Origin: a virus | Lineage: Duplodnaviria > Caudoviricetes | IMG/VR virus record: IMGVR_UViG_3300043654_000022 | Coordinates: 1-56,972 of that record | Strand: one strand, 5' to 3' | Length of the DNA: 56,972 nt | Program-made: the position numbers and the translations under genes | The notes under the pieces: generated by a model | Databases searched by the model: none | Told to the model about the DNA's origin: nothing | The model's input: the letters and a program-made list of their open reading frames with translations, nothing else | Shown: positions 1-56,972 of the stretch, piece after piece | Position numbering within the stretch: the stretch's first letter is position 1 | How the letters are laid out: the number at the start of each line of letters is the position of its first letter

Positions 1-4
1 AGTT

Positions 5-199
5 GTGGTTCCATCCTCGTTTGACACATTGAAGGCAGAGAACAAAGTCGGTGACCTAGCTGAATACGGCAACCGATACGGAAATTTTCACAAGTGCACA
101 TGTGACGCGCCGAAGCCCTTAATCGGGACGGAAGAAGAGTGGTGTCCTGTGCATGGGAGTAAAGAATGTCTCGAACCCATTACATCATCCACCAAGTAG
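5..199 (+). CDS. hypothetical protein, probably 5'-truncated
   Basis: ORF at window edge with CxC...CPVHG motif. Confidence 0.4.
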   Translation: MVPSSFDTLKAENKVGDLAEYGNRYGNFHKCTCDAPKPLIGTEEEWCPVHGSKECLEPITSSTK

Positions 200-612
200 T
201 ACGCGGACTACGTGGACTTCTCGGCCTTCTCACTGAGCAGTGCGATAGATGTAACAGTGAGCAAGAGCGCCGCAGAGTTGTCGAGACGAGCCGGGATGTA
301 AATCTCCAAATTCCCGCGCCCCGCGACGCAGAGTTATTAAAAAATGTAGAGTTATTAAAAAATGTAGAGTTATTAAAAAATGTTTACGGGCAAACCGATG
401 GTAGGTACACAAGCAGCAGAATCGGAGATGCAGTTCCCGGCTGGACATCTTACCGAGTCCTCCGCGATATGAGCCCGTCGCGAGGTCTTAACAACGAATT
501 TTTCCAATACAGTACGTTTAGTGGTGGGACCTACTCACTTAGATTTCAAAAGCAAGAGCACTTCCCTTTACCGGAAGCCGCCAAAGAGTTATTTGAGAAA
601 ACCAATGTCTAA
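166..612 (+). CDS. hypothetical protein containing ELLKNV x3
   Basis: ATG after GGGAG; overlaps next ORF. Confidence 0.6.
   Translation: MSRTHYIIHQVVRGLRGLLGLLTEQCDRCNSEQERRRVVETSRDVNLQIPAPRDAELLKNVELLKNVELLKNVYGQTDGRYTSSRIGDAVPGWTSYRVLRDMSPSRGLNNEFFQYSTFSGGTYSLRFQKQEHFPLPEAAKELFEKTNV
330..383 (+). repeat. 18-bp tandem repeat x3 (agagttattaaaaaatgt), in frame
   Basis: three identical adjacent copies, no spacers. Confidence 0.95.
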
Positions 613-838
613 CTACGTGTGTCAAGATTTCAATGCTCTTTGCTTTGAACTTGGAGTTCAATGTCTCATCACGATGAACCCTGAAACATTCAAGATGGAC
701 TTTTTGCTCCAAAATCTCAAGAATCAGGCTGTCGCTGTTTTCACTGATGATTGGTTCCGCGTGATTGAGCCCGGGATGGAGACTTTGTTTTCAATGCCGG
801 GGACAGACACCCCGTGGATGGCACACTGGAATGAATAA
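605..838 (+). CDS. hypothetical protein
   Basis: ATG 605 overlapping upstream gene end. Confidence 0.6.
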   Translation: MSNYVCQDFNALCFELGVQCLITMNPETFKMDFLLQNLKNQAVAVFTDDWFRVIEPGMETLFSMPGTDTPWMAHWNE

Positions 839-1022
839 ACCAATCACCACGAAGGTGCTGCACATGCCGATGGAAACACTAATCGCAGAAAACTCCAAGC
901 GTATTAGACTATATCTAGCGTCTATCAATATCCACGGCGCGCAAATCGATGCGAGGGTGACAGCTTACGCAGATTCGTTTCGAGAGGCATTTAAGCGCCG
1001 TGAGCAAGAAAAACATAACTGA
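831..1022 (+). CDS. hypothetical protein
   Basis: ATG 831, coupled to neighbours. Confidence 0.55.
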   Translation: MNKPITTKVLHMPMETLIAENSKRIRLYLASINIHGAQIDARVTAYADSFREAFKRREQEKHN

Positions 1023-1188
1023 AAAGACGAAGACGGAAAACGGCGCGGTTCACGTCACCTTCCAAAACGACGACGGCCACAGAGTTTATGAATTTCGAGG
1101 AGCGGCAGCACGCTCCATTATGAGAGGCAAGGACCCGGCAGCGCTCACTGGTGGGCGCATGATTGAGTTCAAACCCAAGGAACAGTGA
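1000..1188 (+). CDS. hypothetical protein
   Basis: GTG start after GAGG; stop overlaps next start. Confidence 0.6.
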   Translation: MSKKNITEKTKTENGAVHVTFQNDDGHRVYEFRGAAARSIMRGKDPAALTGGRMIEFKPKEQ

Positions 1189-1502
1189 TGGCAACCTCCA
1201 AAGAGTTTCAACGCGAGCAGCAAGGCGACGTGAAGGACTACGCTCCCACGTATAAAGAAGAGCAGCCGAAGCAGAGCGAGTCGTACAAGGTTTATCATGA
1301 CAAGACGGAAGCCAGCAAGAGCGGCGTCATCGAGTCACAGCCGGACGGTTTGAGCCGCGAGCTTCCAAAGTCAGAAGCGGTGACGAACGCCACCGTGCAG
1401 AAGGGCAAAGGGCCAGAGTGCGCTCGCAAGCAGTTGGGCGAGAACTTGAAGCCGATTAACTCTCACGAAAAAGAAGTGAAACACACCGCCCCGAACAACT
1501 AA
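1188..1502 (+). CDS. hypothetical hydrophilic protein
   Basis: AAGGA SD, TGATG coupling. Confidence 0.65.
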   Translation: MATSKEFQREQQGDVKDYAPTYKEEQPKQSESYKVYHDKTEASKSGVIESQPDGLSRELPKSEAVTNATVQKGKGPECARKQLGENLKPINSHEKEVKHTAPNN

Positions 1503-1524
1503 TTTCAATTCTCAGGAGACCACC

Positions 1525-1683
1525 ATGCTATTCCATATCATCGCCAGTCTCGTGCTTGTCGCCATCGGCTTCGGCCTTGGTCGCATCAAGAACTTGAAGG
1601 GCGCATCAGCGAAGGCACAAGCCGACGCAACAGCTTTGAAGGCCTCGGCAGAGAAGGCTCTCGCAGAAGCAAAGAAGCTGTAA
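1525..1683 (+). CDS. small membrane protein (52 aa, not in ORF track)
   Basis: CAGGAG SD; MLFHIIASLVLVAIGFGLG hydrophobic segment. Confidence 0.75.
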   Translation: MLFHIIASLVLVAIGFGLGRIKNLKGASAKAQADATALKASAEKALAEAKKL

Positions 1684-1697
1684 GCCAAAAATAGTTC

Positions 1698-1726
1698 TTG
1701 ACAAAGCACGGGCGCTGGTGTACCAT
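1698..1726 (+). promoter_or_regulatory. sigma70-type promoter for the tRNA operon
   Basis: TTGACA-17-TACCAT with A-rich upstream element. Confidence 0.75.
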
Positions 1727-1745
1727 CGTTTCAAGTTTGCATTAC

Positions 1746-1822
1746 GGTGTTTGGACCCAAATGGCGAGGGCGTGGTCTGTGAAGCCAATGTTTAGTCGGC
1801 TCGATACCGACCTTACACCCCA
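1746..1822 (+). tRNA. tRNA-His(GTG)
   Basis: loop ctGTGaa, G-1:C73, encoded CCA; two U-U mismatches in acceptor, T-loop ctcgata. Confidence 0.8.
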
Positions 1823-1832
1823 AAAATAGTGC

Positions 1833-1861
1833 TTGACAAACGCAGAAAGTTCTGGTACACT
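1833..1861 (+). promoter_or_regulatory. sigma70-type promoter
   Basis: TTGACA-17-TACACT, same aaaaatagtNcttgacaaa context as 1698. Confidence 0.75.
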
Positions 1862-1903
1862 GGTTTTAGAGTCAAGAAAGTATTGACTAAGAAAGAAGAA
1901 CAA

Positions 1904-2131
1904 ATGAAGATAACCGCACTTCTTGCTGCTTTACTGATTGGTGGATTTGCTTTCGCACAAACGCCAGCACAAGGCGACCACAGAGTTCGTCTGTACGTAA
2001 AGAGAAACGGCACTACCGTTGCTCCCCACTATCAGACGAACCCAAACAAAACTCAGCGGGATAACTACAGCGCGGCGGGCCGATACAACCCTCACACGGG
2101 ACAATCAGGAACTAAGCACCCGAAGCGTTAA
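1904..2131 (+). CDS. small secreted protein (V..Y.KRNGT.VAPHYQT...DNYS..G..NPHTG..GT family)
   Basis: signal peptide ending AFA plus a recognisable motif of unknown function. Confidence 0.75.
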   Translation: MKITALLAALLIGGFAFAQTPAQGDHRVRLYVKRNGTTVAPHYQTNPNKTQRDNYSAAGRYNPHTGQSGTKHPKR

Positions 2132-2141
2132 AAGTTTCAGT

Positions 2142-2220
2142 CGTGGAATGGGAGAGTCTGGCCGTCTCCGCTCGTTTTGGAAACGAGAGAACCTTGGTTC
2201 AAATCCAAGTTCCGCGACCA
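2142..2220 (+). tRNA. tRNA-Pro(TGG)
   Basis: ctcgt-ttTGGaa-acgag, T-loop ttcaaat, CCA. Confidence 0.9.
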
Positions 2221-2290
2221 TTTTTGTGGCGTAACAGACCACGATTGAAGTAAATCGTTCTCGGACGTAAACCGAGTGGTTGAGTTCAGT

Positions 2291-2366
2291 TCCACTCTGG
2301 TCCAACAGGTAGGACACTTCACTGTTAATGAAGAGGGTCTCCGTTCGAATCGGAGGGGTGGAGCCA
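2291..2366 (+). tRNA. tRNA-Asn(GTT)
   Basis: cttca-ctGTTaa-tgaag, G73 CCA. Confidence 0.92.
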
Positions 2367-2375
2367 ATTTTTTAC

Positions 2376-2449
2376 GGGGTCGTCGTCCAGTGACAGGACG
2401 CTCGACTGTCTATCGAAGAACGGGGGTTTGATTCCCCTCGGCCCCGCCA
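2376..2449 (+). tRNA. tRNA-Asp(GTC)
   Basis: tcga-ctGTCta-tcga, G73 CCA. Confidence 0.9.
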
Positions 2450-2726
2450 TGATGTTGCAACAGTGCCGCAATGCTCCGGGTCGCCCCCGCGAAGCAGACT
2501 CGCTAGCTGGTTAAGGGTCAGAAGGCACACGGGACTTGAAAAATCCCCAAGGCGCGTCCGGGAACCGCGCGTTGATAAATAGTTCCTCGGATTTGTGTCC
2601 AGCACGGAGATATTATTGTGCTGGCAAAGCCAGTAGTGATTCACGTTTGGTAGCCGAGATAAATTGGTAACTCGGTGCCGACTGCCGAAAGGCCCGAACC
2701 GTGCCTCACGCCAATTGATTTTCTGT

Positions 2727-2811
2727 AGCCTCTTGGCGGAACGCATACGCTCTGGTTTTAGAAACCAGCGCCCGTAAGGGATTGAGAGTTCAAGTCTCTC
2801 AGAGGCTACCA
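2727..2811 (+). tRNA. tRNA-Leu(TAG)
   Basis: ctggt-ttTAGaa-accag, long V-arm, A73 CCA. Confidence 0.9.
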
Positions 2812-2957
2812 AGTTTTGGCTGAGTATGCTTCGCCGTGAAAACGGAATGAAGACCAACCAGCGGCTACGAGCCGCAAAGTTTGTACGTACATCGGTAGGG
2901 GGTGCCGCAATCATCCCCAGCCACTCTATTGCAGAGGGTGAAATAAAGAATTTCAGA

Positions 2958-3033
2958 CTCCTCGATTCTCGGACGGACGGGTACCGCACTTCTAAGGCGG
3001 ATTTAGAGAGTTCGAATCTCTCCGAGGGGTCCA
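2958..3033 (+). tRNA. tRNA-Arg(TCT)
   Basis: loop ctTCTaa, T-loop ttcgaat, CCA. Confidence 0.85.
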
Positions 3034-3178
3034 GTTTTTTCGTGGGTAGGTGTGACAACCGGGAGGCGAAACGAAAAAGCGGGAATTAGGATATGGTGTC
3101 TTCCCCCGCCGCGATGCAATCGTGAATCCGGTCTAGTCAACTGGAGTGCTTTGCACTGTGAGGACGCCACGATTTTTA

Positions 3179-3253
3179 GGGCTGCTCGTATATCGTATAA
3201 TGCACAGCGCTACGAACGCTGGGAGCGGGGTTAGACTCCCCGGTGGCCCTCCA
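3179..3253 (+). tRNA. tRNA-Arg(ACG)
   Basis: cagcg-ctACGaa-cgctg, CCA; T-loop ttagact. Confidence 0.88.
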
Positions 3254-3260
3254 TTTTAAT

Positions 3261-3347
3261 CGCCTGCTGGCGGAATTGGCAGACGCAGCGGATTCAAAAC
3301 CCGCCGCCCGAGAGGGCGTTAGAGTTCGAATCTCTAGTTGGCGACCA
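3261..3347 (+). tRNA. tRNA-Leu(CAA)
   Basis: loop ttCAAaa, long V-arm, A73 CCA. Confidence 0.9.
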
Positions 3348-3379
3348 TTTTGAAATCCATTGACTACGGTCAGGTGATT

Positions 3380-3799
3380 ATGAACAGCAACCAAAGAAAA
3401 GATGCAACGCTAGGAATGCCTCACGGCACCGCGAGTGGCAGACTTCGGAAGATGATTTTGTTCAATCTTTTGAAAAAGCACGGCGAGAATTCCTGCCATG
3501 CTTGCGGAAAGCCGATTGATTCTGTAGATGCTTTGAGTATTGAGCACAAGAAACCGTGGGAAGGGGTATCGGCTGACTTGTTTTGGGATTTAGAAAACAT
3601 AGCGTTTTCGCATCTTCGATGTAATACTCCGAACCGCCCTTACAACAATGGTGGGTGGAACAAGAAACCAGCCCCAGAAGGGATGGCGTGGTGCATCGGA
3701 CATCAAGTATTCGAACCAGTCGAAAACTTTTGGAAGAACGCAAGTTTTTGGAATGGTCTTGAGAAGTACTGCAAGACGACCAAGATTCGAAATAGATAA
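3380..3799 (+). CDS. HNH endonuclease (free-standing, inside tRNA array)
   Basis: CHACG...SIEHKKPW...NIAFSHLRCN. Confidence 0.85.
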   Translation: MNSNQRKDATLGMPHGTASGRLRKMILFNLLKKHGENSCHACGKPIDSVDALSIEHKKPWEGVSADLFWDLENIAFSHLRCNTPNRPYNNGGWNKKPAPEGMAWCIGHQVFEPVENFWKNASFWNGLEKYCKTTKIRNR

Positions 3800-3806
3800 A
3801 GATTTT

Positions 3807-3890
3807 GCGCGTGTGGCGGAAAGGCATACGCAGGGCACTTAAAACGCCCCGCCGAAAGGCATGAGGGTCCGACTCCCTCGGCGCGCACCA
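3807..3890 (+). tRNA. tRNA-Leu(TAA)
   Basis: loop ctTAAaa, V-arm gccgaaaggc, CCA. Confidence 0.9.
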
Positions 3891-3926
3891 AGTGACAAAG
3901 GCCCGACGCGAGTCGGGTCGGAGATT

Positions 3927-4000
3927 GCACGAATCGGCAAGTGGTAAGCTAGCTGTCTGCAAAACAGCCATCGCGTGTTCGATTCACGCTTCGTGCTCCA
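3927..4000 (+). tRNA. tRNA-Cys(GCA)
   Basis: gctgt-ctGCAaa-acagc, U73 CCA. Confidence 0.92.
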
Positions 4001-4080
4001 AGTTCGTCGGCCCTATTCACGAAGACAAGCCGAATCGTTTCTTCTCCGCGTTGGTAACGAAAACTCAAAGCGGAATATTT

Positions 4081-4355
4081 TGGTAGCGTAGACGAACGCG
4101 GTGAGAAACCCGAGAGGGCTATAAGCCGAGGAAAGTCAGGCCATATCTCAACGCCGCTTTGTGGAAGTTGCAAGACGCGTAAGCGTACGAGTAAGGACCC
4201 ATAACCGAAAGGTTCATTCGAGTGGGGTAACTCTCAGCGGATGTAAGTTCGAATAGGACCGGAGCGCTCGTTGAGCACAATGATGGTCGGGTTGAACGCA
4301 CAGAGGAATGTTCGTCACCGCGCAAGCGGAACAGAAGCCTGCTTATTCGTTGCCA
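4081..4355 (+). ncRNA. rnpB: RNase P RNA, compact (~275 nt)
   Basis: P1 tggtagcg/cgttgcca; CR-I GAGGAAAGTCAGGC; CR-IV AGAGGAATGTTCGTC; CR-V AACAGAAGCCTGCTTA; P6 tcaac/gttga; P7 ccgct/agcgg. Confidence 0.93.
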
Positions 4356-4398
4356 CTAAATTTTAGTTTTGTACGTACGCACGATAAGCGAGTTCAGT

Positions 4399-4473
4399 CG
4401 GTTGCTAGTGTCAAAGTAGCACAGCAGGCTCTTAACCTGACGAGTGAAAGTGCAAGTCTTTCGCGACCGACCA
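4399..4473 (+). tRNA. tRNA-Lys(CTT)
   Basis: cagg-ctCTTaa-cctg, CCA; T-loop tgcaagt. Confidence 0.85.
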
Positions 4474-4588
4474 ATTTTCGAAAGAGACGTGCTCCGCGCA
4501 CGAGAGCGAAATAATGCGGCGGCGGGCGAATGACGCCCTCAGTCTACCAAGACGTTACGAAGAGGTGGAATGCCTCAAAAGTTTCTGT

Positions 4589-4664
4589 ACCCGATTATCA
4601 AACTGGTCGTATGAACCTCTCCTACAAAGAGGCTGGCAGAGTTCGATTCTCTGATTGGGTACCA
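4589..4664 (+). tRNA. tRNA-Val(TAC)
   Basis: cctct-ccTACaa-agagg (C33), A73 CCA. Confidence 0.85.
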
Positions 4665-4671
4665 ATTTCTG

Positions 4672-4760
4672 TGGGGACGCAGTTCGCGGTAGAGTGAACG
4701 CTTGCGACATCCGGTACCGGACTCGTAAGATGGCGGGGGTGAATGACCCTCGGGTTCCCA
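4672..4760 (+). ncRNA. tRNA-like RNA with an extended, closed anticodon arm
   Basis: four-arm cloverleaf; anticodon loop replaced by tccggtaccgga palindrome; ends ccca. Confidence 0.5.
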
Positions 4761-4766
4761 GATTTT

Positions 4767-4857
4767 TGTCGGTAGCATCAGTATGCAGCGCGGTTTTATA
4801 AACCGCGAAGCTCCAGATGAGAGCGCCGAGAGTGGGCAGCACACTCACCGACAACCA
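4767..4857 (+). tRNA. atypical tRNA-Ile(TAT) with long variable arm
   Basis: tgtcggt/accgaca acceptor, gcggt-ttTATaa-accgc, 4-nt D-loop, T-loop ggcagca, A73 CCA. Confidence 0.75.
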
Positions 4858-4859
4858 AC

Positions 4860-4933
4860 GGCCCTGTCGTCTAAAGGCAGGACTTCCGCTTCTCAAGCGG
4901 AAAACGGCGGGTCAGTACCGCCCGGGGCTACCA
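4860..4933 (+). tRNA. tRNA-Glu(CTC)
   Basis: tccgc-ttCTCaa-gcgga, CCA; T-loop gtcagta. Confidence 0.88.
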
Positions 4934-4972
4934 AGTTTGAAAATGTAAGAGGAGCAGTTTTAAGATACTCTC

Positions 4973-5263
4973 ATGGCAAACAACTATAACTCGAATCCGA
5001 TTTTCATCGACAGCATAATGGCGGCAACCGCGAAGAATAGCGGCGCGACAACGACCAACTCGTTTCATATTAAAGAAATCGTGTGGAGCACACCCGGAAG
5101 CACCGCGGCAGATTCCGCCGTAATTCAAGACGGCTTGGGTAATGAAATTTTCGAACAACAATCGGGCCGAGCAGCACCTGAACTATTTAATCCACCGATG
5201 GTTATAGATGATTTCAAAGTAACAACTTTGGCAGATGGACACATTCTGATTTATTTGGTATAA
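4973..5263 (+). CDS. hypothetical beta-rich protein
   Basis: clean ORF between tRNAs with GAGGAG upstream. Confidence 0.7.
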   Translation: MANNYNSNPIFIDSIMAATAKNSGATTTNSFHIKEIVWSTPGSTAADSAVIQDGLGNEIFEQQSGRAAPELFNPPMVIDDFKVTTLADGHILIYLV

Positions 5264-5282
5264 AGCATAAGTTCAAAGATTC

Positions 5283-5376
5283 TCTCGTGTCGCTGTAAAC
5301 TATCGGCCTGTAGGTGAGCATAGGCGTCCGCTCGATAAGCGGAAGGTAGCTGGTTCGAATCCAGCGACCAGAACCA
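5283..5376 (+). tRNA. tRNA-Ile(GAT), aberrant 5' half
   Basis: tccgc-tcGATaa-gcgga, canonical T-arm, ACCA; imperfect acceptor with extra sequence before the D-arm. Confidence 0.6.
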
Positions 5377-5458
5377 ATTTCGAAGCGACACGGGTCCCGC
5401 GTACGCGGTACGTCGTCAACGGTGGGGAAGCCCGATGGGCCACCGAAAAATTTTTAAT

Positions 5459-5532
5459 CGCAGCGGAGAATTGGTATTCAAGTCTGTCTCATAAGCAGAC
5501 CTCCGAAGGTTCGTTTCCTTCCCCTGCGACCA
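5459..5532 (+). tRNA. tRNA-Met/Ile2(CAT)
   Basis: tctgt-ctCATaa-gcaga, A73 CCA. Confidence 0.85.
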
Positions 5533-5546
5533 ATTTAGGAGACCCG

Positions 5547-5885
5547 ATGATTGAACAAGCATGGACTAGTTTACAAGTCGCAGGTCTCGCGGCATTGACG
5601 TTGACCACGGTTCTTACGGCTCTTGCAGACGGCTACACGACGATGATTGGCATAGAGCACGGAGACGCGGAAAAGAATCCGCTTATCAAGTGGCTCTTCT
5701 CCAAACTAGGCCAGCAACTCACGCTGTTCCTCACGACGGGCGCGGTTCTCTTCGGCGGCGCGATTATCGCAGCGCACACGATGGCGGGTGGCTTCTTGTA
5801 CTTCGGCGCTATGACAGTTAGTCGCGGTATCCGCGCGCTGTTGAACTATCGCTTGTTGAAGAAGCAGAAGATTAGTTTGAAGTAA
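5547..5885 (+). CDS. membrane protein, DUF5658-like
   Basis: three hydrophobic segments; D..TT..G...G..E.NP motif; AGGAG SD. Confidence 0.7.
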   Translation: MIEQAWTSLQVAGLAALTLTTVLTALADGYTTMIGIEHGDAEKNPLIKWLFSKLGQQLTLFLTTGAVLFGGAIIAAHTMAGGFLYFGAMTVSRGIRALLNYRLLKKQKISLK

Positions 5886-5988
5886 GATTTTGAGTAGTGC
5901 CACACGACCCGCCTGACGTTTATGGTAGTCGTCCAGATGCTTTGTTCGGATAAAGGTAGTCCGTCCGTGACGCCGCTCCAGTTTCTAT

Positions 5989-6064
5989 GCCTCGTTAGCT
6001 CAGAAGCAGAGAACTCGGTTCTAACCGAGGGGTGGTACGGGTCGCGTCGTACACGGGGCTTCCA
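5989..6064 (+). tRNA. tRNA-like gene with 6-nt anticodon loop (ttctaa), identity unclear
   Basis: gcctcgt/acggggc acceptor, tagctcag D-arm, ctcgg/ccgag stem, 8-nt T-loop, CCA. Confidence 0.6.
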
Positions 6065-6071
6065 GTTTTGA

Positions 6072-6145
6072 GCCGATGTAGTTTAGTGACAGAACTTTTC
6101 TTTGGTAAAGAAAAAGCCTAAGTTTGATTCTTAGCGTTGGCTCCA
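6072..6145 (+). tRNA. tRNA-Thr(GGT)
   Basis: tttct-ttGGTaa-agaaa, CCA. Confidence 0.9.
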
Positions 6146-6154
6146 GTTTTCAAA

Positions 6155-6229
6155 GCCGAACTAGCTCAATGGTAGAGCGGCGCTTTTGTAAAGCGACGGT
6201 TCGCGGTTCAAGTCCACGGTCCGGCTCCA
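6155..6229 (+). tRNA. tRNA-Thr(TGT)
   Basis: canonical D-arm, loop ttTGTaa, CCA. Confidence 0.92.
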
Positions 6230-6247
6230 GTTTTGTAGCTACAATTT

Positions 6248-6296
6248 GACGGGGTGCCTTGAACACCCCGTCTCACTCTTTCAAGGAGGGTGAAAA
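6248..6296 (+). promoter_or_regulatory. kissing-hairpin leader covering the HNH gene SD
   Basis: loop ccttgaa complementary to loop ttcaagg, which overlaps AGGAGG. Confidence 0.65.
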
Positions 6297-6866
6297 ATGA
6301 AATATAAATGTGTTCGGTGTGGTGTTGAGTTTTTCAGAAAGCACGGTGCTAGAAAGTATTGCTCCGTCGCCTGTGCCCAGAGAAGACTAGAAGGCGAGTG
6401 CGCCGATTGTAAGAAAGTCATTTCAGCCAATAAGGTCCGATGTGCAGATTGTCGAAACAAGATACGAGATGAGTGGCCCGAAAAACAAAAGATTCAGAGA
6501 AGAGAAAACGCGTATAGAATAAGTCGAGAGCCGCGCGGTCGATTTCACAGGCTTAAGAAAAATTTGAAAGACGAGAAAGTCCCCTCATCAGACCCTATCT
6601 GGAATTTTAATTTTTATGCTGCTTTGATACAAGATGAGCAGTGTCATTACTGTTTCGGTCCTCTGAGTCCGACAGGACACGCGTTAGACAGAGTAATAAA
6701 CAGTTTGGGACACACGGCGGGTAATGTTGTTCCTTGCTGTTAGCCCTGCAACACTATTAAAGGAAAGTACTGGGAGTATGAGCACATGATGTTGCTTGCC
6801 CCCAAACTTAGAGGTCTAAGAATTTCAAAGCTGGAAGCGCCCGATGGCAGGGCACCTCTTTCGTAA
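6297..6866 (+). pseudogene. Zn-finger HNH endonuclease interrupted by in-frame TAG at 6741
   Basis: CHYC...LDRV...NVVPCC*PCNTIKG; frame stays open to TAA 6864-6866. Confidence 0.75.
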
Positions 6867-6904
6867 AGAGTTCTCCAAAGGTTCAATTCCTTTTTCTAGC
6901 TCCA
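6830..6904 (+). tRNA. tRNA-Thr(CGT)
   Basis: ctct-ttCGTaa-agag, CCA. Confidence 0.88.
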
Positions 6905-6914
6905 ATTTTTCTGA

Positions 6915-6988
6915 GCGGGACTGGCGTATTGGCAGCGCGACAGTCTTCCAAACTGTAGGAAAGGGTTCAACTCCCTTGTTCCGCTCCA
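6915..6988 (+). tRNA. tRNA-Gly(TCC)
   Basis: acagt-ctTCCaa-actgt, U73 CCA. Confidence 0.92.
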
Positions 6989-7003
6989 AAAATTACGTGG
7001 AAG

Positions 7004-7088
7004 TGCGGCGAAGACGGCGGGTCGCATCTGTCTGTAAAACAGACTGTCTTTGTGGCACTAGAAGGTCCGAATCCTTCCGCCGCAACCA
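7004..7088 (+). tRNA. tRNA-Tyr(GTA)
   Basis: tgcggcg/cgccgca acceptor, tctgt-ctGTAaa-acaga, V-arm, CCA; short D-arm. Confidence 0.85.
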
Positions 7089-7101
7089 ATTTCATATCAT
7101 A

Positions 7102-7128
7102 AACCCCCGACTTTCTTGGGGCTTTTTC
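7102..7128 (+). terminator. intrinsic terminator ending the tRNA operon
   Basis: cccccga/ttggggg stem followed by T-run. Confidence 0.65.
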
Positions 7129-7143
7129 ATTTACGGAGACCTC

Positions 7144-7509
7144 ATGGCAAACACGCCTACCGCGATGTATTCGCAAAATAGTTCGCAAAGCGGCACGACC
7201 GTTGCGGGAGCCTTCCCCCAAGGTCCGGGCAGCGCGCAGAATCTTGACCTGTTGCAGATTATCGGACAAGGCGGCAGCGTTCTCCTAAACGTTGATTCCG
7301 CAGGCGTAGTTCATAATGCCGCAGTCTCTCCGACAAACGGCACGCGCGTCGGCCAGTTTCAAACCCGCCTAAACAGCAGCGCAACCACGGCGCAGCTATT
7401 CGCGGATGCATTCTCGAACCCTTCTCAGCTAGACATTCTCCAAGTCATCAACGCGGGCGGCAACATCCATTACTTCCTAGACTACTTGGGAGTAGCGCAC
7501 GGTTCGTAA
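7144..7509 (+). CDS. putative virion protein with duplicated LD.LQ.I..GG......D..GV.H motif
   Basis: GGAG SD before ATG 7144; the longer track ORF overlaps tRNAs. Confidence 0.75.
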   Translation: MANTPTAMYSQNSSQSGTTVAGAFPQGPGSAQNLDLLQIIGQGGSVLLNVDSAGVVHNAAVSPTNGTRVGQFQTRLNSSATTAQLFADAFSNPSQLDILQVINAGGNIHYFLDYLGVAHGS

Positions 7510-7625
7510 TCCTCTGCGCTAAACTTCTATGTGGCAGCGCCGTTGTGGTCGCTGTAACCGAGAACTTTTTAAGAAAGACCCGTGGGCCGTCATCGTCTGT
7601 ATTTGCGGCTGGGTTTGGAGATAAC

Positions 7626-7862
7626 ATGGCCAACGTAGGAAATAGACAGAATCTAACCCCGGAAGAGGCAGCACTCGCTGTTGAGGTATACAACAGCGCA
7701 GGCCGCTTGGACAAAGTTAAAACCGACGCGGCTAACGATGTGATTTTTCACACCAACAACGTGGTGACTAGCGTCATAGCGGGTTCGGTTGTTAAGAACG
7801 CAGCGGCAACACTGGCGAACCACAAGACTGCCAGAGATAAGTTTCGAGCGGACAACAAGTAA
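7626..7862 (+). CDS. hypothetical protein
   Basis: GGAG SD, ATG 7626. Confidence 0.7.
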   Translation: MANVGNRQNLTPEEAALAVEVYNSAGRLDKVKTDAANDVIFHTNNVVTSVIAGSVVKNAAATLANHKTARDKFRADNK

Positions 7863-7985
7863 GGTCCAGCAAAAATTTTGAGCGGCTCACAGCACGTCCT
7901 AAGTGTGTCGCCAATAAAAAGCGTTTCGTCGGCGTAAATCCCAATAAAGGGAGCGTTGACGTTGCGTATACATAAAAGGTGATAC

Positions 7986-8591
7986 ATGAGTAACGTACTA
8001 GATTTCGGCGTAGTCGGCGCATTCCCATCAAAGGTGGGTGGAACCGGAACAGCCGTGAAGTATTTCCCTCGTCCGCTTGGCCCGTCAATCGGCGTGGCTC
8101 CGACGACTCCGTCTTCGACGAGCGCAGCGGGCGCGCTTTTGCTCCCGGCTGCTAACGTTTACAACGGTCAGCAGATTTCTGTTTTGGCATCAGGTTCTTT
8201 CGGTTCAGACACTGGCGACCCATCGGGAACCGTGACGGTGAAGTTGTATGGCGTAACTGGCAGCTTGACTTCTCCGGTTTACACCGCGCTTGCGGCAACC
8301 ACCGCGTTCGTTCCGACGTTCGCAGCGGCAGAATCGTGGGCAATCGAAGCCACCTTGTATGGCGACAGCAACTCGGGTGTTCTTGGTGGCTCGTACTCAT
8401 CGTACGTTCAAGGCGCTTTGAACAACTCTAGCCCGAAGACCTCGGACAGCGTCATCAGCGGTTTGAACTTCAACACGGGCAACCCGGCGCTTGCACAAGG
8501 CGCAGTGCTTGGCTTCGTCGTTGGTGTGACCTTCGGCACTTCGGACGCAAGTAACACCGCGTCGTTGTTCCAGTTCACCATCGAGTCGTAA
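7986..8591 (+). CDS. putative structural/decoration protein
   Basis: G/S/T/A-rich beta composition, SD, downstream terminator. Confidence 0.7.
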   Translation: MSNVLDFGVVGAFPSKVGGTGTAVKYFPRPLGPSIGVAPTTPSSTSAAGALLLPAANVYNGQQISVLASGSFGSDTGDPSGTVTVKLYGVTGSLTSPVYTALAATTAFVPTFAAAESWAIEATLYGDSNSGVLGGSYSSYVQGALNNSSPKTSDSVISGLNFNTGNPALAQGAVLGFVVGVTFGTSDASNTASLFQFTIES

Positions 8592-8598
8592 AGTCTCA

Positions 8599-8625
8599 GG
8601 GGAGTCGAAAGGCTCCCCATTTTTC
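8599..8625 (+). terminator. intrinsic terminator
   Basis: ggggagtc-gaaa-ggctcccc followed by T-run. Confidence 0.75.
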
Positions 8626-8719
8626 CCTGTCGCTGGTGCGCCCCTAAATACGGCGACCACGCGGGCGTGTGAAATCCACAGCACCCACGGGTTATAGCCC
8701 CGGATTTTTTAAGGACACC

Positions 8720-9001
8720 ATGTTTGACCCAGCTAGTTTAACTTTGGGACAGGTGTCATCGACCCTCAGAGACTTTGCGGTAGTAGGATTTCTTGTCGGA
8801 GTCGCGTGGAGAGCGCGCGGCGGTTTTGAACTAGTTAAGAAATTCTTTGAGCGTTTGACGACGTTTATGGATACTGTGGAGCAAGATAGCGCCTTCATTC
8901 GTGAGGGCATGCAAACGCTCCTACACAACCATCTGACCCACATCGAAGCAGATTTGAAGACCATCTCGGGCCGCAAGGACGAGAGTGTTTTCGGAGAGTA
9001 A
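8720..9001 (+). CDS. single-TM protein with coiled tail (holin-like?)
   Basis: AAGGA SD; hydrophobic FAVVGFLVGVAW. Confidence 0.6.
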   Translation: MFDPASLTLGQVSSTLRDFAVVGFLVGVAWRARGGFELVKKFFERLTTFMDTVEQDSAFIREGMQTLLHNHLTHIEADLKTISGRKDESVFGE

Positions 9002-9003
9002 TT

Positions 9004-9189
9004 ATGCCGTTCGAGAGCGCAGCACAACGAGGCTACCTCCACGCTCATCCTGAGATTTTAGGGAAGAAGGCGTTGGCTGAGTGGGATGCTGCGTCGAAGG
9101 GCCAACACGTACCGGAGCACGTCCACAAGACGGCATCATACTCGGTGGCTCGCGCAACAAGAAAAGAATCTGAGAAGAAAGAGGGCTAA
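9004..9189 (+). CDS. small conserved phage protein (MPF.S.AQ..YLHA..PE...EW..A..G..P..V)
   Basis: recognisable small phage motif, GGAG SD. Confidence 0.7.
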   Translation: MPFESAAQRGYLHAHPEILGKKALAEWDAASKGQHVPEHVHKTASYSVARATRKESEKKEG

Positions 9190-9190
9190 C

Positions 9191-9859
9191 GTGGCGGCGG
9201 ATAAACTAGTACAAATTGAGTCCGGCGTTCAAAGATGGGCGCTTGCGTTCGTCGGTGGTACGGACACAGGCGACCAACCGAAGTCTTGTTTCAACTGCCC
9301 ATTTCTCTATATCCACCAAAGACGATGCCAGATTCATGGACCGGATATCATCATCGACCGAGTTACAAAGGGCGGACAGGTTTACACGCCAGTCTGTTGT
9401 TACCAACGCGGGGGGACACCTCTCGCGGTTGGAGACAATGAAGTCGTTTATAATGTCAACACGCTTGGTGATAAGGCCGCGAACCAAACTGGATTAGAGT
9501 GGGCTAAGAGCTCTACTGGCACCAATTGCGGTGGATTCAAAGACGGCGCACCGTGCGAACACTTTATCGTTACAGATGGCAAGGGCATAGACGGCGATTG
9601 TGCTCTCATGTCTGAGAAGCAAGATGCGACCAGCGATGCAATGTCCGAGCACAAAGGAAGAAGCGTTGACTGGGACGATTGTTGTGATGGGCACGAAGGC
9701 GAGAATATCTCGTGGCGAGAAGCACAGAAGCTGATTGGGCCGGACAAAGCTAAGTTCAAGTTTCAAAATTTGAGTGTCGGCGTAAATAACGCGCCGTCCA
9801 AGACCGAAGATTCTGAATACGTCCGCGCAAGAGCGGAGCGTAAAGCAAAACAGATTTGA
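9191..9859 (+). CDS. Cys-rich hypothetical protein
   Basis: GTG after GAGGG; CxxC, CC and further Cys. Confidence 0.7.
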   Translation: MAADKLVQIESGVQRWALAFVGGTDTGDQPKSCFNCPFLYIHQRRCQIHGPDIIIDRVTKGGQVYTPVCCYQRGGTPLAVGDNEVVYNVNTLGDKAANQTGLEWAKSSTGTNCGGFKDGAPCEHFIVTDGKGIDGDCALMSEKQDATSDAMSEHKGRSVDWDDCCDGHEGENISWREAQKLIGPDKAKFKFQNLSVGVNNAPSKTEDSEYVRARAERKAKQI

Positions 9860-9867
9860 GAGGGAAT

Positions 9868-10149
9868 ATGCGTCATCACAACTTTAGTCACACCGTTACC
9901 GAACACCACGACGACGGCTCGCACACGATTCACCACGTTCACAAGAAGCACGGCTTCGTGGGGCCGGAGAAGCGTGATGGAGACGTGAAGGGTGCGGCAA
10001 TGAACCACGACGCGATGATGGACCACATTATGGACCACACATCGATGCCGAATCCGGGCGAAGGCAAGAACGCGGATAACGAGGCGATGGGAGAGCAAGT
10101 CTCGCCGGGCGCTCACCCGAATGTTGCGGCGATGCAACAGGGAGCCTAA
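9868..10149 (+). CDS. His/Met-rich small protein
   Basis: HHNFSHTVTEHHDDGSHTIHHVH. Confidence 0.7.
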   Translation: MRHHNFSHTVTEHHDDGSHTIHHVHKKHGFVGPEKRDGDVKGAAMNHDAMMDHIMDHTSMPNPGEGKNADNEAMGEQVSPGAHPNVAAMQQGA

Positions 10150-10150
10150 T

Positions 10151-10339
10151 ATGGCAAAGTCTGACGCATCATTTTACCGCTCGATGCATCACCTCCGCAA
10201 AGGTGGGCTGCACGACGCGCTCAACATTCCAAAGGACCAAAAGATTCCCGCGGAGCGTTTGGAGAAGGCAAAGAACTCTTCTAACCCGCACGTTAAGAAG
10301 ATGGCCGTCTTGGCAAACAACATGAAGCATTGGGGATAA
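10151..10339 (+). CDS. small basic phage protein (KGGLH.AL.IP..KIP...L.KA family)
   Basis: recognisable motif, GGGAG SD. Confidence 0.7.
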   Translation: MAKSDASFYRSMHHLRKGGLHDALNIPKDQKIPAERLEKAKNSSNPHVKKMAVLANNMKHWG

Positions 10340-10340
10340 C

Positions 10341-10643
10341 ATGAAGCTGACACCTGAGTTCGTCACTAAGGCGATGGAGAAGATGTCGCCGTGGTTGGCC
10401 AAGGCGTTCAGCGACAACGGTACGCCTAGCTCGTCCCGTTTGTTGACGCTGCTTCATTCTCTTGTCGGATGCGGCGTTCTGATTTACGTGATTGTGAAGA
10501 CGCACCTCTTACCGGATGGCACCACGCTGGCTGGGTTGGGCGCGTTCTCCACGGCGCACTACGCAGTCAATCGCGCGACCAACGCGTGGGGCAAGGACAA
10601 GAACGTTGCCAAGCCGGACGGCGACGATAAAGTTTCGCAGTAA
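10341..10643 (+). CDS. two-TM membrane protein (holin candidate)
   Basis: G.PSSSRLL followed by two hydrophobic helices. Confidence 0.6.
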   Translation: MKLTPEFVTKAMEKMSPWLAKAFSDNGTPSSSRLLTLLHSLVGCGVLIYVIVKTHLLPDGTTLAGLGAFSTAHYAVNRATNAWGKDKNVAKPDGDDKVSQ

Positions 10644-10719
10644 ACCCGGAGCAGAGGATTCCGCGAGGGAGCCGGGCTGAACGGTAATGCTCTGCAAAGA
10701 GCCGTTCACGGATAGACTC

Positions 10720-11583
10720 GTGAAGAAACTACTCTTGGCAGCAGCACTGTTGCTGTTGTCTATTCCTATGTTCGCAGCAACAAAGCCGACTCCTCAGTTC
10801 TCCGATACCTTGTCCAAGTCAACCTTGGCCGTGTATGTCGGTAAACAGGAATGCGGCTACAATACTGTGTCCACTTTCTTTGGCAGCACCGATGTGTGGT
10901 CGTGTGAGTTCAAGTCTCGATTCACCTGCACTGCAACCGTGGTTGAAGCGGATGGTCGAGGCAGTTACGCCGGATTGACGGCGGGACACTGCTTCTCGTA
11001 CGAGGCGCTCGACAAGGGATACAAGTACTACGTTTCTGATAATTTGAGTGAACATCCGGTAGTGAGTGAAATCTCTTTACAGAAATTTGCGAACGAGCCC
11101 CGCTATGACTACGCGGTGTTCACCTTTCACAGTTTGAAAAATTATGTGCCCATCGAGTTCCAAAAAGAGGGCGCAGCGCCACCAGTTGGTACTGAGACGA
11201 TGAATGTAAACTTCTCTCTCGGCGTCGTGAAGCAGGTTGTAGAAGGCAAAGTTCTCTCGACTCAAATTACTGGGCAAGAAGATAAAGGTCACGAAAGTTT
11301 GCAAGGTCGTTTCTTCGTAGCCATCGGCATAGGTCCGGGCGCATCCGGCTCCGCTATCGTGGACAAGAAGACGCATAAAATTGTTGGCATGGTTGAAGCA
11401 GTATTCCCAAGTACCCAGATGGCGACAATCGTGGTTCCGATGGGAAACCAATTCGTAAACTTCATGGATGACGCCTCGGCGGGGTTGAAGCCAGAGAAGT
11501 CAAAAGCACATGTTCCGACTTTTCGCGAGTTGGTTGCTGACCTATTGAGCCGCATTTTCAACAAGATAAAATTTTGGAGCTAA
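10720..11583 (+). CDS. secreted trypsin-like (S1) serine protease
   Basis: signal peptide; TAGHC, DYA, GASGS catalytic motifs. Confidence 0.85.
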   Translation: MKKLLLAAALLLLSIPMFAATKPTPQFSDTLSKSTLAVYVGKQECGYNTVSTFFGSTDVWSCEFKSRFTCTATVVEADGRGSYAGLTAGHCFSYEALDKGYKYYVSDNLSEHPVVSEISLQKFANEPRYDYAVFTFHSLKNYVPIEFQKEGAAPPVGTETMNVNFSLGVVKQVVEGKVLSTQITGQEDKGHESLQGRFFVAIGIGPGASGSAIVDKKTHKIVGMVEAVFPSTQMATIVVPMGNQFVNFMDDASAGLKPEKSKAHVPTFRELVADLLSRIFNKIKFWS

Positions 11584-11584
11584 C

Positions 11585-11851
11585 ATGAGTTCGATACCAA
11601 GCATTCTTGAGGGCGCGAAGCAAGCATTGAAAAACGCCGACAACTTCGGTCAGCGAGAAACGGGCAACAAGAAAGCAGGCAGCCCGCCTAGCTATGCTGC
11701 CGCACATGAGGCGCGCAAGGCTGAGGGCTCAGCTACGGCACACGCCGCCGCACCAGCAAAAGAATTTATGGGGGTTCGTTCTGATGAAGCCCCGGAGCTA
11801 AATACCGCTCTCAAAGCGAGAGGGGACGCTCAAAAAGCATTGAACGAATAA
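11585..11851 (+). CDS. hypothetical protein
   Basis: GGAG SD. Confidence 0.65.
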   Translation: MSSIPSILEGAKQALKNADNFGQRETGNKKAGSPPSYAAAHEARKAEGSATAHAAAPAKEFMGVRSDEAPELNTALKARGDAQKALNE

Positions 11852-11863
11852 CCGAGGATTCCC

Positions 11864-14179
11864 ATGTTGACCGCAGAAGAGAGAAAAGAACAAGCCCGCC
11901 GTAGAAAGGCAAATCAGCGTGCTCGTGAAAAAGGTCAACCGGAGCCGTACAAGGTTACTGAGGAAGAAAAGGCTTTTAAGAAAGTGCGCGAGGAGCAATA
12001 CGAGAAAGACCTTGCGTGGGCGCGCCAACAAGATGCGAGTGGGAAGTTTTACAAAGAAGAGTGCCGTGGCACTGAGCAGCTTCTCGCAATCTATTACGGC
12101 AACAACACCGGAGTAGAGGAAGAGGACGACGAAGAAGGGTCGGAAGCCAACAAGAAAAAGAAGGCTCAGCAGAATATGCCGAACCCGGCGATTCAGCCTA
12201 TCCGTATTCTTGCGTCGGAGACTGTCGAAAATGGCGAGCGCGTACTCATCAACCCGGATGACGTGAAGTACCAAGGTTTCTACGAAGTCAGTAAGGTGCT
12301 GGCGTTCCGCGAGTGGTTGGATTATAGAAGCAAAGGCCGCCGCGATTTGTTTTGGCTTTCAGGTCTTCTGGATAAGCCTTTATTTCACGACGTTCATCAC
12401 CTCATTTGCGACATGTTTGTGCAAAAGAATTTCACGGGTAGGTACTATCCGGGGTTCAACCGCCACACCGTGAGCGCGATAATTAATTCACAAGTGCGCT
12501 TTTCAGCCGACGGGTCACCGACCCGAACCGCTTTGATTTTTGCTCCTCGCGGCGTGTGGAAGTCGACTATCGACGGCATCGATGCCGTGCAGTGGATGTT
12601 GAACGCACCAGACGTTCGCATCATGATTATTACGGCGTTTCGCACCCTATCAAAACAGTTTTTGAAGGAAATTAAGAGTTACTTCTATTTGCCGCCGCGC
12701 GGCGAGGCTACGGCATTTCAGTTGTTGTACCCAGAGTACGTTCTTACAGGCTTAGCGGGCCGCTCCAGAGAGCCGCTCGAATGCCCAGCCGCCACATTGA
12801 AATCGAAGGAACCCCACTTGTGGGTCACGTCGATGGAGTCGTCCATTACAGGCCAGCGCTGCGATATTTGTAAAGCAGACGATATCGTGGACCCGAAGAA
12901 TTCGACCGATGAGGTGATGAGACAGGGCCTCGTTGACAAGTTCAACGGAGCGTTGAACCTCACTGAACCTTGGGGATTCATCGACACCATTGGCACACGC
13001 TACTTCACAGACGACTATTACGGCACCCGTATGCAGGCGGATGAAGACGGCACTGTTGCGCCATTCTCTTTGTTGAGTTTGTCGGCGTGGTATCCGAAGC
13101 CGGGATTTGAGGTCACGTATCAGCGCCTTTTGGAAGAGCCGAACGGCATGTCGCAGGTCACCGAAGACATGGTCGATTTGCTGTTTCCATTCAAACTGAA
13201 TTTCGTCACCTTGCGTCGCAAGCTGTTAGACACGAAAGAGCGCAAGTCAACGAACATTCAAAAAGAACGCAATTTCCGTAACCAGTATTTGAACATTGCA
13301 ACTGACCCAGCAGAGGTCAGTGAGTTCACCGTACACTTCGAGATGCAGACGCTCCGCAGCATGACGTATGCATTGTCTGCCGCACCAACGGCAGGCGAGA
13401 CGTTCGTATCGATTGATTGGGCGTACTCGGACGGCAAGACCTCAGACTACTCGGCGTTGGCGGCAGTTCGTCGCCACACACGCGCGGATGGAACTTACGA
13501 GCTAATCGTTTTGGAAGTTCTGTTCGGTAAATGGAAGTCCTCAGTGCTGGCCGAAAAGATTGTTCTGTTCTTGAGAAAGTATCAGCCCGCCGCCACCTTC
13601 ATCGAGAAGGCGCTGGGACATGATTTGCTTCACACACTTCTTGTTTGGAACGCTGGCCGCTACCAAGTTGATTTGAGTCGCGTACAATACGTCCCAACAG
13701 GAAACACAAAGAACGAGAAAGCAAACCGCATCAAGACTTTAGAAGTCCTCGTAGCCGCGGAGCGCCTGCACTTTGTGGCAGGTCCGTGGATTGACGAACT
13801 GTACAAGCAGTTCGAGGGCTTCACAGGCGATACAAAGAAGGGCAGAAAAGACGACATTCCAGACGCAATCTCTCGTGTTAGCAAGACGCTCCCGTCCACG
13901 ATGTTTACGGGAGTCGAGTACGACGAGATAGAAGAGAAGCGTTTGGCAGAAGAAGAAACAAAGCAACTCCGTAAGGCGCACCACTACAACACGTACTTTG
14001 GGACCAACTACGGCGGCACAATAAAGTACCCCGGCCCGCCGTCAACACAGGCCCCAACCGTTCGACAGTGGTTAAACGGTGGAACACTGCCGCCGCTGAC
14101 AATCACCGAAGTTGCACCAGCGAAACCGCAGGACCCGAGAATGAAAATATTCGGCAATAGAGGTCCTTGGAGACTTTAA
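11864..14179 (+). CDS. terL: terminase large subunit
   Basis: Walker A APRGVWKST, Walker B ICKADD, coupling IGTRY, nuclease SIDWAYS..SDYSA and KDDIPDA. Confidence 0.93.
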   Translation: MLTAEERKEQARRRKANQRAREKGQPEPYKVTEEEKAFKKVREEQYEKDLAWARQQDASGKFYKEECRGTEQLLAIYYGNNTGVEEEDDEEGSEANKKKKAQQNMPNPAIQPIRILASETVENGERVLINPDDVKYQGFYEVSKVLAFREWLDYRSKGRRDLFWLSGLLDKPLFHDVHHLICDMFVQKNFTGRYYPGFNRHTVSAIINSQVRFSADGSPTRTALIFAPRGVWKSTIDGIDAVQWMLNAPDVRIMIITAFRTLSKQFLKEIKSYFYLPPRGEATAFQLLYPEYVLTGLAGRSREPLECPAATLKSKEPHLWVTSMESSITGQRCDICKADDIVDPKNSTDEVMRQGLVDKFNGALNLTEPWGFIDTIGTRYFTDDYYGTRMQADEDGTVAPFSLLSLSAWYPKPGFEVTYQRLLEEPNGMSQVTEDMVDLLFPFKLNFVTLRRKLLDTKERKSTNIQKERNFRNQYLNIATDPAEVSEFTVHFEMQTLRSMTYALSAAPTAGETFVSIDWAYSDGKTSDYSALAAVRRHTRADGTYELIVLEVLFGKWKSSVLAEKIVLFLRKYQPAATFIEKALGHDLLHTLLVWNAGRYQVDLSRVQYVPTGNTKNEKANRIKTLEVLVAAERLHFVAGPWIDELYKQFEGFTGDTKKGRKDDIPDAISRVSKTLPSTMFTGVEYDEIEEKRLAEEETKQLRKAHHYNTYFGTNYGGTIKYPGPPSTQAPTVRQWLNGGTLPPLTITEVAPAKPQDPRMKIFGNRGPWRL

Positions 14180-16323
14180 TGGCAGACCCGTTCGAGAATG
14201 TGGACACAAGCAGCTTAGAGCAGAGTGCCCACGATAAGGCTATTGCTGCACTGGCGCAGACGCCTGCGAACGAGATTACGGACGAGAACACGTATCTTGA
14301 TGCCGACACCGGAACGGTTCAGTTCAACGATACGGCAGCCATCAAGTTGGTCATCGACAACACCGCGATGGCTGACAACTACATGAACATCAACCAGTGG
14401 GCTTCGGGTTGGACAATGGCGGACTTGCTGTACCAGTCACCCGTGTCCGGCAACGGGGACGGCGCTACTGACGTGGCGACCTCCGCGGTTCCGAAGTTCA
14501 TGGTTTCTAATCACATCTCATCGATTGTGCCGAAGATTATGGGCGGCATTTTCTATGAAGACCCGTGCTTCTTGCTGCGCCCGTCACCGGGCACCACAGA
14601 GCAAGTGATTCAAGCGAAGACGGCAATCTTTGAATTTCAATTGAAAGCAATGCGCTTCGAGGAAGAAGTCGAGCGCGGCTTGGAACAGATGGCCTTGTTG
14701 GGCACCGCGATTTGGAAGTGGGGCTACACCGAGTACAGTAAGAAAGAGAAGAAATACAAGCGCTACGCCGACAAGACAACAATTGCCGATGGCGAAGGCA
14801 CAATCGAAATCGATACGCCGGAATCGGATGACTTTGAAATCGAATTTTACGACAAGGAAGTCTCCCACCCTTGGTTGAAGTATTGCGACATCCGCACGGT
14901 CCTCGTGGACCCGGGATGCCGTCAAGGCGACATCCGTTACGCCAAGTGGGTGGTCTACCGCGACTACGCAACGTATCAGGATTTGAACAAGCTGCGCGAC
15001 ATGGAAGGCTACGACATCCCTTCGGAAGAAGTTTTGAAGGCGATGTTTTTGAAGCCTCACACGGGCAGCAAGCCGGACAACATCTCGATGACCATCCCGG
15101 AAGGGATGTTGGGTTATTTGCAGCACGCAACCCCGAGAAACCAAGCAAACACCGCGGACCCAACTCGCGCGCCGTTGGAGATTTTGGAGTACTGGGACAG
15201 CGAGAAAGTTATCGTTGTCTTGATGTATAACAGCAACTACATTCTTATTCGCAACGAGCAGAATCCGTACGGGAAGATTCCTTTCTACTCGGCAAACTGG
15301 CGCAACATCCCGGATTGCTTTTACGGGCAGGGCCTAGGCCTGCTAATTGGTAGCGAGCAAATCGTTGAGCAAGGCGTAACAAACCTCGCACTAGACCTGC
15401 TTGCTTACTGCTTGCAGCCCGTGGCTCTACGTAAGAAAGGATTCAACGCCCCAACGCAGAACACACGATGGGAACAGGGCGGCATTATCGACGTTGAAGA
15501 AGACGTTGAGAAGGCCTTTAAGTTCCTACAAATGCCGACTCCTCCTCAAGAGGCGTTTGCCTTCATCCAGCAATCACAGAGCGCGGGCGCGGCCACATCG
15601 GGCGCGAACGAGCAAGTTATGCAGGGCGCTGGACACGCAGGCATTTCTACGACGGGTATGAGAAGCGGGACGGGAGCAGCGGCGGTTGTTGCAGCCAACG
15701 CATCGCGTCTTGATGGACCAACCGGACGCTTCGTACGCCAAGTGTTCGAACCTTGGTTGCACCAGATGGACGACCTTGACAACGATTTGTTGCCGACCGC
15801 CGTTCTTCGTGACATTTTAGGCGACGAGATTAGTGAGTCCTTCAAGGTTGACCACATTGACTACCGTAACTCGGAAGTCAAGTATGAGGTCTTGGCGGGA
15901 GCAAATCTGGGAGCGAAGAAGGAAATGGCGCAATTCTTACCAGTCCTCATCCAGATGTTCACCAACCCAATCTTTTTGCAGGGTGTCAAGGACGCCGGAC
16001 ACAAGTTCGACGCTCTTGCAATCTTCCAATCATTCTGTGACGCAGCAGGATGGAAGTTCTCTCAGAATTTCGTCGTTCCGATGACGGACCAAGAGAAGGC
16101 AAAAGAACAGGCAAACAGCCCAGCAGCGTTGCAGGCGGCGCAAGCACAAAGCGCCAAGGCAATGCAGGACGCTAAGTTCAAACAAGAACAGACCTTGGAA
16201 AACCAGAAACAACTTGGCAAGGCTGGCAACGAAGCTGTTCGAGCTTCGATTGAGAAATCAACTCAGCCCGAGTACCTAGGTACGAATAATACCGAGGGCT
16301 TCGGCTCAACTACAAGTTTGTAA
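14179..16323 (+). CDS. portal protein
   Basis: follows terL; LLGTAIWKWG, NPYGKIPF, FYGQG motifs; Gln/Ala-rich C-terminus. Confidence 0.88.
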   Translation: MADPFENVDTSSLEQSAHDKAIAALAQTPANEITDENTYLDADTGTVQFNDTAAIKLVIDNTAMADNYMNINQWASGWTMADLLYQSPVSGNGDGATDVATSAVPKFMVSNHISSIVPKIMGGIFYEDPCFLLRPSPGTTEQVIQAKTAIFEFQLKAMRFEEEVERGLEQMALLGTAIWKWGYTEYSKKEKKYKRYADKTTIADGEGTIEIDTPESDDFEIEFYDKEVSHPWLKYCDIRTVLVDPGCRQGDIRYAKWVVYRDYATYQDLNKLRDMEGYDIPSEEVLKAMFLKPHTGSKPDNISMTIPEGMLGYLQHATPRNQANTADPTRAPLEILEYWDSEKVIVVLMYNSNYILIRNEQNPYGKIPFYSANWRNIPDCFYGQGLGLLIGSEQIVEQGVTNLALDLLAYCLQPVALRKKGFNAPTQNTRWEQGGIIDVEEDVEKAFKFLQMPTPPQEAFAFIQQSQSAGAATSGANEQVMQGAGHAGISTTGMRSGTGAAAVVAANASRLDGPTGRFVRQVFEPWLHQMDDLDNDLLPTAVLRDILGDEISESFKVDHIDYRNSEVKYEVLAGANLGAKKEMAQFLPVLIQMFTNPIFLQGVKDAGHKFDALAIFQSFCDAAGWKFSQNFVVPMTDQEKAKEQANSPAALQAAQAQSAKAMQDAKFKQEQTLENQKQLGKAGNEAVRASIEKSTQPEYLGTNNTEGFGSTTSL

Positions 16324-16364
16324 TCCGGGAGGGGCCGAAAGGCCCCCACCGATAGAGGTAACCA

Positions 16365-16763
16365 ATGTCAGAACGTAAATTGCTTGGGCAGAACTTGAAT
16401 TACGAAGAACGAATTTTGTTGGCGCAGCTAACCACCCAACCGGGTTGGAAAGTTCTCGTCAAGTTGATGGCAGAAGCCTGCCGTACAGCGACGGAAGAAG
16501 TAATCAAGTTGAAGCCAACAACAGAGCGCTACACGGAGCAACTCGCAGGGTTGCAGACTACCGCTCACGCGATGAACAAGTTTTCCGCCGAGGTGCTTGA
16601 CTCCGTCAAGCTACACCAGCGTAGAGCATTACAAGAAGTCAACGTGGCAGGAACCGCCGGGCAGGCCGATGAAGTAAAGACGACCCGCTTCTCTGGATTC
16701 AAGCCACCAGTAGCACGAGTAGTACCACAATCCCCGGAAGGGGCAGTTTCAGAATCGAATTAA
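16365..16763 (+). CDS. hypothetical head-module protein
   Basis: L...PGWKVL motif after the portal. Confidence 0.7.
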   Translation: MSERKLLGQNLNYEERILLAQLTTQPGWKVLVKLMAEACRTATEEVIKLKPTTERYTEQLAGLQTTAHAMNKFSAEVLDSVKLHQRRALQEVNVAGTAGQADEVKTTRFSGFKPPVARVVPQSPEGAVSESN

Positions 16764-16773
16764 AAGGTGAGCT

Positions 16774-18036
16774 ATGAGCACAATCAATCGCGAAGATTTG
16801 ATGAATATGGATTGGAAGTCCATCGCCGCGGCGTTGAAGAACCCGGAAACCCAAGGTCGAGTTATGTCCTTGATGAAGGGCGATAGAGATTTGAACGCTC
16901 ACATCAACAAGCTGTTGCTGGCGAGAAACTCGGAGTTGTCGCAAGTTGAAGAACAGGTTGACCACCAGATTGCGGTCGCCGTTCCTCCGACCACCGAGGC
17001 TTTGGCAGCGGAAGCGCAAGCAGCGACAGAGGTCCCGGTAGCACCGCCTGTGGCTGAACCAGTAGCGCCCCCGGCAACCGCGGAGCGCAAGAAGATTGTG
17101 CGCGAGTATCAAGTGCGCGACGAAGATGGCAGTCCGATTGGCCGCCCAACACATTTGGAAGCTTGGTCATCGGAAGAGATGATGGAGAAGATGCAAACGG
17201 CGCATGAAAATGCGACGCGCGCATTTCACCGCTTGAAGAAGCAGAAGCTGCAATTCAAGGAACAAGAGCAGAGTCGCTTGCTGACGCCGGAAGAGATTAA
17301 AGCCGTAGCAACGAAAGCTTTGGAAGGCAAGGACGCCGCGGAAGCCGAGAAAATCGTGCGCGCAGCCCTTGACAGCACTTTTAAGCAAAGAGAAGTTGAG
17401 ATACAACAGAAGAGTGACATGCAGGAAGGTTTGGCAATCGCCAACTCGTTCATCCTCCGTCATCGCTTCGACTATAACCCGTGCAAGGCAAACAACGATG
17501 CGATGGCTGAATACCTTCGCGAGCACGGACTGAATTATACCTTGGACAACTTGGAGGTCGCGTTCATCGACCTCTCGGAACAAGGTGATAAACTCGCCGC
17601 CGTGGATGTGAACAGCTTCCCGGCGGCAAAGAGACCAGCGGAGCAGGCGACAAATACGCCTGTCACCGCGGCTGCATCAGCAGTTGTTGCTCCAGCGGAA
17701 CTCCCGCCAGCACCAGCGGCAGCAGCGATACCAGCAGAAGTAGCCCAACCGGCGGCTGTCACAGAAGCAAGCCAGCCAGCGGTTGAAGAAACGGTAACGA
17801 CGCCTGTAGCAACGCAGCCTAATGCTGCTACGCCTACCCGTCGTCCGGGCGTGAATGGGAGCCTACCACCGGGAACGATGAGCGCAAATCGTCCCTCGGC
17901 AGTTGACCCCGCTCAAGCGAGAAAAGAGTTCATGAGAGAACTCAAAGTCATGAAGCCGGAAGTAATCAGACAGAAGTTGAAGAGCGACCCTCAGTTCGTG
18001 AAACAACTTCAAACTTACGGCATTCGCGTCTCGTAA
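16774..18036 (+). CDS. scaffold-like protein
   Basis: coiled-coil and Pro/Ala-rich, directly upstream of capsid gene. Confidence 0.7.
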   Translation: MSTINREDLMNMDWKSIAAALKNPETQGRVMSLMKGDRDLNAHINKLLLARNSELSQVEEQVDHQIAVAVPPTTEALAAEAQAATEVPVAPPVAEPVAPPATAERKKIVREYQVRDEDGSPIGRPTHLEAWSSEEMMEKMQTAHENATRAFHRLKKQKLQFKEQEQSRLLTPEEIKAVATKALEGKDAAEAEKIVRAALDSTFKQREVEIQQKSDMQEGLAIANSFILRHRFDYNPCKANNDAMAEYLREHGLNYTLDNLEVAFIDLSEQGDKLAAVDVNSFPAAKRPAEQATNTPVTAAASAVVAPAELPPAPAAAAIPAEVAQPAAVTEASQPAVEETVTTPVATQPNAATPTRRPGVNGSLPPGTMSANRPSAVDPAQARKEFMRELKVMKPEVIRQKLKSDPQFVKQLQTYGIRVS

Positions 18037-18078
18037 TCTCTCTCCCGCGAAAGCGGAGACTAGCTTGCAGAGTAGAAT

Positions 18079-20155
18079 ATGTCAGGACCTAACCCATCGG
18101 GAAATAACGTAGCAAACGTACTAACGGCGCAAGCCATCATCAAAAAGGTGACACTCTAAAACAACTTGACTGAAAGAGTCAAATGTGCTAGAATAGACAA
18201 TCTCTTCTTATTGACTTGAAACCTGAAACGGCAACAAGGCGGAAGCCGAAAGGCACCGTGAGAGACTAAGCGAAGAGACGCCGAAAGGCGATGCGATAGT
18301 CCGTTCTTCCGAGAAAACAATCGGAAGAAGCAAGCAGAAATGACTTGCTCTCTGGAATACACCAGAGTAACAAAACAGCTTCGACAAGGAACTTATCCCT
18401 ATCGCGTAAGCGAGCAAGTTCCGAAGGAATGACATGAAGGTACGAAACATCGTTGGACAGACTTTTGGGAGACTGACCGCCCAGAGTGCCGCAGGCAGTA
18501 ACAGCAGGGGGCGAGCACTGTGGTTGTGTCGTTGTTCTTGTGGCAAAGAGAAAATAGTTCTCGGAGACCACTTAACACGAAAGGATGCCAAAGGCGTAAG
18601 GTCTTGCGGATGTTTACAGCAAGAGAATCGTACAAAGCATGGAGCATTTTCTTCAAATTCAGATATAAAATACCACGTTCGTTATTCTCTTCTGGCAGGC
18701 TTGAAGGACAGAAGCCGCAGAAGGGGCTACGAATCAGACTTAGAAATCTCCGACATACCCGAGATTCCTGAGCTTTGTCCCGTTCTTGGGACTCGTTTGA
18801 GTTTGCACCGAAACAGCCACGGCAAAGGAAAAGGCAGAGGCAGAAATAGACAAGACGCCTCTCCATCAATAGACAGATTTAATTCAAATCTTCCGTACCT
18901 TAAAAAGTACAAAGATAATCTGTGTATTATTTCGTGGCGAGCAAACAAGCTAAAGTCAGACGCGTCTCTTGTCGAGATGAAGAAAGTGGTGGAATATCTT
19001 GAAAATTGGGGCACTCAGCAGAGTGAAAAATCTTCTCTAATTGACTCGAAACCCAACCAAATCGGGGGCAACGAGGCGGAAGCGAATAGCGCCGTGAGAG
19101 ACTAATCGAGAAGACGCCGAGAGGCGATGTAATAGTCCGGTCTAACAAATGAAAATTGTTAGAGGCTGGCGGAAACGACCAGTCCCGTGATGGGCGTCAC
19201 GGTAACATATACGAACCTAAAGGGTAATACAAACGCCTTCGTTGGAGCAGCAGAGCGTCGTGTTCAAGGCCTTCACATGGGCGTGAACCGCACCTTCTTC
19301 CAGTACAACACTTTGTCGGGTGACACTGTTCAGAACAGTGACGGCACTGTGGGTTCGCCGGAAACCATCAGCCAAGTCAGCGCGCCAGCGCAGATTGGTG
19401 AGTGGAACAACTATGCGAACTTCTCATCGTTTGCAATCGCAGCCGCAATCGATGAGCTCGTTGGCAACAGCGCAGTTGAACTCGGCTACCAAGCTGGGCA
19501 GTCAATCAGCGAGTTGTACAGCGCAGTTGCTGACAGCGCTTCGGGCGTAGACAGCAACGTGAACCAGTCAAGCCTATTGGCCTCGCCGTTTATACTTGAT
19601 TTGGCAACCATCCGTACTTTGAAGCAGCAGCTTGTTTCGAAGAACGTGCTTCCATGCAAGCGTGGAATGTATTTGGGCGCAATCAGCCCGAACGTGTTGG
19701 GCGACATCTACAACGCAACGACTGTGAACAACAGCATCGCTGACTTGTGGAAGTACGAAAACATGGAGAAGTTTGATGCGACCGCGGGCGCTGACCAGAA
19801 CAAGGTCATCGTGTTGCCGGGCACCAACATCGGCTTCATGCAGACCCCGTTCGTGACCACGACGGCTAACTACCAAGCAAGCGGAAAAATCGGATACCGT
19901 ACCTACGTATTCGGTAACTACGCAATGATTGGTGTTTGGTTGCAGGTTCCGGGCGACACCGACCTCGATGAGGGAGACTGGAAGACGATTGACTGCCGTG
20001 TCGTAACAGACGCGCCAGCATCATCGTTTGACCCGGTTTCGACAATCGGGGGATGGTGCAGCTACAAATTTCATCAAACCGTTACGTTGCCACCAGCAAC
20101 GGGCTTGAACTCGCAGCGTATCCGCTACATAGATTCGGTTCCGGCCATTCAGTAA
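18079..20155 (+). CDS. major capsid protein, spliced: join(18079-18140,18379-18400,19214-20155), 341 aa
   Basis: exons join in frame to MSGPNPSGNNVANVLTAQAIIFDKELIPNLKGNTNAFVG...; position after scaffold. Confidence 0.85.
18141..18378 (+). mobile_element. group I intron 1 (238 nt, no ORF)
   Basis: 5' splice site after U paired to IGS ggtga; core ccgtgagagactaa...gatagtcc; ends in G. Confidence 0.88.
18166..18194 (+). promoter_or_regulatory. sigma70 promoter inside intron 1
   Basis: TTGACT-17-TAGAAT with extended TG. Confidence 0.65.
18401..19213 (+). mobile_element. group I intron 2 (813 nt) with endonuclease in the P1 loop
   Basis: IGS tggggc near 19006 pairs exon ccct; core ccgtgagagactaa...aatagtcc; ends in G. 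Confidence 0.88.
18434..19105 (+). CDS. intron-encoded HNH-like homing endonuclease
   Basis: GQTFGRLT..WLCRCSCG..SCGC N-domain; CPVLG..SPSIDR..N..IISWRAN..K. Confidence 0.85.
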   Translation: MKVRNIVGQTFGRLTAQSAAGSNSRGRALWLCRCSCGKEKIVLGDHLTRKDAKGVRSCGCLQQENRTKHGAFSSNSDIKYHVRYSLLAGLKDRSRRRGYESDLEISDIPEIPELCPVLGTRLSLHRNSHGKGKGRGRNRQDASPSIDRFNSNLPYLKKYKDNLCIISWRANKLKSDASLVEMKKVVEYLENWGTQQSEKSSLIDSKPNQIGGNEAEANSAVRD

Positions 20156-20212
20156 CTAAATAGTTACTATGACGAACTTCCCACGGGCTTATAATCCGCG
20201 GCTTACTAATCA

Positions 20213-20254
20213 GGGGGAGCCTCGAACTCCCCCAGATTATCTTTCGAGGAGATT
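20213..20254 (+). promoter_or_regulatory. kissing-hairpin leader covering the endonuclease SD
   Basis: loop cctcgaa complementary to ttcgagg overlapping GAGGAG. Confidence 0.65.
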
Positions 20255-20539
20255 ATGTCAGAAGCAACAAGAGCAGCAAGTCGTCGTTATTATCAAAAGA
20301 ATAAGGAAGCAGAACAAGGAAACAAATGTGCTATTTGCCGACAGGAAACTAATTTGCTTGTAGTAGACCATAATCATCTGTGTTGTCCATCGAGAAAAAG
20401 CCGAGCAGGATATAAAACTTGTGGCAGATGTAATCGTGGCCTCTTATGTCGTTCATGTAATACAGCAATCGGATTGTTCAAAGAATCGGAGCAAGTCCTC
20501 AGCAGCGCAATCCAATATCTCAAAGGATACCAACAATGA
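20255..20539 (+). CDS. endonuclease VII-like (His-Me) nuclease
   Basis: CAIC..VDHNH..RGLLCRSCNTAIG. Confidence 0.85.
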   Translation: MSEATRAASRRYYQKNKEAEQGNKCAICRQETNLLVVDHNHLCCPSRKSRAGYKTCGRCNRGLLCRSCNTAIGLFKESEQVLSSAIQYLKGYQQ

Positions 20540-21228
20540 GCATCATTCTACCGGGCCAAAATGATTTTAGATTGCCGGGTTCTGACGTAGAGAATCCATT
20601 CAACGAGCGTCACGATGTGAAAGCAACAAGCGAGGCGATTGAGCGCATGCTCGCTGGGGGCACCCCGAACTGGGTGAAGTTCCCACAAGATTATAAGGCG
20701 ATGGCAAAGGAGTCCTTTGCGTCCCACCGAGAGGACTCGGAGCGCATGGCGACCCAATACAAGTGGGACGACCAAGACGTGCTGACCGATAGAATCGCAC
20801 GACGTGTAAACGGGATGACAACCCGAAATTTTATTGAAAGAAAATTGAGAGCAAACGGCATCAAGTGTGGCGTCATCGACAACGGATTCGTTGGCGTGGG
20901 CGGCATTCCGACAGTCGGTTTGTTCTGTGTTCCGCCTCACAAGACTGATAAGCTGAGACCTGTCTGTTATCTCGACGTTCCGATGATGTACGAGTGGAGC
21001 GTCTTGAAGCTAGACCAGTACGGGATTCCAGCAGGCGAGGAGTCGCGCGGCTGGCGCACGGCCGCAGTGCAGCTTGTGGAAAAAGAGATTATCACCGAGG
21101 CTGAGTGTCACCGGATTTTCGGCGCTCCCCCGGCGAACAGACTTTCGGCAAGATACTACCGCAGTCTTTGGGAAAAGCGTCACCAGAAACCGTACGCTGA
21201 CGAAGACGAGCGTGGACTCACCGAATAA
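20536..21228 (+). CDS. hypothetical protein
   Basis: ATGA coupling, AAGGA SD. Confidence 0.75.
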   Translation: MSIILPGQNDFRLPGSDVENPFNERHDVKATSEAIERMLAGGTPNWVKFPQDYKAMAKESFASHREDSERMATQYKWDDQDVLTDRIARRVNGMTTRNFIERKLRANGIKCGVIDNGFVGVGGIPTVGLFCVPPHKTDKLRPVCYLDVPMMYEWSVLKLDQYGIPAGEESRGWRTAAVQLVEKEIITEAECHRIFGAPPANRLSARYYRSLWEKRHQKPYADEDERGLTE

Positions 21229-21308
21229 AACGGCAGACGTTCAGGCCGAATTGCCCGACCAAGGCACGAAACTGGCGTGGAAGAAGTTTAGCCCACAAAG
21301 GAACTAAC

Positions 21309-21893
21309 ATGGCAAACCCGACTAAAAAGCAGGACGCTTTCGGAGAAGTTAACGAAGCGAACATGGGCGAAGTACTCAACAGCGCAGCGAACGGAGCCGT
21401 CTTAAACGACGCCGAATTCAAGGCTCTACTGTCGTTGATGATGTTGAAGGAAAAACGCCTTATTCAGAAGGAAGCAGACTTGGAGCGCATCGCCGTTGAG
21501 CGCGACAAGGTGGCTCGCATCAATTCTGAGCAGTACACCATTGCGAAGATTACAACGCAGAAAAACTGCCGTCACATGAAGGGCGGCAAGTCTCGTCAGC
21601 GCGGCCAACAGAAGGACCCGGCAGTTTACGCTCACACGTTCACGGATGGCACCACAGTTATCAAGTGCCAATTGTGCGCCGCGAGATGGATGCCGAAGGA
21701 TACCGCTGAGTTCCTCTTCCGCAACGGCAGCGCAATCCCGAATTGGACTAAGATTGGCTGGCGCGAAGCTATTGAGCTAGCTGGCGAGTCGAGCAACAAG
21801 CCGTCATCGTCAGAGCGTTTCTTCATGACAACCAGCAACGAAGAAGCACCAAAGACAACGGAAGGCGTAAGCGTTCCGAACTTGCAGATTTAA
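21309..21893 (+). CDS. hypothetical protein with putative Zn site (C.H..KGG...CxxC)
   Basis: AGGA SD. Confidence 0.75.
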   Translation: MANPTKKQDAFGEVNEANMGEVLNSAANGAVLNDAEFKALLSLMMLKEKRLIQKEADLERIAVERDKVARINSEQYTIAKITTQKNCRHMKGGKSRQRGQQKDPAVYAHTFTDGTTVIKCQLCAARWMPKDTAEFLFRNGSAIPNWTKIGWREAIELAGESSNKPSSSERFFMTTSNEEAPKTTEGVSVPNLQI

Positions 21894-21901
21894 GCAACTC
21901 T

Positions 21902-21935
21902 CCGGGGGCCGGGAAACTGGCCCTCCTCTTCTTTA
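21902..21935 (+). terminator. probable terminator
   Basis: ggggccgg-gaaa-ctggccct stem with pyrimidine tail. Confidence 0.55.
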
Positions 21936-22053
21936 TAGGGAAGAAGAATACATGACATCAGTCGCAACGACTCAAACTTCTCAAACCACCACTTGCAGAT
22001 TCTGCACCCCGCTACATTTTAATGCGCCCCTATCTGCGCGAGGATTTTAATTT

Positions 22054-24003
22054 ATGACAGCAAAAGGCGTAAACTCTCCCGCACCTACGACAGCAGAAGT
22101 TGTCGGCGGCGTATATAATGTATCCCCACCAGTGCTGGCCGACGGACAAGCAGCCGCGTTACAGGTCGATGTCAATGGAAAACTCATTACTTCTGGTGGC
22201 AGCGGAGGCGGTGGTAACGTAAACATCACCGGAGTTAACAGCAACCCTCCGGCATTGAACAATCCGCTTCCTGTAGAGTTATCAGACGGCACGCAAGCGG
22301 TTGGCACGGCAGGAAATCCGCTCAGCGTTAACGTAATCACGGGCGGCGGTTCAAACGCGTCTGTGGGCGTGACCGGCGCGGCGGCACCGGCTTCTGCGAC
22401 AGAGATTGGTATTGTTGATGGCACAGGAAAGTTACAGAACGTTTCTCCGACAAGCCCTCTCCCAATTAGCGCGGCGTCTCTTCCTCTTCCGACGCTAGCT
22501 GCGACGAGCACTAAACAATCGGATGGTAGTCAGAAAACGCAAGTTGTGGATGGCTCTGGTAACGTAGTTGGTACCACGGGAAACGCTCTCGATGTAAACA
22601 TTAAGACAGGTATTTCAAATCCGCTCCCCGTCTCTGTCGCTTCCTTGCCGCTCCCGGCTCTTGCTGCTACATCCACTAAGCAGTCGGATGGCACTCAGAA
22701 AACGCAAGTTGTAGATGGTTCTGGTAACGTAATTAGTTCTACCGGAAACGCTCTCGATGTAAACATTAAGACAGGTATTTCAAATCCGCTTCCCATCAGT
22801 GGCACCGTCGTAACGAATGCCGATACGACAATCGGTGGGACAGTTGCACCAAGCAAAGAAATCTTAGTGGCGGGAAAAACCAACGACGGCACGCCGCAGT
22901 ATCAGCCTATCCCAGAGGGCGCGGGTGGCCGCTCTGTTATCGTAGAAGGTGTTGCTGGCGGAACAGCCGTTCCGGTTTCAGGAACAGTAACAGGTAACCA
23001 AGGGACTGCGGCTGCTAACACGGCGGGTTGGCCAATAACGTCAGGCGGGGTTGCGGAAACTACCGCAGCGTGGACCAGTGCGACAGCGCAGAACACCGTG
23101 TTGCAATTGAACACTGCGGGGATGTCCGCTGTTGTGGTTACGATAGCTTTGACAGGTACCGTTGTCTCCGCAATTTTAACTTTTGAAGCCTCGGATACAA
23201 CAGCGTTTACTACCGCATACCCGATTACAGGAGTTAAGGCAGGGACCACCAACACGGCGGCAGCGTCTAACTCTCCTATTAATGTCATCGCTATCGCCGG
23301 TATAGCTAACACAGCCATAATTTTTAATGTGTCCGCTTTCGCGGCGTTTCGAGTTCGGCTATCTACGGCTATAACCAACACAGGCACGGCGAGTATTGGC
23401 ATCTCAGCATCGGCGGTACCAAACAACGCTGGCGCGGGGGCTATGACCAACGTGTCTGGCTCTGTGATATTTGCTATCTCGCAAGTAGGACCTACAGCCC
23501 CGGCAGATAATTTGGCTTCGAATTCTATCTTCCAAACCAGCACCTCTTCTAGTTTTCCGTTGTCTGTGGCCGATGCTGTGTATGGTGGGGCGTTTAGTGG
23601 CACTCCGAACGCAGCACTACAAGGTTGGTCTAAACTTCGAACACCGACGGTTTTCAAAACAGCATCAGCTACAGCGAGTGGCAACACGGCATTGTGGACT
23701 CCTGCCTCGGGGAACAAATTCCGATTGATGCGCTTCATGGTTCAGATTACCGGAAACTCTACAACAGCAAGCGGCGCAGTTGTAACCGTCAGTTTCCAAG
23801 ACTCTGCGTCAGCGACGAATATCGCTATGGACGCGTTCGTCCCTTCGGCCTCTTTGGGGACCGGTGACGATTTTATCAGCCCTTGGGTTGACCTCGGAAA
23901 CGGCTTCTTGAGCGCGGCTGCGAACAACGTTTTGAACATAAACCTGTCGTCCGCGTTGACCGGTGGAAACGTCAGAGTAACAGTCTGCGGGACGGAGGAA
24001 TAA
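22054..24003 (+). CDS. fibre/spike-like structural protein
   Basis: G/T/S/A-rich, NPLPV motifs, internal duplication. Confidence 0.75.
   Translation: MTAKGVNSPAPTTAEVVGGVYNVSPPVLADGQAAALQVDVNGKLITSGGSGGGGNVNITGVNSNPPALNNPLPVELSDGTQAVGTAGNPLSVNVITGGGSNASVGVTGAAAPASATEIGIVDGTGKLQNVSPTSPLPISAASLPLPTLAATSTKQSDGSQKTQVVDGSGNVVGTTGNALDVNIKTGISNPLPVSVASLPLPALAATSTKQSDGTQKTQVVDGSGNVISSTGNALDVNIKTGISNPLPISGTVVTNADTTIGGTVAPSKEILVAGKTNDGTPQYQPIPEGAGGRSVIVEGVAGGTAVPVSGTVTGNQGTAAANTAGWPITSGGVAETTAAWTSATAQNTVLQLNTAGMSAVVVTIALTGTVVSAILTFEASDTTAFTTAYPITGVKAGTTNTAAASNSPINVIAIAGIANTAIIFNVSAFAAFRVRLSTAITNTGTASIGISASAVPNNAGAGAMTNVSGSVIFAISQVGPTAPADNLASNSIFQTSTSSSFPLSVADAVYGGAFSGTPNAALQGWSKLRTPTVFKTASATASGNTALWTPASGNKFRLMRFMVQITGNSTTASGAVVTVSFQDSASATNIAMDAFVPSASLGTGDDFISPWVDLGNGFLSAAANNVLNINLSSALTGGNVRVTVCGTEE
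22471..22795 (+). repeat. 165-bp tandem duplication (55 aa)
   Basis: ASLPLP.LAATSTKQSDG.QKTQVVDGSGNV...TGNALDVNIKTGISNPLP twice. Confidence 0.9.
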
Positions 24004-24494
24004 TGTACTCAACACCAACAACCACAAAAGGCGTACAAGCCGCATCTACTACCCCAATACAAAATATCATAGACAGCGGGCGCGTAATAAAAATTTTTTC
24101 GGCTTCTTTCTCTGCTGCCACAACCGAGGCTATGGTGACTATCACCCCGATTTCTGACGGAACCGCAGGAGCAACAGGAACATCGTTTACTGTGACCGCA
24201 GGGAAGAGACTTCGAATTCAATCTTTTAGCGTCACCACAAAGAACGCTGGGGCTGCTATCCAAGGCGTTGTTTGTAATCTTAGAATAGCAGCAAGTGGCG
24301 CGGTTATTGCCACTTCGCCTCTGGCTGCCACTGTTGGTGCTGGCACTTTATCAGCGACAGCAAACAACGTCGCAGGCGCGGCTATGGATTTTCCAGATGG
24401 CTTGGAATTGAGTGGCACCATGCAGCTTGGTATCTCTCAAGTCGGTACGGCAACAGCCGGAAATGTTGTTACTTTAATCGGATACGAGTACTAA
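24003..24494 (+). CDS. structural protein resembling the C-terminal domain of the upstream fibre
   Basis: TV.AGK.LR.......V...G.E ending similar to upstream gene. Confidence 0.65.
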   Translation: MYSTPTTTKGVQAASTTPIQNIIDSGRVIKIFSASFSAATTEAMVTITPISDGTAGATGTSFTVTAGKRLRIQSFSVTTKNAGAAIQGVVCNLRIAASGAVIATSPLAATVGAGTLSATANNVAGAAMDFPDGLELSGTMQLGISQVGTATAGNVVTLIGYEY

Positions 24495-24757
24495 TGGCAC
24501 ACACCTATGTGGTCTCCTCCGCGACTTACATTCCGGGGTCTGCGCCCGACCCGTTAGTCACCATCGTAGGCACCGTAGACGGAACTGATGTTACGGTTAC
24601 TTTGTACCTTAGTTCTATTCAGCAAGCCAATGCGGCTGGCGGAATTACAGCAGTGAAAAATTTGGTCGCGCCCGTCATGCTCTCTCAAGCCGTAGTTAAT
24701 AATCCGCCAGCGCCTCAAGCGCCAGCACAGCTTCCAACAGGAACGTTTACACAATAA
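24494..24757 (+). CDS. hypothetical virion protein
   Basis: TAATG coupling. Confidence 0.7.
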   Translation: MAHTYVVSSATYIPGSAPDPLVTIVGTVDGTDVTVTLYLSSIQQANAAGGITAVKNLVAPVMLSQAVVNNPPAPQAPAQLPTGTFTQ

Positions 24758-24769
24758 AAGGACCCGCCA

Positions 24770-25462
24770 ATGACCTCTGAATTTCAACAACAAATTGATG
24801 GTTTGAGAAACGAAATATCGGAACTGCGAAAGCACCTTGAAATTTTTGAGCATTGGAACAACTGCCGCCGCGGTCTTGAGGGAGCGCCCGGGCCTGCGGG
24901 AAAGAGCAGCACAGTGCCGGGACCTCAAGGGCTGCCGGGAGCGCAAGGTATAGCCGGGCCGCAGGGAAAAGTTGGGCCACAAGGCGTGCCGGGCGTAAGC
25001 AATGTGCCGGGACCTCAAGGTGAGCCGGGAGAGAGTGGTAAGACAGGCAACCAAGGCCCAGCGGGGCCTCAAGGTGAGCCGGGACCAGCAGGTTTGACAG
25101 GCGAGACTGGACCAGCAGGCGAAGTGGGTCCAGCAGGTCCGCAAGGGCCACGAGGGGATACTGGCGCACAAGGCGAGCCGGGCACGACCGGCCCACAAGG
25201 GCCAGCAGGCCCTCAAGGCGAAAAAGGCGACACGGGGGCGCAAGGCGCAGCCGGGTCACAAGGTTTGACAGGCCCACAAGGCTCAACAGGCCCACAAGGC
25301 CCACAAGGCTCAGCAGGTCCACGAGGCGAAGTCGGTCTAGCAGGCAAGGATGGGATAGGCGGTTTGGCGGGACCTCGCGGACCCGCGGGCGACATCACTG
25401 CGGCAGTGCAACAATCGGTTGCGGCAGTGACCCAACTTTTGAAAGACCGAAATTTGCTTTAA
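24770..25462 (+). CDS. collagen-like (Gly-X-Y) fibre protein
   Basis: long GPQ/GPA/GEP triplet run. Confidence 0.9.
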
Positions 25463-25480
25463 TGAGGGCGTAAGGATTTT

Positions 25481-26824
25481 ATGGCATACGGCTACTTTTC
25501 ATCTCTATCGAGCATCGACTTGCAGCACATCGTTGACATCGCCAACACGTACTCGGACATCGAGCCCGTATTGAACGCGGGTGGTCAAACGCAAACGGTT
25601 GCTTTGTCGGCGGCCAACACCGTCATCAACGCCATCTGCGCCGTGTCCTTCCCTCACAAGTGGAACGAGTACAATATCCTTCCGTTTTATTCGAACAGCT
25701 ATCAGCAAGACTACGCAGCCATCACCGCAGCGGGGGTCACAGGCAATTTGACGCTCACGAGCGTATCGCAAGTCTCGACAGCCACAGGTACCGCGGTTTA
25801 TAACGGTACAATCACGGGTGGTGAGTTCGGAGGCTATGTTGGTGTGCCGTTTGTCATCACGGGCTTCGTAGCGAGCGCAGGCGTAAACAACGGAACACTC
25901 ATGTGCGTGGCATCATCGGCGACTAGCCTCGTGTTGCAGAATACGGCGGCAGTTATAGAGACGCACGCGGGCAATGCAATATCGGCGGCAGGTGGTTTGC
26001 TCAACCTATCGTGGTTGGAGCGCGGCGTGGCCTTCGACATCAACAATTCAGCCATTCCGAAGCCGTACGTCCGCATCGAGTGCGGTAGACAGCTTCCTCA
26101 ACAAACGGCTCAATATACGGGCGGCGCAGGTTTGGGCGACCCCGGCTTCCGCGCGAACTGGTTCCCGAACCGCGTGCTTTATTACGGCACGTGGGGCGCG
26201 GCCGACGTAGGCACCGGAACTCAAGGTAACAACCCGGTTGCGAATAGTGTGTACACTCAACCACTCGGCAACAAGTCGCAGCCAGCCAATCCAATCACGC
26301 AGATTATTGATGCCAATGGAAATTTCCTTTTGTTGACGACTTATGGGCACGAGGGTTCCGCAGCACCGCTCGCGGCGCTCAACGCAGTTCCGGGCACCAC
26401 CGTGTCAGGCAGTGGCGCAACCACTGCGTGGACCGTGTTAGACCCGAACGGTTGGGGATTCCGCATCATGCCAGTGCCGACACAGTCGGGCTCCCAATGG
26501 CAGTTCAACATCACTGCGCAAATGAAGCCAGTGCGTTTTTATTCTCTATCACAGACTTTGGCACCGTTGCCGGACGAGATGGAGCCGCATTTCCGCGAAG
26601 GCTTTATCGCCCAGTGCTACAAGCGCTCTCCTGAGAAGGCCGTATATTCTAAGTTCAAGGACATGTGGCAGCTTTGGTTGACTAACTTGAATGAGCTCCG
26701 CGCAAAGGAAGACCGCGAGTTGGAAGAGAACAAGTTCATCCCGACCCGCACAGTATTCGGCGCAGCACGCAGCCGCAACAACTTCCAAGGCGGCGCATGG
26801 CCGTACAATTATCCGCGTCCGTAA
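25481..26824 (+). CDS. head-tail adaptor/tail-tube-like protein with inserted beta module
   Basis: position; H.W.....F...Q.DY N-terminus and PLPD....F C-terminus. Confidence 0.6.
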   Translation: MAYGYFSSLSSIDLQHIVDIANTYSDIEPVLNAGGQTQTVALSAANTVINAICAVSFPHKWNEYNILPFYSNSYQQDYAAITAAGVTGNLTLTSVSQVSTATGTAVYNGTITGGEFGGYVGVPFVITGFVASAGVNNGTLMCVASSATSLVLQNTAAVIETHAGNAISAAGGLLNLSWLERGVAFDINNSAIPKPYVRIECGRQLPQQTAQYTGGAGLGDPGFRANWFPNRVLYYGTWGAADVGTGTQGNNPVANSVYTQPLGNKSQPANPITQIIDANGNFLLLTTYGHEGSAAPLAALNAVPGTTVSGSGATTAWTVLDPNGWGFRIMPVPTQSGSQWQFNITAQMKPVRFYSLSQTLAPLPDEMEPHFREGFIAQCYKRSPEKAVYSKFKDMWQLWLTNLNELRAKEDRELEENKFIPTRTVFGAARSRNNFQGGAWPYNYPRP

Positions 26825-26832
26825 GAGGCTAG

Positions 26833-27789
26833 ATGTTCACACTATTAAACTCAAGCTATTTCGCACAACCATTCGTGCAGTATGCGCCGTTGACTGCGGG
26901 CTTCGGGTTGGAACCTTCAACCTCAATCTGCTCGATGATTCGCAACTCGCTATTTTCTGCGCCCGTAACGTGGTACTTCAACCGTAATGAAGTTACGTTC
27001 TCAACAGTTGTGGGTCAACAGGACTATCCGCAATCGATTTCTGCCAACGGTAACGATTTCGCCTTCATTGAGAAGGTGACGTTGACGGACGACCAAGGCA
27101 ATGTTTACGAGTTGAAAGACGCGTTGAACAATTCGGCTTTGGCCGTGTCGGCGTTTCAACAGCGTCCGAGCGCGTGCGCAGCCCAGCAAGTTACTTATTC
27201 GGGTGTAACTCAAACGGTGAAGTTTCGCTTTCTTGGCGTACCGGATAAAATCTACTTGGTGACTATCACTTACCAGAAATTGGCACCTCAGTTCGGTCCA
27301 TACACTATCGCAAGTGTGGCGGCGGCAGCAGGCGGCAACACTGTTTATACGGGCGTCTTCGACCCGTACTCATTGCCAGTGGGCTCAACTGTAATCATCA
27401 CAGGGTTTAAGACATCGCAAGTAGCGAACAACGGTACTTTCATCGTGGGAGCCGTTACGGGTACGACACTTACTGTGAACAATACAGCAGGCGTTTTAGC
27501 AGCCGCGGGCAGCTTCACGGCATTCGCGGTTAATCCGTCGTGGTCGCCAATTCCTGACCAGTTCAGCGACATTTACAACAACTTGTATTTGAGCGAAATT
27601 TTGGCGGCGAACGACGACACTCGCGCCCAACTGTATCGTCAGCGCGGCATCGCGGCGTTCTTGGCAAAGTCAACAGGCTTGTCGGAAATGCAGCGTAACG
27701 TCTTCTTGCAGCAATGGAACGCGCGTGGTATGGAACGCCAATCATCGGCACAAATTACTCAGCAAGGTAATCAAGGCCGCACAGTTTAA
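26833..27789 (+). CDS. second adaptor-like tail protein
   Basis: TV.GQQDY, PD..Y.V...YQ, PIPD motifs; paralog-like to upstream gene. Confidence 0.6.
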   Translation: MFTLLNSSYFAQPFVQYAPLTAGFGLEPSTSICSMIRNSLFSAPVTWYFNRNEVTFSTVVGQQDYPQSISANGNDFAFIEKVTLTDDQGNVYELKDALNNSALAVSAFQQRPSACAAQQVTYSGVTQTVKFRFLGVPDKIYLVTITYQKLAPQFGPYTIASVAAAAGGNTVYTGVFDPYSLPVGSTVIITGFKTSQVANNGTFIVGAVTGTTLTVNNTAGVLAAAGSFTAFAVNPSWSPIPDQFSDIYNNLYLSEILAANDDTRAQLYRQRGIAAFLAKSTGLSEMQRNVFLQQWNARGMERQSSAQITQQGNQGRTV

Positions 27790-27804
27790 TTGGACAAGGA
27801 AAGA

Positions 27805-30800
27805 ATGACTAACCCCTTCGCAGCATCAGGTGGACCGCCGCAAAAGCAGCCGCGTTACACACCAATATTTATGGACCGCGCTTTTACCGGGCTGTATACC
27901 CAACGCGCGGTGTTGCACGATCCATCGGATGTTTATACTGCGAGATTTTACGGCGGGCGACCGGACGCACTACTTGGTGGATTAAATATCGAGTTGACGA
28001 ACCGCTTGACCTTGCAACGTCGACCCGGCATGGTGCCTTTCCGTACCAGTCCGGGAGAGGGTGCGTCGTATGCGACAGCGCCTGACCGTGCGTTCAGCTT
28101 TCAGCTTTCAGATGGCACGATTCGCGTCATTATTGACACTCAGGATAGCGGGTTGCTCGCAATCACTTCGGTGGCAAATGCTTCGGCAGGCAGCACCGTT
28201 TACACCGGAACCTTTCCGGGCGGCGCTTCAAATGGCTATGCAGGTTTAAGCTTCCTCGTGGCTGGCTTCGTTACGAACTCCCAGAATAACGGCACGTTTA
28301 TCTGCACGGCATCCACAACTACAACGCTCACTTTGAGTAATGCACTCGGTATCTCAGAGACGCACGCGGCAACCGCCGACACTGCGGGCGGCGTGTACTG
28401 GGACCGCCAAGATGGCACCGCAACTTTGTTAGTTGCTAAGTCGCCGGGCGCTGGCCAGATGTACTTCATTTCGGTTGCGGGTGTGCTTTACATGGGTGAC
28501 GGCATCGACACCCGTAAGTACACGCCGCTGAATCCGAATGGGACGATTTGGAATTGGGGTATTGTTGCGCCGACGAATCAACCTGCGCTCACCTTGACGC
28601 CTTCTGGCGCTGCGGCAACCCGTTGGCAGATTAACACGAACTTCACAACGATGGGTTTGACCGAGGATACGAACGCGACTCCGCTAATTTGGCAACTAAT
28701 TAGCGTCAACGCGGACGGTTCAAATCCTCCACCTTCGCAATTCGGAACTGCGGGAACCGGCGAGCCAAGCTGGCCGCAAGCGGAAGGCGCAACGGTCGTT
28801 GACAGCGGCGTAACGTGGTTGAATATGGGCATAGTTAGTCCAATCGCTGTTAAGACATTTTACACCGACCTAGGTATTGGCGGCGGCTACGCGAGCGAAA
28901 ACTTCTCTCAACCGGGAGCAGGTACTGCGGTTAATTCCGTGTACGGAAATTTCAAAAACTCCGGCGGATTGGGAAACACGGGTGGAGCTCTGCCTGCATT
29001 TTCTGGCGCATACCCGGGACCATCAGGCGGTTACTTCAATAATAACACGCACTGGTTCGCAATCGGCAGTTTCAATACTGCGATACAGATGGCCGCAATG
29101 CGTTGGAAGCCGACACACTCTTACGCTAACTGGTCACCAACAGGCGCAAACGCCTCAATCGCGGGCACTCCTGATTTCATTTTGACAGCTAACCTCCCGT
29201 CGACAACGGGGGCACCAGTCTATTTGTTCGTCCCGAAGATTGGTGGCACATCTGGTAGCGGCTACAACCCATTCCCATCAGGTTCTGTTGCGGGCAACGC
29301 GGTAACTGATAATCAACTAAGATGGTTGTGCTTGGGTCAAGCCGCATGGCAGGCGAGTTTCGCATACACGCCGTGGACTGCACAAGGCAATCTTTTTGGC
29401 TGCATCTTTGATGGCGCTAACTTTCAAGTCTGCGTGACTTCATCAGGTCTCGGATTGAGCGGCACCCACATACCGGGAACCGCAATTGCGACCGCGGCCA
29501 GCATCACTGTAACGAATTCGGGCACCACAACTATCTTCACCAAGAACGCAGGAAGCTGGTTGTACACCCCGGTCGCAGGTGAGCAGATTACGACCACAGG
29601 CTTTGCAAACGCGGCAAACAACGCTACGTTCCAAGTAATCTCATCAACGTCGAACACAATTATAGTTGGTGTGAATACGGGCTCGCCGGAAACAGCATCG
29701 GCTACGATTACGTTGAGCCCGTGGGCGACCGGATACGGCTCAACCACGGTAGACGGTGGCATCACGTGGACCTGCGTAGGGCAGAACGTGCCGTGGGTAG
29801 CGGGTTCTGGCACCACTGGCATTTGGCACTTTCCTGTAAACGGATTCCAGCCGCCCGGCCCAAGTCAGCAATTCGGCGGCTCAGAGGTAAATGAGTCGGG
29901 CTTCGTGCAAGCGGTAATCAACTCAGGTAAATCTGGCCCAACCACTCCTCCGGTTTGGCCAACAACTATCGGCTCGACAGTCACGGACGCAGGTTCTCCA
30001 ACAATTACGTGGCAAACTGCGGCTGCGATTGCGTCTCAATCGCTCGCGTGGTCGTTTGGGCTTGCTTATGCGTACAGCTACAAGGCTCGTCCGCTCGATG
30101 ACTTTTATTCGCCTTTGCCATTAGGTGGTGGCGCAACTCCTCCGGGCGGCGCACCATTAGGCATACCTAAGGGTTCTGAAACGAATGCAATCTCTTCTGC
30201 GTCACCGGTAAATCAAATCACTGGCGCAAACACCGGCTCAGTCAACACGATTCAAGGCGACTACAGTGCAGACCCGCAAGTCGATACGATTGTTATTTGG
30301 CGCTCCGCTGACACAGCATCTGGTTCAGGCACCATGTTCGAGTTGACGGAGATTCCGAATATCCCGGCGCTGGCGGGCGTGGTTAAGTGGAAGTTCAACG
30401 ACTACTTGCCGAGCGTGGCGACAGGAATATTTCCGGGATTGAACATTCTTCTACCTGCGCCTATCGATGGCGTGAACAATCCACCACTGTCAACCTTCTT
30501 GCCTCAAGTTTACAACTATCAACGCATTTGGGGCTCGAATGACCAGTCGGTGAATTTCTCAGGCGGACCCGACACATCTGTTGGCAATCCGAACGAGGCA
30601 TTTAACGTTGCGGACGAGTTGCCGTTTTTGGCACCTGTCGTTCGATTGGTGAAAACCCCACAAGGCATCGTTACCTTCTTGACAGACAGCATTGAAATGA
30701 TTGGCGGTGGCCCAGCAACCGCAACGTTCTTCTCGGTGACGATGGCACCGGGCGTAGGCTTGTTAAGCTACAATGCTTGCGATGTGTATGCGGGAGAAAT

Positions 30801-31593
30801 TTATTTCTTTGCAGCGGACAACTCTTTCAAAGTTATCACCCCGTCGTTGAACCTTTCGAACTTTGGCTTTCCGTTGGGCGACCAGTTCGCCAATCAGCCG
30901 TCTTTCGGTTCATCGGATGCAACATGGGACCCGAAGAAGGTTTACGTTGCCGTTCACCAAAATGGAACTGACAATTGTGTTTTCGTTGCGGATGGTTCGA
31001 CCGGATGGTACCGTTTGAACCCTCACCAAGTTCCGGGCGCTGCACAAGGGCCGGAACCTGTTTGGTCTCCGTTCGGTGCAATTACGGGCGGCTTGAAGAT
31101 GGTGCAGTCGGTCGAGACCTCGCCGGGTATTAAGCAATTACTAGGTGGCGGAACTGCGCCGGGTGATAACATCTTGGTGCGCAGCTTGACAACTTTCACA
31201 GATGACGGCGTGACGTACAACGCGAATTTCTCGATGGGCAGCATCAAGTTGGCCGAGCCGGGTCAGATTGCGCTGCTCAAATTCTTGGAGTTCGATTTCT
31301 CCGGAGTGAGTCTACTGCCGACCATCAGCTATCTAATGAATGAGATTAGCGGCACGTTCACGCCGTTTGTGAACGGTACGGACGTAACTGGAAGTGTTCC
31401 GGTATTTGACCCGCCATCTCTATACGGCGAGACAATCGCCCCAACATCGTACAGCCCGAATCGCTACTATTTTGCGTCGAATGCGTCGCTCGCAAAGTGC
31501 CGCCACATGCAGGTTAAGGTGGATTTCGGTAGCACTTCGAATGGCGATGAAATGTACAGCATGACCATCTTTGGACGCCACGTCATAGAATAA
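27805..31593 (+). CDS. tail nozzle/tube-like protein with inserted modules
   Basis: L..RPG N-terminus, repeated DG.vTW motifs, position before ejection genes. Confidence 0.65.
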   Translation: MTNPFAASGGPPQKQPRYTPIFMDRAFTGLYTQRAVLHDPSDVYTARFYGGRPDALLGGLNIELTNRLTLQRRPGMVPFRTSPGEGASYATAPDRAFSFQLSDGTIRVIIDTQDSGLLAITSVANASAGSTVYTGTFPGGASNGYAGLSFLVAGFVTNSQNNGTFICTASTTTTLTLSNALGISETHAATADTAGGVYWDRQDGTATLLVAKSPGAGQMYFISVAGVLYMGDGIDTRKYTPLNPNGTIWNWGIVAPTNQPALTLTPSGAAATRWQINTNFTTMGLTEDTNATPLIWQLISVNADGSNPPPSQFGTAGTGEPSWPQAEGATVVDSGVTWLNMGIVSPIAVKTFYTDLGIGGGYASENFSQPGAGTAVNSVYGNFKNSGGLGNTGGALPAFSGAYPGPSGGYFNNNTHWFAIGSFNTAIQMAAMRWKPTHSYANWSPTGANASIAGTPDFILTANLPSTTGAPVYLFVPKIGGTSGSGYNPFPSGSVAGNAVTDNQLRWLCLGQAAWQASFAYTPWTAQGNLFGCIFDGANFQVCVTSSGLGLSGTHIPGTAIATAASITVTNSGTTTIFTKNAGSWLYTPVAGEQITTTGFANAANNATFQVISSTSNTIIVGVNTGSPETASATITLSPWATGYGSTTVDGGITWTCVGQNVPWVAGSGTTGIWHFPVNGFQPPGPSQQFGGSEVNESGFVQAVINSGKSGPTTPPVWPTTIGSTVTDAGSPTITWQTAAAIASQSLAWSFGLAYAYSYKARPLDDFYSPLPLGGGATPPGGAPLGIPKGSETNAISSASPVNQITGANTGSVNTIQGDYSADPQVDTIVIWRSADTASGSGTMFELTEIPNIPALAGVVKWKFNDYLPSVATGIFPGLNILLPAPIDGVNNPPLSTFLPQVYNYQRIWGSNDQSVNFSGGPDTSVGNPNEAFNVADELPFLAPVVRLVKTPQGIVTFLTDSIEMIGGGPATATFFSVTMAPGVGLLSYNACDVYAGEIYFFAADNSFKVITPSLNLSNFGFPLGDQFANQPSFGSSDATWDPKKVYVAVHQNGTDNCVFVADGSTGWYRLNPHQVPGAAQGPEPVWSPFGAITGGLKMVQSVETSPGIKQLLGGGTAPGDNILVRSLTTFTDDGVTYNANFSMGSIKLAEPGQIALLKFLEFDFSGVSLLPTISYLMNEISGTFTPFVNGTDVTGSVPVFDPPSLYGETIAPTSYSPNRYYFASNASLAKCRHMQVKVDFGSTSNGDEMYSMTIFGRHVIE

Positions 31594-31600
31594 GAGGAAT

Positions 31601-33376
31601 ATGTCGGACAACTCGAATCTAATCAATGAGGAGAATATTCCGGGCAACTGGGAACCAGTAGAGTCCAATCCTATTGTTCCCGGAGCAGCACCGAAAGGTG
31701 CTCCTGCGCCGCCGGTTCCTCACGACATGCCACAATTTTTCTCAGGCTCAATGCCGCCAGCGTTGCAGCATGACGTAGCATTCGTAGGCACAGAGGTTGG
31801 CACGCCGCGCATCCCGAAGTATTCGTTGATGCCGTTCGGCAACCAGAGTAGCCCGTTTACAAACGCCGCTGCGCAAAGCACGGCAATAAAAGTTGTGGAG
31901 ACCACGCCGTCGAGTGGTGGAGGCGGCGGGTCGTCATCGATAGAGTTGATTATTCCGTCGATTTTCACTCCGGTTGACCAAACTGTGGTGTTGCCGGGAC
32001 CTTTGGCATTTGCTCTGGCAACGGAACTTCCGGGAACTTATCTCGGCGTTCCAAGCGGCGCGGGATTAGGCGCACTGGAAGCATTTAACGTCGTAAGCAA
32101 TCTAACGGGCGCTGGCGGGTCGGCCACGGTAACGGTAACGAGTACACCAAGCACGGCGACATCGTGGGCGCTTCTACCCATTGTTACAAAAAATGGATAC
32201 GCCGGGGCGGGATTAGGCGCGTGGACTGGGATAACTGGAAACGACGGGCTTAAAGGCACGTTCATCAAAAATATAGCCGGAACTTCCCCGGTTTCTGTTT
32301 CAGAGCCGCTCATCGCCAACGATACAGCGACCTTGGCTTTAGCTATTTTTTCCGGGCCTCTGCCTACTATAGTTCAGCAGAATACGGCGTCGTCGTGGAC
32401 CGGGCAAACCATGTCCAAGGCTTACGGAAGTAGCAACACTGCGGGAAACACATTATTCATTATTTTTCAATACACGCTTTCTTCCACCGCCTTTGGTGTG
32501 TCCGCTTCCGACACAGCCGGAAACTCCTACGTAACCTTGGCTTCTACCTTTGGAGGAAGCACGGCAATCGGAGCCACAGCGCAATTGATTATGATTGCTC
32601 CTGCTTGCTTGGGCGGTGCTAACACCGTCAACGTAAAAGTAACGGGAGGCAGCGGAGCAACCCCGACAGGTTTGCTTCAAATTTTTGAAATTGCTCCGAT
32701 AGCCGCAGGCGCGGGTGTCCCCTTTTTCCACCCCCTTTTTCCGGGAGATATTCCACCCATCAATTTAAGTTCAGTTGGTAACGGCGGAATACAAAACATC
32801 CTTGGTTTAGCAAACGGGGGCACTAAATCCGATTTGTCCGGTACGGGTGGAGTTCACCAATTCGTGTCGCAAGCCAGTGCTGGCGCGGCACTCACTGTTG
32901 TTCAGCCGGATTTTTCTGACCTAGCTGGCGCGGCTGGGCAGAAAGCTACCAGCTATAACGGTGTCGCATTGGTTGCAAACGGCTTAGTGTCAGAAACAGC
33001 ACAAGCGGACTTGACTGGACAAACAGCAGCGAAAGCTACAACGACGCTTTACGCAGTCCCGACGACAGCCCAGTATCGTCTGTCTTGGAATGCCAAGGTC
33101 ACCACGGTGGACCCGGGGAGTTCGACTCTCGGTGCTTTAACTATTACGTATACAGACGCCGATAACACAGTTCAAACGATTGTGATGTCCGCACAAGATG
33201 CAACGGGTGCTAATGTCACGACGAACACGGGAAATTTGACCACTTCGGTCTTGTTGGGCAACACGCACATGTTGAATTGTCGCTCAGGCACCAACATTCA
33301 GTATGCTTTCGCGTACGCGTCCGGCACCCCAGCAACAATGGCTTACAACCTTCATCTAAAACTTGAGTCTCTTTAA
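31601..33376 (+). CDS. tail fibre/receptor-binding-like protein
   Basis: NTAGN....V...SD.AGN.Y domain, beta-rich. Confidence 0.65.
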   Translation: MSDNSNLINEENIPGNWEPVESNPIVPGAAPKGAPAPPVPHDMPQFFSGSMPPALQHDVAFVGTEVGTPRIPKYSLMPFGNQSSPFTNAAAQSTAIKVVETTPSSGGGGGSSSIELIIPSIFTPVDQTVVLPGPLAFALATELPGTYLGVPSGAGLGALEAFNVVSNLTGAGGSATVTVTSTPSTATSWALLPIVTKNGYAGAGLGAWTGITGNDGLKGTFIKNIAGTSPVSVSEPLIANDTATLALAIFSGPLPTIVQQNTASSWTGQTMSKAYGSSNTAGNTLFIIFQYTLSSTAFGVSASDTAGNSYVTLASTFGGSTAIGATAQLIMIAPACLGGANTVNVKVTGGSGATPTGLLQIFEIAPIAAGAGVPFFHPLFPGDIPPINLSSVGNGGIQNILGLANGGTKSDLSGTGGVHQFVSQASAGAALTVVQPDFSDLAGAAGQKATSYNGVALVANGLVSETAQADLTGQTAAKATTTLYAVPTTAQYRLSWNAKVTTVDPGSSTLGALTITYTDADNTVQTIVMSAQDATGANVTTNTGNLTTSVLLGNTHMLNCRSGTNIQYAFAYASGTPATMAYNLHLKLESL

Positions 33377-33377
33377 A

Positions 33378-33800
33378 ATGATTCAGTTCGGCGAATCAAT
33401 TGTGGACGACCAGTCCCAGATTAGTGAGTGGACTAAAACGGACCCGTATCACTTTCACCAACTCGACTATTCTGGCCCCGGCTGGTGGTTGACAGGTAGT
33501 GGATTACTTGCATTCACTCTCTTAGATGAGCGTGGCCCCCTATGCTACGTTCGCTTGGATGAGGAAGATGGGCGCATCCGCATTCATACGCAGTTCGCAC
33601 CGGAGGCGGTCGTATCCAAACGCCGCCTTTTGGTGGGAATGATTCAGTGTGTGACCAAACTGATTGAACTGTACCGCCCCACTCACAACGGGATGGTGTT
33701 CAACTCGGTCAGCCCAAGTTTGATTGCCTTTATGGGCAAGCGTTTCGGTTTCATGTCAGTTGGTAACGACGATTACCGACTAGACTTCGAGGACAAATAA
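33378..33800 (+). CDS. tail-region protein, GNAT-fold-like
   Basis: position before ejection genes; IH.QF and RFGF motifs. Confidence 0.5.
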   Translation: MIQFGESIVDDQSQISEWTKTDPYHFHQLDYSGPGWWLTGSGLLAFTLLDERGPLCYVRLDEEDGRIRIHTQFAPEAVVSKRRLLVGMIQCVTKLIELYRPTHNGMVFNSVSPSLIAFMGKRFGFMSVGNDDYRLDFEDK

Positions 33801-34421
33801 ATGTGTGGACCATCCGGCGCAGAGACCTCCCTACAAAACCAAAGTGCGGGATTCTCAACACAGTTAATGAATAATTATGCGCAACTTTTCGGCCAGCAGC
33901 AAAGCGTGTTAAAAGGTTTGAACGCCTCGGTTAATCCTATCGTTGCGGCAGGACCGAGTCAGCGCGGATTCTCGGGGGCGGAAACCGCCGCGCTCAATAC
34001 CTCGGCAATTAACCGTGCAGGCGCAGCAGCCACGAACGCGCTGCAAGCTGCGCGTACTTTCGGAGCAGGACAGGGTGGCGGGGGAACCAGCGGATTGACC
34101 TCTGGTATCACGAAGCAGATTGAGTCGTCAGTTGCATCCCAGCAAGCCGGAAATTTGGCTACCACGGAAGGCAACATCGAGCAAGCCGATTGGGCAACAG
34201 GCAATCAGAACTACTTTAAAGCATTGGGCGCGGAAGAGGGTATAGCCCAAATGTACAATCCGAACGGGGCACAAAGCGGAGCAATCGGAGCTAACCAAGA
34301 ATCGTTCGGTGAAGCAAGCAAAATTAATCAAGAGAACAACGCTCTTGGTCAAGATGTCGCAGGCTTCTTGACGGCAGCAGCCGGAAGTGCTGGCGACATT
34401 GTGAAGGGGTTTAAGAGATAA
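33801..34421 (+). CDS. ejection/pilot-like protein
   Basis: MCG start, A/G/Q/N-rich helices. Confidence 0.65.
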   Translation: MCGPSGAETSLQNQSAGFSTQLMNNYAQLFGQQQSVLKGLNASVNPIVAAGPSQRGFSGAETAALNTSAINRAGAAATNALQAARTFGAGQGGGGTSGLTSGITKQIESSVASQQAGNLATTEGNIEQADWATGNQNYFKALGAEEGIAQMYNPNGAQSGAIGANQESFGEASKINQENNALGQDVAGFLTAAAGSAGDIVKGFKR

Positions 34422-34425
34422 TTTT

Positions 34426-34647
34426 ATGGAAAACAAATCACGCCCAGCAGCGCCTCCGATGTTCACATCAGACGATGCCACGATGCCGCCACCGGAAACT
34501 GTTTCAGCCCCGGCCCCGACGGTGTCGGTAGAGACGCCGAAATCAACTAGTGACAGAGTTATGGGCGGCATTTCAGCCCTCGGCAACGCAGCCTACAAGG
34601 GTCTCTCGTACGCGAACGCAAGACGCGCTCGACAAGACGCCAACTAA
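34426..34647 (+). CDS. small Pro-rich protein
   Basis: ORF between ejection genes. Confidence 0.5.
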   Translation: MENKSRPAAPPMFTSDDATMPPPETVSAPAPTVSVETPKSTSDRVMGGISALGNAAYKGLSYANARRARQDAN

Positions 34648-34652
34648 ACAGC

Positions 34653-34681
34653 TTGACAACCACCCTGAAATATGGTATATT
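34653..34681 (+). promoter_or_regulatory. sigma70 promoter
   Basis: TTGACA-17-TATATT with TG. Confidence 0.75.
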
Positions 34682-34695
34682 GAATAGAGGATAAA

Positions 34696-36816
34696 ATGGG
34701 AACAGATATCACTCAAGGTTTGCCGTTGGAAGTTCAGCAGGCCATCGCCCCAGCACAATCGGGACCCCAGCCGACAGGTTTTAACGGTCCACAAGGCAAC
34801 ACCTACGACTCTGGCGTGGCCCGTGTGCCTGCGCCACAAATCCCATTGCGACCCTCAGACCAGCCGGACGATTCAGAAGCCCCAGATATCCACCCAGTGG
34901 ACGCGATGGCATCGGCCTTCATTGGCCATTTAATTGACAAAGACAAGCCTGTGCAGCCAGCGCCCTCGACATCGGGCCGTCAACCCGGCTCGTTTGCGGA
35001 CAAGCTGGCAGGCGCTGCGAGCGCACTCGGTACAGGTTTGGGCGACATGCGCACAGGCGGCGACCCCGGACAAGGTCACGGCTGGTTGAGCGCGGTAGGC
35101 GCAACTTTGAATGCGCGCAGCGAGCGTGTTTCGAGAGAGAAACAGCAACAGTTTGAAAACAGCGAGCGCTTAAAAAGCGACCAAGTTAACTTGGCGCAAG
35201 CGAACATGAACATGGTTATGCATGCTCGCGCAATCCAGATGCAGGACAAGACTATCCGTGATGCAGGTGCCGCGTCTTCTGCCCACTTCATGGACACGAT
35301 GCGCGACAACTACAAAGTTCAAGACAACATCAACCAGAGCAAAATAGGTGAGATGATGACAGACCCACAGTTTGCTCGTACTCACACTGCGCGCATCACA
35401 GGGTATGAGCCCATGTTGGGAGCGGACGGTAAACCGAAGATGGATTCGGCTGGATTGCCGATTGAGTCGCCGCTTTACAGTGTTGTGAATATTGGCGCTG
35501 GGGACACGAGTACTCAGTATACAGTTCCTGCCACAGTCGCAAAGAAGTGGGCAGATGCCGGATTGCAATCAGTTCCGCCGGGGACTATGATGCCCGCTTC
35601 GGCAGCGAACAAGTTGGATGTCCAAGCGGAAAGATACGGAACGACTCTCGGCCTTTTGAATCTTGGCAAGGTCCAGCCTCTTCCGAGCAATGTTAAGGAC
35701 CAGATGGTCAGCGCATTACAGGACCCAGAAGTTCAACACGCTGTCGCAATGCAGCCGGGCAGCCCGCTCGCTGGATTGTATGATGCTCAAGCCACCGTGG
35801 CGCAGCACGTAACTGCGGCACAACAACAGCTTGACGCGGCGCAGAAGTCAGGCAACCCGCAAGCAGTACAGGCCGCACAAGACAACTTGAAGAAGGTCCA
35901 GTTGACGGCTCAAAACGTGGACTCTACCATCAACAATGGATTCACGGATGGGGAACGCAACAGTTACGCAAAGCAGAAAGAAGCCGAGGACAAGGAAGCG
36001 CAGAAGGAAGCACACGAAAACGCACGCGACGCGGAGACGGCAAGACACAATCGCGCGGAAGAAGTCATCAAACGCGCGGAAGGCGGCAACAGCCCGGAAG
36101 ACATCAACAACGCTGCCGAACTCCTTGCTACCGCAAATGAGGACCCGAGCCAACTATCGAAGCGCGCAAAGGGTTACCAGAAAACGATTGACGCGGCGGC
36201 TGACTACTCGTGGGCAAAGTACGGCAAGCCGTGGTCGCCTGCGGATGCACAAAGCGAATACAAGTACGCGACGACCAGCCAGAACCAGAACGTCCTTAAG
36301 CTGATTAATGGCGTGGTCGAGCCGAACGGAGCGTTGGAAATTGCGCAAAAGGCTGCACAAGGTTTGACTGGTTTCGACAACCAGACCTTGAACAAGGTCT
36401 TCAACACTGCCAAAGCAGAATTTGGCGATGCAAAAATCACTGACTTCCATACCGCTATGCTTGGTCTCGCCGACGAGTACAGCAAAATTATGGGCGGCGG
36501 CAACGCCAGCGACACGGGCCGTCAACAGGCTCTCGACCTTTTGAAGGATGCATATTCGAAGGGTCAGATGGCTGGCGCAGTCGCCATCATTAAGAAGGAC
36601 ATCGCGGCGCGCCAAAAGGCCATTATCGGAAATAACCGCTACTTGCAGCGCCAATATCTTGGACCACAAGGCATCACTACCACGATGATTGCGCCGAACG
36701 GCCAGAAGCAGGAAATTCCTGCAAGCCAAGTGGATTACTTCAAGGCCAAGGGCGCACACATTCAGACGAAGGACGAATACAACAAGTCGCTCCCAGCACC
36801 ACCACCAGTACAGTAA
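34696..36816 (+). CDS. internal virion/ejection protein
   Basis: helical Q/A-rich, ETARHNRAEE motif, C-terminal M.APNG....IP...V......GA. Confidence 0.7.
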   Translation: MGTDITQGLPLEVQQAIAPAQSGPQPTGFNGPQGNTYDSGVARVPAPQIPLRPSDQPDDSEAPDIHPVDAMASAFIGHLIDKDKPVQPAPSTSGRQPGSFADKLAGAASALGTGLGDMRTGGDPGQGHGWLSAVGATLNARSERVSREKQQQFENSERLKSDQVNLAQANMNMVMHARAIQMQDKTIRDAGAASSAHFMDTMRDNYKVQDNINQSKIGEMMTDPQFARTHTARITGYEPMLGADGKPKMDSAGLPIESPLYSVVNIGAGDTSTQYTVPATVAKKWADAGLQSVPPGTMMPASAANKLDVQAERYGTTLGLLNLGKVQPLPSNVKDQMVSALQDPEVQHAVAMQPGSPLAGLYDAQATVAQHVTAAQQQLDAAQKSGNPQAVQAAQDNLKKVQLTAQNVDSTINNGFTDGERNSYAKQKEAEDKEAQKEAHENARDAETARHNRAEEVIKRAEGGNSPEDINNAAELLATANEDPSQLSKRAKGYQKTIDAAADYSWAKYGKPWSPADAQSEYKYATTSQNQNVLKLINGVVEPNGALEIAQKAAQGLTGFDNQTLNKVFNTAKAEFGDAKITDFHTAMLGLADEYSKIMGGGNASDTGRQQALDLLKDAYSKGQMAGAVAIIKKDIAARQKAIIGNNRYLQRQYLGPQGITTTMIAPNGQKQEIPASQVDYFKAKGAHIQTKDEYNKSLPAPPPVQ

Positions 36817-36831
36817 CGCGAGTGAGATGAA

Positions 36832-39800
36832 ATGACCGACCAGAATCAAGATTGGTTTTCACAGAACGCACAAGGCCAGCCTCAACAGCCCGCCCAGCCT
36901 GCGACACCCGCAACAGCAGCGCCAGCAGCCGCGCCTGCGGCAGCCCCGCAGGCTTCGGGAAACTGGTTCACGGATAATGGAGCACCAGTTTCGGCTGCGG
37001 CTCCGCAAACCGGACGAGAGCAAAGTAATGCGGCGGTTGACCGAGAGTTGGCAGCGCACCCACAAGCGCCGGAAAACTATGGCTTCACCTTGGGCAACAT
37101 GTTTCACAAGGCTGTCGGCGGCGCAAAAGACGTGGTTCGTTTCGCTGCCGATGTGTCGAAGGACATCTCGGACGCGAACAAGCCTCTATTCTTTGGCGGT
37201 GCAGAATCCGGGCAGCAAGAGAGCACTTTTCACAAGTATGTGATGGCCCCTGCGGAAGAGCAGAATAAGAAAGGGCAAGAGGGCGACCAGCCGTGGTATG
37301 AGTCAGTAGGTCACTCCATCGCTGCGGCTATTCCGCTCGTTGGTCCGTGGGCGGCATCGGAAGCCGAAAAGGCTGGACAGACGCAAGATATTGGCGGCAC
37401 CGTCGCAGAAGTTGCCGGACAGGCGTTGGCTGGAAAGGGATTGGAAGTTGGCGCTGAGCACGTTATTGGCGGCTCAACCCGAGTTGCCGGGGCTGTGGCA
37501 GAGAAGGTGGCGACGAGATTGGGCGCATCGCCAAAGACAGCGGAGACAATCGGCAACATTGCATCTATTGGAGCAATCAAGCCGTTGGATGCGCACATGG
37601 AAGCGCTCGACGTTGCTGTGGACTCGCATATCTCTGCGGAGAAGAACTTTGACGCGGCGAACAAGGCGGCAGAGGCAGCGCAAGCGCAAGTAGACGCGAA
37701 CCCAAACGACGCGGGAGCGAAGGCGGATTTGGGAGCGGCACAAAAGGACCTTGTCAAGGCTGGCGCGGTTCGCGACTCAGCAGAGGCTGCGGTAGACAAG
37801 ATTCAGGATAATATCCTAAAGAGTTTGACACCCATCGACTGGTCGAAGTTGAGTTTGGAGAGTGTCGCCAACATCACTAATAAGGTGTTGAGTTCCAAAC
37901 CAGCCGACATAGCGAAGGGATTGATGGGCGTGACCTCGGACTTCCAAACTGCGCTGACCCGCTTCGCAAACATGGCGGGGAAGGCATCCGGGGTAAGATT
38001 CCGCGACGCGCTCAAAGACGTTTCGAGCGACATCAAGTCCATCATTAACGCCGACGTTGATAACAAAATTGTTGACCCGAACTCAGCAGCGGATGCCGTG
38101 GACCAGCATATCTATCAGAATATCGAGAACCCGTTGCAGCGTGCATCTGGTGCAACCCGCGATGAAAATGTCCCAGTCGTGGACAACTTCCGCGCACGAG
38201 CGGAAGCCCGCATCGACAAGTACTTTCAAGACAACCCCGGTAAGGCTGGCGGAGTAGACGAAGAGAAGGCCATCAAGGAAAAGTTGTTGGACCGCGTCAT
38301 GCGAGAGCAAGATTTGGGCGGTGATGTAACCACCCCGCGTGAACCAAATTTGTACGAGGCTGAGAGCATCCGTCAAGGCTTGAAGCAGTACGAGCCGAAC
38401 GAATCGAACGGCTTTCGTGCGGCGGCTTACGACCTTGCGAACTTCATGCGCGAGACAATCGACGAGGGCTACGAACAGCGCGGCGTTTCAGGAGTGAAGG
38501 AATCGCGTCTAGTTGAATCGAAACTAATCGACATCTCGAAGGGCCTGCGCAAAGCTCAAACATTGTTTGAAGCACAGCAGGCCGTTCCTGCGATGCAGAA
38601 GATTTGGCATGGCGCGAAAGCTGCGGCTTACGTCGCAACCCTTGGCTCTCTCCTACTCCAAAGTCCACATGGCGCACTTATAGGATTGGGGGGATTGTGG
38701 GAAGACCTCTACAAGGCGAACACGAAAGATTTGAGCGGCAACTTGGCGCGCGCTCGTGAACTCGCGGGCCGTGAACCGGAAGCAACGGCGACCGTACCAG
38801 ATATTAACCAGCAGCCGCCAACCAGCGGAGCGGGTCCCTCTATCGGTAGTGGTCCTAAGCCGACCCCTCCAAGCGTTCCGCCCCCTACACCGCCAGAGGC
38901 TGCGGTACGTCCACCGATTAACCACACACTGAACGGAGAACTCGCTGCGTACTTCCCAGACGCGACCCGTGGAACGACGCCGGACGAGTACAATGCCTTG
39001 ATAGACCGATTCAACGCGGATTATCAAGCGAAGCTGCGCGGCGTTACTGACTTCAAGGCGAAGAACCCGGACCAGCCTCTTCCGGAAGGTGTTGCGGAAG
39101 AGTGGGCAGCGGCTAAGCAGTTGAAGGGCACGATTGAAAGAGAGGGCGCGAAGGAAGACGCTAAAATTGAGCAGGAGAACCAGAAGCGCCAACAGCAATA
39201 CCAGAAGGAACTTCTCAAGTATCAGGCGAAGAACCAAGCAGAGATTACGAAGGCACAAGCAGAGACTGCGGCGAAAGCGGAGCAAGAGAAGGCCGCTGCC
39301 GAACAAGCAGAGAAGAACCGCGTTGCTGCAATCTTGGCAGACAAAAAAGTTGCGCACGCTCCGTTTGTTAACGCTACGGAGCCTTCGACCTTGTCGGCGC
39401 GCGAGGGCACTCACGAAGTTGGCGGTCACATCCTTGTAGCGAACGCAGTGGGGCTGAACCCGACAAAGTTCTTGTCGGAGTTCCACCCGGAACTGGAGGG
39501 TACCGACTCCCACGCTCAAGTTCAAACGGACAGCAGCGGCGCTCAAGAGGGTCCAGTTGGTATCGCCCAGCGCGTGCTGACCCACCTCGGCGGTCCCGCG
39601 TGGGACGAAGTTCACAACAACATTCCTGCGGACGTGAACGACAGAGCCAGCGGCGATTTTGATGAAGCGAAGCGCATTCTGCGCGAAGAGAGCAGCTTGA
39701 ACCCGCGTCAGCAGAAGATGCTGTATGACGCGTTGTATGACAAGGCGAAGGAAATTGTATCGAATCCAGACGCTGTGGCTATCGCGAAAACGAACGCCGC

Positions 39801-41391
39801 GCTTCGCGAGGAGGGTCTGCACAACTCTCTTCACATGTCGGAGAACCGCATCAAGGTCTTGAATAAACTATTTAAGGGGGTATTTGGCGATGATGTCGAA
39901 ACAACACTCGGTGGTAAAAGAGTTCGTAAAGGGGCAACCGATGGAGGAGTATCGTCAGGAGAACCCGCTGACACCGGAGCAGAAGGAACAGAACGCGATG
40001 GGTCTGCTCAAGACGTTTCTGCCGGAAGTCCACGAGCGGCTGGTGAAGAAGCAGTCGAAGGAAAGCAAGAACGCTCAAGCATAACAAAGGGCGCGGAACA
40101 GTCTTCTATAAAGAAAACCATTCCGGCGGGCGGCACAGGAGCGAAGACGGAGTTTCCGGATTACCCGTTGGAGCAGCGTCTAGCTGACCTCGGTATCGAG
40201 AAGTCAAATCTGGCGAAGTCGCCGAAGGGTTCCAGCGTTCCTTTGATGGAGAATCCGCTGAGAGTGAAACCGGGTAAAGGGCGCGAAGAAGCCAACACGC
40301 TCGACCTTGCGAAGGGGTTGAACCAGTTCAACAGAAAACAACTGCCTGCGTTGGAGCCGGGTTCGGAGCCGAAGGAGATGGTTGACCGCGCGAAGAAGAT
40401 TGCGGAAGACGAAGCGAAGTATCAGTTGGCGCAGTCAAAGACTGGCACCGAGTGGTACACCACGGAAATGAAGGACCACGACAAGGTCTTGACCGACCTG
40501 CGCCCTGAGTTGTTGACGGGACCGGAGACAGCTTCGGAAGCGCCGTGGACTCACACCGCGAAGATGACCTTGTTCAAGGCGGCGGAAGCTATTTTGTCAT
40601 CCGGCCAGAAGCCGTATGCGAACGTGAAGGCGGCACTGCGCGCTTGGGATGCATACAACGAGACGGGAGAATTTCCTCGCAGTAATCCGGCAACAGGCAA
40701 GGAAGGAATGTCGTGGGGTCCTCGCGGCGTGAATGCGTACGGGAACGCTTTCGACTATTTGAACCGCTTGGTTTCGGAGAAGGGTGAAAAGGGTGCAGCC
40801 GATTGGTTGCTCTCGGAGCACCCGGTATCGGAATTGAAGGACTACAATCCAAGTGTCAGCGGCAAGAAGACCGACATGGCAACAGGCGCGATGATTTTGG
40901 GAGAGAAGCGTGGACCATTCATGCAGAACCTTCACGGCATCGAGTCGAAGTTCACCGCCGACATGTGGGTATCGCGTAGCTGGAACCGCTGGATGGGCAC
41001 ACTAGACTTGGACCCTCGCATCGGGGACAAGGGCAAGATGATATCAGAGTCGGACGCGCCACGCAACAACACGGAGCGCACGCTGATGAAACAAGCGTTC
41101 GGTGAGACCGCCGACAAGCTAGGCTTAACCACATCATCGTTGCAGGCCGTGCTCTGGTACTACGAGCAAGCATTGTATCGTGCCCACGGGCTCCCTGTAG
41201 AGTCGTGGTCGTTCTCTGACGCTGCAAAGCGAGTAGGGAAGGAAGCGAGTGCCCCATCGGAGTCGGAGCAGAGCGGATTCAAGTTCGGAGCGAACGAGGG
41301 CGGGGAAGGCGCGGTGCCGAAGATAGAGCCAAAGCACTCAGGCGCTTTACACGCGTTCGACTTCTTAAACTCATTTAAGGACAAGAAATAA
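36832..41391 (+). CDS. large multidomain ejection (polyvalent-like) protein
   Basis: DWFSQN N-terminus, coiled coils, HEVGGH zincin-like segment, C-terminal WY..LSSGQ..GPF.QNL..DMW.SR..LQAVLWY domain. Confidence 0.75.
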   Translation: MTDQNQDWFSQNAQGQPQQPAQPATPATAAPAAAPAAAPQASGNWFTDNGAPVSAAAPQTGREQSNAAVDRELAAHPQAPENYGFTLGNMFHKAVGGAKDVVRFAADVSKDISDANKPLFFGGAESGQQESTFHKYVMAPAEEQNKKGQEGDQPWYESVGHSIAAAIPLVGPWAASEAEKAGQTQDIGGTVAEVAGQALAGKGLEVGAEHVIGGSTRVAGAVAEKVATRLGASPKTAETIGNIASIGAIKPLDAHMEALDVAVDSHISAEKNFDAANKAAEAAQAQVDANPNDAGAKADLGAAQKDLVKAGAVRDSAEAAVDKIQDNILKSLTPIDWSKLSLESVANITNKVLSSKPADIAKGLMGVTSDFQTALTRFANMAGKASGVRFRDALKDVSSDIKSIINADVDNKIVDPNSAADAVDQHIYQNIENPLQRASGATRDENVPVVDNFRARAEARIDKYFQDNPGKAGGVDEEKAIKEKLLDRVMREQDLGGDVTTPREPNLYEAESIRQGLKQYEPNESNGFRAAAYDLANFMRETIDEGYEQRGVSGVKESRLVESKLIDISKGLRKAQTLFEAQQAVPAMQKIWHGAKAAAYVATLGSLLLQSPHGALIGLGGLWEDLYKANTKDLSGNLARARELAGREPEATATVPDINQQPPTSGAGPSIGSGPKPTPPSVPPPTPPEAAVRPPINHTLNGELAAYFPDATRGTTPDEYNALIDRFNADYQAKLRGVTDFKAKNPDQPLPEGVAEEWAAAKQLKGTIEREGAKEDAKIEQENQKRQQQYQKELLKYQAKNQAEITKAQAETAAKAEQEKAAAEQAEKNRVAAILADKKVAHAPFVNATEPSTLSAREGTHEVGGHILVANAVGLNPTKFLSEFHPELEGTDSHAQVQTDSSGAQEGPVGIAQRVLTHLGGPAWDEVHNNIPADVNDRASGDFDEAKRILREESSLNPRQQKMLYDALYDKAKEIVSNPDAVAIAKTNAALREEGLHNSLHMSENRIKVLNKLFKGVFGDDVETTLGGKRVRKGATDGGVSSGEPADTGAEGTERDGSAQDVSAGSPRAAGEEAVEGKQERSSITKGAEQSSIKKTIPAGGTGAKTEFPDYPLEQRLADLGIEKSNLAKSPKGSSVPLMENPLRVKPGKGREEANTLDLAKGLNQFNRKQLPALEPGSEPKEMVDRAKKIAEDEAKYQLAQSKTGTEWYTTEMKDHDKVLTDLRPELLTGPETASEAPWTHTAKMTLFKAAEAILSSGQKPYANVKAALRAWDAYNETGEFPRSNPATGKEGMSWGPRGVNAYGNAFDYLNRLVSEKGEKGAADWLLSEHPVSELKDYNPSVSGKKTDMATGAMILGEKRGPFMQNLHGIESKFTADMWVSRSWNRWMGTLDLDPRIGDKGKMISESDAPRNNTERTLMKQAFGETADKLGLTTSSLQAVLWYYEQALYRAHGLPVESWSFSDAAKRVGKEASAPSESEQSGFKFGANEGGEGAVPKIEPKHSGALHAFDFLNSFKDKK

Positions 41392-41392
41392 C

Positions 41393-41421
41393 TTGACAAG
41401 CTGCCCCAATTGTGGTAGCAT
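41393..41421 (+). promoter_or_regulatory. sigma70 promoter
   Basis: TTGACA-17-TAGCAT with TG. Confidence 0.65.
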
Positions 41422-41437
41422 CATATAGAGGATTGAC

Positions 41438-41608
41438 ATGGAAAAGAAACAGGGTCCAACCGAAATGCAGGCCGAGGTCGAACGCTTGAAGGCTGCGGGT
41501 AAGCTGCCCCAGCTTCATGAGCTCTTGGGTGCAGTCGCCGATACCCGTTCTAAGTACCGTGATGCAATCCTTGATGCTCAAAAACTAGATGAGGAGAAAG
41601 AAGAATAA
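41438..41608 (+). CDS. small protein (56 aa, not in ORF track)
   Basis: GAGG SD; MEKKQGPTEMQAEVERLKAAGKLPQL; TAATG coupling. Confidence 0.65.
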   Translation: MEKKQGPTEMQAEVERLKAAGKLPQLHELLGAVADTRSKYRDAILDAQKLDEEKEE

Positions 41609-41802
41609 TGTCACACTCAGCAGGCAGCGGCGATACCTTGGCTCGTGGCGCAATCCGTGCAACTTATGCGGTTCGCGACGAGAAGTCAATCTCCCAGAAG
41701 AAATGGGATGAGATGTTTGCGGATTTCGACCCGGAAGCATTTCAAAAGAAGGACTCACAAAAGGCCGTAAGCGGACCAAAAGAAAAGACGGCGCGTCGCT
41801 AA
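41608..41802 (+). CDS. hypothetical protein
   Basis: coupled ORF. Confidence 0.6.
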   Translation: MSHSAGSGDTLARGAIRATYAVRDEKSISQKKWDEMFADFDPEAFQKKDSQKAVSGPKEKTARR

Positions 41803-41806
41803 TTTG

Positions 41807-42604
41807 ATGCGAGACATCGTCGCTATCCCGACTTGTTACAGAACTGAACTGCTTGCGCTGTGTCTGCTTAGATTATCTGGTGCTGAGGGCTGCCCCGAGG
41901 TCCACATTTACGCAGACACAGCTTCCAAGATTGACGAAGTGGAATACGTTCGAGACGAGTACTTTCCCACAGCAACAATATTCCACGCCAAGCCTCATAT
42001 CCAAGCGCCGTCCGGCTGCTGGAATATCCTCAACTCAATTAAGAGCGCGGCATCCTTTGCGGACGATGTGTATTTGATTGAAGACGACGTGATGGTTTTC
42101 CCGGATTTTTTCCGTTGGCACCGCTCCCGCTTGGAAGCCGCCTCCTGCGGTCGTCGCATGTTAACCCGCCCTGACTTTTCCTATTACACAAATCCCGGCT
42201 CTCTCTTGCGTCGCGCGCTTCTCGACGCCCTTATTCCTCACATCAACGACACATATTTTCAAGACACGGTCGCTTATTGCGAGAAGTTTCCTACCGCGGA
42301 TTGGAGCTCCACTTTAGATGATGGGTTGATTCGTCGGGTGATTAAAGAGGCGGGTCTGAGTTGGCACATCCCGGACAAGGCCGTTTGCGCACACCAAGGT
42401 TTTCGAAATTATAGCAAGCTTGATATATTTATGAATGAGGGGGCGGATGTGGAAGAGCGTATCGGTCGCTTTCTCGAATTGTGCGAGCTCATCCCGAACT
42501 CCCCAGACCCGCGCGTTCAACGTTACGCTGCCGACTTCGAACCGTTCTCGCCTTCTATGTCTCCGCAAAAGACGCAGTGGTGCTCGTCTCCGACTCCAGA
42601 GTAA
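41807..42604 (+). CDS. GT-A fold glycosyltransferase
   Basis: IPT..R.E.L..CL N-terminus, YLIEDD motif, H.G. Confidence 0.75.
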   Translation: MRDIVAIPTCYRTELLALCLLRLSGAEGCPEVHIYADTASKIDEVEYVRDEYFPTATIFHAKPHIQAPSGCWNILNSIKSAASFADDVYLIEDDVMVFPDFFRWHRSRLEAASCGRRMLTRPDFSYYTNPGSLLRRALLDALIPHINDTYFQDTVAYCEKFPTADWSSTLDDGLIRRVIKEAGLSWHIPDKAVCAHQGFRNYSKLDIFMNEGADVEERIGRFLELCELIPNSPDPRVQRYAADFEPFSPSMSPQKTQWCSSPTPE

Positions 42605-42750
42605 ACGAACTGGTGCTTGTACTGCTTGCCCTTCACTTTGATACACACGCGCTTCAAATCGTGCGCGTTCCCCTTGTTCAAAGGACAACCTGTGTACACG
42701 GAACACCAGCGACCGGATTGTCCACACGCACGGCAAATTTCTCTATCCAT
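42523..42750 (-). CDS. small Cys-rich protein
   Basis: CxxC pairs; overlaps convergent glycosyltransferase end. Confidence 0.45.
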   Translation of the reverse strand: MDREICRACGQSGRWCSVYTGCPLNKGNAHDLKRVCIKVKGKQYKHQFVYSGVGDEHHCVFCGDIEGENGSKSAA

Positions 42751-42925
42751 TGTTCGGTTCCTTTGGTGCTCGGGCCTCGGTACACTTGGGGCACCAGCGG
42801 AGCCGATTGCAGACCCCGTCTCGACCAATTCGCACGCTGTCATGTAGCGGCCCGAAGTCAGCCAGCGGTTTCGTTTCTCGGTGGCCGCAAAAGTAAATCA
42901 TAGTCACCACAGTTTCCGGGTTCAT
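42743..42925 (-). CDS. small Zn-ribbon protein
   Basis: CGH...CPKC; ATGA coupling. Confidence 0.55.
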   Translation of the reverse strand: MNPETVVTMIYFCGHRETKPLADFGPLHDSVRIGRDGVCNRLRWCPKCTEARAPKEPNNG

Positions 42926-43302
42926 GTGGTCACTTCCGGGTCTCGATAACCCATCCGGGTACCGATTGCGCGGCACTTCTTCTTCACTAGTTGATACGCC
43001 TCGTCAAACGAATAGTAGCCGTGCCAAAACGCGACCGGGATGCGAAACTTTCCCGGGGTGTGGATGACGAAATACCCCCGGTTGTATCCCAGCTTCACCA
43101 GCGCCACATAAATCTCGTCTCGACCGCCATTGTACATGGACTCGACCATCCCCCATGCGGCATCCATGCCCTTGTCGTCTTTCCACTCGTGGATGACTTC
43201 GAATTGTCCATTGGCCCAATCGGCGAGCAAGCCTCCGTACTCAGAGCCGCGAAAAGCCTTCCACGAGGCGATGAGTCTACGAATTAGGAGAGGTAATTTC
43301 AC
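42922..43302 (-). CDS. hypothetical protein
   Basis: GTG after AGGAG. Confidence 0.65.
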   Translation of the reverse strand: MKLPLLIRRLIASWKAFRGSEYGGLLADWANGQFEVIHEWKDDKGMDAAWGMVESMYNGGRDEIYVALVKLGYNRGYFVIHTPGKFRIPVAFWHGYYSFDEAYQLVKKKCRAIGTRMGYRDPEVTT

Positions 43303-43303
43303 G

Positions 43304-43567
43304 TCACTCTCCTAACCTTTCCGAGAGGCCGCGCCGTGTTTCCTCGGCTTGCGGTTCCGTCACTGCTGCCAGCGTGGACAAGAACGACTTGAGCTCAATG
43401 CATTCTCTCACGTCCGCTTTGAACTGAGTATTGTAATCTTCCAACCGTTGGGTCAGAGCTTCCAACCGCTGGGTCAGAGATTGAATCTGGCGCATCCTGT
43501 AATTGTTATTGGCGTCTAGCTTCTGGATTCGTTCTTCCACCAGCTTCTTCAAAATCGGTGTCAGCAT
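43304..43567 (-). CDS. coiled-coil protein with 21-bp duplication (43438-43479)
   Basis: LTQRLE twice; AGGAG SD. Confidence 0.65.
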   Translation of the reverse strand: MLTPILKKLVEERIQKLDANNNYRMRQIQSLTQRLEALTQRLEDYNTQFKADVRECIELKSFLSTLAAVTEPQAEETRRGLSERLGE

Positions 43568-43581
43568 TATCGTCTTTTCTC

Positions 43582-44100
43582 CTAAAGGCTAAATCCAAGT
43601 CCGGCCTTCTCAGACCAGTCCTTGCGTGCGGAAATTTCGGAGCCCACCTTGGTGTAGCGGGCGGTGATGTCTTTGGCCGCGTGGCCTGCCCAAAACTTCA
43701 CCAGCGTCTCCGGGACGTTGGCGAGTTGCAGGTGAGTGATGCGAAAGCGACGAAGGGAGTGGAAGCCTTCCAGCCCCAAGGCTTTAAACTTGCGGCGGTA
43801 CTGGCGCTCCGATTGGGGGAACATCGGGCCTTCTAGATTCGCGAATTGCGAACGCAGAAGGGCGTTGATTTCCGGGGCGAGGTCAACAATACGCTTCCCG
43901 GCCCGGGTCTTCGGGCCCGTCTGGAAAACACCCTCTACAAGGGTCCCAGAGACCGTAATCGACCCCTGTATGGGGTCCCAGACGTTGCCTTGCCCGATAG
44001 CCAGCGCCTCCCCAATTCTGAGACCAGAGCCTGCTAAGAGGACGATAAGTAGCCTCAATCGGCTATTAGGCGCTCTGTGAGACGACTTTTCAAGAATCAT
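43582..44100 (-). CDS. tyrosine integrase, catalytic half
   Basis: GLRIGE, HSLRR, AGH, TARY intact; own GGAGG SD before ATG 44100. Confidence 0.88.
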   Translation of the reverse strand: MILEKSSHRAPNSRLRLLIVLLAGSGLRIGEALAIGQGNVWDPIQGSITVSGTLVEGVFQTGPKTRAGKRIVDLAPEINALLRSQFANLEGPMFPQSERQYRRKFKALGLEGFHSLRRFRITHLQLANVPETLVKFWAGHAAKDITARYTKVGSEISARKDWSEKAGLGFSL

Positions 44101-44506
44101 GGGTCTTTTCCTCCACCGAGGGTAATTCTGGCTTATAAACGATTCTAGGGCCATTTACGACAATTGCTAGAATATCGCTTTTCATTCGCTCTTTGGATGT
44201 GGTAGGTTCCCCTTTCTTGTTTAAATATCCGGTGCGTACTTCGACGGTGAAAAGAAGTGAACCTCTCTTGACCACTAAATCCGAGGAACCCCAAGGACTA
44301 ACATTTCTATAAACTTCAAATCCTTTATGAAGCAAATCAGCAGAGACAAGTAACTCGCTTTCTGCCCCCAAATTTGACCCTTTTGCTTTAGAATCCGAGC
44401 GAACGTTTTCCCAATGCCTTTTTGACCCACAGCGCGAAGAACAAAATTTCGCTGTTTCCTGCTTATTAGGGTCAAGAGTTTTTCCGCATCTCCAACATTT
44501 TCTCAT
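44090..44506 (-). CDS. PD-(D/E)XK homing-type endonuclease with Zn finger
   Basis: CWRC..FCSSRC; G..SE..V..DL...G.EV...DLVV...VEVRT. Confidence 0.8.
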   Translation of the reverse strand: MRKCWRCGKTLDPNKQETAKFCSSRCGSKRHWENVRSDSKAKGSNLGAESELLVSADLLHKGFEVYRNVSPWGSSDLVVKRGSLLFTVEVRTGYLNKKGEPTTSKERMKSDILAIVVNGPRIVYKPELPSVEEKTHDS

Positions 44507-44901
44507 TGCAATAGCCTCAAAATTTCTGTTAGCCGCTCTCCTGTAATTATGGGAGTCTTCTGGGAGTCCGGGTCGATGCCGGGGGCCTTGATATAGTCTG
44601 AGTTCCAAACGACCGGGTAAAGGGGGTTGCCGCGGCCATCCACGGCGCTCTTAACCACCTGCTTGACAAGGGTGACCGCCAAGCCTATCGTGGCAGGGCT
44701 AAGGCGAGCCTCGGCAAGATGGCTCACCAGCGACTTGGCGGTCTTGTTGTCGACTTCCTCTAATTCCAACCCGCCGATGGCGGGGTTGATTCGGTTGTCG
44801 AGGATGGAGCGGTAGACGTGCAGCGTGTTAGGACGTGCCACGCTGGCGATGTCGGCTAAGTACGCCTCGGCTTGTTTTGAGAACGTCATTACGCTATCCA
44901 T
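44503..44901 (-). CDS. tyrosine integrase, N-terminal core-binding half
   Basis: TF...AE.YL.......NT...Y...L...I.P.IG...L..V, LSPATI, LKQ-like VKQVVK.AV. Confidence 0.8.
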   Translation of the reverse strand: MDSVMTFSKQAEAYLADIASVARPNTLHVYRSILDNRINPAIGGLELEEVDNKTAKSLVSHLAEARLSPATIGLAVTLVKQVVKSAVDGRGNPLYPVVWNSDYIKAPGIDPDSQKTPIITGERLTEILRLLQ

Positions 44902-44907
44902 GTTACG

Positions 44908-44935
44908 AGTATACACGATTCCGGGTTTTTGTCAA
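44908..44935 (-). promoter_or_regulatory. sigma70 promoter of the integrase (probably leaderless)
   Basis: TTGACA-16-TATACT; ATG 7 nt after the -10. Confidence 0.65.
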
Positions 44936-44969
44936 GCACTATTTTAGGGAATTATATACATGACTCCCT

Positions 44970-45071
44970 TCAACCTTTCCGCTTCCGTTTTCGGGCACGT
45001 TTCTTCCCTTTCTTGGGTTTGTACTGGAGAACCTTGTCCACCAGTTTCTCTAGCTCTTTCGGCGGCTTCAT
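44970..45071 (-). CDS. 33-aa basic peptide coupled to the transposase
   Basis: ATGA overlap; MKPPKELEKLVDKVLQYKPKKGKKRARKRKRKG. Confidence 0.55.
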   Translation of the reverse strand: MKPPKELEKLVDKVLQYKPKKGKKRARKRKRKG

Positions 45072-45982
45072 GCGGTCAACCTCTTGTAAGTGATTCGCTT
45101 TCTCGCGGTAGCGTCTACGAGACTGGCGAGGCGGTCTAAGGTATGGCGTTCAACACGTCCAGCATTCAAACGGAACGTAAATTCGTTGACGTAGCGGCCA
45201 AGATGCTTGCGGCTGGCACGGTGATAGACGCCATGCATCTCGCGCTTCATCACAGCCCAAACGGACTCAATCCCGTTCGTGCTCACGTCTCCGCGAACGT
45301 ACACGCCGTCTCTGTGGTTCACGGATTCATGCTTGTAGCCGTTGGTAAGTCCGATATAGCTACGGTGTTCGTCAGTCAGGAGCCGAGAGCCGGGAAGTAC
45401 GTTCTCCGCAATCGTGCCTTGAATCGTCGCGCTGTCGTTTCGGTCAATCGGCATCGCAGTGGTGCGACCGCCGCGTTCCCGCATTCCAATTACAGCGACC
45501 TTGCCGACCGCTCCGCGTCCTTCGTTGAGTTTCTTATTCTTGTGTTTGTTGCGCTCCAAGCCGCCAAAGAAGGTTTCGTCTACCTCAATCGTGCCTTGCA
45601 GAACATCGGTGTCGTTCCCGCAAGCCTCGCGGAGCCGCTGCAAGACGAACCATGCGGACTTCTGAGTAATCCCAATCTGTTTAGCCAGTTGCAAGGAAGA
45701 GACGCCCTTACGGGCCGTCAGGAGCATGTACATGGCGTAAATCCATTTGTGCAAAGGAACGTGCGACCGCTCGAATATCGTGCCAGTGCGAACGGTAAAG
45801 TCCAACTTGCAGGCGTTGCACCGATAGAAACCCTCTTTGCGTGCCGTGATTCGCTCGCCAGAGTTGCACGTTGGACACTTCACGCCATCTTTCCAGAGAC
45901 GGGATTCGAGGTACTTGCGAGCCGTTTCCACGTCAGGGAACAACTTGAAGAGTTGGAAGGTGCTGATAGTAGAACGGCTCAT
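45068..45982 (-). CDS. IS1595-family DDE transposase
   Basis: Zn ribbon CPTC/CNAC, EVDET, TDE..SY, NH, TNGIESVW, Y..EF.FR.N. Confidence 0.95.
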   Translation of the reverse strand: MSRSTISTFQLFKLFPDVETARKYLESRLWKDGVKCPTCNSGERITARKEGFYRCNACKLDFTVRTGTIFERSHVPLHKWIYAMYMLLTARKGVSSLQLAKQIGITQKSAWFVLQRLREACGNDTDVLQGTIEVDETFFGGLERNKHKNKKLNEGRGAVGKVAVIGMRERGGRTTAMPIDRNDSATIQGTIAENVLPGSRLLTDEHRSYIGLTNGYKHESVNHRDGVYVRGDVSTNGIESVWAVMKREMHGVYHRASRKHLGRYVNEFTFRLNAGRVERHTLDRLASLVDATARKRITYKRLTA

Positions 45983-46299
45983 GGTTTCTGCCTGCTCTTC
46001 GCCAGTAACTTTTCCACGGTTCTTGTGGCGTTATCGACGCCTTTTTGCCACCCACGACGAGGGAAGGACATTCTGAATTGTTCCCGCAAACGGGCCTTAA
46101 CTCGCCATAGAATTTCCGCTGTGCGGGTTTTGGGGTTTCCTAGAAAGTACGCATGGTCATAGTCTTGAATGTCTTCCATACACTCTTCTCCGCAGATAGA
46201 CTTTCCGTCTGCTCGTTGATAAGTCATCATGCCCACCCAAATCCCACCACCGCAGACGTGACAGTTAAGCGGGAGCGAAGTTCTGCCGAGTTCAATCAT
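45979..46299 (-). CDS. IS passenger hypothetical protein
   Basis: ATGA coupling at both ends; CxxC...CxxxC. Confidence 0.6.
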   Translation of the reverse strand: MIELGRTSLPLNCHVCGGGIWVGMMTYQRADGKSICGEECMEDIQDYDHAYFLGNPKTRTAEILWRVKARLREQFRMSFPRRGWQKGVDNATRTVEKLLAKSRQKP

Positions 46300-46499
46300 C
46301 GGGGATACCTCCGCTTCAGTTCCCGCATTGCTCGGCAATGGCGGCAGACGCGCTCCAAGGGAAGCAAAGTACGGCCCCAGCATTTGGCAACGCTATTGTC
46401 CTTAAACTCTGGACTGGAGCACGACTCTTTGGCAACGATTTCACCCAATTCGGCGTCGCTGAGTTCCTCGATTTCTTTTATTTGTGGCTTGGCTATCAT
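46296..46499 (-). CDS. IS passenger Cys-containing protein
   Basis: AGGAG SD below promoter TTGACT-17-TACTAT that overlaps the inner IR. Confidence 0.65.
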   Translation of the reverse strand: MIAKPQIKEIEELSDAELGEIVAKESCSSPEFKDNSVAKCWGRTLLPLERVCRHCRAMRELKRRYPR

Positions 46500-46574
46500 A
46501 GGTGGCTCTCCTTTGAGCCTGCCTAATAGTACCTTACTCCCTCACGGGAGTCAAGTATATAATTCCCCAAGTAA

Positions 46575-47018
46575 TCATTGGCGACCGCTTTTCGTTTGGT
46601 CATCCCAATAAGCCGCTGACATTCCGTTTTCGTTCAGGAGAACAGCACGGGCACCGAAAATGGGTTTCGCTAATTCTTGAACCCACTTATTCATCACGAC
46701 TGCCATGAAAGTAGAATCGTTGTGAGGGTTGTAATGAATCTTCACAGGCAGGTCTTTGCCGTTTTCGTCTATACCCATTGCACCTTTTCTACCAGTCAAT
46801 ATCCCGATGGCGAAGGCGTGAACATTCTTTCGGTCTTCAAGTAACACGCGCTGCCTTCCGCTTTCTCGAACTTTGAAAGTCACATCCTTGAGAATAAGGC
46901 GATGACGGTAGCCAACCACTCGCCCGTTCTGCATAAGAGAGTAAAGCGGACGGGCACTACGACCGTGCTTCAGGTTGCGATAAACCCAAACAGGTTTATT
47001 CATGTCAATCTTATGCAT
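46575..47018 (-). CDS. conserved phage-type protein (VYRNL..YS...GRV...F.V...GR.RV....KNVHAF)
   Basis: recognisable phage motif; GGAG SD. Confidence 0.7.
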   Translation of the reverse strand: MHKIDMNKPVWVYRNLKHGRSARPLYSLMQNGRVVGYRHRLILKDVTFKVRESGRQRVLLEDRKNVHAFAIGILTGRKGAMGIDENGKDLPVKIHYNPHNDSTFMAVVMNKWVQELAKPIFGARAVLLNENGMSAAYWDDQTKSGRQ

Positions 47019-47301
47019 TGGTAGTCTCCACTTTCCGCAATCCGTCTGTTCCGGCTGCTTTCTCGGCTCCGCGCTTCGTCTTGTAGACTTTGACGGCCCA
47101 TGCTCCCGGTCCAGTGTGAATCCCTTCAGCGTGATACTCGCCATCGGTGCAAAGAACCAATGCCGAATTGATTGTGCTCCGAACGATGAACTGCTCGGTC
47201 GGCATCGGAAGTGACCGCATCCTAATCAATTTGCAGCGACGGCAGTTAGGCACGCACTTGCAAGTGATTGGGTCTAAGGTGTGCATATCTTTCTTATTCA
47301 T
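47011..47301 (-). CDS. hypothetical protein
   Basis: GGAGG SD; promoter TTGACT-17-TACACT upstream. Confidence 0.55.
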   Translation of the reverse strand: MNKKDMHTLDPITCKCVPNCRRCKLIRMRSLPMPTEQFIVRSTINSALVLCTDGEYHAEGIHTGPGAWAVKVYKTKRGAEKAAGTDGLRKVETTNA

Positions 47302-47495
47302 GTGTATTGCCTCCACTAGAGACAGTGTACATTACTACCTCAAGGGAGTCAAGTACTTTCTCAAACTATTTCGTACTAGTACCGCACTGAAAACACAGGG
47401 TTTATAAGTCCTTTGTTTTCATGTGGTAGTTAGCTATATAATTCCCCTATTTTACAGCACCTTGGTGGGAACGTCGCCGCCCTTACCCGCCAGCA

Positions 47496-48014
47496 TTATT
47501 TACCTGTGTAAAAGTCGATATTGATATAGCGAAAAGCACCCATCGCATCGAGAGTCAACATACACGTCTGCCACGGCTTGCTGTGGTCGTATGCGAGTTG
47601 ACTCATCATTTCGGGGCGGTCTTTTTCCAGCATCCTCGTCCAAACTCGAACGTGACACATCTCGTGAACCATTACGCTTTCAGCGGTTCGAGGTGCGGCA
47701 GTATAATGGGGATTGAAGCGCATCACACAGTTCTGGCCGACGCTATCGCACTGTGTGTCTGCCATATTGAAGCCGCCCAAATCGTTAGAAATTTTCGTGT
47801 CTTTCGGCAGCTTATTGTCGAAATACGAATCGTTGTAGCTTGTGTAAAGCCTTTGCAAATATGCCTCGTCGGTGTCACCAATTGGCGGGCTCGGCTCGAT
47901 GAAGATTACTCCGGTGGAGAATACTGGTGGCTCCTTTGAGCACCCGGACAACCACGAAAAGAGCAAAGCCAACAAAATCGTCAGTAGAACTTTCTCTCTG
48001 ATTGTGAGGTGCAT
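47496..48014 (-). CDS. SprT-like zinc metalloprotease lipoprotein
   Basis: lipobox LSGC; YN..YF...LP; HEMCH; H..PW. Confidence 0.8.
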   Translation of the reverse strand: MHLTIREKVLLTILLALLFSWLSGCSKEPPVFSTGVIFIEPSPPIGDTDEAYLQRLYTSYNDSYFDNKLPKDTKISNDLGGFNMADTQCDSVGQNCVMRFNPHYTAAPRTAESVMVHEMCHVRVWTRMLEKDRPEMMSQLAYDHSKPWQTCMLTLDAMGAFRYINIDFYTGK

Positions 48015-48326
48015 CTAGTCTTTCTCCTCTGTAATTTCATCGTCGCTTAAGCGAATGATATCTATGTGGTCAAATGTAGCAGATTCCGGGGGAACTGTCA
48101 AGTCTAAAATGTCGGTGGGCACAAGTTCTCCTGCCACCAATATCGGCGAGTCCTCCACTAGCACCTCATTCAAAGGCTTGATGAGGACCCAAAGAGCGGG
48201 GTTGTCTTCGCTCTCCATGTAGACCTCTGCCCGCTCGTGGTTGAATTTCTGGGGCAGCCTCTCGTCGAACTTCAAGACGATTCGAACGTCGTCGATATTG
48301 CCGCCGGGCTGGAATGCGAGAATCAT
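48015..48326 (-). CDS. acidic hypothetical protein
   Basis: coupled ORF. Confidence 0.6.
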   Translation of the reverse strand: MILAFQPGGNIDDVRIVLKFDERLPQKFNHERAEVYMESEDNPALWVLIKPLNEVLVEDSPILVAGELVPTDILDLTVPPESATFDHIDIIRLSDDEITEEKD

Positions 48327-48490
48327 TGTCTGTCATCCTTGTACGGCTTTGCAACCGTCTCAAAAACTTCCGCAAGATATCGCACCTTTTCACCTGTCGC
48401 CAGTATGGTGATGTCGTAGAAGCCACCACCCTCTGACTTGGTGGCCTCCACGACAATCCCGGCGACGAGGTACTGGTTACTTTTTTCCAT
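48323..48490 (-). CDS. small protein (55 aa, not in ORF track)
   Basis: fills the gap exactly; ATGA coupling. Confidence 0.55.
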   Translation of the reverse strand: MEKSNQYLVAGIVVEATKSEGGGFYDITILATGEKVRYLAEVFETVAKPYKDDRQ

Positions 48491-49808
48491 CGCTCAACCC
48501 CTTAACACAAACGAGTTGCTTAATTGCGAGCACTGGCTCAACAAGGTCACTTTGACTCGCCATAACGTCATCAATCGGCTTGTAAGCCCCCGGCGTCTCG
48601 TCAAGCACGCTGAGGGTCTTGTCGCAGTAGACGCCAAACGTTGCCGCTTGGTGGTCGGCTACTGTGAACTCTTTCAAAGCCTGCGTTCGGCTCATCGCGC
48701 GACCCGCGCCGTGGGAGCAAGAGTTGAATGAATCCTTAGAGCCGAGTCCGCGGGCGATGTACGTCTTAGCGCCCATCGAACCGGGAATGATTACCCAATT
48801 ACCTTTCGATGCGTCCACCGCCCCCTTGCGGGTCAAGATGGTGTCGCCCAAGATACTCGCGTAGTTGTGGTGCATGTGAATCACCGATGGCGCATTCAAA
48901 TCCATGTACCCGTCTTGTGTTGCGCCGATTGCCGTCAATACGCGCTGCATCATAATCTCGCGATTAATCCACGCGAACTCTTGCGCGAGTTTGACCGCGC
49001 TGAGATAGTCGTTGTATTCTGGTGTGTCCTTCGGCAGGTAGCCGAGGTCCTTGTTCGGAAGCTGAACTCCCCACTTCTTGCATAATTCCCCAGCTAATTT
49101 GGTGAAGTATGTACCGATGCGATTACCAAATCCGCGCGAACCTGAGTGAATCACAACCCAGAGGTTCGAATCAGGGTTGTCGATTTCAGCGCAAACTTCA
49201 ATGAAGTGATTTCCGGTGCCGAGCGTACCCAAGTGGCGCTCCGCGTTCTTCGAAAGTGCGCCCGGATGACGGGTGAATATGGATTCTGGATGCTCCCGAG
49301 AACCAAGCAGAGAATGCACGCCCGTTACTCGGCTATCAAAATTTTCACGCCAAATCTCTTGAATGTCCGATGGCACTTCGCCCCATGCGCCGCGGTCACC
49401 CAGCCCGCCGTCGTTGGTGCGCCCGTGCGGCACCGCAGTTGAGATATAAGAGAAAAATTTAGCTTCCACGCTTGCGTGACCGCCTGATTGGTACTCGTCA
49501 TCAAGTTCATCAAGACGCAGGTTGGTTCGAACTGCCATCATGCCGCAGCCGATGTCCACACCGACCGCTGCGGGCATCACAGCGCCCACCGTGGGGATAA
49601 CGGACCCAATAGTTGCGCCCATGCCCCAATGCGTGTCCGGCATAGCAGCCACGTACGGCTTCACGAACGGCATTGAGGCGACCTCGTCAAGCTGCTTCAA
49701 AGCCGCGTCTTCAATCGTGACGTGCTTGTTCCACAACTTGATTAGTTTGTTGCCCACCGCTCGGGTGTTGTAGTTCTTTTGAACCATCTTTTCCTTTGGC
49801 AAATTCAT
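48477..49808 (-). CDS. rtcB: RNA-splicing/repair ligase RtcB
   Basis: MPD.H.G.G..IG, GVDIGCG, GTLG.GNHF.E, HSGSRG, HHNY, RKGA, IIPGSMG, SHGAGR, DE.PGAYK. Confidence 0.96.
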   Translation of the reverse strand: MNLPKEKMVQKNYNTRAVGNKLIKLWNKHVTIEDAALKQLDEVASMPFVKPYVAAMPDTHWGMGATIGSVIPTVGAVMPAAVGVDIGCGMMAVRTNLRLDELDDEYQSGGHASVEAKFFSYISTAVPHGRTNDGGLGDRGAWGEVPSDIQEIWRENFDSRVTGVHSLLGSREHPESIFTRHPGALSKNAERHLGTLGTGNHFIEVCAEIDNPDSNLWVVIHSGSRGFGNRIGTYFTKLAGELCKKWGVQLPNKDLGYLPKDTPEYNDYLSAVKLAQEFAWINREIMMQRVLTAIGATQDGYMDLNAPSVIHMHHNYASILGDTILTRKGAVDASKGNWVIIPGSMGAKTYIARGLGSKDSFNSCSHGAGRAMSRTQALKEFTVADHQAATFGVYCDKTLSVLDETPGAYKPIDDVMASQSDLVEPVLAIKQLVCVKGLSDGKK

Positions 49809-50068
49809 CGTTCCTCTTCATCAATCTGATGTAGGCTCATCAAATCCAAAAAGTCGTCTACATAGTAAGCCGCATCATCGTATGTCGAAAGAGCGTTCTC
49901 TCGAATCAAGATAAAATCGCCCAACGTATAGTTGGTTTCGAATCCACTGCCCTCGGAGAGTTCTTTCAAGTTCGTCAATTCCTGCACCGCTTCCGCTGGC
50001 GTGAGAATGCCATCTTGTGTCATCTCGATTATGTTCAACAACCCGGCTTGCGCTTCTTGAACTGTCAA
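49805..50068 (-). CDS. acidic hypothetical protein
   Basis: TTG after CAGGAG; promoter-like TTGACA upstream. Confidence 0.6.
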   Translation of the reverse strand: MTVQEAQAGLLNIIEMTQDGILTPAEAVQELTNLKELSEGSGFETNYTLGDFILIRENALSTYDDAAYYVDDFLDLMSLHQIDEEER

Positions 50069-50205
50069 TTCGGTCTCCTGAATAACAAGGTCAGCCTATC
50101 ATACCATGTGCCGATTGTCAAGAACAAAATTTGCGGGTCGCCGCCCAGAACGACCCAGCCGATGAGGGCCGGGATTCCGTGAATCGGACAAAATAATTCA
50201 AACAT

Positions 50206-50586
50206 TTACCACCCCGGATTCATCGTGCTGGTTGCACGCGGGTTAAACTGGTCCTCGCGGAGTTTCGGGTCCGCGGCGGTGCGGGTATTGTCGAGCACGG
50301 CCAACAGAATCGTGCTGAAAGCAATAGTGAGCCCGGCCACAGGGACCGGACGGCGACGCCCGGCTTCCTTCGCATGTTCCCGCTTCACGGCCTTCTTCAA
50401 CTCGCTGCGAAGTTGACGGTGAGACATCGTGCGCACATTCTTGCCATACAGTTCAACGCGCTCTTGTTCCGCCTTCGCTTCCGCCTCCAACTGCTCCCGT
50501 ACAGCCTTCGCCGCGGCAATCTGCTCCGGAGTCTGGCTCGGTACGGTGGTCTTCTGGCGCTTTTGGTTTGGCTTCTTGTCGCTCAT
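50206..50586 (-). CDS. hypothetical protein
   Basis: GGGAG SD. Confidence 0.65.
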   Translation of the reverse strand: MSDKKPNQKRQKTTVPSQTPEQIAAAKAVREQLEAEAKAEQERVELYGKNVRTMSHRQLRSELKKAVKREHAKEAGRRRPVPVAGLTIAFSTILLAVLDNTRTAADPKLREDQFNPRATSTMNPGW

Positions 50587-50837
50587 GCTAGTACTCTCCC
50601 GTCTAAGATAACTTCTCGAAATTTACCATCCTTGCACTTCCACATCCACTTCCCGGCGTCCTCGAAATACACCGCCTTGTGGCGGCACACGTAACAACCG
50701 CCGCAGCGGGAGCAGATAAAATTGAAGCGCTCCACGCTGTTTTTATCTGTCCACGTTTGGCGACAATCGTGTTTAAAGTTCGCTACGATGTTTCCCCTCA
50801 TACCACACCGTTGGATGTGGCTCCACTTCAACACCAA
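50583..50837 (-). CDS. small Cys-rich protein, start uncertain
   Basis: CxxC..CxxC; ATGA coupling at end. Confidence 0.4.
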   Translation of the reverse strand: MVLKWSHIQRCGMRGNIVANFKHDCRQTWTDKNSVERFNFICSRCGGCYVCRHKAVYFEDAGKWMWKCKDGKFREVILDGRVLA

Positions 50838-51108
50838 TTACGCGGAGGCGGGCAACGTCTATTACAAGATTGGGGCAGGTTGGCTCAAAGGACTTCGCGA
50901 TTCGAAGGTCGTGAGCGAAGACCGGGCGACCTGATGGCTTGAACCCGCAAAAGTAGTTGGGAGATTCCGCGCGCTTCAAAGCAACGAAGGTTGCGGATAG
51001 TGACATCGAGACAGGGACGGTTTCCACCCGCTCTTCTCGATATGCGGTGCCGCGCTCCATAGCCTTCAAGAAGTCGGCGGCAACCTTGTGGACATCTTCG
51101 TTATACAT
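50773..51108 (-). CDS. hypothetical protein
   Basis: AAGGA SD. Confidence 0.6.
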   Translation of the reverse strand: MYNEDVHKVAADFLKAMERGTAYREERVETVPVSMSLSATFVALKRAESPNYFCGFKPSGRPVFAHDLRIAKSFEPTCPNLVIDVARLRVIGVEVEPHPTVWYEGKHRSEL

Positions 51109-51176
51109 GGTTCCTTTCTAATAGATTCCGATGCTATTGTCAAGCACAAAATAGGGGGCCTTTCGACCCCCTACTA

Positions 51177-51869
51177 TTACTTGCCGCTGACGCACTCTTC
51201 CAAGGTCACGCCGGACTTCGCCACTTCTGGCAAAGAGAGGATAACCTTGCAAGCTGCGACTTTGGAGCCGATGGCTGCCAGCAAACGCGCATCTTCGCGC
51301 GCTTCGCAGCCCTTGTCAATCTTGCCGCCGCCCAACGACACGCCGAAGCCTGCCGCCTGACCTGCGCCGCTGTACGACTTGAAACATGGAACCGTGGGGA
51401 ACGTCTCCGGGGCAACCGCGCTGGCTGTTTGACGCACGTCTTGAAACGAGGTGCTTTGTGCGTTCGACTGCGGGCCGTTAGATGCCGAGGAGTTGGAGGT
51501 GCTGGAAGCAGAGCCGCCGTTCGCCGTCTGAGACTGCGAGGCGTTCGAGGTGCTCTTGCTGCTATTCGAGTTCGTATTCTCATTCGCGTTGGCGTTCACG
51601 TTCGTGTTGTGGACGTTGGTCTTCACGCTGTTGAGAACCGAGGTGAGATTATCGTTGGTCACATTGACCGTGCTGGACCCGCCGTTCGCAGTTCCACCAG
51701 TGCCGCCGCTTCCACCGTTACCGCCGTTGCCGCCCGGATTGCCGCCGTTCTTCTGACAGGCCGGGGTGCCTTTGCCTTTATCTTTGCCATTTCCACAGTC
51801 ATTAGCGAGCGCAGCGCTGGCGAGACCGAGGAAGAGCAAGGCCAAAACTACTGCCTTCATTAGTTTCAT
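51177..51869 (-). CDS. secreted Asn/Gly/Ser-rich protein with Cys-containing C-domain
   Basis: signal peptide ending ALA; low-complexity linker; terminator-like hairpin near 51150-51172. Confidence 0.75.
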   Translation of the reverse strand: MKLMKAVVLALLFLGLASAALANDCGNGKDKGKGTPACQKNGGNPGGNGGNGGSGGTGGTANGGSSTVNVTNDNLTSVLNSVKTNVHNTNVNANANENTNSNSSKSTSNASQSQTANGGSASSTSNSSASNGPQSNAQSTSFQDVRQTASAVAPETFPTVPCFKSYSGAGQAAGFGVSLGGGKIDKGCEAREDARLLAAIGSKVAACKVILSLPEVAKSGVTLEECVSGK

Positions 51870-51911
51870 TGTTTCCTTTTCGGGGGCTGGTAGCCCGCAT
51901 TCTGAAATATC

Positions 51912-52451
51912 CTAGCACACTTCGGTGGTGTTGTCAAGCACTGTTTTCTGGTCCCACATGCAGCACGGTTTTTGTCCCTCTGCGTACTCGTAAAAGTATA
52001 CAGGGGTCCCGCAAATAAAGCAAGTGGTTTCTGGTGGAGGGGGTTTGATGAACGGGTTGGTACTTTCGAAGGGCTTCGGCGTAATTTTGATGCAGACGCA
52101 TTGCAGAACCTCGTCAAAGTACTCGTCCGGCTTCATCGAGTCTTGCTTGTCGAGTTTCAACTTCTTCTTGAGTTCTTTTTTGTGTTGAACTAGGAGAGCC
52201 TTGGTTGCGGCGTTGCGGTCCTCGACCTCTTTCAGTCGAGTGTACTCGGCGCGCGCCTCCGGGGAAATAGTGAGAGTGGCGGGGCGATTCTCTCGTAGCT
52301 TGGTGAGCGGTGCTGCCTTAATGGAATACCAAACCCACGCTGGCGGCCCGTCCGTCTTAAAGCCAGCCGCCTTCACGGCTGCTAGGTCGCCTTGGAAGTC
52401 AGAGAATTCTGCCTCAAAACGCTGAAACGAGGTGTTCCAACGGAGGTTCAA
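51912..52451 (-). CDS. hypothetical protein (VKAAGF..W.W motif, C-terminal Cys cluster)
   Basis: coupled to upstream glycosyltransferase. Confidence 0.65.
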   Translation of the reverse strand: MNLRWNTSFQRFEAEFSDFQGDLAAVKAAGFKTDGPPAWVWYSIKAAPLTKLRENRPATLTISPEARAEYTRLKEVEDRNAATKALLVQHKKELKKKLKLDKQDSMKPDEYFDEVLQCVCIKITPKPFESTNPFIKPPPPETTCFICGTPVYFYEYAEGQKPCCMWDQKTVLDNTTEVC

Positions 52452-53206
52452 TCAAAGCCCCACTTAGATTGTGCCACGTATGCTTTTTCCCAGCGATCTC
52501 GACGGTCGCATCCTATTACTAATTCGCCTTGTGTTCTGGGGTTACGAAGTCGAACTCGGTCCCGAAGTTGTGCGATCTTCTCATCTAACGTCCCTAGTGG
52601 TTTGAACTCCCCGAGATTGACACCCGCCACATTGAGGTCATGTGATCGCGGCATTGTGGGGAATATAGACAGCAACTTTTCCTTAATGAGCCTCTTCTGC
52701 GCCAACTCTTCGAAGTGCTGATGATACTCGTGCCCCTGATTCAGTATGTTGCGCAGATTCTTTCCCGACATGCAGCAGCCGCGAATGAGGGAATCGGAGT
52801 GTGACAGACCGACTTCGGCAGGATTATCGGACGGAGGAAAAGACCAACTTTCTCCGCAAGAGATAAACGGCTCAAATTGCGCTTGCGCTTGCTGGTGCCA
52901 CCGAATGAAATCTGGCTCCACAATTTGGTCGTCTTCTATCGCGTATATAAACTCACGACTAGATGCGTCATGGAGGCACCGGTAAATGTTGTCCCAGTTT
53001 TGCTTGCAGTTGTGTCTCTGGATGTAGGGGAAGTTGAAACGACGAAGGACTTCTTTAATCTCGGTTTCGATGCGGTCTGGTCTAGGACGGGCATCTTCAG
53101 AGACTATCACTTCTGTATTTCTTAAATCAGTCCTCGCGATGTGCTCCAAACACACCGCGAGGCATTCTGGCCTATTGTAGGCTGTTACTATCAACAAGTC
53201 TCTCAC
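52448..53206 (-). CDS. GT-A fold glycosyltransferase
   Basis: TAYNRPE.L..CL, YAIEDD..V.PDF..WH; paralog of 41807-42604. Confidence 0.75.
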   Translation of the reverse strand: MRDLLIVTAYNRPECLAVCLEHIARTDLRNTEVIVSEDARPRPDRIETEIKEVLRRFNFPYIQRHNCKQNWDNIYRCLHDASSREFIYAIEDDQIVEPDFIRWHQQAQAQFEPFISCGESWSFPPSDNPAEVGLSHSDSLIRGCCMSGKNLRNILNQGHEYHQHFEELAQKRLIKEKLLSIFPTMPRSHDLNVAGVNLGEFKPLGTLDEKIAQLRDRVRLRNPRTQGELVIGCDRRDRWEKAYVAQSKWGFD

Positions 53207-53498
53207 GGATTGAGAGTCCAAGTTGCGCTGCTTTCAATTGTTGGATCCATATCGGCATTCTCTTTCGCGAGTTGGTCAAACGACGCACTGAAAACGGCCC
53301 ACTGTTCTTGAATCTGGCTCGCGATCAAGTGGGCTGTTGGGTCCTCATTTGACTTCTCCGCAGACTTCGTGACCATATTCTCGATCTGTCCCTCAATCCA
53401 CCCTTAAAACCGGCGGCCTTAACGCGCGGCTGCTCATCTTGGAAGTCTTGGAATTGCACTTCAAAGCGGCGCTGCTCGGGATTCCAGTTAAGGTTCAT
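53203..53498 (-). pseudogene. out-of-frame chimera of two neighbouring gene paralogs
   Basis: MNLNWN..RFE..F.DFQ....VKAAGFK joined to GWIEGQI...QIQEQW...D.L..EN.D in another frame. Confidence 0.65.
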
Positions 53499-53549
53499 TT
53501 TTCTAGGCCTTGAAGCTGTTTTCGCTCTTAAAGTTTACTTTTCTAGGCC

Positions 53550-53771
53550 TTATCGTAAAGCTTCTTGAGCCGAGACCAGCTTGATTCGCAGGTCTCGATT
53601 CTCTCGAATGAGCTCATCTATCGTGGTGTCTACAATCTTCCACTGCTCTTCCAATTGCGTGGCCATCACTTTCTGACCCTCGGAGCCAGCCATCGACTTC
53701 TCAATCAAGTCGGCGATTTGTCCCCCGACCCAGCCTTGTGCGTAAACTGCGTTGTCAATCGAATATGTCAT
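53550..53771 (-). CDS. small coiled-coil protein
   Basis: TAATG coupling. Confidence 0.65.
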   Translation of the reverse strand: MTYSIDNAVYAQGWVGGQIADLIEKSMAGSEGQKVMATQLEEQWKIVDTTIDELIRENRDLRIKLVSAQEALR

Positions 53772-54142
53772 TACGTGATTCCCCCCAAACCCATATTGCG
53801 ACGGCGGTCAGCGTTCGCTTTTGCCTCTTTCTCATCGAGCTCTTTGAAATAATTCATGCTGTATAGTTTGTGATTGGCGTACAGCGAGTGCCACATATCG
53901 TAGCAAACACTGCACACGCGGTGAACCTTGGAAGAGTACACATTCTTCGCGCAATAGCAAGCCAGGTCTCCGCACTCGAAAACGAGCTCCTTGATTGCCG
54001 CCTCGTCGCTCACCTTAATAACTTGCCCGCACTTTTTGCAGCGGCCAATCAAGATACGGCGCGCCAAATCATGGTTCCGAACATTTTTGAAAATTATGGC
54101 GCTCGTCTCGGGATGCTTTTCATCCGGCGTCCACTCTATCAT
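53771..54142 (-). CDS. Cys-rich hypothetical protein
   Basis: GGGGAG SD; three CxxC. Confidence 0.6.
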   Translation of the reverse strand: MIEWTPDEKHPETSAIIFKNVRNHDLARRILIGRCKKCGQVIKVSDEAAIKELVFECGDLACYCAKNVYSSKVHRVCSVCYDMWHSLYANHKLYSMNYFKELDEKEAKANADRRRNMGLGGIT

Positions 54143-54150
54143 GGCTCCCC

Positions 54151-54621
54151 CTAACTGTTTATTCGATTAACCCAACCATGCAAAAATTCTGCGTCCAGCG
54201 GATTACGATTGACTACATCCATGCAGTGATTAATCAGCGTGGTGCGGTAGCGATTGATGTCGCCGTGTTCGTTCACCGCGGCCAATGTGTTTGGTCCGAA
54301 TGCGCCGTCTGAGGCGACTTGAATCTCGTCGCTCATCGATATTTGCAGCAGCTTCACCGCGGTCTTCACGCCGAACAGAACACCACAATCGAATAGTTTC
54401 TCAGCCAGCGGTTGGTCATTAATCTGAGAATAAAGGTCTTTCCAATAGTGCGCGCTATAATACATCGTCGCCTGCTCTGGAGTAATGTTCGCAATGTTAG
54501 CACCCGGCATGTCGGCTTGGGTGATGCCGTACTTGGTTGGCCCACCCTTATCGTCCGGGTTGTTAACGTAGCCGCCTTCGTGGACTAACGTCTTTTGAAC
54601 AGCGATTTGAAAATCTGCCAT
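54151..54621 (-). CDS. endolysin, glycoside hydrolase family 108
   Basis: HEGGYVNNPDDKGGPTKYGIT; DG.FGP.TL; F..GW.NR. Confidence 0.93.
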   Translation of the reverse strand: MADFQIAVQKTLVHEGGYVNNPDDKGGPTKYGITQADMPGANIANITPEQATMYYSAHYWKDLYSQINDQPLAEKLFDCGVLFGVKTAVKLLQISMSDEIQVASDGAFGPNTLAAVNEHGDINRYRTTLINHCMDVVNRNPLDAEFLHGWVNRINS

Positions 54622-55679
54622 AATCCTCTCTCCTGTTTTTCTTCTTCGATTTCAAGGGTGCGCTTCCAAACTCCCAAGGCCCACTCATTGTGCGCTCTCA
54701 ACGAGGAAATACCCAAATTGCGAACCTCTGGATACTTGAGCAGGTCGATTCCTACGCGTGCCACATCGCTCGCGTCATCCGGGTCCGCCCACCACAAGCA
54801 GGGTGCCCAAGAGATAGCCGGGGACACCACGGAAGGCACGCCTGCGTTGATGCCGTCGGCGGTAATCATGTTGAACGATTCGGTGTAAGAGACTTGAATA
54901 AGCAGGTCCATCGCGCCAACTTCCTCGATGAAGTCGTCCCAATAGCGCCACGGATGGCGAACGAGAGTGACGCCGGAATTTTCCAACATCTGCTCGATGG
55001 CGAGAGAGGTCATACACCCGTCTTCTTCCCCGCCCGTGCTCATGTGGAACTCGACCAAAACCTGCAACTGGCGCTGAATCAAAACAGCCGCGGCTGCCGC
55101 AGTCATGAAGTTCTTTTGCGGTCTCACCGCGCCGAATGCTCCAATCTTGAGTGAGTACGGCTTGGTGCGGTCAGGCACTGGATTCATCACGTCACGGTCC
55201 AGCGGGTAAAGGTTCGGCAGAAGGACGGCGTCCTCACAAAAGGATTCGCGCAGCCATTCAACGTAGCGCTTCGAATTGCCACCAACTGAAAGATTTGGGT
55301 GGTACTTCGCCAATTCGACGTAGGCTCGAATGTTGCGCACACCCTCGAAATCAGCTTGCAGAAAGCCTACGTTCGAATGAGAGAGCGCGGTGAATTCGAT
55401 ATACGGGAAGTGGTAAAGTAGCTGTTTCAAATCGTGGGGGCTCAACCACGGCGCGGAGATTACGACGTGCGTCAAAGGCACCCCGTGCTTCTCCCGGTAC
55501 GCGTCGATGGCGTGAACCAAGTCTACGTTGTGGCGAACTGGAAACACGACCGTCTCGATTCCCGCCTCATTCAATACCTTCGCGGTTGCATAACCCGCGA
55601 CGTTTAGCCCCACGCAGCTTGAGCGAAGCCACGCAGCGAAGTCCTTAAATGCTAGTGCTACCCTCACATCTTTCATCAT
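54585..55679 (-). CDS. GT-B fold glycosyltransferase-like protein
   Basis: FGAVRPQKN, DL..QVS.TESFN...AD....GVP.V.S. Confidence 0.75.
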   Translation of the reverse strand: MMKDVRVALAFKDFAAWLRSSCVGLNVAGYATAKVLNEAGIETVVFPVRHNVDLVHAIDAYREKHGVPLTHVVISAPWLSPHDLKQLLYHFPYIEFTALSHSNVGFLQADFEGVRNIRAYVELAKYHPNLSVGGNSKRYVEWLRESFCEDAVLLPNLYPLDRDVMNPVPDRTKPYSLKIGAFGAVRPQKNFMTAAAAAVLIQRQLQVLVEFHMSTGGEEDGCMTSLAIEQMLENSGVTLVRHPWRYWDDFIEEVGAMDLLIQVSYTESFNMITADGINAGVPSVVSPAISWAPCLWWADPDDASDVARVGIDLLKYPEVRNLGISSLRAHNEWALGVWKRTLEIEEEKQERGLWQIFKSLFKRR

Positions 55680-56020
55680 TCCCCCTTCGGTCCTTTTGCT
55701 TGATACTTGTCTGGGCGGGCTAAAAATTCTTGGAGCTCCACAGAACCGTAGTCCGTGTACTCGATGGCGAACAAACGTTGCCAAGGATAGCGCAACTGTT
55801 TCTTGAAATTGTCAAGCGCTTCTTTTGCGCGTCTCTCCTCGCTTTTGAATAAGTGCTTTGACCACAATCGTAAATATCGTCTTCGCATTTTCTTAAATCG
55901 TTCCGAAGCTCGATATTTTCTAATTACTTCTAATCCTCGTTTCGTTCTCTGGTATTTCTTCGCGGCTTTAAGAGACGCCCGTCGTTTACGAGACGGACGA
56001 CCAGCCATCTTATGTCTCAT
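55676..56020 (-). CDS. basic hypothetical protein
   Basis: ATGA coupling at both ends; Arg/Lys-rich. Confidence 0.55.
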   Translation of the reverse strand: MRHKMAGRPSRKRRASLKAAKKYQRTKRGLEVIRKYRASERFKKMRRRYLRLWSKHLFKSEERRAKEALDNFKKQLRYPWQRLFAIEYTDYGSVELQEFLARPDKYQAKGPKGE

Positions 56021-56679
56021 ATGATGATTCCCGGCTCATCCGTTATAGTATACACACCTAGCTCAGGAACGCAGGTGAATTTTGTGCCCTTCCACTCGAA
56101 AGACTTGTTCGCGTGGTAGTTCCCGAAGACCCACTCTTTCGGCTTGTGAATATCGAACATCTGTTGCAACGCCACAGAGGTACGGCTAGTGCCGCAAACT
56201 AGCTTCTCTTTGCGGAAGCCGCCCAACACTTGAGTAAGCATCCATGACGCGGCCGCTGTGGGGGCTTCGTGGGTGGCCACGATTTCTGGCTTAACTTTTT
56301 CATACATGTCGATGGCATCGGCCAATTGTGGATAGCTCAACTCTTCGTTCTCCCACCAGCTTCTGCCGGGAACGCGGTACATGTAATCGATACTGTACGC
56401 GCCGCCCAAAAAGAACATCTTAATGTCTGGATAGTAGCCGTACTCGCCCGCGTATCCTCGGTCAGACAATTGCGCGCACTCGGCTGGGTCATCGTGATTG
56501 CCGCGAATCCACTTATGGTCGCCTGAGTTCATAATATCTTGGTGGAGACCCGGGGTCCCGGAAAAGCCGACGCCCATGTCGCCCACTTGAAAGGTGCGCT
56601 GACCGGCGTATTTTTGACGCAGAATCTTTTGATACCGGTCGGTCTTGCCGTGCACGTCACCGATAAAAGTTATTTTCAT
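56017..56679 (-). CDS. calcineurin-like metallophosphoesterase
   Basis: GDVHG, VGDMG, RGNHD, THEAP, FGNYH. Confidence 0.9.
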   Translation of the reverse strand: MKITFIGDVHGKTDRYQKILRQKYAGQRTFQVGDMGVGFSGTPGLHQDIMNSGDHKWIRGNHDDPAECAQLSDRGYAGEYGYYPDIKMFFLGGAYSIDYMYRVPGRSWWENEELSYPQLADAIDMYEKVKPEIVATHEAPTAAASWMLTQVLGGFRKEKLVCGTSRTSVALQQMFDIHKPKEWVFGNYHANKSFEWKGTKFTCVPELGVYTITDEPGIII

Positions 56680-56972
56680 TTTTCCTTCTTATAGAATTTC
56701 ATCGCTTTTTCCACCAAGAAATCCAAGTGATACGCGACGTTCTCTTCATCTTTCAAATCCAGACCGCGAAAAGTTAGCATCGCGTTAATGACGTGCCAGC
56801 ACTCGTGGACAATCGTGCAAATAGGTTGGCACTTTTTATCAATGAGAATGTAAGCGTAGTCTCCTTTCTTCGAGAGCCAAGTCATCGCCTCCGTAACTTC
56901 TCTCGCTCCGTGACTTCCCAACTTGAGGTGCTGAGTTGCTAAGTCGAAATCGTCGGTTTCTACGAAATGAAC
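56676..56972 (-). CDS. HExxH protein, 5' end probably outside the window
   Basis: TIVHECWH...E..AY. Confidence 0.55.
   Translation of the reverse strand, partial: VHFVETDDFDLATQHLKLGSHGAREVTEAMTWLSKKGDYAYILIDKKCQPICTIVHECWHVINAMLTFRGLDLKDEENVAYHLDFLVEKAMKFYKKEK

Follow-up and report, generated by a model that had tools for sequence, protein, structure and literature searches.

The DNA analysed here (the window, 56,972 nt) is IMGVR_UViG_3300043654_000022, a linear virus record from an uncultured soil phage that is about 54% complete. Since the Pfam annotation of this virus record includes terminase, SU10-type portal, endolysin and HNH genes, the window is phage DNA rather than host chromosome. 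On its plus strand, a block at 1687-7128, running from promoter to terminator, holds a tRNA array and a 281-nt RNase P RNA gene. The array comprises 19 credible tRNA genes and three atypical or decayed tRNA-like genes; the block further contains five small ORFs and three small structured RNAs that are conserved among relatives. It would form a single rightward transcription unit that starts from two copies of a phage promoter motif. To our knowledge, the RNase P RNA gene is generally regarded as strictly cellular, and our literature search found no paper that describes phage RNase P RNAs.

The tRNA array and its signals

The tRNA genes were called with ARAGORN, at the default and at a relaxed threshold, and by an Rfam scan of 1400-7500 evaluated by E-value. 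ARAGORN returned 16 tRNA genes by default, all on the plus strand (2142-6988), and 20 calls at the relaxed threshold, including tRNA-His(GTG) at 1747-1822. The Rfam scan gave 19 matches, one RNase P RNA and 18 tRNAs, 15 of the latter reaching the 29-bit cut-off and three falling below it (27.7, 25.4 and 22.5 bits); it added Lys(CTT) (4399-4470) and a type-II tRNA (7004-7085) to the default ARAGORN set. Moreover, homology to relatives confirmed three genes: tRNA-His, Tyr(GTA) (7004-7088) and a long-armed tRNA(UAU) (4771-4857). The 22 CCA-encoding tRNA or tRNA-like genes of a preliminary description of this DNA were thus recovered, as 19 credible plus three atypical genes, and every one of the 22 ends in CCA.

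Both programs called Pro(TGG) (2142-2220, followed by a 70-nt spacer), Asn(GTT) (2291-2366), Asp(GTC) (2376-2449), Leu(TAG) (2727-2811), Arg(TCT) (2958-3033), Arg(ACG) (3179-3253), Leu(CAA) (3261-3347), Leu(TAA) (3807-3890), Cys(GCA) (3927-4000), Glu(CTC) (4860-4933), Thr(GGT) (6072-6145), Thr(TGT) (6155-6229), Thr(CGT) (6830-6904) and Gly(TCC) (6915-6988), all on the plus strand, as is every feature of the block. Val(TAC) (4589-4664) was called by ARAGORN, Met(CAT) (5459-5532) by ARAGORN with the 27.7-bit Rfam match, and Lys(CTT) (4399-4473) by Rfam (45.8 bits) and relaxed ARAGORN. tRNA-His, which encodes its CCA and has a divergent T loop, was detected by ARAGORN at the relaxed threshold only and is homologous to the first tRNA in the arrays of the related phages G002, G005 and G007; the Tyr gene is 86% identical to the ARAGORN-called Tyr of G005. 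Together the set covers about 15 amino acids, and neither ARAGORN threshold found Ala, Phe, Gln, Ser or Trp tRNAs or an intact Ile(GAU) in the array. The relatives' arrays carry 28-32 tRNAs each, compared to about 20 here.

The long-armed tRNA(UAU) has 7/5 acceptor/T stems, A73 and CCA (fold z -3.58), carries G-A-U in an extra hairpin loop and belongs to a family of 49 distinct ARAGORN-called sequences; its T loop is aberrant in the window's copy. The other two atypical genes are decayed. An Ile(GAT)-like gene at 5305-5376 (partial Rfam match, 25.4 bits), aligned to the relatives' Ile(GAT) tRNAs, has intact anticodon and T arms and a 5' acceptor strand without pairing, and a Thr-like tRNA at 5989-6064 (22.5 bits; 'tRNA-???' in relaxed ARAGORN) has a 6-nt anticodon loop with CTA, an odd T loop and an extra base before the CCA. 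A broken HNH gene is a further sign of erosion in the array. Two of the five ORFs are HNH endonuclease genes, one of 139 aa at 3380-3799 (Pfam HNH, 26.7 bits; phrog_23251, E 6e-20) and the broken one, HNH/endonuclease VII-like, at 6297-6743, whose C..CN..K motif is interrupted by an in-frame TAG and which is probably a pseudogene. The remaining ORFs encode 75 aa with a signal-peptide-like N terminus (1904-2131; phrog_29674, E 1e-17; no Pfam match), 96 aa with no match in Pfam or PHROG (4973-5263), and a membrane-like 112 aa with a weak DUF5658 match, below the cut-off at 23.8 bits (5547-5885).

The conserved small RNAs were designated X, U1 and U2. X (4672-4761; fold z -2.71) is a tRNA-like cloverleaf without an anticodon loop that had no match in the Rfam scan of 1400-7500; a conserved counterpart lies between Val and tRNA(UAU) in G002, X is also present in G007, and the alignment shows compensatory changes. 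U1 (2812-2882; z -1.89) and U2 (2878-2950) are two-hairpin elements, the former with 89% column identity to G005 and an exact 21-mer found, among viral contigs, in G005 only, and the latter 82% identical to G007, with stem changes that preserve pairing. About nine structured spacers had been proposed; these three elements stand, whereas eight of the 13 inter-gene segments folded no better than shuffles (z was at or below -2 in two and between -1 and -2 in three). A 277-nt spacer (2450-2726) ends in the same CCA/U-rich punctuation as the tRNA units and gave no Rfam match at E≤5 and no BLAST match in the relatives. The 145-nt spacer between Arg(TCT) and Arg(ACG) is unconserved. When two long spacers were set against the syntenic G002 spacers, neither proved conserved (47% and 53% identity; shuffled mean 43%, maximum 53%).

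Promoter 1 (1687-1726) has sigma-70-like hexamers at 1698-1726 (TTGACA, a 17-nt spacer and TACCAT, matching 10 of 12 positions) and shares an A-rich upstream motif with promoter 2 (1822-1861), whose site at 1833-1861 also matches 10 of 12. Both sites are those previously placed at 1698 and 1833. The extended 19-nt motif occurs four times in the window, versus 0.06 expected, and an equivalent arrangement precedes tRNA-His in G002. A terminator-like hairpin (7105-7121) with a T run closes the array at 7105-7128. Since terminator-like sites in the region are no commoner than in shuffles (8 vs 7.8), it is the position of this hairpin that points to a terminator, which had been described near 7102. 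Finally, a CCA plus U-rich trailer motif was found 17 times on the array's plus strand (3.1 per kb), once on its opposite strand, and at 0.29 per kb elsewhere.

The RNase P RNA and its homologues

RNase P RNA is the ribozyme that cleaves newly made tRNAs at their 5' ends. The one that had been reported in the array was located by cmscan at 4080-4360, plus strand, with the Rfam class A model RF00010 (80.9 bits, E 6.2e-24, full model span 1-367), and is a trimmed class A RNA of 281 nt. Note that the gathering cut-off of RF00010 is 100 bits, so this RNA is missed at the gathering threshold and is seen by E-value. The conserved P4 strands, the J18/2 block and the GGGU of L15 align with high posterior probability. 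Helices P1-P5, P6, P7-P11 and P15 are present, plus the P4 pseudoknot, and 60 of the 62 modelled pairs are standard. The catalytic domain is complete, with the G-G-U of P15, the P4 and P6 pseudoknots and the bulged U; the G-G-U of P15/L15 pairs with the CCA end of tRNA. The J11/12-P12-P14 module, which reads the tRNA elbow, is cut down to a short hairpin (12 consensus positions are deleted, and 26 nt stand in for the following 77), and P18 is absent. This loss could weaken substrate binding; we infer that the RNA is catalytically active. Archaeal type T RNase P RNAs are described, in the available part of the source, as active though without nearly all of the specificity domain (PMC7191817).

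RF00010 matches, at 76-93.6 bits also below the 100-bit cut-off, lie inside the tRNA arrays of G002, G003, G005 and G007, so the RNase P RNA gene and tRNA arrays do co-occur in related phages. Three related phages, with portals 60-65% identical to that of the window, carry homologues in their arrays. The RNase P RNA begins 2 nt past tRNA-Cys in G002, and its end lies 6 nt (G005) or 2 nt (G007) before tRNA-Ser. All four clade members share the P4, J18/2 and L15 blocks named above; the tRNA-elbow module is reduced and the CCA-binding G-G-U retained in 4 of 4, and a TCATT.GAG block in the specificity-domain remnant is conserved in all four sequences.

Covariation was assessed over the 62 modelled pairs in an alignment of these four sequences only, with slid partners and 500 shuffles as controls. 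Pairing was observed in 95.5% of cells and both-sided changes in 31 of the 62 pairs; sliding the partners by 1-3 columns gave 31-39% pairing and 3-8 pairs with such changes, and 0 of 500 shuffles matched the observed pairing and covariation values. The P6 pseudoknot covaries, appearing as four different 6-bp blocks, and compensatory changes preserve 12 helices across the four sequences. Judged from these sequences, the phage RNase P RNA gene is conserved, its fold covaries, and in the relatives the gene is tied to tRNA arrays.

At least 34 other viral records also contain similar RNAs. Two pattern scans gave at least 234 loci, at least 46 of which contain the two halves of P4 in the right order at a spacing of 104-379 nt, and Rfam RNase P-family matches were obtained in six of seven loci tested, usually beside tRNAs. 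Trimming is not universal, since RNase P RNAs of nearly full size, 378 nt (170 bits) and 361 nt (158 bits), occur in other viral contigs.

Another possibility could be that the gene is a piece of a host rnpB, captured with tRNA genes and now decaying without function. Because the window's array looks eroded, with other decaying genes in it and fewer tRNAs than the relatives' arrays, decay of the RNase P gene is a slight possibility for the window's copy, and its Rfam score is below the cut-off. However, this very copy retains 60 of the 62 pairs, and compensatory changes keep 12 helices. Homologues persist in phages with only 60-65% portal identity, and similar RNAs recur in no fewer than 34 additional viral records. 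We consider a functionless relic highly improbable.

Proposed processing of the phage tRNA precursor

The reading that we favour, with a probability of roughly 0.6, is that the trimmed RNase P RNA, together with host RnpA, cuts the tightly packed phage tRNA precursor, and that RtcB is independent of this. One precursor would carry the RNase P RNA together with the tRNAs, and cuts at the adjacent tRNA ends would release the RNase P RNA, which in the relatives borders a tRNA at a distance of 2-6 nt. The released RNA would bind the RnpA protein of the host, which is assumed because no RnpA gene was found in the five records of the clade (all fragments, 35-79% completeness). The ribozyme would then cleave the short U-rich leader ahead of each tRNA and, because the array is so tightly packed (gaps of 2-15 nt), these cuts would also part neighbouring tRNAs. 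Host enzymes would then trim the transcripts to the encoded CCA, modify the tRNAs and charge them. What the phage gains is probably additional or assured RNase P capacity for the burst of phage tRNA precursor. In the available part of one study, the essential function of E. coli RNase P is given as the separation of polycistronic tRNA precursors, and one of its section headings states that overexpression of the RNA subunit improved the processing of such precursors (PMC7049720).

The preliminary description had proposed a self-contained system for tRNA maturation and repair. The array, CCA ends, RNase P RNA, promoters, RtcB and phosphoesterase were all confirmed, but self-sufficiency was not supported: 3' trimming, modification and charging must be supplied by the host, RnpA is found in 0 of 5 records, and the array does not cover Ala, Phe, Gln, Ser, Trp or an intact Ile(GAU).

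Since no phage RnpA was found, any function of the RNase P RNA would go via the host protein. This would also suit a decoy or regulator that lowers host tRNA maturation by sequestering host RnpA or by competing with the host's own ribozyme, and so would the reduced substrate-reading half of the RNA. However, features that serve only catalysis or docking (the bulged U in P4, the P4/P6 pseudoknots and the L15 G-G-U) are kept and covary, and the gene usually sits among its would-be tRNA substrates, which makes a decoy very doubtful.

A different use of the same chemistry would be a specialised or substitute enzyme, in which trimming favours the phage's own precursors or function persists when host RNase P is lost or blocked; recognition would be elbow-independent, via acceptor stem and CCA, and odd-shaped precursors would be accepted. 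The reduced elbow module with its retained G-G-U, the conserved TCATT.GAG block (both in 4 of 4 clade members) and the CCA encoded in all 22 units are consistent with this, as are the non-canonical substrates in the array: tRNA-His and tRNA(UAU), with their aberrant T loops, X, and U1/U2. Most of the array tRNAs, however, have ordinary T loops, and the near full-size RNAs of 378 and 361 nt in other viral contigs also speak against specialisation, which we regard as unlikely.

RtcB and the metallophosphoesterase

The other arm carries, as had been described, genes for an RtcB RNA ligase (48477-49808, minus strand, 443 aa; Pfam 363.6 bits; phrog_1075, 418 bits) and a calcineurin-like metallophosphoesterase (56017-56679, minus strand, 220 aa; Pfam and PHROG). 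RtcB matches PDB 4dwr at E 3e-36, with the metal-binding and His motifs aligned, and its gene is apparently intact. The RtcB-type 'tRNA splicing ligase', phrog_1075, is a recognised phage protein family, and in T4 the repair of phage tRNAs against anticodon nucleases is established. With every part in one genome and RtcB looking catalytically intact, these precedents would suit a coordinated maturation and re-ligation system (RNase P RNA, CCA-tRNAs, RtcB and phosphoesterase) that defeats host anticodon nucleases.

However, some 44 kb separate RtcB from the array, and the two lie on opposite strands. RtcB was found in one of the five clade records and, among 35 other viral records with an RNase P-like RNA, in four, raw counts that include fragments; of those at least 90% complete, 2 of 7 have it, the two being near-duplicates. 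Because many records are fragments, absence of RtcB from a record is not proof of absence. The phosphoesterase sits 6 kb from RtcB amid glycosyltransferase and lysis genes; RtcB chemistry requires no separate end-healing enzyme, and nothing in Pfam, PHROG or the gene neighbourhood ties the phosphoesterase to a tRNA pathway. Neither the proposed link between repair and maturation nor the inclusion of the phosphoesterase was borne out, and the coordinated system is quite unlikely. In the favoured reading of a ribozyme that serves the tRNA precursor, RtcB is an independent accessory gene, an RNA ligase of a type known in phages, outside any conserved system with the array. As for the host itself, an IS transposase gives a weak hint at Acidobacteriota.

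A trimmed class A RNase P RNA

The preliminary description credited the phage with an RNase P RNA of its own, and a full-length class A match with a covarying fold is indeed present at positions 4080-4360. In this region cmscan aligned 281 nt end to end with the 367-position RF00010 model, with a score of 80.9 bits (E 6.2e-24), which is under the Rfam gathering threshold of 100 bits. Note that the copies of the related viral contigs G002, G003, G005 and G007, which also lie inside tRNA arrays, scored below this cut-off as well (79.6, 79.6, 93.6 and 76 bits, respectively), with E-values of about 1e-24 to 1e-30 for the window and its relatives. Since RF00010 was the best Rfam clan match of the window RNA, we assign to it a bacterial class A descent. 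As in the class A RNA of E. coli (M1 RNA, encoded by rnpB), it has P4 with its bulged U, J18/2, P1-P3, P5-P11 and P15; unlike E. coli rnpB, it is phage-encoded, sits inside a tRNA array and is trimmed, and a partner rnpA gene was not found. RNase P RNA counts as a ribozyme universal to cells (and organelles), and the phage RNA is a variant of this known family in an unexpected carrier.

The blocks aligned with high posterior probability were the 5' strand of P4 (GAGGAAAGUC.GG), its 3' strand (ACAGAA.CC.GCUUA), the J5/15 block, the CGGGU of the P15 loop and the J18/2 block. A deletion removes 12 consensus positions directly after P11, and the next 77 (28+49) consensus positions are represented by 26 (14+12) nt in the window copy, so that a short hairpin remains where a full specificity domain would have J11/12, P12, P13 and P14. 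P18 is missing too, with 0 nt for its 24 consensus positions; among the four aligned RNAs it is present in G002 only, and also in the G003 copy, which is identical to that of G002. By this alignment the catalytic half is complete, and the specificity part is cut down to P7-P11 plus the short hairpin. In bacterial RNase P RNA that part docks the tRNA elbow, and the G-G-U in the P15 loop pairs with the 3' CCA of the tRNA.

The fold was analysed in an alignment of the four distinct RNAs (window, G002, G005 and G007), with a written structure comprising P1, P2, P3, P4 (as a pseudoknot), P5, P7-P11, the P12 remnant and P15. Standard pairs occupied 95.5% of the 244 alignment cells, and two-sided changes occurred at 31 of the 62 pairs. 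When the partners were slid, just 31-39% of the cells were paired, with 3-8 two-sided pairs, and none of 500 shuffles matched the observed pairing values. Moreover, RNAalifold recovered most helices unaided, with compensatory changes in 27/62 pairs, and the window copy keeps 60 of its 62 pairs intact. All eight pairs of the P4 pseudoknot were 100% paired, four of them with two-sided changes; the bulged U column is retained, and both P4 strands are found in 4/4 sequences. In G002, G005 and G007, AAGUUC replaces the AAAGUC of the P4 strand, and the change is compensated on the partner strand. P1, P2, P3, P5 and P15 were 87.5-100% paired per helix, with compensatory changes in each. For the P6 pseudoknot (J5/7 with the P16/17 loop), a script check, made apart from the pair-counting tool, located a complementary 6-bp block at the identical position in all four RNAs, with a different sequence in each. 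Finally, all four carry GGGT in the P15-P17 region, aligned with the consensus CGGGU. This pattern of substitution marks the RNA as a gene whose RNase P fold is maintained by selection and not as a captured scrap.

Natural RNase P RNAs with a reduced specificity domain have a precedent in the type T RNA of the Thermoproteaceae (Lai et al. 2010), which, according to passages of PMC7191817, sheds specificity elements including conserved regions II and III and remains active with nearly the whole specificity domain gone. The likeness, as far as those passages describe type T, ends there: type T is archaeal and has lost P11 as well, whereas the phage RNA keeps P7-P11, present and covarying, and has bacterial class A as its best clan match.

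The tRNA array and its small RNAs

The array occupies positions 1687-7128 (+). ARAGORN with default settings called 16 tRNA genes, every one on the + strand, between 2142 and 6988. Rfam at gathering thresholds returned 11 tRNAs in the window and no other family; an E-value scan of 1400-7500 gave 18 tRNA matches, 15 of which reached at least 29 bits, the cut-off of the tRNA family (RF00005). Four further calls came from relaxed ARAGORN: tRNA-His(GTG), 1747-1822; tRNA-Lys(CTT), 4399-4473; a type-II tRNA, 7004-7088; and, at 5989-6060, a tRNA that it could not assign. By homology, the tRNA-His aligns to the first tRNA of three related arrays, the 7004-7088 unit shares 86% identity with the tRNA-Tyr(GTA) gene in G005, and 4771-4857 has its counterparts in the tRNA-Ile(tat) genes of G002 and G007, which are 90-92 nt long. 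Membership follows from a tRNA finder or the family cut-off, and for His, Lys and Tyr from relaxed ARAGORN plus homology. The 22 tRNA or tRNA-like genes claimed initially were recovered if 19 credible and 3 atypical units are counted, and an encoded CCA, also claimed, ends 22/22 of them.

The atypical units, each of which misses at least one tRNA feature, are 4771-4857, 5305-5376 and 5989-6064. The decayed unit at 5305-5376 has anticodon and T arms of the Ile(GAT) type and an unpaired 5' acceptor strand, and the decayed Thr-like unit at 5989-6064 has a 6-nt anticodon loop with CTA, an unusual T loop and one base too many ahead of the CCA. The tRNAs in the window (a record about 54% complete) serve about 15 amino acids; Ala, Phe, Gln, Ser and Trp tRNAs and an intact Ile(GAU) are missing from the window, and the relatives possess them. 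The two decayed tRNA-like genes, together with about 20 tRNAs versus 28-32 in the relatives, suggest that the array is eroding.

The CTA loop of the 5989-6064 unit raised the possibility of a suppressor tRNA and TAG recoding. TAG stops 6 of 58 ORFs, and the frame reads on for at least 40 codons past 4/6 TAG, 7/40 TAA and 2/12 TGA stops. We rejected recoding because the two longest read-throughs enter downstream genes that start with signal or lipoprotein peptides of their own. An in-frame TAG also falls within the C..CN..K motif of an HNH/endonuclease VII-like ORF (6297-6863), whose frame past the TAG continues for 40 codons more, into tRNA-Thr(CGT); this is probably a decaying homing endonuclease gene or pseudogene.

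The promoters proposed at 1698 and 1833 are the two best promoter-like sites of the region, with 10/12 matches each. They have in common a 19-nt extended motif with 4 copies in the window (0.06 expected), and the G002 array starts in the same way, with promoter, tRNA-His and promoter. The other two copies of the motif lie at 44928-44946 (-), before integrase fragments, and at 51930-51948 (-), before the gene of a secreted Asn/Ser/Gly-rich protein. Of the terminator suggested near 7102, a hairpin at 7105-7121 does follow the last tRNA, but terminator-like sites were not commoner than in shuffled sequences.

Gaps between adjacent RNAs of the array are often just 2-15 nt. On the + strand of the array, 17 sites (3.1 per kb) have a CCA with a U-rich run no more than two bases behind it; the opposite strand has one such site, and the + strand outside the array has 0.29 per kb. 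U1, X (two of the small non-tRNA elements described below) and the RNase P RNA finish in comparable U-rich runs. Moreover, a purine-UUU-pyrimidine pattern was found in the ten bases upstream of nearly every mature tRNA 5' end (1500-7300, +), as in aagtttcagt, gattttctgt and gaatttcaaa. It is kept even after long spacers, and looks like a common leader or processing signal. This punctuation fits one long precursor that is cut into units by one machinery. Of five sequencing runs considered as a source of expression evidence, none is recorded as RNA, which speaks neither for nor against transcription.

Unknown structured RNAs had also been announced for the spacers. Three elements bore this out by their conservation, and the other long spacers were neither unusually stable nor conserved. 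X (4672-4761) folds as a cloverleaf (z -2.71) in which three arms resemble the acceptor, D and T arms of a tRNA and a long helix with a tetraloop replaces the anticodon arm. It lies between Val and the long-armed tRNA(UAU) in the window and in G002, and elsewhere in the G007 array; read from the alignment with G002 and G007, several two-sided changes preserve pairing in its stems. U1 (2812-2882) and U2 (2878-2950) are each a hairpin pair, 89% identical to a G005 element and 82% identical to a G007 element, respectively, and their conservation far exceeds that of the adjoining spacers. Exact-pattern scans saw X only in G007 and U1 only in G005. By comparison, the spacers 3034-3178 and 4474-4588 were dropped as conserved RNAs: they are 47% and 53% identical to the syntenic G002 spacers, and shuffled controls gave a mean of 43% and a maximum of 53%. 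The 277-nt spacer 2450-2726 had no match in Rfam (E<=5) or by BLAST in the relatives.

The shape of X, cloverleaf-like with a long helix for the anticodon arm, resembles that of the YrlA-type bacterial Y RNAs, which a passage of PMC4201824 presents as tRNA mimics cut by RNase P. We did not retain X as a YrlA/Y RNA, with no Rfam match at E<=5 and no TROVE/Ro60 among the 59 ORFs.

The T4 tRNA gene cluster includes stable small RNAs. To our knowledge, T4 depends on the RNase P of its host and carries no gene for an RNase P RNA. Like the T4 cluster, the window has small non-tRNA RNAs and free-standing endonuclease genes scattered through a presumed single transcription unit of tRNA genes; SegB is the homing endonuclease of the T4 cluster (cited in a passage of PMC6582537). 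In contrast to T4, the small RNAs here (X, U1 and U2) have no Rfam match at E<=5 in 1400-7500.

The long-armed tRNA(UAU) at 4771-4857 has counterparts in the G002 locus (L008 12931-13020), in the G007 locus (L019 15658-15749, -) and in the pattern loci L255-L373. Its acceptor stem has 7 bp, the first of which covaries, and A73 and an encoded CCA follow; the D arm is compact, the UAU anticodon loop is canonical, and a 4-bp hairpin with a 7-nt G-A-U loop separates the anticodon arm from the T arm. The T loop of the window copy is aberrant, and this copy may be impaired. A gapped pattern scan of viral contigs produced at least 119 loci; ARAGORN called 73 of the 119 listed as tRNA-Ile(tat) of 90-95 nt (49 distinct sequences) and left 46 uncalled. 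Over 51 aligned rows the five pairs of the T stem were 100% paired and the extra-arm stem 98% paired, with two-sided changes in 3/4 of its pairs. The extra-arm loop reads CAGATTA in 37 of the 51 rows, a figure to be taken with the C.GAT.AG that the search pattern itself imposed.

Two other RNAs share the UAU anticodon, a long extra arm and a compact D arm, as far as the excerpts consulted describe them: the allo-tRNA(UAU), with 8/4 or 9/3 acceptor/T stems and G73 or U73 (a passage of PMC5389517), and the nematode nev-tRNA, which is chargeable with leucine (a passage of PMC3333845). The phage tRNA differs by its 7/5 stems, its A73 and its conserved 7-nt G-A-U extra-arm loop. Because the window, G002 and G007 copies all have 7/5 stems and A73, we do not class it as an allo-tRNA. 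Our literature search on long-armed tRNA(UAU) in phages found only nematode and identity-review papers. Since the extra-arm loop is the same or nearly the same as the anticodon loop CTGATTA of tRNA-Ile(GAT) in G002 and G007, one idea is that it might show the synthetase a mimic of an isoleucine-type anticodon.

Distribution of RNase P RNAs among viral contigs

A terminase search retrieved four viral contigs at 43-47% identity. In G002 and G003, identical here, a tRNA array upstream of the terminase gene contains an RF00010 match of 325 nt and 79.6 bits; the other two, fragments of 17 kb and 4.7 kb, had no RF00010 match. A 16-nt pattern from the P9 hairpin led to G005 (319-nt match, 93.6 bits) and G007 (300-nt match, 76 bits), and also to the chance hits L011 and L014, sequence loci with no RNase P. 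The portal proteins of G002, G005 and G007 are 65%, 60% and 62% identical to that of the window, and their arrays hold 32, 28 and 32 tRNAs, respectively.

In G002 the RNase P RNA begins 2 nt after tRNA-Cys (L008 11887-11890). Its end precedes tRNA-Ser by 6 nt in G005 (L018 9918-9925) and by 2 nt in G007 (L019 9799-9802), and the window copy is separated by 79 nt from the preceding tRNA-Cys and by 38 nt from the tRNA-Lys that follows. With the RNA and a tRNA abutting in the relatives, the 3' end of the ribozyme itself would be produced when RNase P cuts at the tRNA downstream.

The breadth of the group was surveyed with two exact-pattern scans of viral contigs, one per variant P4 strand, which gave at least 119 and at least 115 loci (at least 234 together). 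Among the matches listed, 46 of 234 have both P4 strands in order, 104-379 nt apart; these 46 loci come from 34 records of 4 kb to 533 kb, of which, again among the matches listed, two have terminal repeats and are rated 100% complete. Seven loci were chosen by a sequence HMM and then scored by Rfam, and six had an RNase P-family match, most of them beside tRNAs. The class A scores were 170.3, 157.8, 53.8 (a match cut by the locus end) and 53.4 bits, and two further loci scored 46.6 and 36.2 bits with the archaeal RNase P model. Judged from these matches, phage RNase P RNAs are a broad group of variable size. In L061, L150, L190, L233 and L245, from records of 121-364 kb, the P4-strand motifs are merely 104-105 nt apart; we know of no RNase P RNA as small as this spacing, if real, would imply.

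Among cultured phages, BLASTN with the whole array returned tRNA-sized matches only, in 50 phage records, and BLASTN with two other viral RNase P RNAs returned no match, so that by BLASTN no cultured carrier was found. A full-text literature search, with subscription journals, supplements and very recent papers outside its coverage, returned no description of a phage-encoded RNase P RNA. The main text of 'Clades of huge phages' (PMC7162821) has no occurrence of RNase P or RtcB, and the P Finder paper none of phage, virus or viral.

A virus-borne RNase P RNA would put a catalytic RNA among the translation-related genes of phages, and would show tRNA 5' processing to be a step at which phage growth can be limited. 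Together, the phage RNAs are a natural series of trimmed class A molecules (281-325 nt in this clade), which could reveal dispensable parts of the ribozyme and provide compact ribozymes for cell-free tRNA production.

RtcB, proposed function and the phage record

RtcB is encoded at 48477-49808 (-), with a full-length PF01139 domain (profile positions 1-426) at 363.6 bits against a cut-off of 27. It aligned with the solved structure 4dwr (E 3e-36) over the PD.H, C-G, NH, H.GSRG, HN and HGAGR blocks, which we take to be the metal-binding and histidine motifs, and it belongs to a known phage family (phrog_1075). The model for phage tRNA repair is the T4 Pnkp/Rnl1 pathway. Pnkp- or Rnl-type genes were not found among the 59 ORFs of the window; RtcB could reseal cleaved tRNAs.

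The preliminary description had joined the array and RtcB in one self-contained system for tRNA maturation and repair. An intact RtcB is present, as it stated, but its co-occurrence with the RNase P RNA did not extend to the relatives: RtcB was found in 1/5 clade records and in 4/35 other RNase-P-bearing viral records (raw counts, from records that are often fragments), and in 2/7 of those others that are at least 90% complete, the two being near-duplicate records of about 364 kb. These counts give no sign that RtcB and the array are conserved partners, a negative that the fragmentary records weaken. The metallophosphoesterase gene (56017-56679, -) is tied to RtcB by their shared arm only. As to self-sufficiency, an RnpA-type gene (PF00825) was found in 0/5 clade records, all fragments, enzymes for 3' trimming, modification or charging were not found among the 59 ORFs of the window, and the tRNAs cover only part of the amino acids; the array unit is not self-contained. 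With RtcB not conserved alongside the array and no RNase P protein of its own found, the combined system finds no support, and since RtcB forms no conserved unit with the array, the annotation 'maturation plus repair system' should not spread.

In E. coli, according to a passage of PMC7049720, RNase P is essential because it splits polycistronic tRNA precursors, and the same paper states, in a section heading, that extra M1 RNA improved polycistronic processing. Because of this essential role, we propose that the phage would provide additional catalytic RNA for a precursor that leans heavily on RNase P.

A different reading makes the phage RNA a re-tuned RNase P instead of a spare copy. Its main means of recognising substrates would then be the acceptor stem, the encoded CCA and the U-rich punctuation, the elbow-reading module having been pared away and the CCA-docking G-G-U kept. 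The ribozyme would cut itself from the precursor, and phage precursors would take precedence over the host enzyme or become independent of it. It would also handle the odd-shaped RNAs of the phage, such as the widespread long-armed tRNA(UAU), whose extra-hairpin G-A-U would possibly recruit the host isoleucyl-tRNA synthetase. Taken jointly, these elements make up a reading that we regard as unlikely.

The window spans the whole of a linear virus record (56,972 bases), whose completeness CheckV puts at about 54%. On the + arm, genes for the large terminase (11864-14179) and an SU10-type portal (14167-16323) are accompanied by long structural genes, among which a 230-aa protein with collagen triple-helix repeats (24770-25462, +; Pfam 90.8 bits) is probably a fibre. 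The - arm carries an endolysin (54151-54621) and glycosyltransferases. With terminase, portal and endolysin genes the window is phage DNA, and the initial reservation that the contig might prove to be host chromosome therefore does not apply.

Also on the - arm, a tyrosine integrase is broken into three overlapping ORFs (integrase fragments, 43582-44916) beside an intact IS1595-family transposase (45068-45982), the whole spanning 43582-45982 (-). The best matches of the transposase are in Terriglobia/Acidobacteriota assemblies (70% overall, 78-79% in the best segments), and it is also 64-70% identical to matches across many other phyla; its similarity gives a weak hint that the host may be an acidobacterium (Acidobacteriota).

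Follow-up and report, generated by a model that had tools for sequence, protein, structure and literature searches.

A phage tRNA locus in which half of the T-loops depart from the TTCRA consensus raises the question of whether its genes are losing function or encode working tRNAs with an elbow of different composition. In the window, that is, the whole 56,972-nucleotide virus sequence analyzed here, 22 tRNA-like genes were recovered on the + strand between 1746 and 7088 using ARAGORN, Rfam, a model of our own, and orthologs from related phages; together they make up a phage tRNA gene array. ARAGORN called 16 genes at its default setting, and a lowered threshold added His (1747-1822), Lys(CTT) (4399-4473), 5989-6060, and 7004-7088; Rfam and our own model contributed 5305/5313-5370, and the 22nd gene (4767-4857) rests on ortholog alignment and was called by no program in the window. 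A CCA end is encoded in all 22. Nineteen of them were parsed by ARAGORN (CCA in 19/19), the remaining three being a long-arm tRNA(UAU), an aberrant tRNA-like gene, and a 3′ fragment. The gathering score of the Rfam tRNA model (RF00005) was reached by 15 of the 22, four fell below it (Met, 27.7; 5305, 25.4; Arg-TCT, 24.5; 5989, 22.5 bits), and His, Val, and tRNA(UAU) were unmatched (3/22). The array is probably one transcription unit; two promoter-like sites at its head (TTGACA-17-TACCAT, 1698-1726, and TTGACA-17-TACACT, 1833-1861, + strand) and a terminator-like hairpin with a T-run directly past the last tRNA (7105-7130, + strand) are consensus matches only. It also contains a reduced, class A-like RNase P RNA of 281 nt (4080-4360), which scores 80.9 bits where the gathering score is 100 (E = 5e-25), and an RtcB RNA ligase is encoded elsewhere in the same phage DNA (48477-49805; Pfam E = 2e-108).

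Canonical T-loops were found in the ARAGORN-called tRNAs Pro(TGG) (2142-2220, ttcaaat), Asn(GTT) (2291-2366, ttcgaat), Leu(TAG) (2727-2811, ttcaagt), Arg(TCT) (2958-3033, ttcgaat), Leu(CAA) (3261-3347, ttcgaat), Cys(GCA) (3927-4000, ttcgatt), Val(TAC) (4589-4664, ttcgatt), Thr(TGT) (6155-6229, ttcaagt, with three stem mismatches), Thr(CGT) (6830-6904, ttcaatt), and Gly(TCC) (6915-6988, ttcaact). The D-loop of Leu-TAG, gaacgcata, which the original prediction had not mentioned, has a single G against GG in relatives, except that the D-loop of G009 is identical. A canonical loop (ttcgaat) is also present in the 3′ part of a tRNA-Ile(GAT) (5323-5376), recognized by Rfam, our own model, and comparison with the related array G005; it is identical to the G005 sequence from the 3′ D-stem through CCA, whereas the 5′ acceptor strand and D-arm have been replaced, so that it is probably a pseudogene.

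The original prediction had counted 11 T-loops deviating from TTCRA, and all 11 were found where it had placed them. The exchanges that it described at the 19:56 contact were likewise as stated: tRNA-Asp(GTC) (2376-2449) and tRNA-Thr(GGT) (6072-6145), both called by ARAGORN, combine the D-loop agtgaca (G18 A19) with the T-loop tttgatt (U56; 2427-2433 and 6123-6129, respectively) to give A19:U56, and tRNA-Arg(ACG) (3179-3253, ARAGORN) combines atcgtata (G18 U19) with ttagact (A56; 3231-3237) to give U19:A56. Two other matched changes were absent from that account. A18 occurs with G55 in tRNA-Lys(CTT) (4399-4473, ARAGORN at lowered threshold; D-loop caaagta, T-loop tgcaagt at 4451-4457), in which G19:C56 is kept, and in tRNA(UAU) (4767-4857), which has a long variable arm, a 4-nt D-loop (cagt; A18 G19), the T-loop ggcagca (4835-4841; G54 G55 C56 G58), and orthologs in G001, G005, M054, and G012. 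G54 occurs with G58 in this same gene and in tRNA-Glu(CTC) (4860-4933, ARAGORN; D-loop aaaggca, T-loop gtcagta at 4911-4917). C55 accompanies a retained G18 G19 in tRNA-Leu(TAA) (3807-3890, ARAGORN; T-loop tccgact at 3868-3874) and in a long-arm tRNA at 7004-7088 (Rfam 31.9 bits; T-loop tccgaat at 7066-7072). The latter was assigned by ARAGORN at lowered threshold to Phe(aaa) in a different register; its nearest relative is Tyr(GTA) of G009 (77%), and it would best be read as Tyr(GTA) with the anticodon loop ctgtaaa at 7032-7038.

A visible partner change is missing for C55 generally, for C54 in tRNA-His(GTG) (1746-1822, base 1746 being G-1; T-loop ctcgata at 1800-1806, D-loop aaatggcga; ARAGORN at lowered threshold, own model R1 15.4 bits), and for U58 in tRNA-Met(CAT) (5459-5532, ARAGORN; T-loop ttcgttt at 5510-5516). 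The His gene has three stem mismatches, and Met an acceptor-stem C-C mismatch and a 6-nt D-loop. The aberrant tRNA-like gene (5989-6064; ARAGORN at lowered threshold, Rfam 22.5 bits) has a 6-nt anticodon loop (ttctaa), an 8-nt T-loop (ggtcgcgt, 6040-6047), one additional base ahead of CCA, and a homolog in G006. These three genes are more likely to be decaying or serving another job.

Covariation at 19:56 among tRNAs of related phages had been proposed as the check on this pairing, and it extends through the whole phage family. Eleven arrays yielded 240 tRNAs, of which 232 were distinct and 230 had a 7-nt T-loop. The nearest same-length GG-bearing D-loop served to locate residues 18 and 19, blind to position 56. 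This rule was devised for the present analysis; covariance-model alignments had too many gaps in the D-loop to bear out the placement. In the 230 tRNAs, 19:56 was G:C in 214, A:U in five, C:G in five, U:A in four, and ambiguous in two, and every tRNA with a base other than C56 had its Watson-Crick partner at 19 (14/14 across the 11 arrays; Fisher p = 1.4e-20). None of 100000 permutations reached 14 complementary cases, the maximum being five; such shuffle tests are inflated by sequence relatedness, yet the 14 cases represent 14 different tRNA lineages. A gap-free alignment of 45 family tRNAs gave G:C in 42, A:U in two, U:A in one, and no unpaired case, with cloverleaf stems paired in 96.1% of cells (0/500 shuffles as high). 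The tertiary pairs 8:14 and 15:48 covaried too, A18 and G55 co-occurred in 5/5 cases among the 230 (p = 2e-10), in addition to the tRNA(UAU) of the window, G54 and G58 co-occurred in 2/2 (p = 4e-5), and C55 was seen 19 times, each time with G18.

Deviant loops are more frequent in the window (11/22) than in ten related phage arrays (38/221) or in five cultured-phage arrays (5/96; Fisher p = 2e-6, window against cultured), and the difference from the relatives persists when only ARAGORN-parsed genes of the window are counted (9/19, with 38/221 in the relatives; p = 0.004). The relatives in turn exceed the cultured phages (p = 0.004), although the share is as low as 1/33 in G001 and 1/26 in M054. 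The altered isoacceptors differ from phage to phage, and positions 55 (24/230) and 56 (14/230) are changed most often. A close relative with the entire array was not found, and eight of the deviant loops (His, Asp, Lys-CTT, Glu-CTC, Met, Thr-GGT, Tyr, and the 5989 gene) have no counterpart in the sampled orthologs; orthologs of Thr-GGT have G:C at 19:56 in G001, G005, G006, M054, and G017, and U:A in G012. The C55 of Leu-TAA is, however, common to the window, G017, G006, and G005, and Arg-ACG, with its U19:A56, is identical between the window and G017 at 75/75 positions, while the upstream spacer matches at only 47/70 and the neighboring Leu-CAA at 81/87. An HNH gene 94 bases downstream of Arg-ACG is also identical in G017 (459/459), so there is a small chance that this identity stems from recent gene conversion; the G006 ortholog is 92% identical to the window copy, yet has G19:C56. 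Among the canonical genes, Val(TAC) is 100% identical in G006, M054, and G017.

Stem mismatches per tRNA were equally frequent in tRNAs with deviant (1.06, n = 47) and canonical (1.02, n = 193) T-loops (Mann-Whitney p = 0.82). The argument of the original prediction that paired changes reflect selection rather than decay is thus supported, by complementarity in 14/14 cases, conservation of Arg-ACG, and maintenance of the stems. Because covariation and Arg-ACG conservation are accompanied by no sign of decay, most of the 11 deviant genes would be working tRNAs with rebuilt, still-paired elbows, encoded in what is probably one transcription unit; we hold this reading, which comes from comparison of sequences, to be reasonably probable. 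The 19:56 contact would remain Watson-Crick, as A:U in Asp and Thr-GGT and U:A in Arg-ACG, while G18-U55 would be replaced by A18-G55 in Lys-CTT and tRNA(UAU), U54-A58 by G54-G58 in Glu-CTC and tRNA(UAU), and U55 by C55 beside an intact G18 G19 in Leu-TAA and Tyr. The L-shape needed by the ribosome would be under selection, whereas these phages may constrain the identity of the elbow bases less than cells do, with matched double changes becoming fixed lineage by lineage. A likely side effect is that host enzymes making T54, pseudouridine 55, and Gm18 would be unable to act at the changed positions.

The original prediction had proposed that remodelled elbows may evade host elbow readers or nucleases. 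On this reading, positive selection would alter the elbow bases to escape host factors that recognize the T-loop or D-loop, for example a tRNA-cleaving nuclease or a check that depends on modification, with pairing retained for acceptance by the ribosome. Positions 55 and 56, the sites most often changed in the family, are those acted on or recognized by host T-loop enzymes, and the phage appears equipped for conflict over tRNA, with its own tRNA set, RNase P RNA, and RtcB RNA ligase. Precedent comes from phage tRNAs whose altered anticodon loops are proposed to protect them from host tRNA nucleases, in the available parts of PMC10264068 and PMC11555353. However, only 11/22 window tRNAs are changed and G:C persists in 214/230 family tRNAs, the changed isoacceptors vary by phage (Thr-GGT being A:U, U:A, or G:C), and Watson-Crick swaps preserve the flat surface for stacking through which the elbow is read by RNase P, the L1 stalk, and T-boxes, according to the available part of PMC4810234. 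The literature matches listed, available in part, include no T-loop-directed defence nuclease. Evasion is partly at odds with these data and seems unlikely, although more probable than the two alternatives below.

Co-evolution with the phage RNase P appears more doubtful still. Here, a ribozyme without an elbow-reading module would free the elbow from constraint and let it drift, as in animal mitochondria, where, according to section 8 of PMC4810234 in its available form, the elbow and the RNase P module are missing together. In the window RNase P RNA, gaps occupy the J11/12 stretch of the model, P12-P14 comprises 26 nt against 77, and P18 is missing. A shortened RNA, measuring 260-325 nt where the model has 367 positions, was found in 8/8 arrays covering that part, and J11/12 was wholly or largely gapped in 5/6 alignments examined; in the sixth, from G012, 75 letters stand against 105 model positions and the J11/12 part was not printed. 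The family is also richer in deviant loops than the cultured phages, whose own RNase P was outside the comparison. Within the family, however, deviant share and ribozyme shortening are uncorrelated, the shortened form being carried also by G001 and M054 with 1/33 and 1/26 deviant loops, so the earlier suggestion that elbow remodelling could account for an RNase P lacking the elbow sensor is not supported: absence of the elbow reader is a family-wide trait that does not track the elbow changes. Moreover, the elbow is retained as paired rather than lost, stacking on 19:56 should be indifferent to which Watson-Crick pair is present, and the ribosome continues to constrain the elbow.

Decay, whereby the odd T-loops would be marks of genes losing function, is the least credible alternative: some erosion fits an array smaller than those of relatives (22 genes, where G001, G005, G006, G012, and G017 have 31-34), the tRNA fragment, and the aberrant gene, and the defects of His and Met and the seven genes below the Rfam cut-off or unmatched point the same way, but contact between the loops is retained in 5/11 deviants (Asp, Thr-GGT, Arg-ACG, Lys-CTT, and tRNA(UAU)), deviant and canonical tRNAs are equal in stem quality, the Arg-ACG and Leu-TAA variants are conserved between phages, and the T-loop of the fragment is itself canonical.

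Among known systems, nuclease-resistant phage tRNAs (van den Berg et al., 2023, PMC10264068; Azam et al., 2024, PMC11555353) are similarly seen as a replacement pool differing from host tRNAs at host-read sites; unlike the elbow changes here, however, the available parts of both papers deal with anticodon loops and claim nothing on the elbow, and the words “T-arm,” “D-arm,” and “T-loop” are absent from that of PMC10264068. Animal mitochondrial tRNAs without D/T-loop contacts have also lost G18 G19 and T-psi-C, and their RNase P has no interdigitated T-loops (PMC4810234 and PMC7609411, available parts), whereas in the window contacts are kept via matched changes and RNase P reduction does not track them. 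tRNA-Pyl and tRNA-Sec have small D-loops and lengthened stems, and tRNA-Pyl is without G18 G19 and T-psi-C (PMC7609411, available part); the tRNA(UAU) resembles them in its 4-nt D-loop and long variable arm, and the ortholog in G001 had its best score with the Rfam tRNA-Sec model (34.7 bits, under the cut-off), but its anticodon is UAU and the other window deviants are of ordinary architecture. The cultured Erythrobacter phage vB_EliS-L02 (OL955261.1) likewise has a large array (32 tRNAs by ARAGORN), next to which an RtcB-type RNA ligase and a metallophosphoesterase are annotated; sequence similarity to the window is confined to single tRNAs, yet the same phenomenon occurs at a lower rate (4/32 deviant loops against 11/22), including A19:U56 in Glu (D-loop agcgatcta, T-loop tttgaat). 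Compared with the canonical bacterial or phage elongator tRNA (RF00005; G18-pseudouridine55, G19:C56, T54-A58), the window tRNAs differ in that 11/22 T-loops are without TTCRA, three tRNAs have A:U or U:A at 19:56, two have A:G at 18:55, and two have G:G at 54:58, but they are alike in the cloverleaf, the 7-nt T-loop, a Watson-Crick 19:56 pair, and covarying 8:14 and 15:48, with 15/22 passing the Rfam cut-off.

The original prediction of 22 tRNA-like genes in the array (+ strand, 1746-7088) was borne out by ARAGORN at two thresholds, by Rfam together with our own covariance model, and by alignment with orthologs. ARAGORN reported 16 tRNAs in the window at default settings, and a lowered threshold added His (1747-1822), Lys(CTT) (4399-4473), an odd gene at 5989-6060, and a gene at 7004-7088; Rfam and the covariance model, which was built from 45 tRNAs of the phage family, contributed 5305/5313-5370. 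No program picked out the gene at 4767-4857 in the window itself; it was recognized by full-length alignment with ARAGORN tRNA-Ile(TAT) genes of four related phage arrays (G001, G005, M054, and G012); its first acceptor pair covaries, being T:A in the window and G005 and A:T in G001 and M054. An encoded CCA lies 3′ of all 22 genes. Fifteen score at or above the Rfam RF00005 gathering cut-off of 29 bits; Met (27.7 bits), 5305 (25.4), Arg-TCT (24.5), and 5989 (22.5) fall below it, and His, Val, and the gene at 4767-4857, tRNA(UAU), had no RF00005 match, Val and His both being called by ARAGORN and by our model. The 19 genes parsed by ARAGORN have a 7-bp acceptor stem, 5-bp T-stem, 7-nt anticodon loop, and 7-nt T-loop with zero to three stem mismatches, and alignment recovers a cloverleaf for tRNA(UAU) as well. 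Two strong promoter-like sites at the head of the array (1698-1726 and 1833-1861) and a terminator-like hairpin 3′ of the last tRNA (7105) are consensus matches only. Further upstream, at about 331-390 (+), three tandem copies of the 19-base unit gagttattaaaaaatgta were seen by eye.

Not all of the 22 are ordinary tRNAs: three are unusual, and two of these depart from the cloverleaf. The fragment 5323-5376 equals the 3′-terminal two thirds of the G005 tRNA-Ile(GAT) base for base over 54 bases but lacks the corresponding 5′ acceptor strand and D-arm; its 5′ part has been replaced, close behind a small ORF (4973-5260), and the locus looks like a rearrangement scar. The gene at 5989-6064 (+) has a 6-nt anticodon loop (ttctaa, containing CTA), an 8-nt T-loop in what is a non-T-loop T-arm, and an extra base ahead of CCA, and its homolog in G006 (L020:10392-10467) has the loop catttaa; the gene could be read as suppressor-like, but nothing supports this. 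Recoding of TAG, considered for this gene and for an in-frame TAG at 6741, was rejected because long genes are intact under code 11 with no gain under TAG=Q, and the window genes give no indication of genome-wide TAG recoding. The TAG at 6741 lies inside a C-x-x-C motif of a second Cys-rich HNH-like ORF (6297-6863, +), which is probably a pseudogene and whose product, even read through the TAG, has no Pfam match. The third unusual gene, tRNA(UAU) (4767-4857, +), has a long variable arm and a 4-nt D-loop, and its type (anticodon UAU, long variable arm, 4-5-nt D-loop, 5-6-bp anticodon stem) is conserved in at least five arrays, with copies at L005:4431-4520 and L054:1243-1333; in G006 this position is taken by a tRNA-Ile(UAU) of the ordinary, short-arm type. 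The spacer between Val and tRNA(UAU) (4665-4766, +) folds as a cloverleaf-like three-arm structure without CCA (z = -3.1), is nearly identical in M054 (L054:1141-1242), and has shorter versions in G001 and G005. The gene at 7004-7088, Phe(AAA) according to ARAGORN, can alternatively be read as Tyr(GTA), with a perfect 5-bp stem around the loop ctgtaaa and a long arm; its nearest relative is a Tyr(GTA), and we infer this identity.

Related contigs were obtained by a terminase search of virus and metagenome collections, a word from the RNase P RNA added G012, and a word from tRNA-Val added G017; the tRNA-Val word had seven matches, three in arrays (G006, G007, and G017) and four not in arrays. 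Only four of 38 metagenome loci carried tRNAs, one being a second copy of the G001 contig, and the contigs of the terminase relatives L024, L006, L007, and L012/G008 (66-81% identity) either lack the array or carry just its last four tRNAs. Ten readable arrays were retained (G001, G005, G006, G008 [last 4 tRNAs only], G009, G012, G017, M054, M051, and M037), and G007 (tRNA list identical to G006) and G002/L027 (repeating G001) were dropped; gene order is largely common to the arrays, and orthologs could therefore be compared. The 50 GenBank phage records that matched did so over single tRNAs only, about 1% of the query, and thus include no related cultured phage; no closer relative with the array was found in the collections searched, and terminase-based and tRNA-Val word scans of 185,579 genomes found no host. 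Contigs of four DNA runs matched the window in short pieces only, e.g., 3799-3892 (one other letter), 5398-5541 (three), and 4582-4730 (one), and among the differences listed none falls inside the D-loop or T-loop of a variant tRNA; in these contigs the tRNA-Asn of one relative has matched T-stem changes (2340 with 2354, and 2341 with 2353). The tRNA-Val(TAC) (4589-4664) is 100% identical in four phages (window, G006/L020, M054/L054, and G017/L081), despite pairwise terminase identities of only some 40-50% among the window, G006, and M054, and the arrays look like mosaics exchanging single genes.

The virus record itself (56,972 bases, with a completeness rating of about 54%) encodes a large terminase (11864-14179), a portal protein, a major head protein, an endolysin-like protein, an integrase-like pair, and an RtcB RNA ligase. 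Downstream of Tyr, up to the terminase region (7089-11863), relatives have Trp, Ser, Phe, and two Gln tRNAs where the window has only protein ORFs, and the window array is shorter for that reason (22 genes vs 31-34). The phage integrase occupies two separate ORFs, for the catalytic domain and an N-terminal SAM-like domain (43582-44151 and 44503-44913, both -), which would be either a split or a frameshifted integrase. The RtcB ligase (48477-49805, -; Pfam E = 2e-108) and a calcineurin-like phosphoesterase (56017-56676, -) could form a tRNA repair kit; an RtcB ligase and a phosphoesterase are likewise annotated beside the tRNA array of the cultured Erythrobacter phage vB_EliS-L02.

Few features of cellular tRNA are as conserved as G19:C56, G18-pseudouridine55, and T54-A58 of the elbow, and many enzymes and RNAs read them. 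Eleven of the 22 T-loops in the window deviate from the near-invariant G18 G19 / T54 psi55 C56 R57 A58 pattern, exactly as first reported: all 11 listed odd strings were found at T-loop positions, and the other 11 read TTCRA. GG is absent from the D-loops of Asp, Thr-GGT, Arg-ACG, Lys-CTT, tRNA(UAU), and Leu-TAG. Deviant T-loops make up 38 of 221 in the ten related arrays and 5 of 96 in five cultured-phage arrays, which were picked solely as the best GenBank matches to the tRNA stretch. The window exceeds the cultured phages (p = 2e-6) and, in the ARAGORN set alone, its relatives (9/19 vs 38/221, p = 0.004), and deviant loops are also somewhat more frequent in the family overall than in the arrays of the cultured phages (p = 0.004).

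Pairing between residues 19 and 56 was followed across the family in + strand genes ending in CCA that ARAGORN called at a threshold of 85, yielding 240 tRNAs (232 distinct, 230 with a 7-nt T-loop); about 20 non-CCA or minus-strand calls, two Gly(GCC) with 8-nt T-loops, and the three special genes of the window were left out. Residues 18 and 19 were placed, blind to the T-loop, where the closest D-loop with the same number of nucleotides has its GG, and this rule and a gap-free alignment of 45 family tRNAs (A4) were used instead of covariance-model alignments (A5, A6, A8, and A9); the latter were dropped for this pair, since D-loops that differed in length fell into insert columns and left the G19 column empty in 28 of 88 and 21 of 97 rows. 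In the 45 tRNAs of shared architecture, 19:56 is G:C in 42, A:U in two, and U:A in one, and is never unpaired. Across the 230, it is G:C in 214, A:U in five, C:G in five, U:A in four, and ambiguous in two, the window and G009 copies of Leu-TAG, in which a single G stands in place of the GG of relatives; judged from sequence, the residues are thus complementary in 18 of 19 parsed window tRNAs and 228 of 230 in the family. All 14 tRNAs without C56 carry the complementary base at 19, against a maximum of five among 100000 permutations, and they belong to 14 different tRNA lineages: Asp and Thr-GGT (window); Arg-ACG (window and G017); Arg-CCG (G001); His (G009); Cys and Glu-TTC (G006); Cys (G017); and Lys-CTT, Arg-TCG, Thr-TGT, Thr-GGT, Glu-TTC, and Arg-TCT (G012). 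The compensatory D-loop changes of the original prediction therefore test out, in the alignment as in the permutation test, and selection for pairing at the elbow is supported by this sequence pattern.

A second rule, previously overlooked, ties residue 18 to residue 55: A18 accompanies G55 in five of five cases (window Lys-CTT, G009 Arg-ACG and Ile-GAT, G008 Phe, and G017 Leu-TAG), and the window tRNA(UAU) is also A18/G55, with the D-loop cagt vs gggt or cggc in orthologs and the T-loop ggcagca. G54 occurs solely alongside G58 (window Glu-CTC, G005 tRNA(UAU), and window tRNA(UAU)). The commonest change is C55 (19 cases), with G18 kept and G57 present in all, and the tertiary pairs 8:14 and 15:48 are as in ordinary tRNAs.

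Decay of the array would also produce odd loops; stem mismatches per tRNA are nevertheless equal in genes with deviant and canonical T-loops (1.06 vs 1.02, p = 0.82), so that decay does not explain the deviant set, and this equality and the retained 19:56 pairing uphold the claim of selection rather than decay. Single genes may be decaying, namely His (three mismatches, C54 without a partner change), Met (U58, a C-C mismatch, and a score below the Rfam cut-off), and the aberrant gene at 5989-6064. Conservation across phages was seen for some of the variants. The window Arg-ACG is identical to that of G017 at 75 of 75 positions amid a diverged upstream spacer (47/70) and next tRNA, Leu-CAA (81/87), a contrast suggesting that the U19:A56 allele is under purifying selection; the ortholog in G006, which has G19 and C56, still shares 92% identity, placing the double change on a short branch. 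C55 of Leu-TAA is likewise common to four arrays. The variants of His, Asp, Lys-CTT, Glu-CTC, Met, Thr-GGT, and Tyr were absent from the sampled orthologs, which are only about 70-80% identical. An HNH endonuclease gene (3338-3799, +) lies between Leu(CAA) and Leu(TAA), with a G017 copy at about 3944-4402 of L081; the stretch 3348-3806 is 459/459 identical in G017 with differing flanks, and the gene looks like a recently spread homing endonuclease within the tRNA array. Patchy gene conversion near this gene as a source of the Arg-ACG identity is a caveat to purifying selection on that allele.

Beyond selection for pairing, the elbow letters may have been changed deliberately: the shape needed by the ribosome would be kept, positions 54, 55, 56, and 18/19 would be altered against base-specific host T-loop readers (e.g., a T-loop nuclease, or a check dependent on T54 or pseudouridine 55), and the phage RNase P, without an elbow reader, would still trim the products. 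If so, the phage tRNAs would no longer be substrates for such readers, and recognition by enzymes needing U54, U55, C56, or G18 themselves (TrmA, TruB, and TrmH) would change. With its tRNA set, ribozyme, and RtcB, the phage clearly devotes resources to supplying and repairing tRNAs, and phage tRNAs are argued, in PMC10264068, to resist host anticodon nucleases. Against this, only half of the window tRNAs are changed, the changed set varies from phage to phage, G:C stays the rule at 19:56, and a Watson-Crick swap leaves the stacking platform intact. Evasion of host factors through the elbow is not supported so far, and we consider deliberate change improbable. A G19A/C56U double mutant is cut normally by plant protein-only RNase P (PMC4797305, Table 4), which shows only that such a pair fits a folded substrate.

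The reduced RNase P RNA (4080-4360, +) lies between Cys and Lys(CTT) in the array and scores 80.9 bits against the bacterial class A model (RF00010), whose cut-off is 100 bits; it aligns over the catalytic-core stretches GAGGAAAGUC and ACAGAA, has gaps at the J11/12 stretch of the model and 26 nt vs 77 in P12-P14, and lacks P18. According to Table 1 and section 4 of PMC4810234, it is the J11/12-J12/13 module that stacks on the elbow of the tRNA, and the description of this ribozyme as lacking the elbow sensor is fair. Copies occur in all eight arrays covering that part (260-325 nt, 72.7-102 bits), with J11/12 wholly or largely gaps in four further alignments (G006, G005, G001, and G009); the G012 copy was read outside J11/12, and G017 and M054 were assessed by length and score only. 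The shortened ribozyme is, on these alignments, a family trait, found alike where deviant T-loops are rare (G001, 1/33; M054, 1/26) and where they are common (window, 11/22; G012, 14/34), so that the elbow changes neither explain nor track it, contrary to the original prediction; at most, an elbow-ignoring ribozyme would lift one of several constraints. Neither elbow covariation in phage tRNAs nor a phage-encoded RNase P RNA was found described in open-access papers, and the L-array paper (PMC8421152) has no occurrence of T-loop, G18, G19, C56, elbow, or tertiary.

With 19:56 in all four Watson-Crick forms and 18:55 changed to A:G by a strict rule, the family is a natural mutagenesis experiment, which distinguishes the required properties of the elbow (paired and flat) from letters merely frozen in cells. 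Ready variant/revertant pairs, such as Arg-ACG of the window vs G006, are available for tests on RNase P, the ribosome, enzymes that modify the T-loop, and defence nucleases directed at tRNA. Standard tRNA models overlook or under-score such genes in annotation, seven of the 22 being below the Rfam cut-off or unmatched. In elbow-less tRNAs of the mitochondrial type, the contacts are lost and the loops change without covariation, whereas here the changes are matched in 14 of 14 cases at 19:56 and five of five at 18:55.

Follow-up and report, generated by a model that had tools for sequence, protein, structure and literature searches.

A phage-borne homologue of the bacterial type A RNase P RNA is probably encoded at nucleotides 4080 to 4360 on the plus strand of the analyzed window, a viral stretch of 56,972 nucleotides. 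Judging from its sequence and surroundings, this RNA is most likely cotranscribed with a cluster of CCA-encoding tRNA genes and would be the catalytic subunit that removes the 5' leaders of those pre-tRNAs. RNase P RNA is regarded as a universal cellular housekeeping ribozyme. When cmscan was run with permissive filters, the region matched the Rfam family RF00010 (bacterial RNase P class A) end to end, from model position 1 to 367, with a score of 80.9 bits and an E value of 4.1e-25. A search of the whole record placed the RF00010 match at the same position (E value of 1.4e-26). At 80.9 bits, the match does not reach the Rfam gathering threshold of 100 bits, and a scan at the default gathering threshold lists tRNAs only. 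Depending on where the end of P1 is set, the RNA is 275 to 281 nt long, in agreement with the minimal length of about 275 nt that had been claimed for it, whereas 340 to 420 nt is given as typical of bacterial type A RNAs in the accessible part of PMC4919922. The window also encodes TerL, a portal protein, tail fibre proteins, and a GH108 lysin, which identify it as phage DNA. Together with the RF00010 match, these genes bear out the original prediction of a bacterial-type RNase P RNA on a phage. The carrier phage has a genome of about 100 kb, with the RNA gene located inside the tRNA gene cluster, and related genomes have terminal repeats and are complete. Neither the RNA nor the first 25 kb of the window had a BLAST match among deposited phage genomes. 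Of two other viral copies searched in the same way, L261 yielded none and L029 one unannotated partial match, and no public sequencing run was listed as holding the RNA.

The RNA represents a conserved variant and not a one-off. The same architecture was found in 10 further distinct viral sequences, and counting metagenome loci raises the number of distinct specificity domains (S-domains) to 27, one of which (L278) is an artefact of the J15/16 anchor. All nine further clade loci that were scanned matched RF00010 with 74.7 to 102.6 bits, two of them (102.6 and 102.0 bits) above the gathering threshold; L125 matched at 79.6 bits. In a MAFFT alignment of the 11 distinct sequences, whose registers were not tuned, pairing occurs in 94.0% of 468 cells, compared to 78.0 ± 1.0% in shuffles, none of which reached this value in 500 trials. 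Sliding the partners by 1 to 3 columns left only 31.0 to 39.7% of cells paired. Both sides change in 25 of 43 pairs, P4 and P6 included, compared to 13.7 in shuffles and 4 to 10 in slid alignments. Since this alignment scrambles P2, P3, and the 3' strand of P1, P1 and P2 were counted by an anchor-based method only. It covered 61 positions, with the registers of P1, P6, P7, and P10 picked to maximize pairing, and yielded 644 paired cells out of 664 and double changes at 43 positions; shuffles reached at most 80.9%. The phages that show this strong covariation form a lineage whose terminases have diverged deeply. The identity of TerL to that of the window is 43 to 47% in four relatives and 28 to 54% in nine of the 10 clade records, and in the five records where it was placed (G005, G006, G008, G009, and G010), the RNA lies 7 to 11 kb upstream of terL on the same strand. 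The window RNA departs from the other ten sequences at 6 of the 91 columns that are invariant among them. Four of these six changes constitute two compensated base pairs, and the private changes also include C to U in J5/15 and A to G in J15/16. The minimum free energy fold of the single sequence could not be separated from shuffles (z = -1.17 and -1.29 for the two strands).

The catalytic domain is intact, comprising CR-I, CR-IV, CR-V, P4 with its bulged U, P6, and P15 with the GGU of L15; the three CR blocks occur in order. P4 is the long-range helix between CR-I (4128 to 4140) and CR-V (4330 to 4345), formed by nucleotides 4133 to 4140, which include the bulged U, and 4338 to 4344. It is 100% paired within the clade, and four of its seven pairs change both sides. 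Nine of the 11 clade members carry an altered P4 sequence at usually universal positions, with the changes compensated, whereas P4 of the window is canonical. P2 (4091 to 4097 with 4310 to 4316) has all seven pairs in 11 of 11 sequences and double changes at six of seven positions, and it is followed by an irregular P3 hairpin (4099 to 4128) whose length varies within the clade. P5 (4142 to 4144 with 4241 to 4243) is 100% paired, with two of three pairs changing on both sides. The J5/7 strand (4147 to 4153) forms the P6 pseudoknot with 4269 to 4275, which amounts to 6 to 7 bp in every one of the 11 sequences and changes both sides in four of seven pairs. Nucleotides 4236 to 4246 contain the 3' strands of P7 (4236 to 4240) and P5 (4241 to 4243) and J5/15 (4244 to 4246), which reads UAA in the window and CAA in the other 10 sequences. 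The P15-P16-P17 arm spans 4247 to 4297, with P15 at 4247 to 4250 and 4294 to 4297, P16 at 4257 to 4260 and 4285 to 4288, and the P6 3' strand in between. The 3' side of L15, GGGUU, is located at 4289 to 4293, and CGGGU does not vary among the 11 sequences. CR-IV (4300 to 4310) runs into the 3' strand of P2, the two extending to 4316, and there is no P18 between P15 and CR-IV, the P18 block being reduced from 24 to 0 nt relative to RF00010. A P19-like hairpin, CCGC-GCAA-GCGG, is located between P2 and CR-V (4318 to 4329); among the 11 sequences, its short form with a GNRA loop is present in four, a longer one in three, and none in four. The 5' strand of P1 (4080 to 4088) is homologous to an identical strand in L254, L256, L257, and L261, while J4/1 and the 3' strand occupy 4346 to 4360. 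In the window, the helix is weak or ambiguous, with three possible registers with 4346 to 4360, one of which uses an upstream near-copy at 4052 to 4061.

The S-domain is reduced but conserved: it consists of P7 to P12 and lacks P13, P14, P18, and the CR-II and CR-III sequences. P7 (4154 to 4158 with 4236 to 4240) changes both sides in five of five pairs. It is followed by the P8 hairpin (4159 to 4173) with the conserved loop GGAAGU and the P9 hairpin (4174 to 4188) with the GNRA loop GUAA, and both loops are invariant or nearly so in the clade. The 5' strand of P10 (4189 to 4191), J10/11 with the sequence UAA (4192 to 4194), and the 5' strand of P11 (4195 to 4201) lead to J11/12, which is a single U (4202) in place of the CR-II strand. 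P12 is a minimal hairpin of 4 bp with a GAAA loop (4203 to 4214); its 12 nt make it the shortest in the clade, compared to 14 to 69 nt in the other members. At the CR-III position (4215 to 4222) lies the J12/11 strand CAUUCGAG, which is conserved and has a UUCGA core resembling a T-loop; it is followed by the 3' strands of P11, with an AA bulge (4223 to 4232), and of P10 (4233 to 4235). Every element that had been claimed as present, i.e., CR-I, CR-IV, CR-V, the P4 and P6 pseudoknots, P7 to P9, and the GGU of L15, was found in the window. The elements claimed as missing, CR-II, CR-III, P13/P14, and P18, are deleted in the Infernal alignment to RF00010, in which the columns of both CR-II and CR-III are gaps. 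The CR-II consensus ACAGAAAacAgA has no counterpart there, the P12 block has 14 nt instead of 28, and only 12 of 49 nt are left in the block of CR-III and P13/P14. No CR-II of the ACAGARA type was recognizable in J11/12, either in the window or in the alignments of the clade to RF00010, and the GUGAAA-type CR-III on the 3' side of P12 is deleted in those alignments.

The strand at the CR-III position is conserved well beyond the window. The exact 8-nt motif CAUU[C/G][G/A]AG is present in 23 of the 27 distinct S-domains, and two more keep UUCAA. As a sequence pattern, UUCGA, UUCAA, or UUGGA occurs in 25 of 27. In L255, which also belongs to the clade, the replacement motif is missing. Of the 23 S-domains carrying the exact motif, 20 have U and three have C at the presumed J11/12 position. 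A T-loop is a pentanucleotide of the form U-N-N-N-A, which in tRNA takes the form UUCRA. The UUCRA core of CAUU[C/G][G/A]AG presumably fits this pattern.

CR-I to CR-V are described as universally conserved, and CR-II and CR-III as contacting the D and T loops of tRNA, in the part of PMC4919922 available to us; loss of CR-II and CR-III could mean weakened or altered function. The original prediction went further and proposed an elbow-independent RNase P RNA, one that does not read the corner of the T and D loops and relies on contacts to the acceptor stem, CCA, and the RnpA-bound leader only. In its favor, the window RNA lacks the sequences that form the interdigitated T-loops, and the contraction of J11/12 to one nucleotide, as well as L255 with no replacement motif at all, points the same way. 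Two further viral RNase P-like RNAs, L035 (147 nt) and L092 (158 nt), seem to have no S-domain whatsoever, so elbow-free operation appears to be tolerated in phages, and the isolated catalytic domain still has activity in vitro, at a lowered rate and affinity, according to the available text of PMC4919922. We nevertheless consider elbow independence unlikely. All 11 sequences retain P7 to P11 and P12, with covariation in these helices, L8 and L9 hardly vary, and the 8-nt strand in 23 of 27 S-domains (with its core in two more) would be unexpected in a domain with no role. The elbows of the phage tRNAs are ordinary, with a UUYRA T-loop in 12 of 17 and GG in the D-loop in 14 of 17, whereas loss of the T-loop module is reported, in the portion of PMC4919913 at hand, from systems with elbow-less tRNAs. 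Because P7 to P12 are kept and covarying, a conserved strand occupies the CR-III position, and the tRNA elbows are ordinary, the S-domain looks remodeled and not discarded. In the remodeled form, CAUU[C/G][G/A]AG and the single-U J11/12 may build a simplified T-loop-type platform that still touches the tRNA elbow and would replace the canonical interdigitated pair of T-loops.

The presumptive substrates surround the RNA. The tRNA gene cluster extends from 2142 to 6988 on the plus strand and contains 16 tRNAs detected by ARAGORN and one, at 4399 to 4470, detected by Rfam only. CCA is encoded in 16 of 16 ARAGORN tRNA genes and also follows the 17th. A scan of the cluster revealed no promoter-like site directly upstream of the RNA and no terminator-like site on the plus strand before about 6057; the scan has weak discriminating power, with six promoter-like sites compared to 3.6 ± 2.0 in shuffles. 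The tRNAs of the cluster are likely both substrates and cotranscripts of the RNA, and the GGU of L15 would pair with their genomically encoded 3'-CCA. Beside the 17 tRNA genes, the phage encodes the tRNA ligase RtcB. Some relatives possibly encode a tmRNA.

No phage-encoded RnpA was detected. A search with PF00825 returned no candidate at an E value of 1 or less in the record of the window, which is about 54% complete, in keeping with the earlier claim that the window lacks rnpA. The same family had no match in the records of five relatives, four of which are at least 98% complete and two of which have terminal repeats, and the tRNA cluster contains no RnpA-like open reading frame (ORF). Because the phage lineage encodes no recognizable RnpA, it is plausible that the RNA pairs with the RnpA protein of the host; we infer that it would be catalytically active in infected cells. 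In bacteria, the RNase P RNA of one species can work with the protein subunit of another, the two complementing each other, as stated in the available part of PMC4919922. Because many phage ORFs have no family assignment, an unrecognized phage protein may serve as a cofactor.

The lack of a phage rnpA would also suit a noncatalytic decoy or regulator that binds host RnpA or pre-tRNAs and thereby throttles host tRNA maturation or redirects the protein, since any bound protein would be host derived. A precedent is the RNase P-like RNA of camelpox virus, which is inactive in vitro and for which a decoy role is discussed in the accessible text of PMC3001073, and the altered P4 of nine of the 11 clade members could be read in the same sense. 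These P4 changes are compensated, however, and the P4 of the window is canonical. The elements that serve catalysis and substrate positioning (P4 with the bulged U, CR-IV, CR-V, J5/15, and the GGU of L15) are conserved, the adjoining substrates encode the very CCA that L15 reads, and the 17 tRNAs of the phage itself would suffer from a decoy, which makes this explanation improbable. The points that weigh against the main reading of a functional RNase P RNA include the loss of CR-II and CR-III, the inactivity of the camelpox RNA, the subthreshold score, the ambiguity of P1, the private changes in J5/15 and J15/16, and the z value of -1.17. Some of them would also be compatible with a decaying fragment of a host rnpB that was picked up by the phage and has become a functionless pseudogene: the score is under the gathering threshold, the deletions relative to the model are large, P1 is weak, and the fold of the single sequence is no better than shuffles. 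We regard this as very improbable and rejected it, as it is contradicted by covariation. The same deleted architecture recurs in the 10 other distinct sequences, whose TerL proteins are 28 to 54% identical; a divergence of this kind excludes recent copying of one another. Two-sided changes in 25 of 43 pairs, pairing in 94.0% of cells, and compensation of four of the six private changes of the window all indicate a maintained structure, and the clade signature occurs in no cellular genome among 185,579 species. Two mechanical minus-strand ORFs, at 3949 to 4173 (74 amino acids) and 4119 to 4325 (68 amino acids), overlap the region, and a protein-coding origin or a chance resemblance was considered on this account. 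The probability of either is negligible in our view, and both were rejected: the E value against the covariance model is 4.1e-25, substitutions compensate base pairs and are not codon-like, and the region is embedded in a plus-strand series of tRNA genes.

With bacterial type A RNase P RNA (RF00010; E. coli M1 RNA; T. maritima P RNA, PDB 3Q1Q/3Q1R), the window RNA shares P1 to P12 and P15 to P17, P17 being reduced, as well as CR-I, CR-IV, CR-V, the long-range helices P4 and P6, and the L15 GGU, which in that family pairs with the 3'-CCA of tRNA. It differs in being phage encoded within a tRNA cluster, in lacking P13, P14, and P18, in the P19-like GNRA hairpin that is often present in the clade, and in having a single U for CR-II and CAUU[C/G][G/A]AG for CR-III. 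Archaeal type A RNAs (RF00373) still have CR-II and CR-III and are assisted by four or five proteins. In contrast, the window RNA obtains its best score with the bacterial model, has retained the P15/L15 GGU loop of bacteria, and resides in a bacteriophage-type genome. A minimal RNase P RNA of Pyrobaculum was reportedly described by Lai et al. in 2010. It lacks nearly the whole S-domain, whereas the window RNA keeps a covarying P7 to P12; the viral cases comparable to the Pyrobaculum type are L035 and L092. To our knowledge, RNase P RNAs that naturally do without the CR-II/CR-III elbow reader come mainly from archaea of the Pyrobaculum type and from organelles whose tRNAs have no elbow. The Pyrobaculum RNA, which belongs to type T (type P in the terms of PMC4919922), likewise has no CR-II/CR-III module. 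Archaeal type A RNAs also lack P13/P14 and P18, according to the part of PMC4919922 accessible to us.

The absence of P13/P14 and P18 is not uncommon in bacteria, as far as the accessible text of PMC8172020 goes. The RNAs of Mycoplasma fermentans and the Candidate Phyla Radiation described there have lost P13, P14, and P18 too and fall below Rfam thresholds, requiring manual refolding, but they are the sole cellular rnpB of their organisms, unlike the phage RNA. Loss of P12, of which the window keeps a minimal form, is the unusual feature in that paper, and loss of CR-II/CR-III is not reported in the part available (PMC8172020). The camelpox (orthopoxvirus) RNA is virus encoded and resembles bacterial and archaeal RNase P RNA in secondary structure, and it is the only earlier virus-encoded RNase P-like RNA that we found in the literature searched. 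It belongs to a eukaryotic virus, showed no activity toward pre-tRNA in vitro, and is not linked to viral tRNA genes in the accessible part of its description (PMC3001073), whereas the phage RNA has the full set of catalytic-core motifs and lies among its presumptive substrates. The theta (hepatitis delta virus-like) ribozymes of gut phages are also found beside phage tRNAs and are proposed to lessen the dependence of tRNA maturation on host RNases. They are small, self-cleaving, and proposed to remove 3' trailers (PMC10879173, as far as accessible), whereas the phage RNA would be a trans-acting RNase P homologue that removes 5' leaders.

On a broader scale, we tentatively suggest that tailed phages carry RNase P ribozymes in their tRNA arrays, pared stepwise from near full size via the form seen in the window to RNAs of about 150 nt with the catalytic domain only. 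In the window form, a single T-loop-like strand and a one-nucleotide J11/12 would replace the double T-loop elbow reader of CR-II/CR-III. The likely benefit would be extra or host-independent 5' processing of tRNAs for a phage with 17 tRNAs and RtcB. If active with host RnpA, these RNAs would be natural minimal bacterial RNase P enzymes with a new structural solution for docking of the tRNA elbow and would add a previously unrecognized layer of phage independence from host tRNA processing. Such phages would supply a processing ribozyme besides tRNAs, the repair ligase RtcB, and, in some relatives, possibly tmRNA. A conserved phage lineage that combines a bacterial-type core with a rebuilt S-domain junction amounts to a natural experiment that asks how much of the tRNA "ruler" an RNase P RNA requires, and the CAUU[C/G][G/A]AG junction offers a compact structural target.

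No description of a phage-encoded RNase P RNA was found in the open literature; subscription journals and supplements lay outside the search. The window RNA belongs to a wider set of RNase P-like RNAs encoded by viruses, which range from 147 to 368 nt and are mostly under the Rfam threshold: in three scans, 12 of 20, all 14, and seven of nine viral RNAs scored below the gathering value. Because most score this low, routine annotation would not report viral RNase P RNAs, which would explain why no description turned up in the literature searched. The strict clade pattern had no match in cellular genomes among the 185,579 species. A looser clade pattern gave a single cellular locus, L267, which was rejected as a chance match with no RNase P signal. 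L127, L129, and L130, three of the seven loci obtained with a pattern of P19 and CR-V, were rejected likewise, as they contain no RNase P motifs. Patterns of CR-V alone mostly yield chance matches, with at least 22 of 118 and at least 37 of 120 loci kept among the matches listed. For several of the shorter viral RNAs, the archaeal model RF00373 gives the highest score.

At the gathering thresholds of Rfam, a scan of the window returned tRNAs only. With permissive filters, window 4080-4360 (+) matched RF00010, the bacterial RNase P class A model, over model positions 1-367 with 80.9 bits (E 4.1e-25), which is below the gathering score of 100 bits, and a search of the whole record placed an RF00010 match at the identical position. 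The alignment retains P1-P3, CR-I, P5, P7, P8, P9, P10, P11, P15, P16, the L15 GGGU, CR-IV, P2' and CR-V, bearing out all the elements that the original prediction had called present. Those it had called absent are indeed missing: gaps stand opposite the CR-II consensus, the block comprising CR-III, P13 and P14 is reduced from 49 nt in the model to 12 nt, and P18 from 24 to 0 nt. The P12 block is shortened from 28 to 14 nt. Single-sequence folding of the RNA was uninformative (z = -1.17). P1 is ambiguous, with three possible registers, one of which uses a near-copy of its 5' strand at window 4052-4061. The homologous strand, 29 nt downstream, pairs less well with 4346-4355 than this near-copy, which matches at 10/10 positions and may reflect a duplication, a hairpin for processing or an alternative 5' end.

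The RNA is located in a tRNA cluster, between tRNA-Cys (3927-4000) and a further tRNA (4399-4470) that begins 38 nt past it. ARAGORN identified 16 tRNA genes at 2142-6988, every one on the + strand. The neighboring 17th tRNA, which it did not report, was an Rfam match of 45.8 bits; by eye, its anticodon loop reads CUU (Lys) and a CCA follows (4399-4473 in all). The 3'-CCA is encoded by all 16 ARAGORN genes as well as by the 17th, and the elbows of the phage tRNAs are ordinary, with a UUYRA T-loop in 12 and a D-loop GG in 14 of 17. In the window scan, the stretch directly 5' of the RNA showed no promoter-like site and the cluster no terminator-like site on the + strand until approximately 6057, and the top promoter-like sites lie at 1698-1861, 5' of the first tRNA. 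This layout is weak evidence that the RNA and the tRNAs may be co-expressed. The small ORFs of the cluster encode an HNH endonuclease, a DUF5658-like hydrophobic protein and others without family assignment. The HNH ORF (3338-3799, +; Pfam HNH, E 7.6e-06) and a cysteine-rich ORF without family match (6297-6743, +) both lie between tRNA genes, where homing endonucleases are often sited.

The IMG/VR record of 56,972 bases has an estimated completeness of about 54%. It encodes a large terminase (TerL; 11864-14179), an SU10-type portal (14167-16323), tail-fibre-like proteins, a GH108 lysin and an RtcB tRNA ligase (48477-49808, -; Pfam E 2.3e-108). The ligase, the tRNAs and the RNase P RNA may together make up a phage module that supplies and repairs tRNA. 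An IS1595-family transposase (DDE_Tnp_IS1595, E 1.6e-40; 45068-45982, -) and a short phage-integrase-family ORF (43582-44154, -) were also observed within the phage genome.

In TerL-related phages (43 to 47% identity), the upstream tRNA cluster contains a 325-nt homologue (79.6 bits), whose alignment to the window RNA revealed compensatory changes in most helices. The conserved P8-P9-J10/11 signature was present at 14 loci of the viral contigs scanned, corresponding to 10 distinct RNAs besides that of the window; all nine clade RNAs that were scanned match RF00010 end to end with 74.7 to 102.6 bits, two of them above the gathering score. The clade signature was found in none of the cellular genomes of 185,579 species. 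For a MAFFT alignment of the 11 distinct RNAs, covariation was counted in P4, P5, P6, P7, P8, P9, P10, P15 and P16 as projected from the window RNA, without register tuning. Standard pairs occupied 94.0% of 468 cells, compared to 78.0 ± 1.0% in shuffled alignments (0/500 as high) and only 31.0 to 39.7% when partners were shifted by 1 to 3 columns. Changes on both sides occurred in 25 of 43 pairs, against 13.7 in shuffles and 4 to 10 with shifted partners. A second, anchor-based count, which adds P1 and P2 and in which the registers of P1, P6, P7 and P10 were picked for maximal pairing, gave 644/664 paired cells (shuffles, ≤80.9%) and double changes at 43/61 positions. Covariation was evident in both the P4 and the P6 pseudoknots.

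The carriers are deeply diverged, their TerL being 28 to 54% identical to that of the window in nine of the ten clade records, the other one being a 20% fragment. In the five carrier records that were placed (G005, G006, G008, G009 and G010), the RNA shares the strand of terL and precedes it by 7 to 11 kb. Two searched relatives have direct terminal repeats, 100% completeness and lengths of 101 to 105 kb. At 6 of the 91 columns invariant in the other ten RNAs the window RNA deviates, and four of these six private changes form two compensated pairs. We therefore rejected a pseudogene or relic of RNase P RNA, given the covariation, the divergence of the carriers and the compensated private changes.

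The interior of the specificity domain (S-domain) follows one order in 10 of the 11 clade RNAs. J10/11 (UAA) at its 5' end is followed by the 5' strand of P11, whose inner five base pairs covary, then by a single U as J11/12 and a P12 hairpin whose length varies widely, the shortest being that of the window (12 nt; 4 bp and a GAAA loop). On the 3' side of P12, an 8-nt strand, CAUU[C/G][G/A]AG, precedes the 3' strand of P11 with its small A-rich bulge. With 28 metagenome loci added, 41 loci have a complete S-domain, representing 27 distinct sequences. The exact 8-nt strand is present in 23 of these, and two (L283 and L293) keep its UUCAA core; L278 is an artefact of the anchor used, leaving L255 as the one S-domain truly without the strand. 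Canonical RNAs dock the tRNA elbow at this junction, with two interdigitated pentanucleotide T-loops formed jointly by CR-II (5' side) and CR-III (3' side) (PMC4919913, PMC4919922). The CR-II side is essentially deleted in the clade, and the CR-III side has an unchanged length with a different conserved sequence. Its UUCRA/UUGGA core fits the T-loop pattern of tRNA (T54-A58), a likeness in sequence that offers a possible lead.

P18 is missing throughout the clade, with a small UUCG hairpin at its site in L253 only. Between P2 and CR-V, a P19-like hairpin has a short GNRA-loop form in the window RNA, L253, L255 and L258 and a longer form in L262, L264 and L265, and is absent from L254, L256, L257 and L261. 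The same P19 hairpin and the variant P4 described below occur in a larger viral RNase P RNA, identical in L128 and L131 (contigs of 102 and 58 kb), in which CR-II and CR-III sequences are present by eye; this RNA may resemble an unreduced ancestor of the window's form.

All catalytic-domain elements are present and conserved in the clade, including an L15 CGGGU invariant in 11/11 RNAs, and tRNA 3'-CCA is the known partner of L15 GGU (PMC4919913). The window RNA is thus most likely a working phage RNase P RNA, probably co-expressed with its tRNA substrates, whose S-domain appears to have been simplified rather than abandoned. No RnpA (PF00825) match was obtained in the window or in the records of five relatives, four of which are at least 98% complete. 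Because bacterial RNase P requires both subunits in vivo and cross-species subunits complement (PMC4919922), recruitment of host RnpA by the phage RNA would be the simplest inference, and host RnpA its most likely protein partner. The original prediction had read the loss of CR-II and CR-III as independence from the tRNA elbow. Its interpretation is partly supported, and this part of it, although possible, is disfavored by the conservation of both the S-domain and the strand at its junction. A role as a decoy is less probable, since the conserved features are those that catalysis needs and a decoy would damage the phage's own tRNAs.

Judged from its sequence, the window RNA most likely descends from bacterial type A RNase P RNA and acts in the same way; three features of the RF00010 family are lacking, namely a score at the gathering level, CR-II and CR-III. 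The loss of P13/P14 and P18 is shared with archaeal type A RNAs (PMC4919922) and is called "not uncommon" in bacteria, CPR included (PMC8172020). The window RNA is unusual in that it has lost the CR-II/CR-III sequences yet retains P7-P12, and in its viral location. The minimal RNA of Pyrobaculum is not the same, since nearly its whole S-domain is missing (PMC4919922). One earlier virus-encoded case was found, the RNase P-like RNA of camelpox virus, which was inactive in vitro (PMC3001073), and theta ribozymes adjoining phage tRNAs offer a conceptual parallel in 3' processing (PMC10879173). The megaphages of PMC8172020 yielded just tRNAs and a tmRNA. The observation is confirmed, and the RNA appears as a variant of bacterial RNase P RNA that we did not find described before; a literature search outside subscription journals and supplements turned up no report of an RNase P RNA encoded by a phage, and an earlier one is possible.

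RNase P-like RNAs are widespread in viruses, mostly below the Rfam threshold. A CR-V scan of viral contigs returned at least 118 loci, of which at least 22 passed an upstream CR-I filter. Twenty of the 22 were submitted to Rfam (L034 and L064 were left out), and all had an RNase P-clan match (19 RF00010, 1 RF00373), 147 to 368 nt long. Only eight reached the gathering score; tRNA genes also occurred in the fetched flanks of 18, and CR-II and CR-III were kept in some of these RNAs and missing in others. Two that fell below the gathering score, L035:479-625 (147 nt, 57.1 bits, RF00373) and L092:175-332 (158 nt, 73.6 bits, RF00010), seem to comprise nothing but the catalytic domain. In both, a tRNA gene lies directly 3' and P5 is capped by a loop of 8 nt, and pairing of its GGUAG with CUACC of the P17 loop could form P6.

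A second class carries a compensated P4 variant, AAGUUC (5') with GGCUA (3') in place of AAAGUC with GCUUA; to our knowledge, the P4 sequence is normally universal. Nine of the 11 clade members have this variant, with L256 additionally swapping a G-C for a C-G pair within P4, and so do at least 37 of at least 120 loci in a pattern scan of viral contigs. Among 20 sampled P4-variant loci, 14 had an RNase P-clan match, all below the gathering score. Partial matches to the tmRNA 3' end, cut by the locus edges, adjoin clusters of tRNAs and RNase P-like RNA at L002:1194-1216 and L139:1-30, and some of these phages may carry tmRNA beside RNase P RNA.

Follow-up and report, generated by a model that had tools for sequence, protein, structure and literature searches.

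The major capsid gene of an uncultured soil phage with a 57 kb genome is split by two introns that lie 22 bases apart. We analysed the whole stretch of 56,972 nucleotides (the window; all features below are on the + strand). The explanation that we favour, with a probability of about 0.9, is that this gene holds a pair of mobile group I introns, both from one compact family and both removed by splicing with the 22-nt exon kept, and that the block spreads as a cassette by means of an endonuclease. We observed the exon junctions, a ribozyme architecture with covariation, a family match for the endonuclease and the identity pattern of a cassette.

Exons and product of the capsid gene

Exon 1 (18079..18140, 62 nt) carries the true ATG start and codons 1-20 plus 2 nt. 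The micro-exon (18379..18400, 22 nt) provides codon 21 with its third base and contains codons 22-28 (FDKELIP), and exon 3 (19214..20155) contributes 942 nt with the stop codon. Joining 18079-18140, 18379-18400 and 19214-20155 yields an in-frame protein of 341 aa, which confirmed the exons of 62+22+942 nt and the reading frame proposed in the initial annotation of this DNA. Omitting the micro-exon from the joined frame leads to a stop after 22 codons, the frameshift that had been predicted. It had also been pointed out that the list of open reading frames (ORFs) misses the true start, and we found that a GTG ORF at 19187-20155 is given there instead.

The proposed alignment with intron-less homologs was carried out. 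Of the 120 homologs listed, 100 match the N-terminus encoded by exon 1 and contain a single uninterrupted ORF across both junctions, the commonest length being 341 aa. Residues 10-45 of two of them (P0005 and P0013) are identical to the joined product, and the cultured-phage homolog, from Tunturiibacter phage Tunturi_3, has the same N-terminal motif at an equal distance from its start. The heptapeptide FDKELIP is contiguous with its neighbours in 61 of the 80 related loci, and the micro-exon is 100% identical in two of the loci that share the arrangement (L020 and L056). In alignment A2, residues F22, D23, E25, L26, P28, N29, K31 and G32 are invariant, and codons 20-32 are nearly invariant in the family. 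At the level of sequence, the listed homologs rule out a chance frame for the joined N-terminus.

Both 5' splice sites are preceded by a T, and both introns end in G. As we read the sequence, the boundaries could slide by one base, and U before the intron together with G at its end occurs only at the positions given here. Boundaries in the twin-intron loci were set from peptide anchors, and that of one locus (L046) was corrected by eye.

Exon 3 is 37.5% identical to the annotated major head protein of Tunturi_3, and the capsid product matched the major head protein family phrog_1357 (7.8e-5) in PHROGs. Its close homolog P0002 (93% identical to exon 3) was modelled from a deep alignment (A3) with a pLDDT of 88.3 and a pTM of 0.82. 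The model has the HK97 fold, and its top Foldseek matches were the capsid proteins of N4, Moo19, Pan3 and GP4 (E 1e-12 to 1e-11, TM 0.55-0.70). PF25209 (Phage_capsid_4) matches 25 of 68 family members, P0002 itself being without a match, and a PDB sequence search with the capsid profile returned chance kinesin matches only. The gene order is terminase, portal, scaffold-like ORF and then the capsid gene. Judged by the predicted structure of P0002, the product of the split gene is an HK97-type major capsid protein.

Structure of the two introns

Intron 1 (18141..18378) is an ORF-less group I intron of 238 nt with a terminal G at 18378. In unspliced RNA, translation runs into an in-frame stop at 18157-18159. 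Its internal guide sequence (18147..18151) forms P1 between exon UCAU, plus the first intron base, and GGUGA, including a U.G wobble. Just 5' of the guide, a P10 of 3 bp (CUU/AAG) is formed with the beginning of the micro-exon (nt 1-3). The catalytic core (18201..18302) contains helices P3-P8: P3 (18201-18207/18272-18278), P4 (18215-18218/18235-18238), P5 (18222-18223/18230-18231), P6 (18239-18242/18256-18259), P6a (18245-18247/18252-18254), P7 (18262 and 18264-18268 with 18297-18302, base 18263 being bulged) and P8 (18279-18282/18287-18290). Three peripheral hairpins follow (18306..18367), namely P9 (18306-18312/18321-18327), P9.1 (18330-18334/18344-18348) and P9.2 (18350-18355/18362-18367). 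The minimum free energy fold recovers P2-P6a, P8, P9, P9.1 and P9.2 (z = -5.2), the core has an nhmmer match at 18199-18303 (E = 2.7e-29), and the helices show covariation on alignment A1.

Intron 2 (18401..19213) is a group I intron of 813 nt with a terminal G at 19213 and an endonuclease ORF in the P1 loop. Translation of its unspliced RNA ends at an in-frame stop at 18407-18409. The core has an nhmmer match at 19029-19139 (E = 6.1e-22), with a fold z of -3.0. The internal guide GGGG (19008..19011) forms P1 with exon CCCU, including the U.G wobble, at the same position as in ORF-less relatives (A1). P2 lies at 19012-19016/19021-19025, and P10 is AA/UU (2 bp). It counts against this assignment that P1 has only 4 bp and P10 only 2 bp, and that P1 must close a loop of about 600 nt. 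The U.G at both 5' splice sites and the terminal Gs, which had been noticed in the initial annotation, were borne out by the P1 pairings and by the bases at 18378 and 19213.

To evaluate the core architecture, we compared 31 distinct related introns across P3, P4, P5, P6/6a, P7, P8, P9 and P9.1 (42 pairs, the P3/P7 pseudoknot included), with pairing counted in separate brackets because P3 and P7 cross. 99.6% of the 1248 cells pair, and 31 of the 42 pairs show compensatory changes on both sides. Such values were reached by none of 500 shuffles, and pairing in slid controls is 35-42%. P7, the putative guanosine-binding helix, is invariant as GACUA/UAGUC in 31/31 introns, with one further pair across the bulged base that is present in the family, either G-C (16) or A-U (15). 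In group I introns, P7 is flanked by the conserved sequence elements R and S of the consensus. Guide sequences follow the exon sequence at ten insertion sites in relatives, the splice site always being U.G, and P10 reaches 4-7 bp in several ORF-less relatives.

The Rfam model RF00028 (Intron_gpI) gave no match at its gathering score in the whole window, nor at E <= 10 in 17950-19400. According to a passage in PMC11878797, Rfam and GISSD models may fail on phage introns. Since Rfam gave no match, the architecture was established by comparative analysis, and on this sequence evidence, with its covariation, both inserts are group I introns. Group II introns were rejected, as 238 nt is too short and the core is of group I. 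Inteins or read-through were rejected on account of the in-frame stops 6 and 2 codons into the introns.

The two cores (18247-18307 and 19083-19143) are 84% identical over 61 nt, and over P3-P9 they share 69%. Intron 1 and intron 2 have two neighbouring P3 pairs swapped relative to each other, on both strands. The two introns belong to one family, but the nearer relatives of each are found in other phages, at different sites. The earlier description of twin introns was upheld insofar as the cores are related; a locally duplicated pair was rejected, since the nearest relatives of each intron lie elsewhere. The family comprises 53 copies in 38 of the 80 related capsid loci, and one further copy was found in the ribonucleotide reductase gene of a cultured marine phage.

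The endonuclease ORF of intron 2

The intron-encoded ORF (18434..19105) specifies 223 aa and is putatively of the HNH / endonuclease VII type, as judged by PHROGs (phrog_374, 2.1e-19; phrog_3322, 4.1e-18; phrog_1035, 2.3e-10). It had no match in Pfam at E <= 0.1 and no relative in PDB at E <= 1. In its conserved block, the expected position of the HNH histidine reads IDR in 8/8 aligned homologs. The ORF shares its last ~98 nt with the ribozyme, the overlap extending between the guide sequence and the 5' strand of P7, so that translating the ORF could compete with folding. Relatives of this ORF are present in site-1 introns of three other loci (L044, L066 and L070; 62-68% identity) and in site-3 introns (43-44%). 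With intron 2 itself, the putative endonuclease lineage is found in introns at three sites within 27 nt (CDS positions 62, 84 and 89) of the region coding for the N-arm.

Distribution and transfer of the intron pair

Among the 80 related loci, 61 are uninterrupted at both intron sites, and in 42 the whole capsid gene region is free of intron cores of this family. Three further contigs, whose exons have diverged, retain the arrangement. Compared with the window, L020 and L056 are 100% identical in intron 1 and the micro-exon and 98.5-99.8% identical in intron 2, whereas identity falls to 83.9% in exon 1, 82-85% in exon 3 and 51-69% in the flanks (both flanks of L020, the upstream flank of L056). 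The identical tract starts about 35 nt upstream of intron 1 and stops 41 nt downstream of intron 2. Positions 18106-19443 are also covered by a DNA contig of a separate study (X2), which has the same architecture. Intron-bearing and intron-less relatives co-occur in the same metagenome collections. Much higher similarity between genomes in an element than in its flanks, together with co-conversion tracts, is evidence of homing. This pattern points to a recent transfer of intron 1, the micro-exon and intron 2 as one putative cassette.

Proposed mechanism

Splicing, endonuclease activity and the cleavage site are predicted here from DNA. In the late transcript, the introns would fold separately, each with its own guide sequence: intron 1 would use P1 UCAU/GUGA and P10 CUU/AAG, and intron 2 would use P1 CCCU/GGGG and P10 AA/UU. 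Each intron would be excised by two transesterifications started by free guanosine. With both introns out and the 22-nt exon retained, the 341-aa HK97-fold protein would be made. That the capsid protein needs two splicing events, as the initial annotation held, is supported by the intron-less homologs, the covariation and the guide pairing. A metatranscriptome run (X14) yielded three short contigs from relatives, which lie on 17962-18072 and 19257-19450 only and leave the introns and junctions uncovered.

At the DNA level, intron 1, the micro-exon and intron 2 would spread as one cassette. The endonuclease would cut intron-less capsid alleles of co-infecting relatives, and repair from the intron-bearing allele would copy both introns with ~35-40 nt of flanking exon.

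A broader proposal can be added tentatively, at somewhat less than an even chance. The two introns may form a composite homing cassette in which an ORF-less ribozyme travels with its endonuclease-bearing neighbour, since each co-conversion tract would take in the 22-nt exon between them. One HNH lineage would serve all three sites, and its presence within 27 nt suggests that this stretch is a landing pad used in common by a guild of compact introns; the group I model of Rfam has no match to the two copies of these introns that were tested.

Discussion

In homing of the T4 type, the intron-less allele is cleaved by an endonuclease and then acquires the intron, together with flanking exon sequence, during repair. 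In collaborative homing, an ORF-less intron is carried by a nearby endonuclease. At this locus the helper would sit in a second intron 22 nt away, and two ribozymes and an exon would move as one block.

The closest known arrangement is in Orf142 of phage Twort, a gene with three group I introns, the second and third of which are similar and enclose a 23-nt exon (Landthaler & Shub 1999, as summarised in part of PMC10136302). Both cases have two related group I introns flanking a micro-exon of a phage protein gene (23 and 22 nt), and both introns must go while the exon is kept. However, the Twort gene has no known function, according to that summary, whereas the gene studied here encodes the major capsid protein. 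Twort introns 2 and 3, both of type IA2, resemble each other closely, and skipping of the exon was seen; at our locus, core identity is 69%, the guides differ and one intron has an endonuclease ORF. Our literature search on phage group I micro-exons found only organellar cases apart from the Twort 23-nt exon.

The Cluster J mycobacteriophage LittleE, as covered in a section of PMC3706429, shares with this locus a U before the 5' splice site, a terminal G, an endonuclease ORF and the major capsid gene as host, and its intron was likewise recognised against intron-less relatives. By that account, the single intron of LittleE contains a LAGLIDADG-like ORF on the opposite strand, and its splicing was demonstrated by RT-PCR. 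In contrast, our locus has two introns, whose splicing is predicted, with a putatively HNH-type ORF on the same strand. Capsid genes of uncultured crAss-like phages are also fragmented by several group I introns, which confuses gene callers (a passage in PMC7886860). Those phages belong to another order and have another capsid family, and their introns were recognised by protein domains; the passage describes no micro-exon cassette.

The initial annotation suggested that splicing gates capsid synthesis, the two splicing events or a keep/skip switch of the micro-exon timing or limiting it. Skipping the micro-exon would indeed end translation after 22 codons, the endonuclease ORF overlaps the intron 2 core so that translation and folding could interact, and skipping has been reported for Twort Orf142 and for Coxiella 23S rRNA with its 34-nt exon (PMC10136302, in part). 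However, most relatives lack the introns at both sites (61/80), and 42/80 have no core of the family in the gene region, so the arrangement is dispensable. The two introns also differ in their guides (GUGA and GGGG) and in two P3 pairs on both strands, and an engineering study found that such differentiation favours exon retention (the relevant part of PMC10136302). The identity pattern is that of a selfish cassette. We consider a regulatory role improbable, and the claim of gating was not sustained.

Damage by the endonuclease to the capsid gene of co-infecting intron-less relatives could also serve this phage as a competitive weapon, an advantage through which the cassette would persist without being purely selfish. 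The near invariance of codons 20-32 means that most relatives would be cleavable, both kinds of relatives occur in the same metagenome collections, and an intron endonuclease of PhiPA3 is reported to mediate interference between co-infecting phages (excerpt of PMC11620839). Plain homing fits the same data, however, and we regard a weapon as rather unlikely. That the inserts do not splice, the capsid gene being a pseudogene and the contig a defective phage, is hardly credible, even though the inserts go unrecognised by Rfam: cutting them out at U|...G| recovers the frame of the homologs exactly, both times, each of the core helices is complete and covaries, three further contigs with exons that have diverged share the arrangement, and no second MCP-like ORF was noticed when the gene order was read. 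Taken together, we favour two mobile, spliced group I introns with the micro-exon retained.

The find adds a further case to a type of mobile element that is already known. For annotation, the consequence is that gene callers give shortened or divided versions of the main marker gene in this phage group; 20 of the 120 listed proteins are N-terminally shortened. Since Rfam misses both introns tested, surveys based on Rfam would undercount such phage introns. The locus, in which introns of 100% identity sit within exons of 82-85% identity, is a natural model system for the joint movement of two ribozymes and one endonuclease, and it could show whether the micro-exon is ever skipped.

Split capsid gene and its joined reading frame

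In the window, a complete contig of 56,972 bases, we found a gene in three pieces at 18079-18140 (62 nt), 18379-18400 (the 22-nt micro-exon) and 19214-20155 (942 nt), separated by inserts at 18141-18378 and 18401-19213. Each insert is preceded by T and has G as its last base. Joined by coordinates, the pieces form an open frame of 341 codons, and the frame without the 22-nt piece reaches a stop after 22 codons. This agrees with the initial annotation, which had proposed in-frame exons of 62+22+942 nt and a frameshift on skipping of the micro-exon. In unspliced RNA, stops at 18157-18159 (insert 1) and 18407-18409 (insert 2) would end translation 6 and 2 codons into the respective insert. Since the mechanical ORF list offered only a GTG ORF at 19187-20155, the true capsid start was missed, as had been noticed before.

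The joined N-terminus was recovered in uninterrupted homologs. A search with the exon 3 protein gave 290 matches at E <= 0.001, and among the best 120 listed, 100 have a single ORF across both junctions. The commonest length among these 100 is 341 aa (33/100), and two listed proteins, P0005 and P0013, are identical to the joined product over residues 10-45. In the remaining 20 the gene call is shorter at the N-terminus, and several of these calls start exactly at an insertion site. Tunturiibacter phage Tunturi_3, the only cultured relative, carries an annotated major head protein with 37.5% identity, and its N-terminal motif is that of the joined product at an equal distance from the start.

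The identification of the split gene as the major capsid gene was upheld by its position in the head module, family matches and a structural model. The large terminase (11864-14179), the portal (14167-16323) and a scaffold-like ORF (16774-18036), the upstream neighbour, precede it in this order. Exon 3 matched phrog_1357 (major head protein) at 7.8e-5, and 25/68 family members matched Pfam Phage_capsid_4. A PDB sequence search for the capsid protein returned chance matches only. The model of a close homolog (P0002), made from a deep alignment, had a pLDDT of 88.3, and its best solved matches were the HK97-fold capsid proteins of phages N4, Moo19, Pan3 and GP4 (E 1e-12 to 1e-11, TM 0.55-0.70).

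A GC-rich hairpin capped by a GAAA loop was also observed at 18044-18061 (+), after the scaffold-like ORF and before the capsid start; a T run is absent 3' of its stem. Directly 3' of the capsid gene lies a free-standing endonuclease VII-like gene (20255-20539, +; Pfam PF02945, 4.1e-15), which may encode a free-standing homing endonuclease. Its homologs, of variable identity, were found in 26/80 related loci, mostly just downstream of the capsid gene and in one case upstream. Elsewhere in the window, 11 tRNA genes (Rfam) are clustered at 2142-6985 (+), and an RtcB-type tRNA-splicing ligase gene is located at 48477-49808 (-; phrog_1075, 9.4e-125). Together, the tRNA cluster and the ligase suggest the repair of cleaved tRNAs.

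Group I architecture of the two inserts

Rfam gave no group I match for the inserts, either at the gathering score or at E <= 10, so comparative analysis was used instead. We aligned 31 distinct sequences, consisting of ORF-less inserts and the 3' part of insert 2, and wrote on them a structure with P3, P4, P5, P6/P6a, P7, P8, P9 and P9.1. In this structure P7 crosses P3, as in group I introns, standard pairs occupy 99.6% of 1248 cells, and both sides change at 31/42 pairs. None of 500 shuffled alignments attained any of the observed measures. Sliding the partners by 1-3 columns lowered pairing to 35-42%, a somewhat flattering control because the structure was partly read from the aligned sequences themselves; the compensatory counts are independent of this. 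P7 is invariant except for one pair, across the bulged base, that alternates between G-C and A-U. Between the two introns of the window, two adjacent P3 pairs are exchanged on both strands. Single-sequence folding of both introns independently recovered P2-P6a, P8, P9, P9.1 and P9.2 (z = -5.2 for intron 1 and -3.0 for intron 2). Taken together, these data support the proposal of two related group I cores.

The ORF-less relatives carry, near their 5' end, a guide sequence that pairs with the final 3-8 bases of the exon, with the U.G wobble first. In most cases the bases directly 5' of the guide pair with the start of the following exon. The guide varies by insertion site, in step with the exon. 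Intron 1 has UCAU/GUGA as P1 and CUU/AAG as P10, and intron 2 has CCCU/GGGG (19008-19011) and AA/UU, respectively. The U.G 5' splice sites and terminal Gs of the initial annotation were found at both inserts. P1 and P10 of intron 2 are short, and this is a weak point.

The P1 loop of intron 2 (~600 nt) holds an ORF at 18434-19105 that matched PHROG families named HNH endonuclease, endonuclease and endonuclease VII; no Pfam match or solved-structure relative was found for it. Its relatives are located in the site-1 introns (CDS nt 62) of the related capsid loci L044, L066 and L070 (62-68% identity) and in the site-3 introns (CDS nt 89) of L035, L051 and L068 (43-44%). The conserved block has IDR at the expected HNH histidine position in 8/8 aligned homologs, so its catalytic residues are putative. 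The final ~98 nt of the ORF (19008-19105, +) double as ribozyme, from the guide sequence to the 5' strand of P7, and this stretch encodes ~30 C-terminal endonuclease residues. This tail is also read in frame in the L044 and L070 homologs, because the RNA core is conserved.

Insertion sites and kinship of the introns

Among the 80 related capsid loci fetched, both sites are uninterrupted in 61, and 19 carry inserts at CDS nt 62 (site 1), 84 (site 2) or 89 (site 3). Additional inserts were found at ~codon 94, at ~codon 285 and at five places within codons 309-318. At all ten sites T precedes the insert and G ends it; a script set the boundaries in relatives, applying the U|...G| rule. In this phage group, the capsid gene is a hot spot for introns, and one gene can hold as many as three or four (L044, L056, L070, L080).

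At the window's two sites, L044 shows the reverse arrangement: its site-1 intron (769 nt) bears an endonuclease, and its site-2 intron (164 nt; L044:3837-4000) has no ORF. The latter retains P1, P3-P9 and its terminal G but lacks P2, P9.1 and P9.2, and such a small size is unusual among group I introns. The ~940-nt inserts at ~codon 94 (L046:1700-2652, whose script boundary is probably off by ~17 nt, and L056:3074-4010) contain a LAGLIDADG-like ORF (261 and 280 aa). The core profile had no match in these two inserts, which indicates a different intron family.

In the window, the core profile found two copies only. It found 53 copies in 38/80 capsid loci, all on the capsid gene strand, and one in Roseobacter phage CRP-118 (OR420741), where it separates two CDS that are both annotated 'ribonucleotide reductase'. 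This unannotated intron (L002:2479-2730; nhmmer E = 1e-12) has a 7-bp P1 with U.G. The two window introns had been called twins, and they do belong to one family. However, their identity to each other over P3-P9 is 69%, and each has its nearest relative elsewhere: the site-2 intron of L044 for intron 1 (84%) and the site-3 intron of L054 for intron 2 (73.7%). The term thus fits their family but not their origin. In three DNA metagenome runs, contigs over the intron cores (18205-18306 and 19072-19122) had a summed depth several-fold to >10-fold that of the flanking exons, probably reflecting many related introns in other genomes.

Probable mobility and predicted splicing of the two-intron block

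The window's architecture (238 nt + 22 nt + 813 nt) recurs in two related loci, L020 and L056. Intron 1 and the micro-exon are 100% identical to the window in both, and intron 2 is 98.5% and 99.8% identical. Identity is 83.9% in exon 1, 82-85% in exon 3 and 51-69% in the flanks (both sides of L020, upstream of L056). The identical tract extends from ~35 nt 5' of intron 1 to 41 nt 3' of intron 2. This is the pattern expected of homing with co-conversion of the flanking exons, in which both introns would have moved as one block. A DNA contig from another study (X2) spans 18106-19443.

The initial annotation had also suggested that splicing gates capsid synthesis. We found no support for this, since the introns are missing from most relatives and the cassette of two introns and micro-exon behaves selfishly. 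Regarding the micro-exon, in phage Twort Orf142 two highly similar group I introns are described as flanking a 23-nt exon, with products that keep the exon and products that skip it; both products are likewise described for a 34-nt exon in Coxiella 23S rRNA, and differentiated splice-site recognition elements as favouring exon retention (PMC10136302). The window introns are differentiated in splice-site recognition, and we infer by analogy that inclusion of the micro-exon would dominate.

Capsid-gene group I introns are reported in mycobacteriophage LittleE, by RT-PCR (PMC3706429), and in crAss-like phages (PMC7886860), and organellar introns with micro-exons between them are described as well (PMC5436844). 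With these precedents, the kind of arrangement is already known, and the window provides a well-supported case. Particular to it are an intron family whose two window copies Rfam missed, the signature of mobility as one block, and one endonuclease lineage common to three sites within 27 nt.
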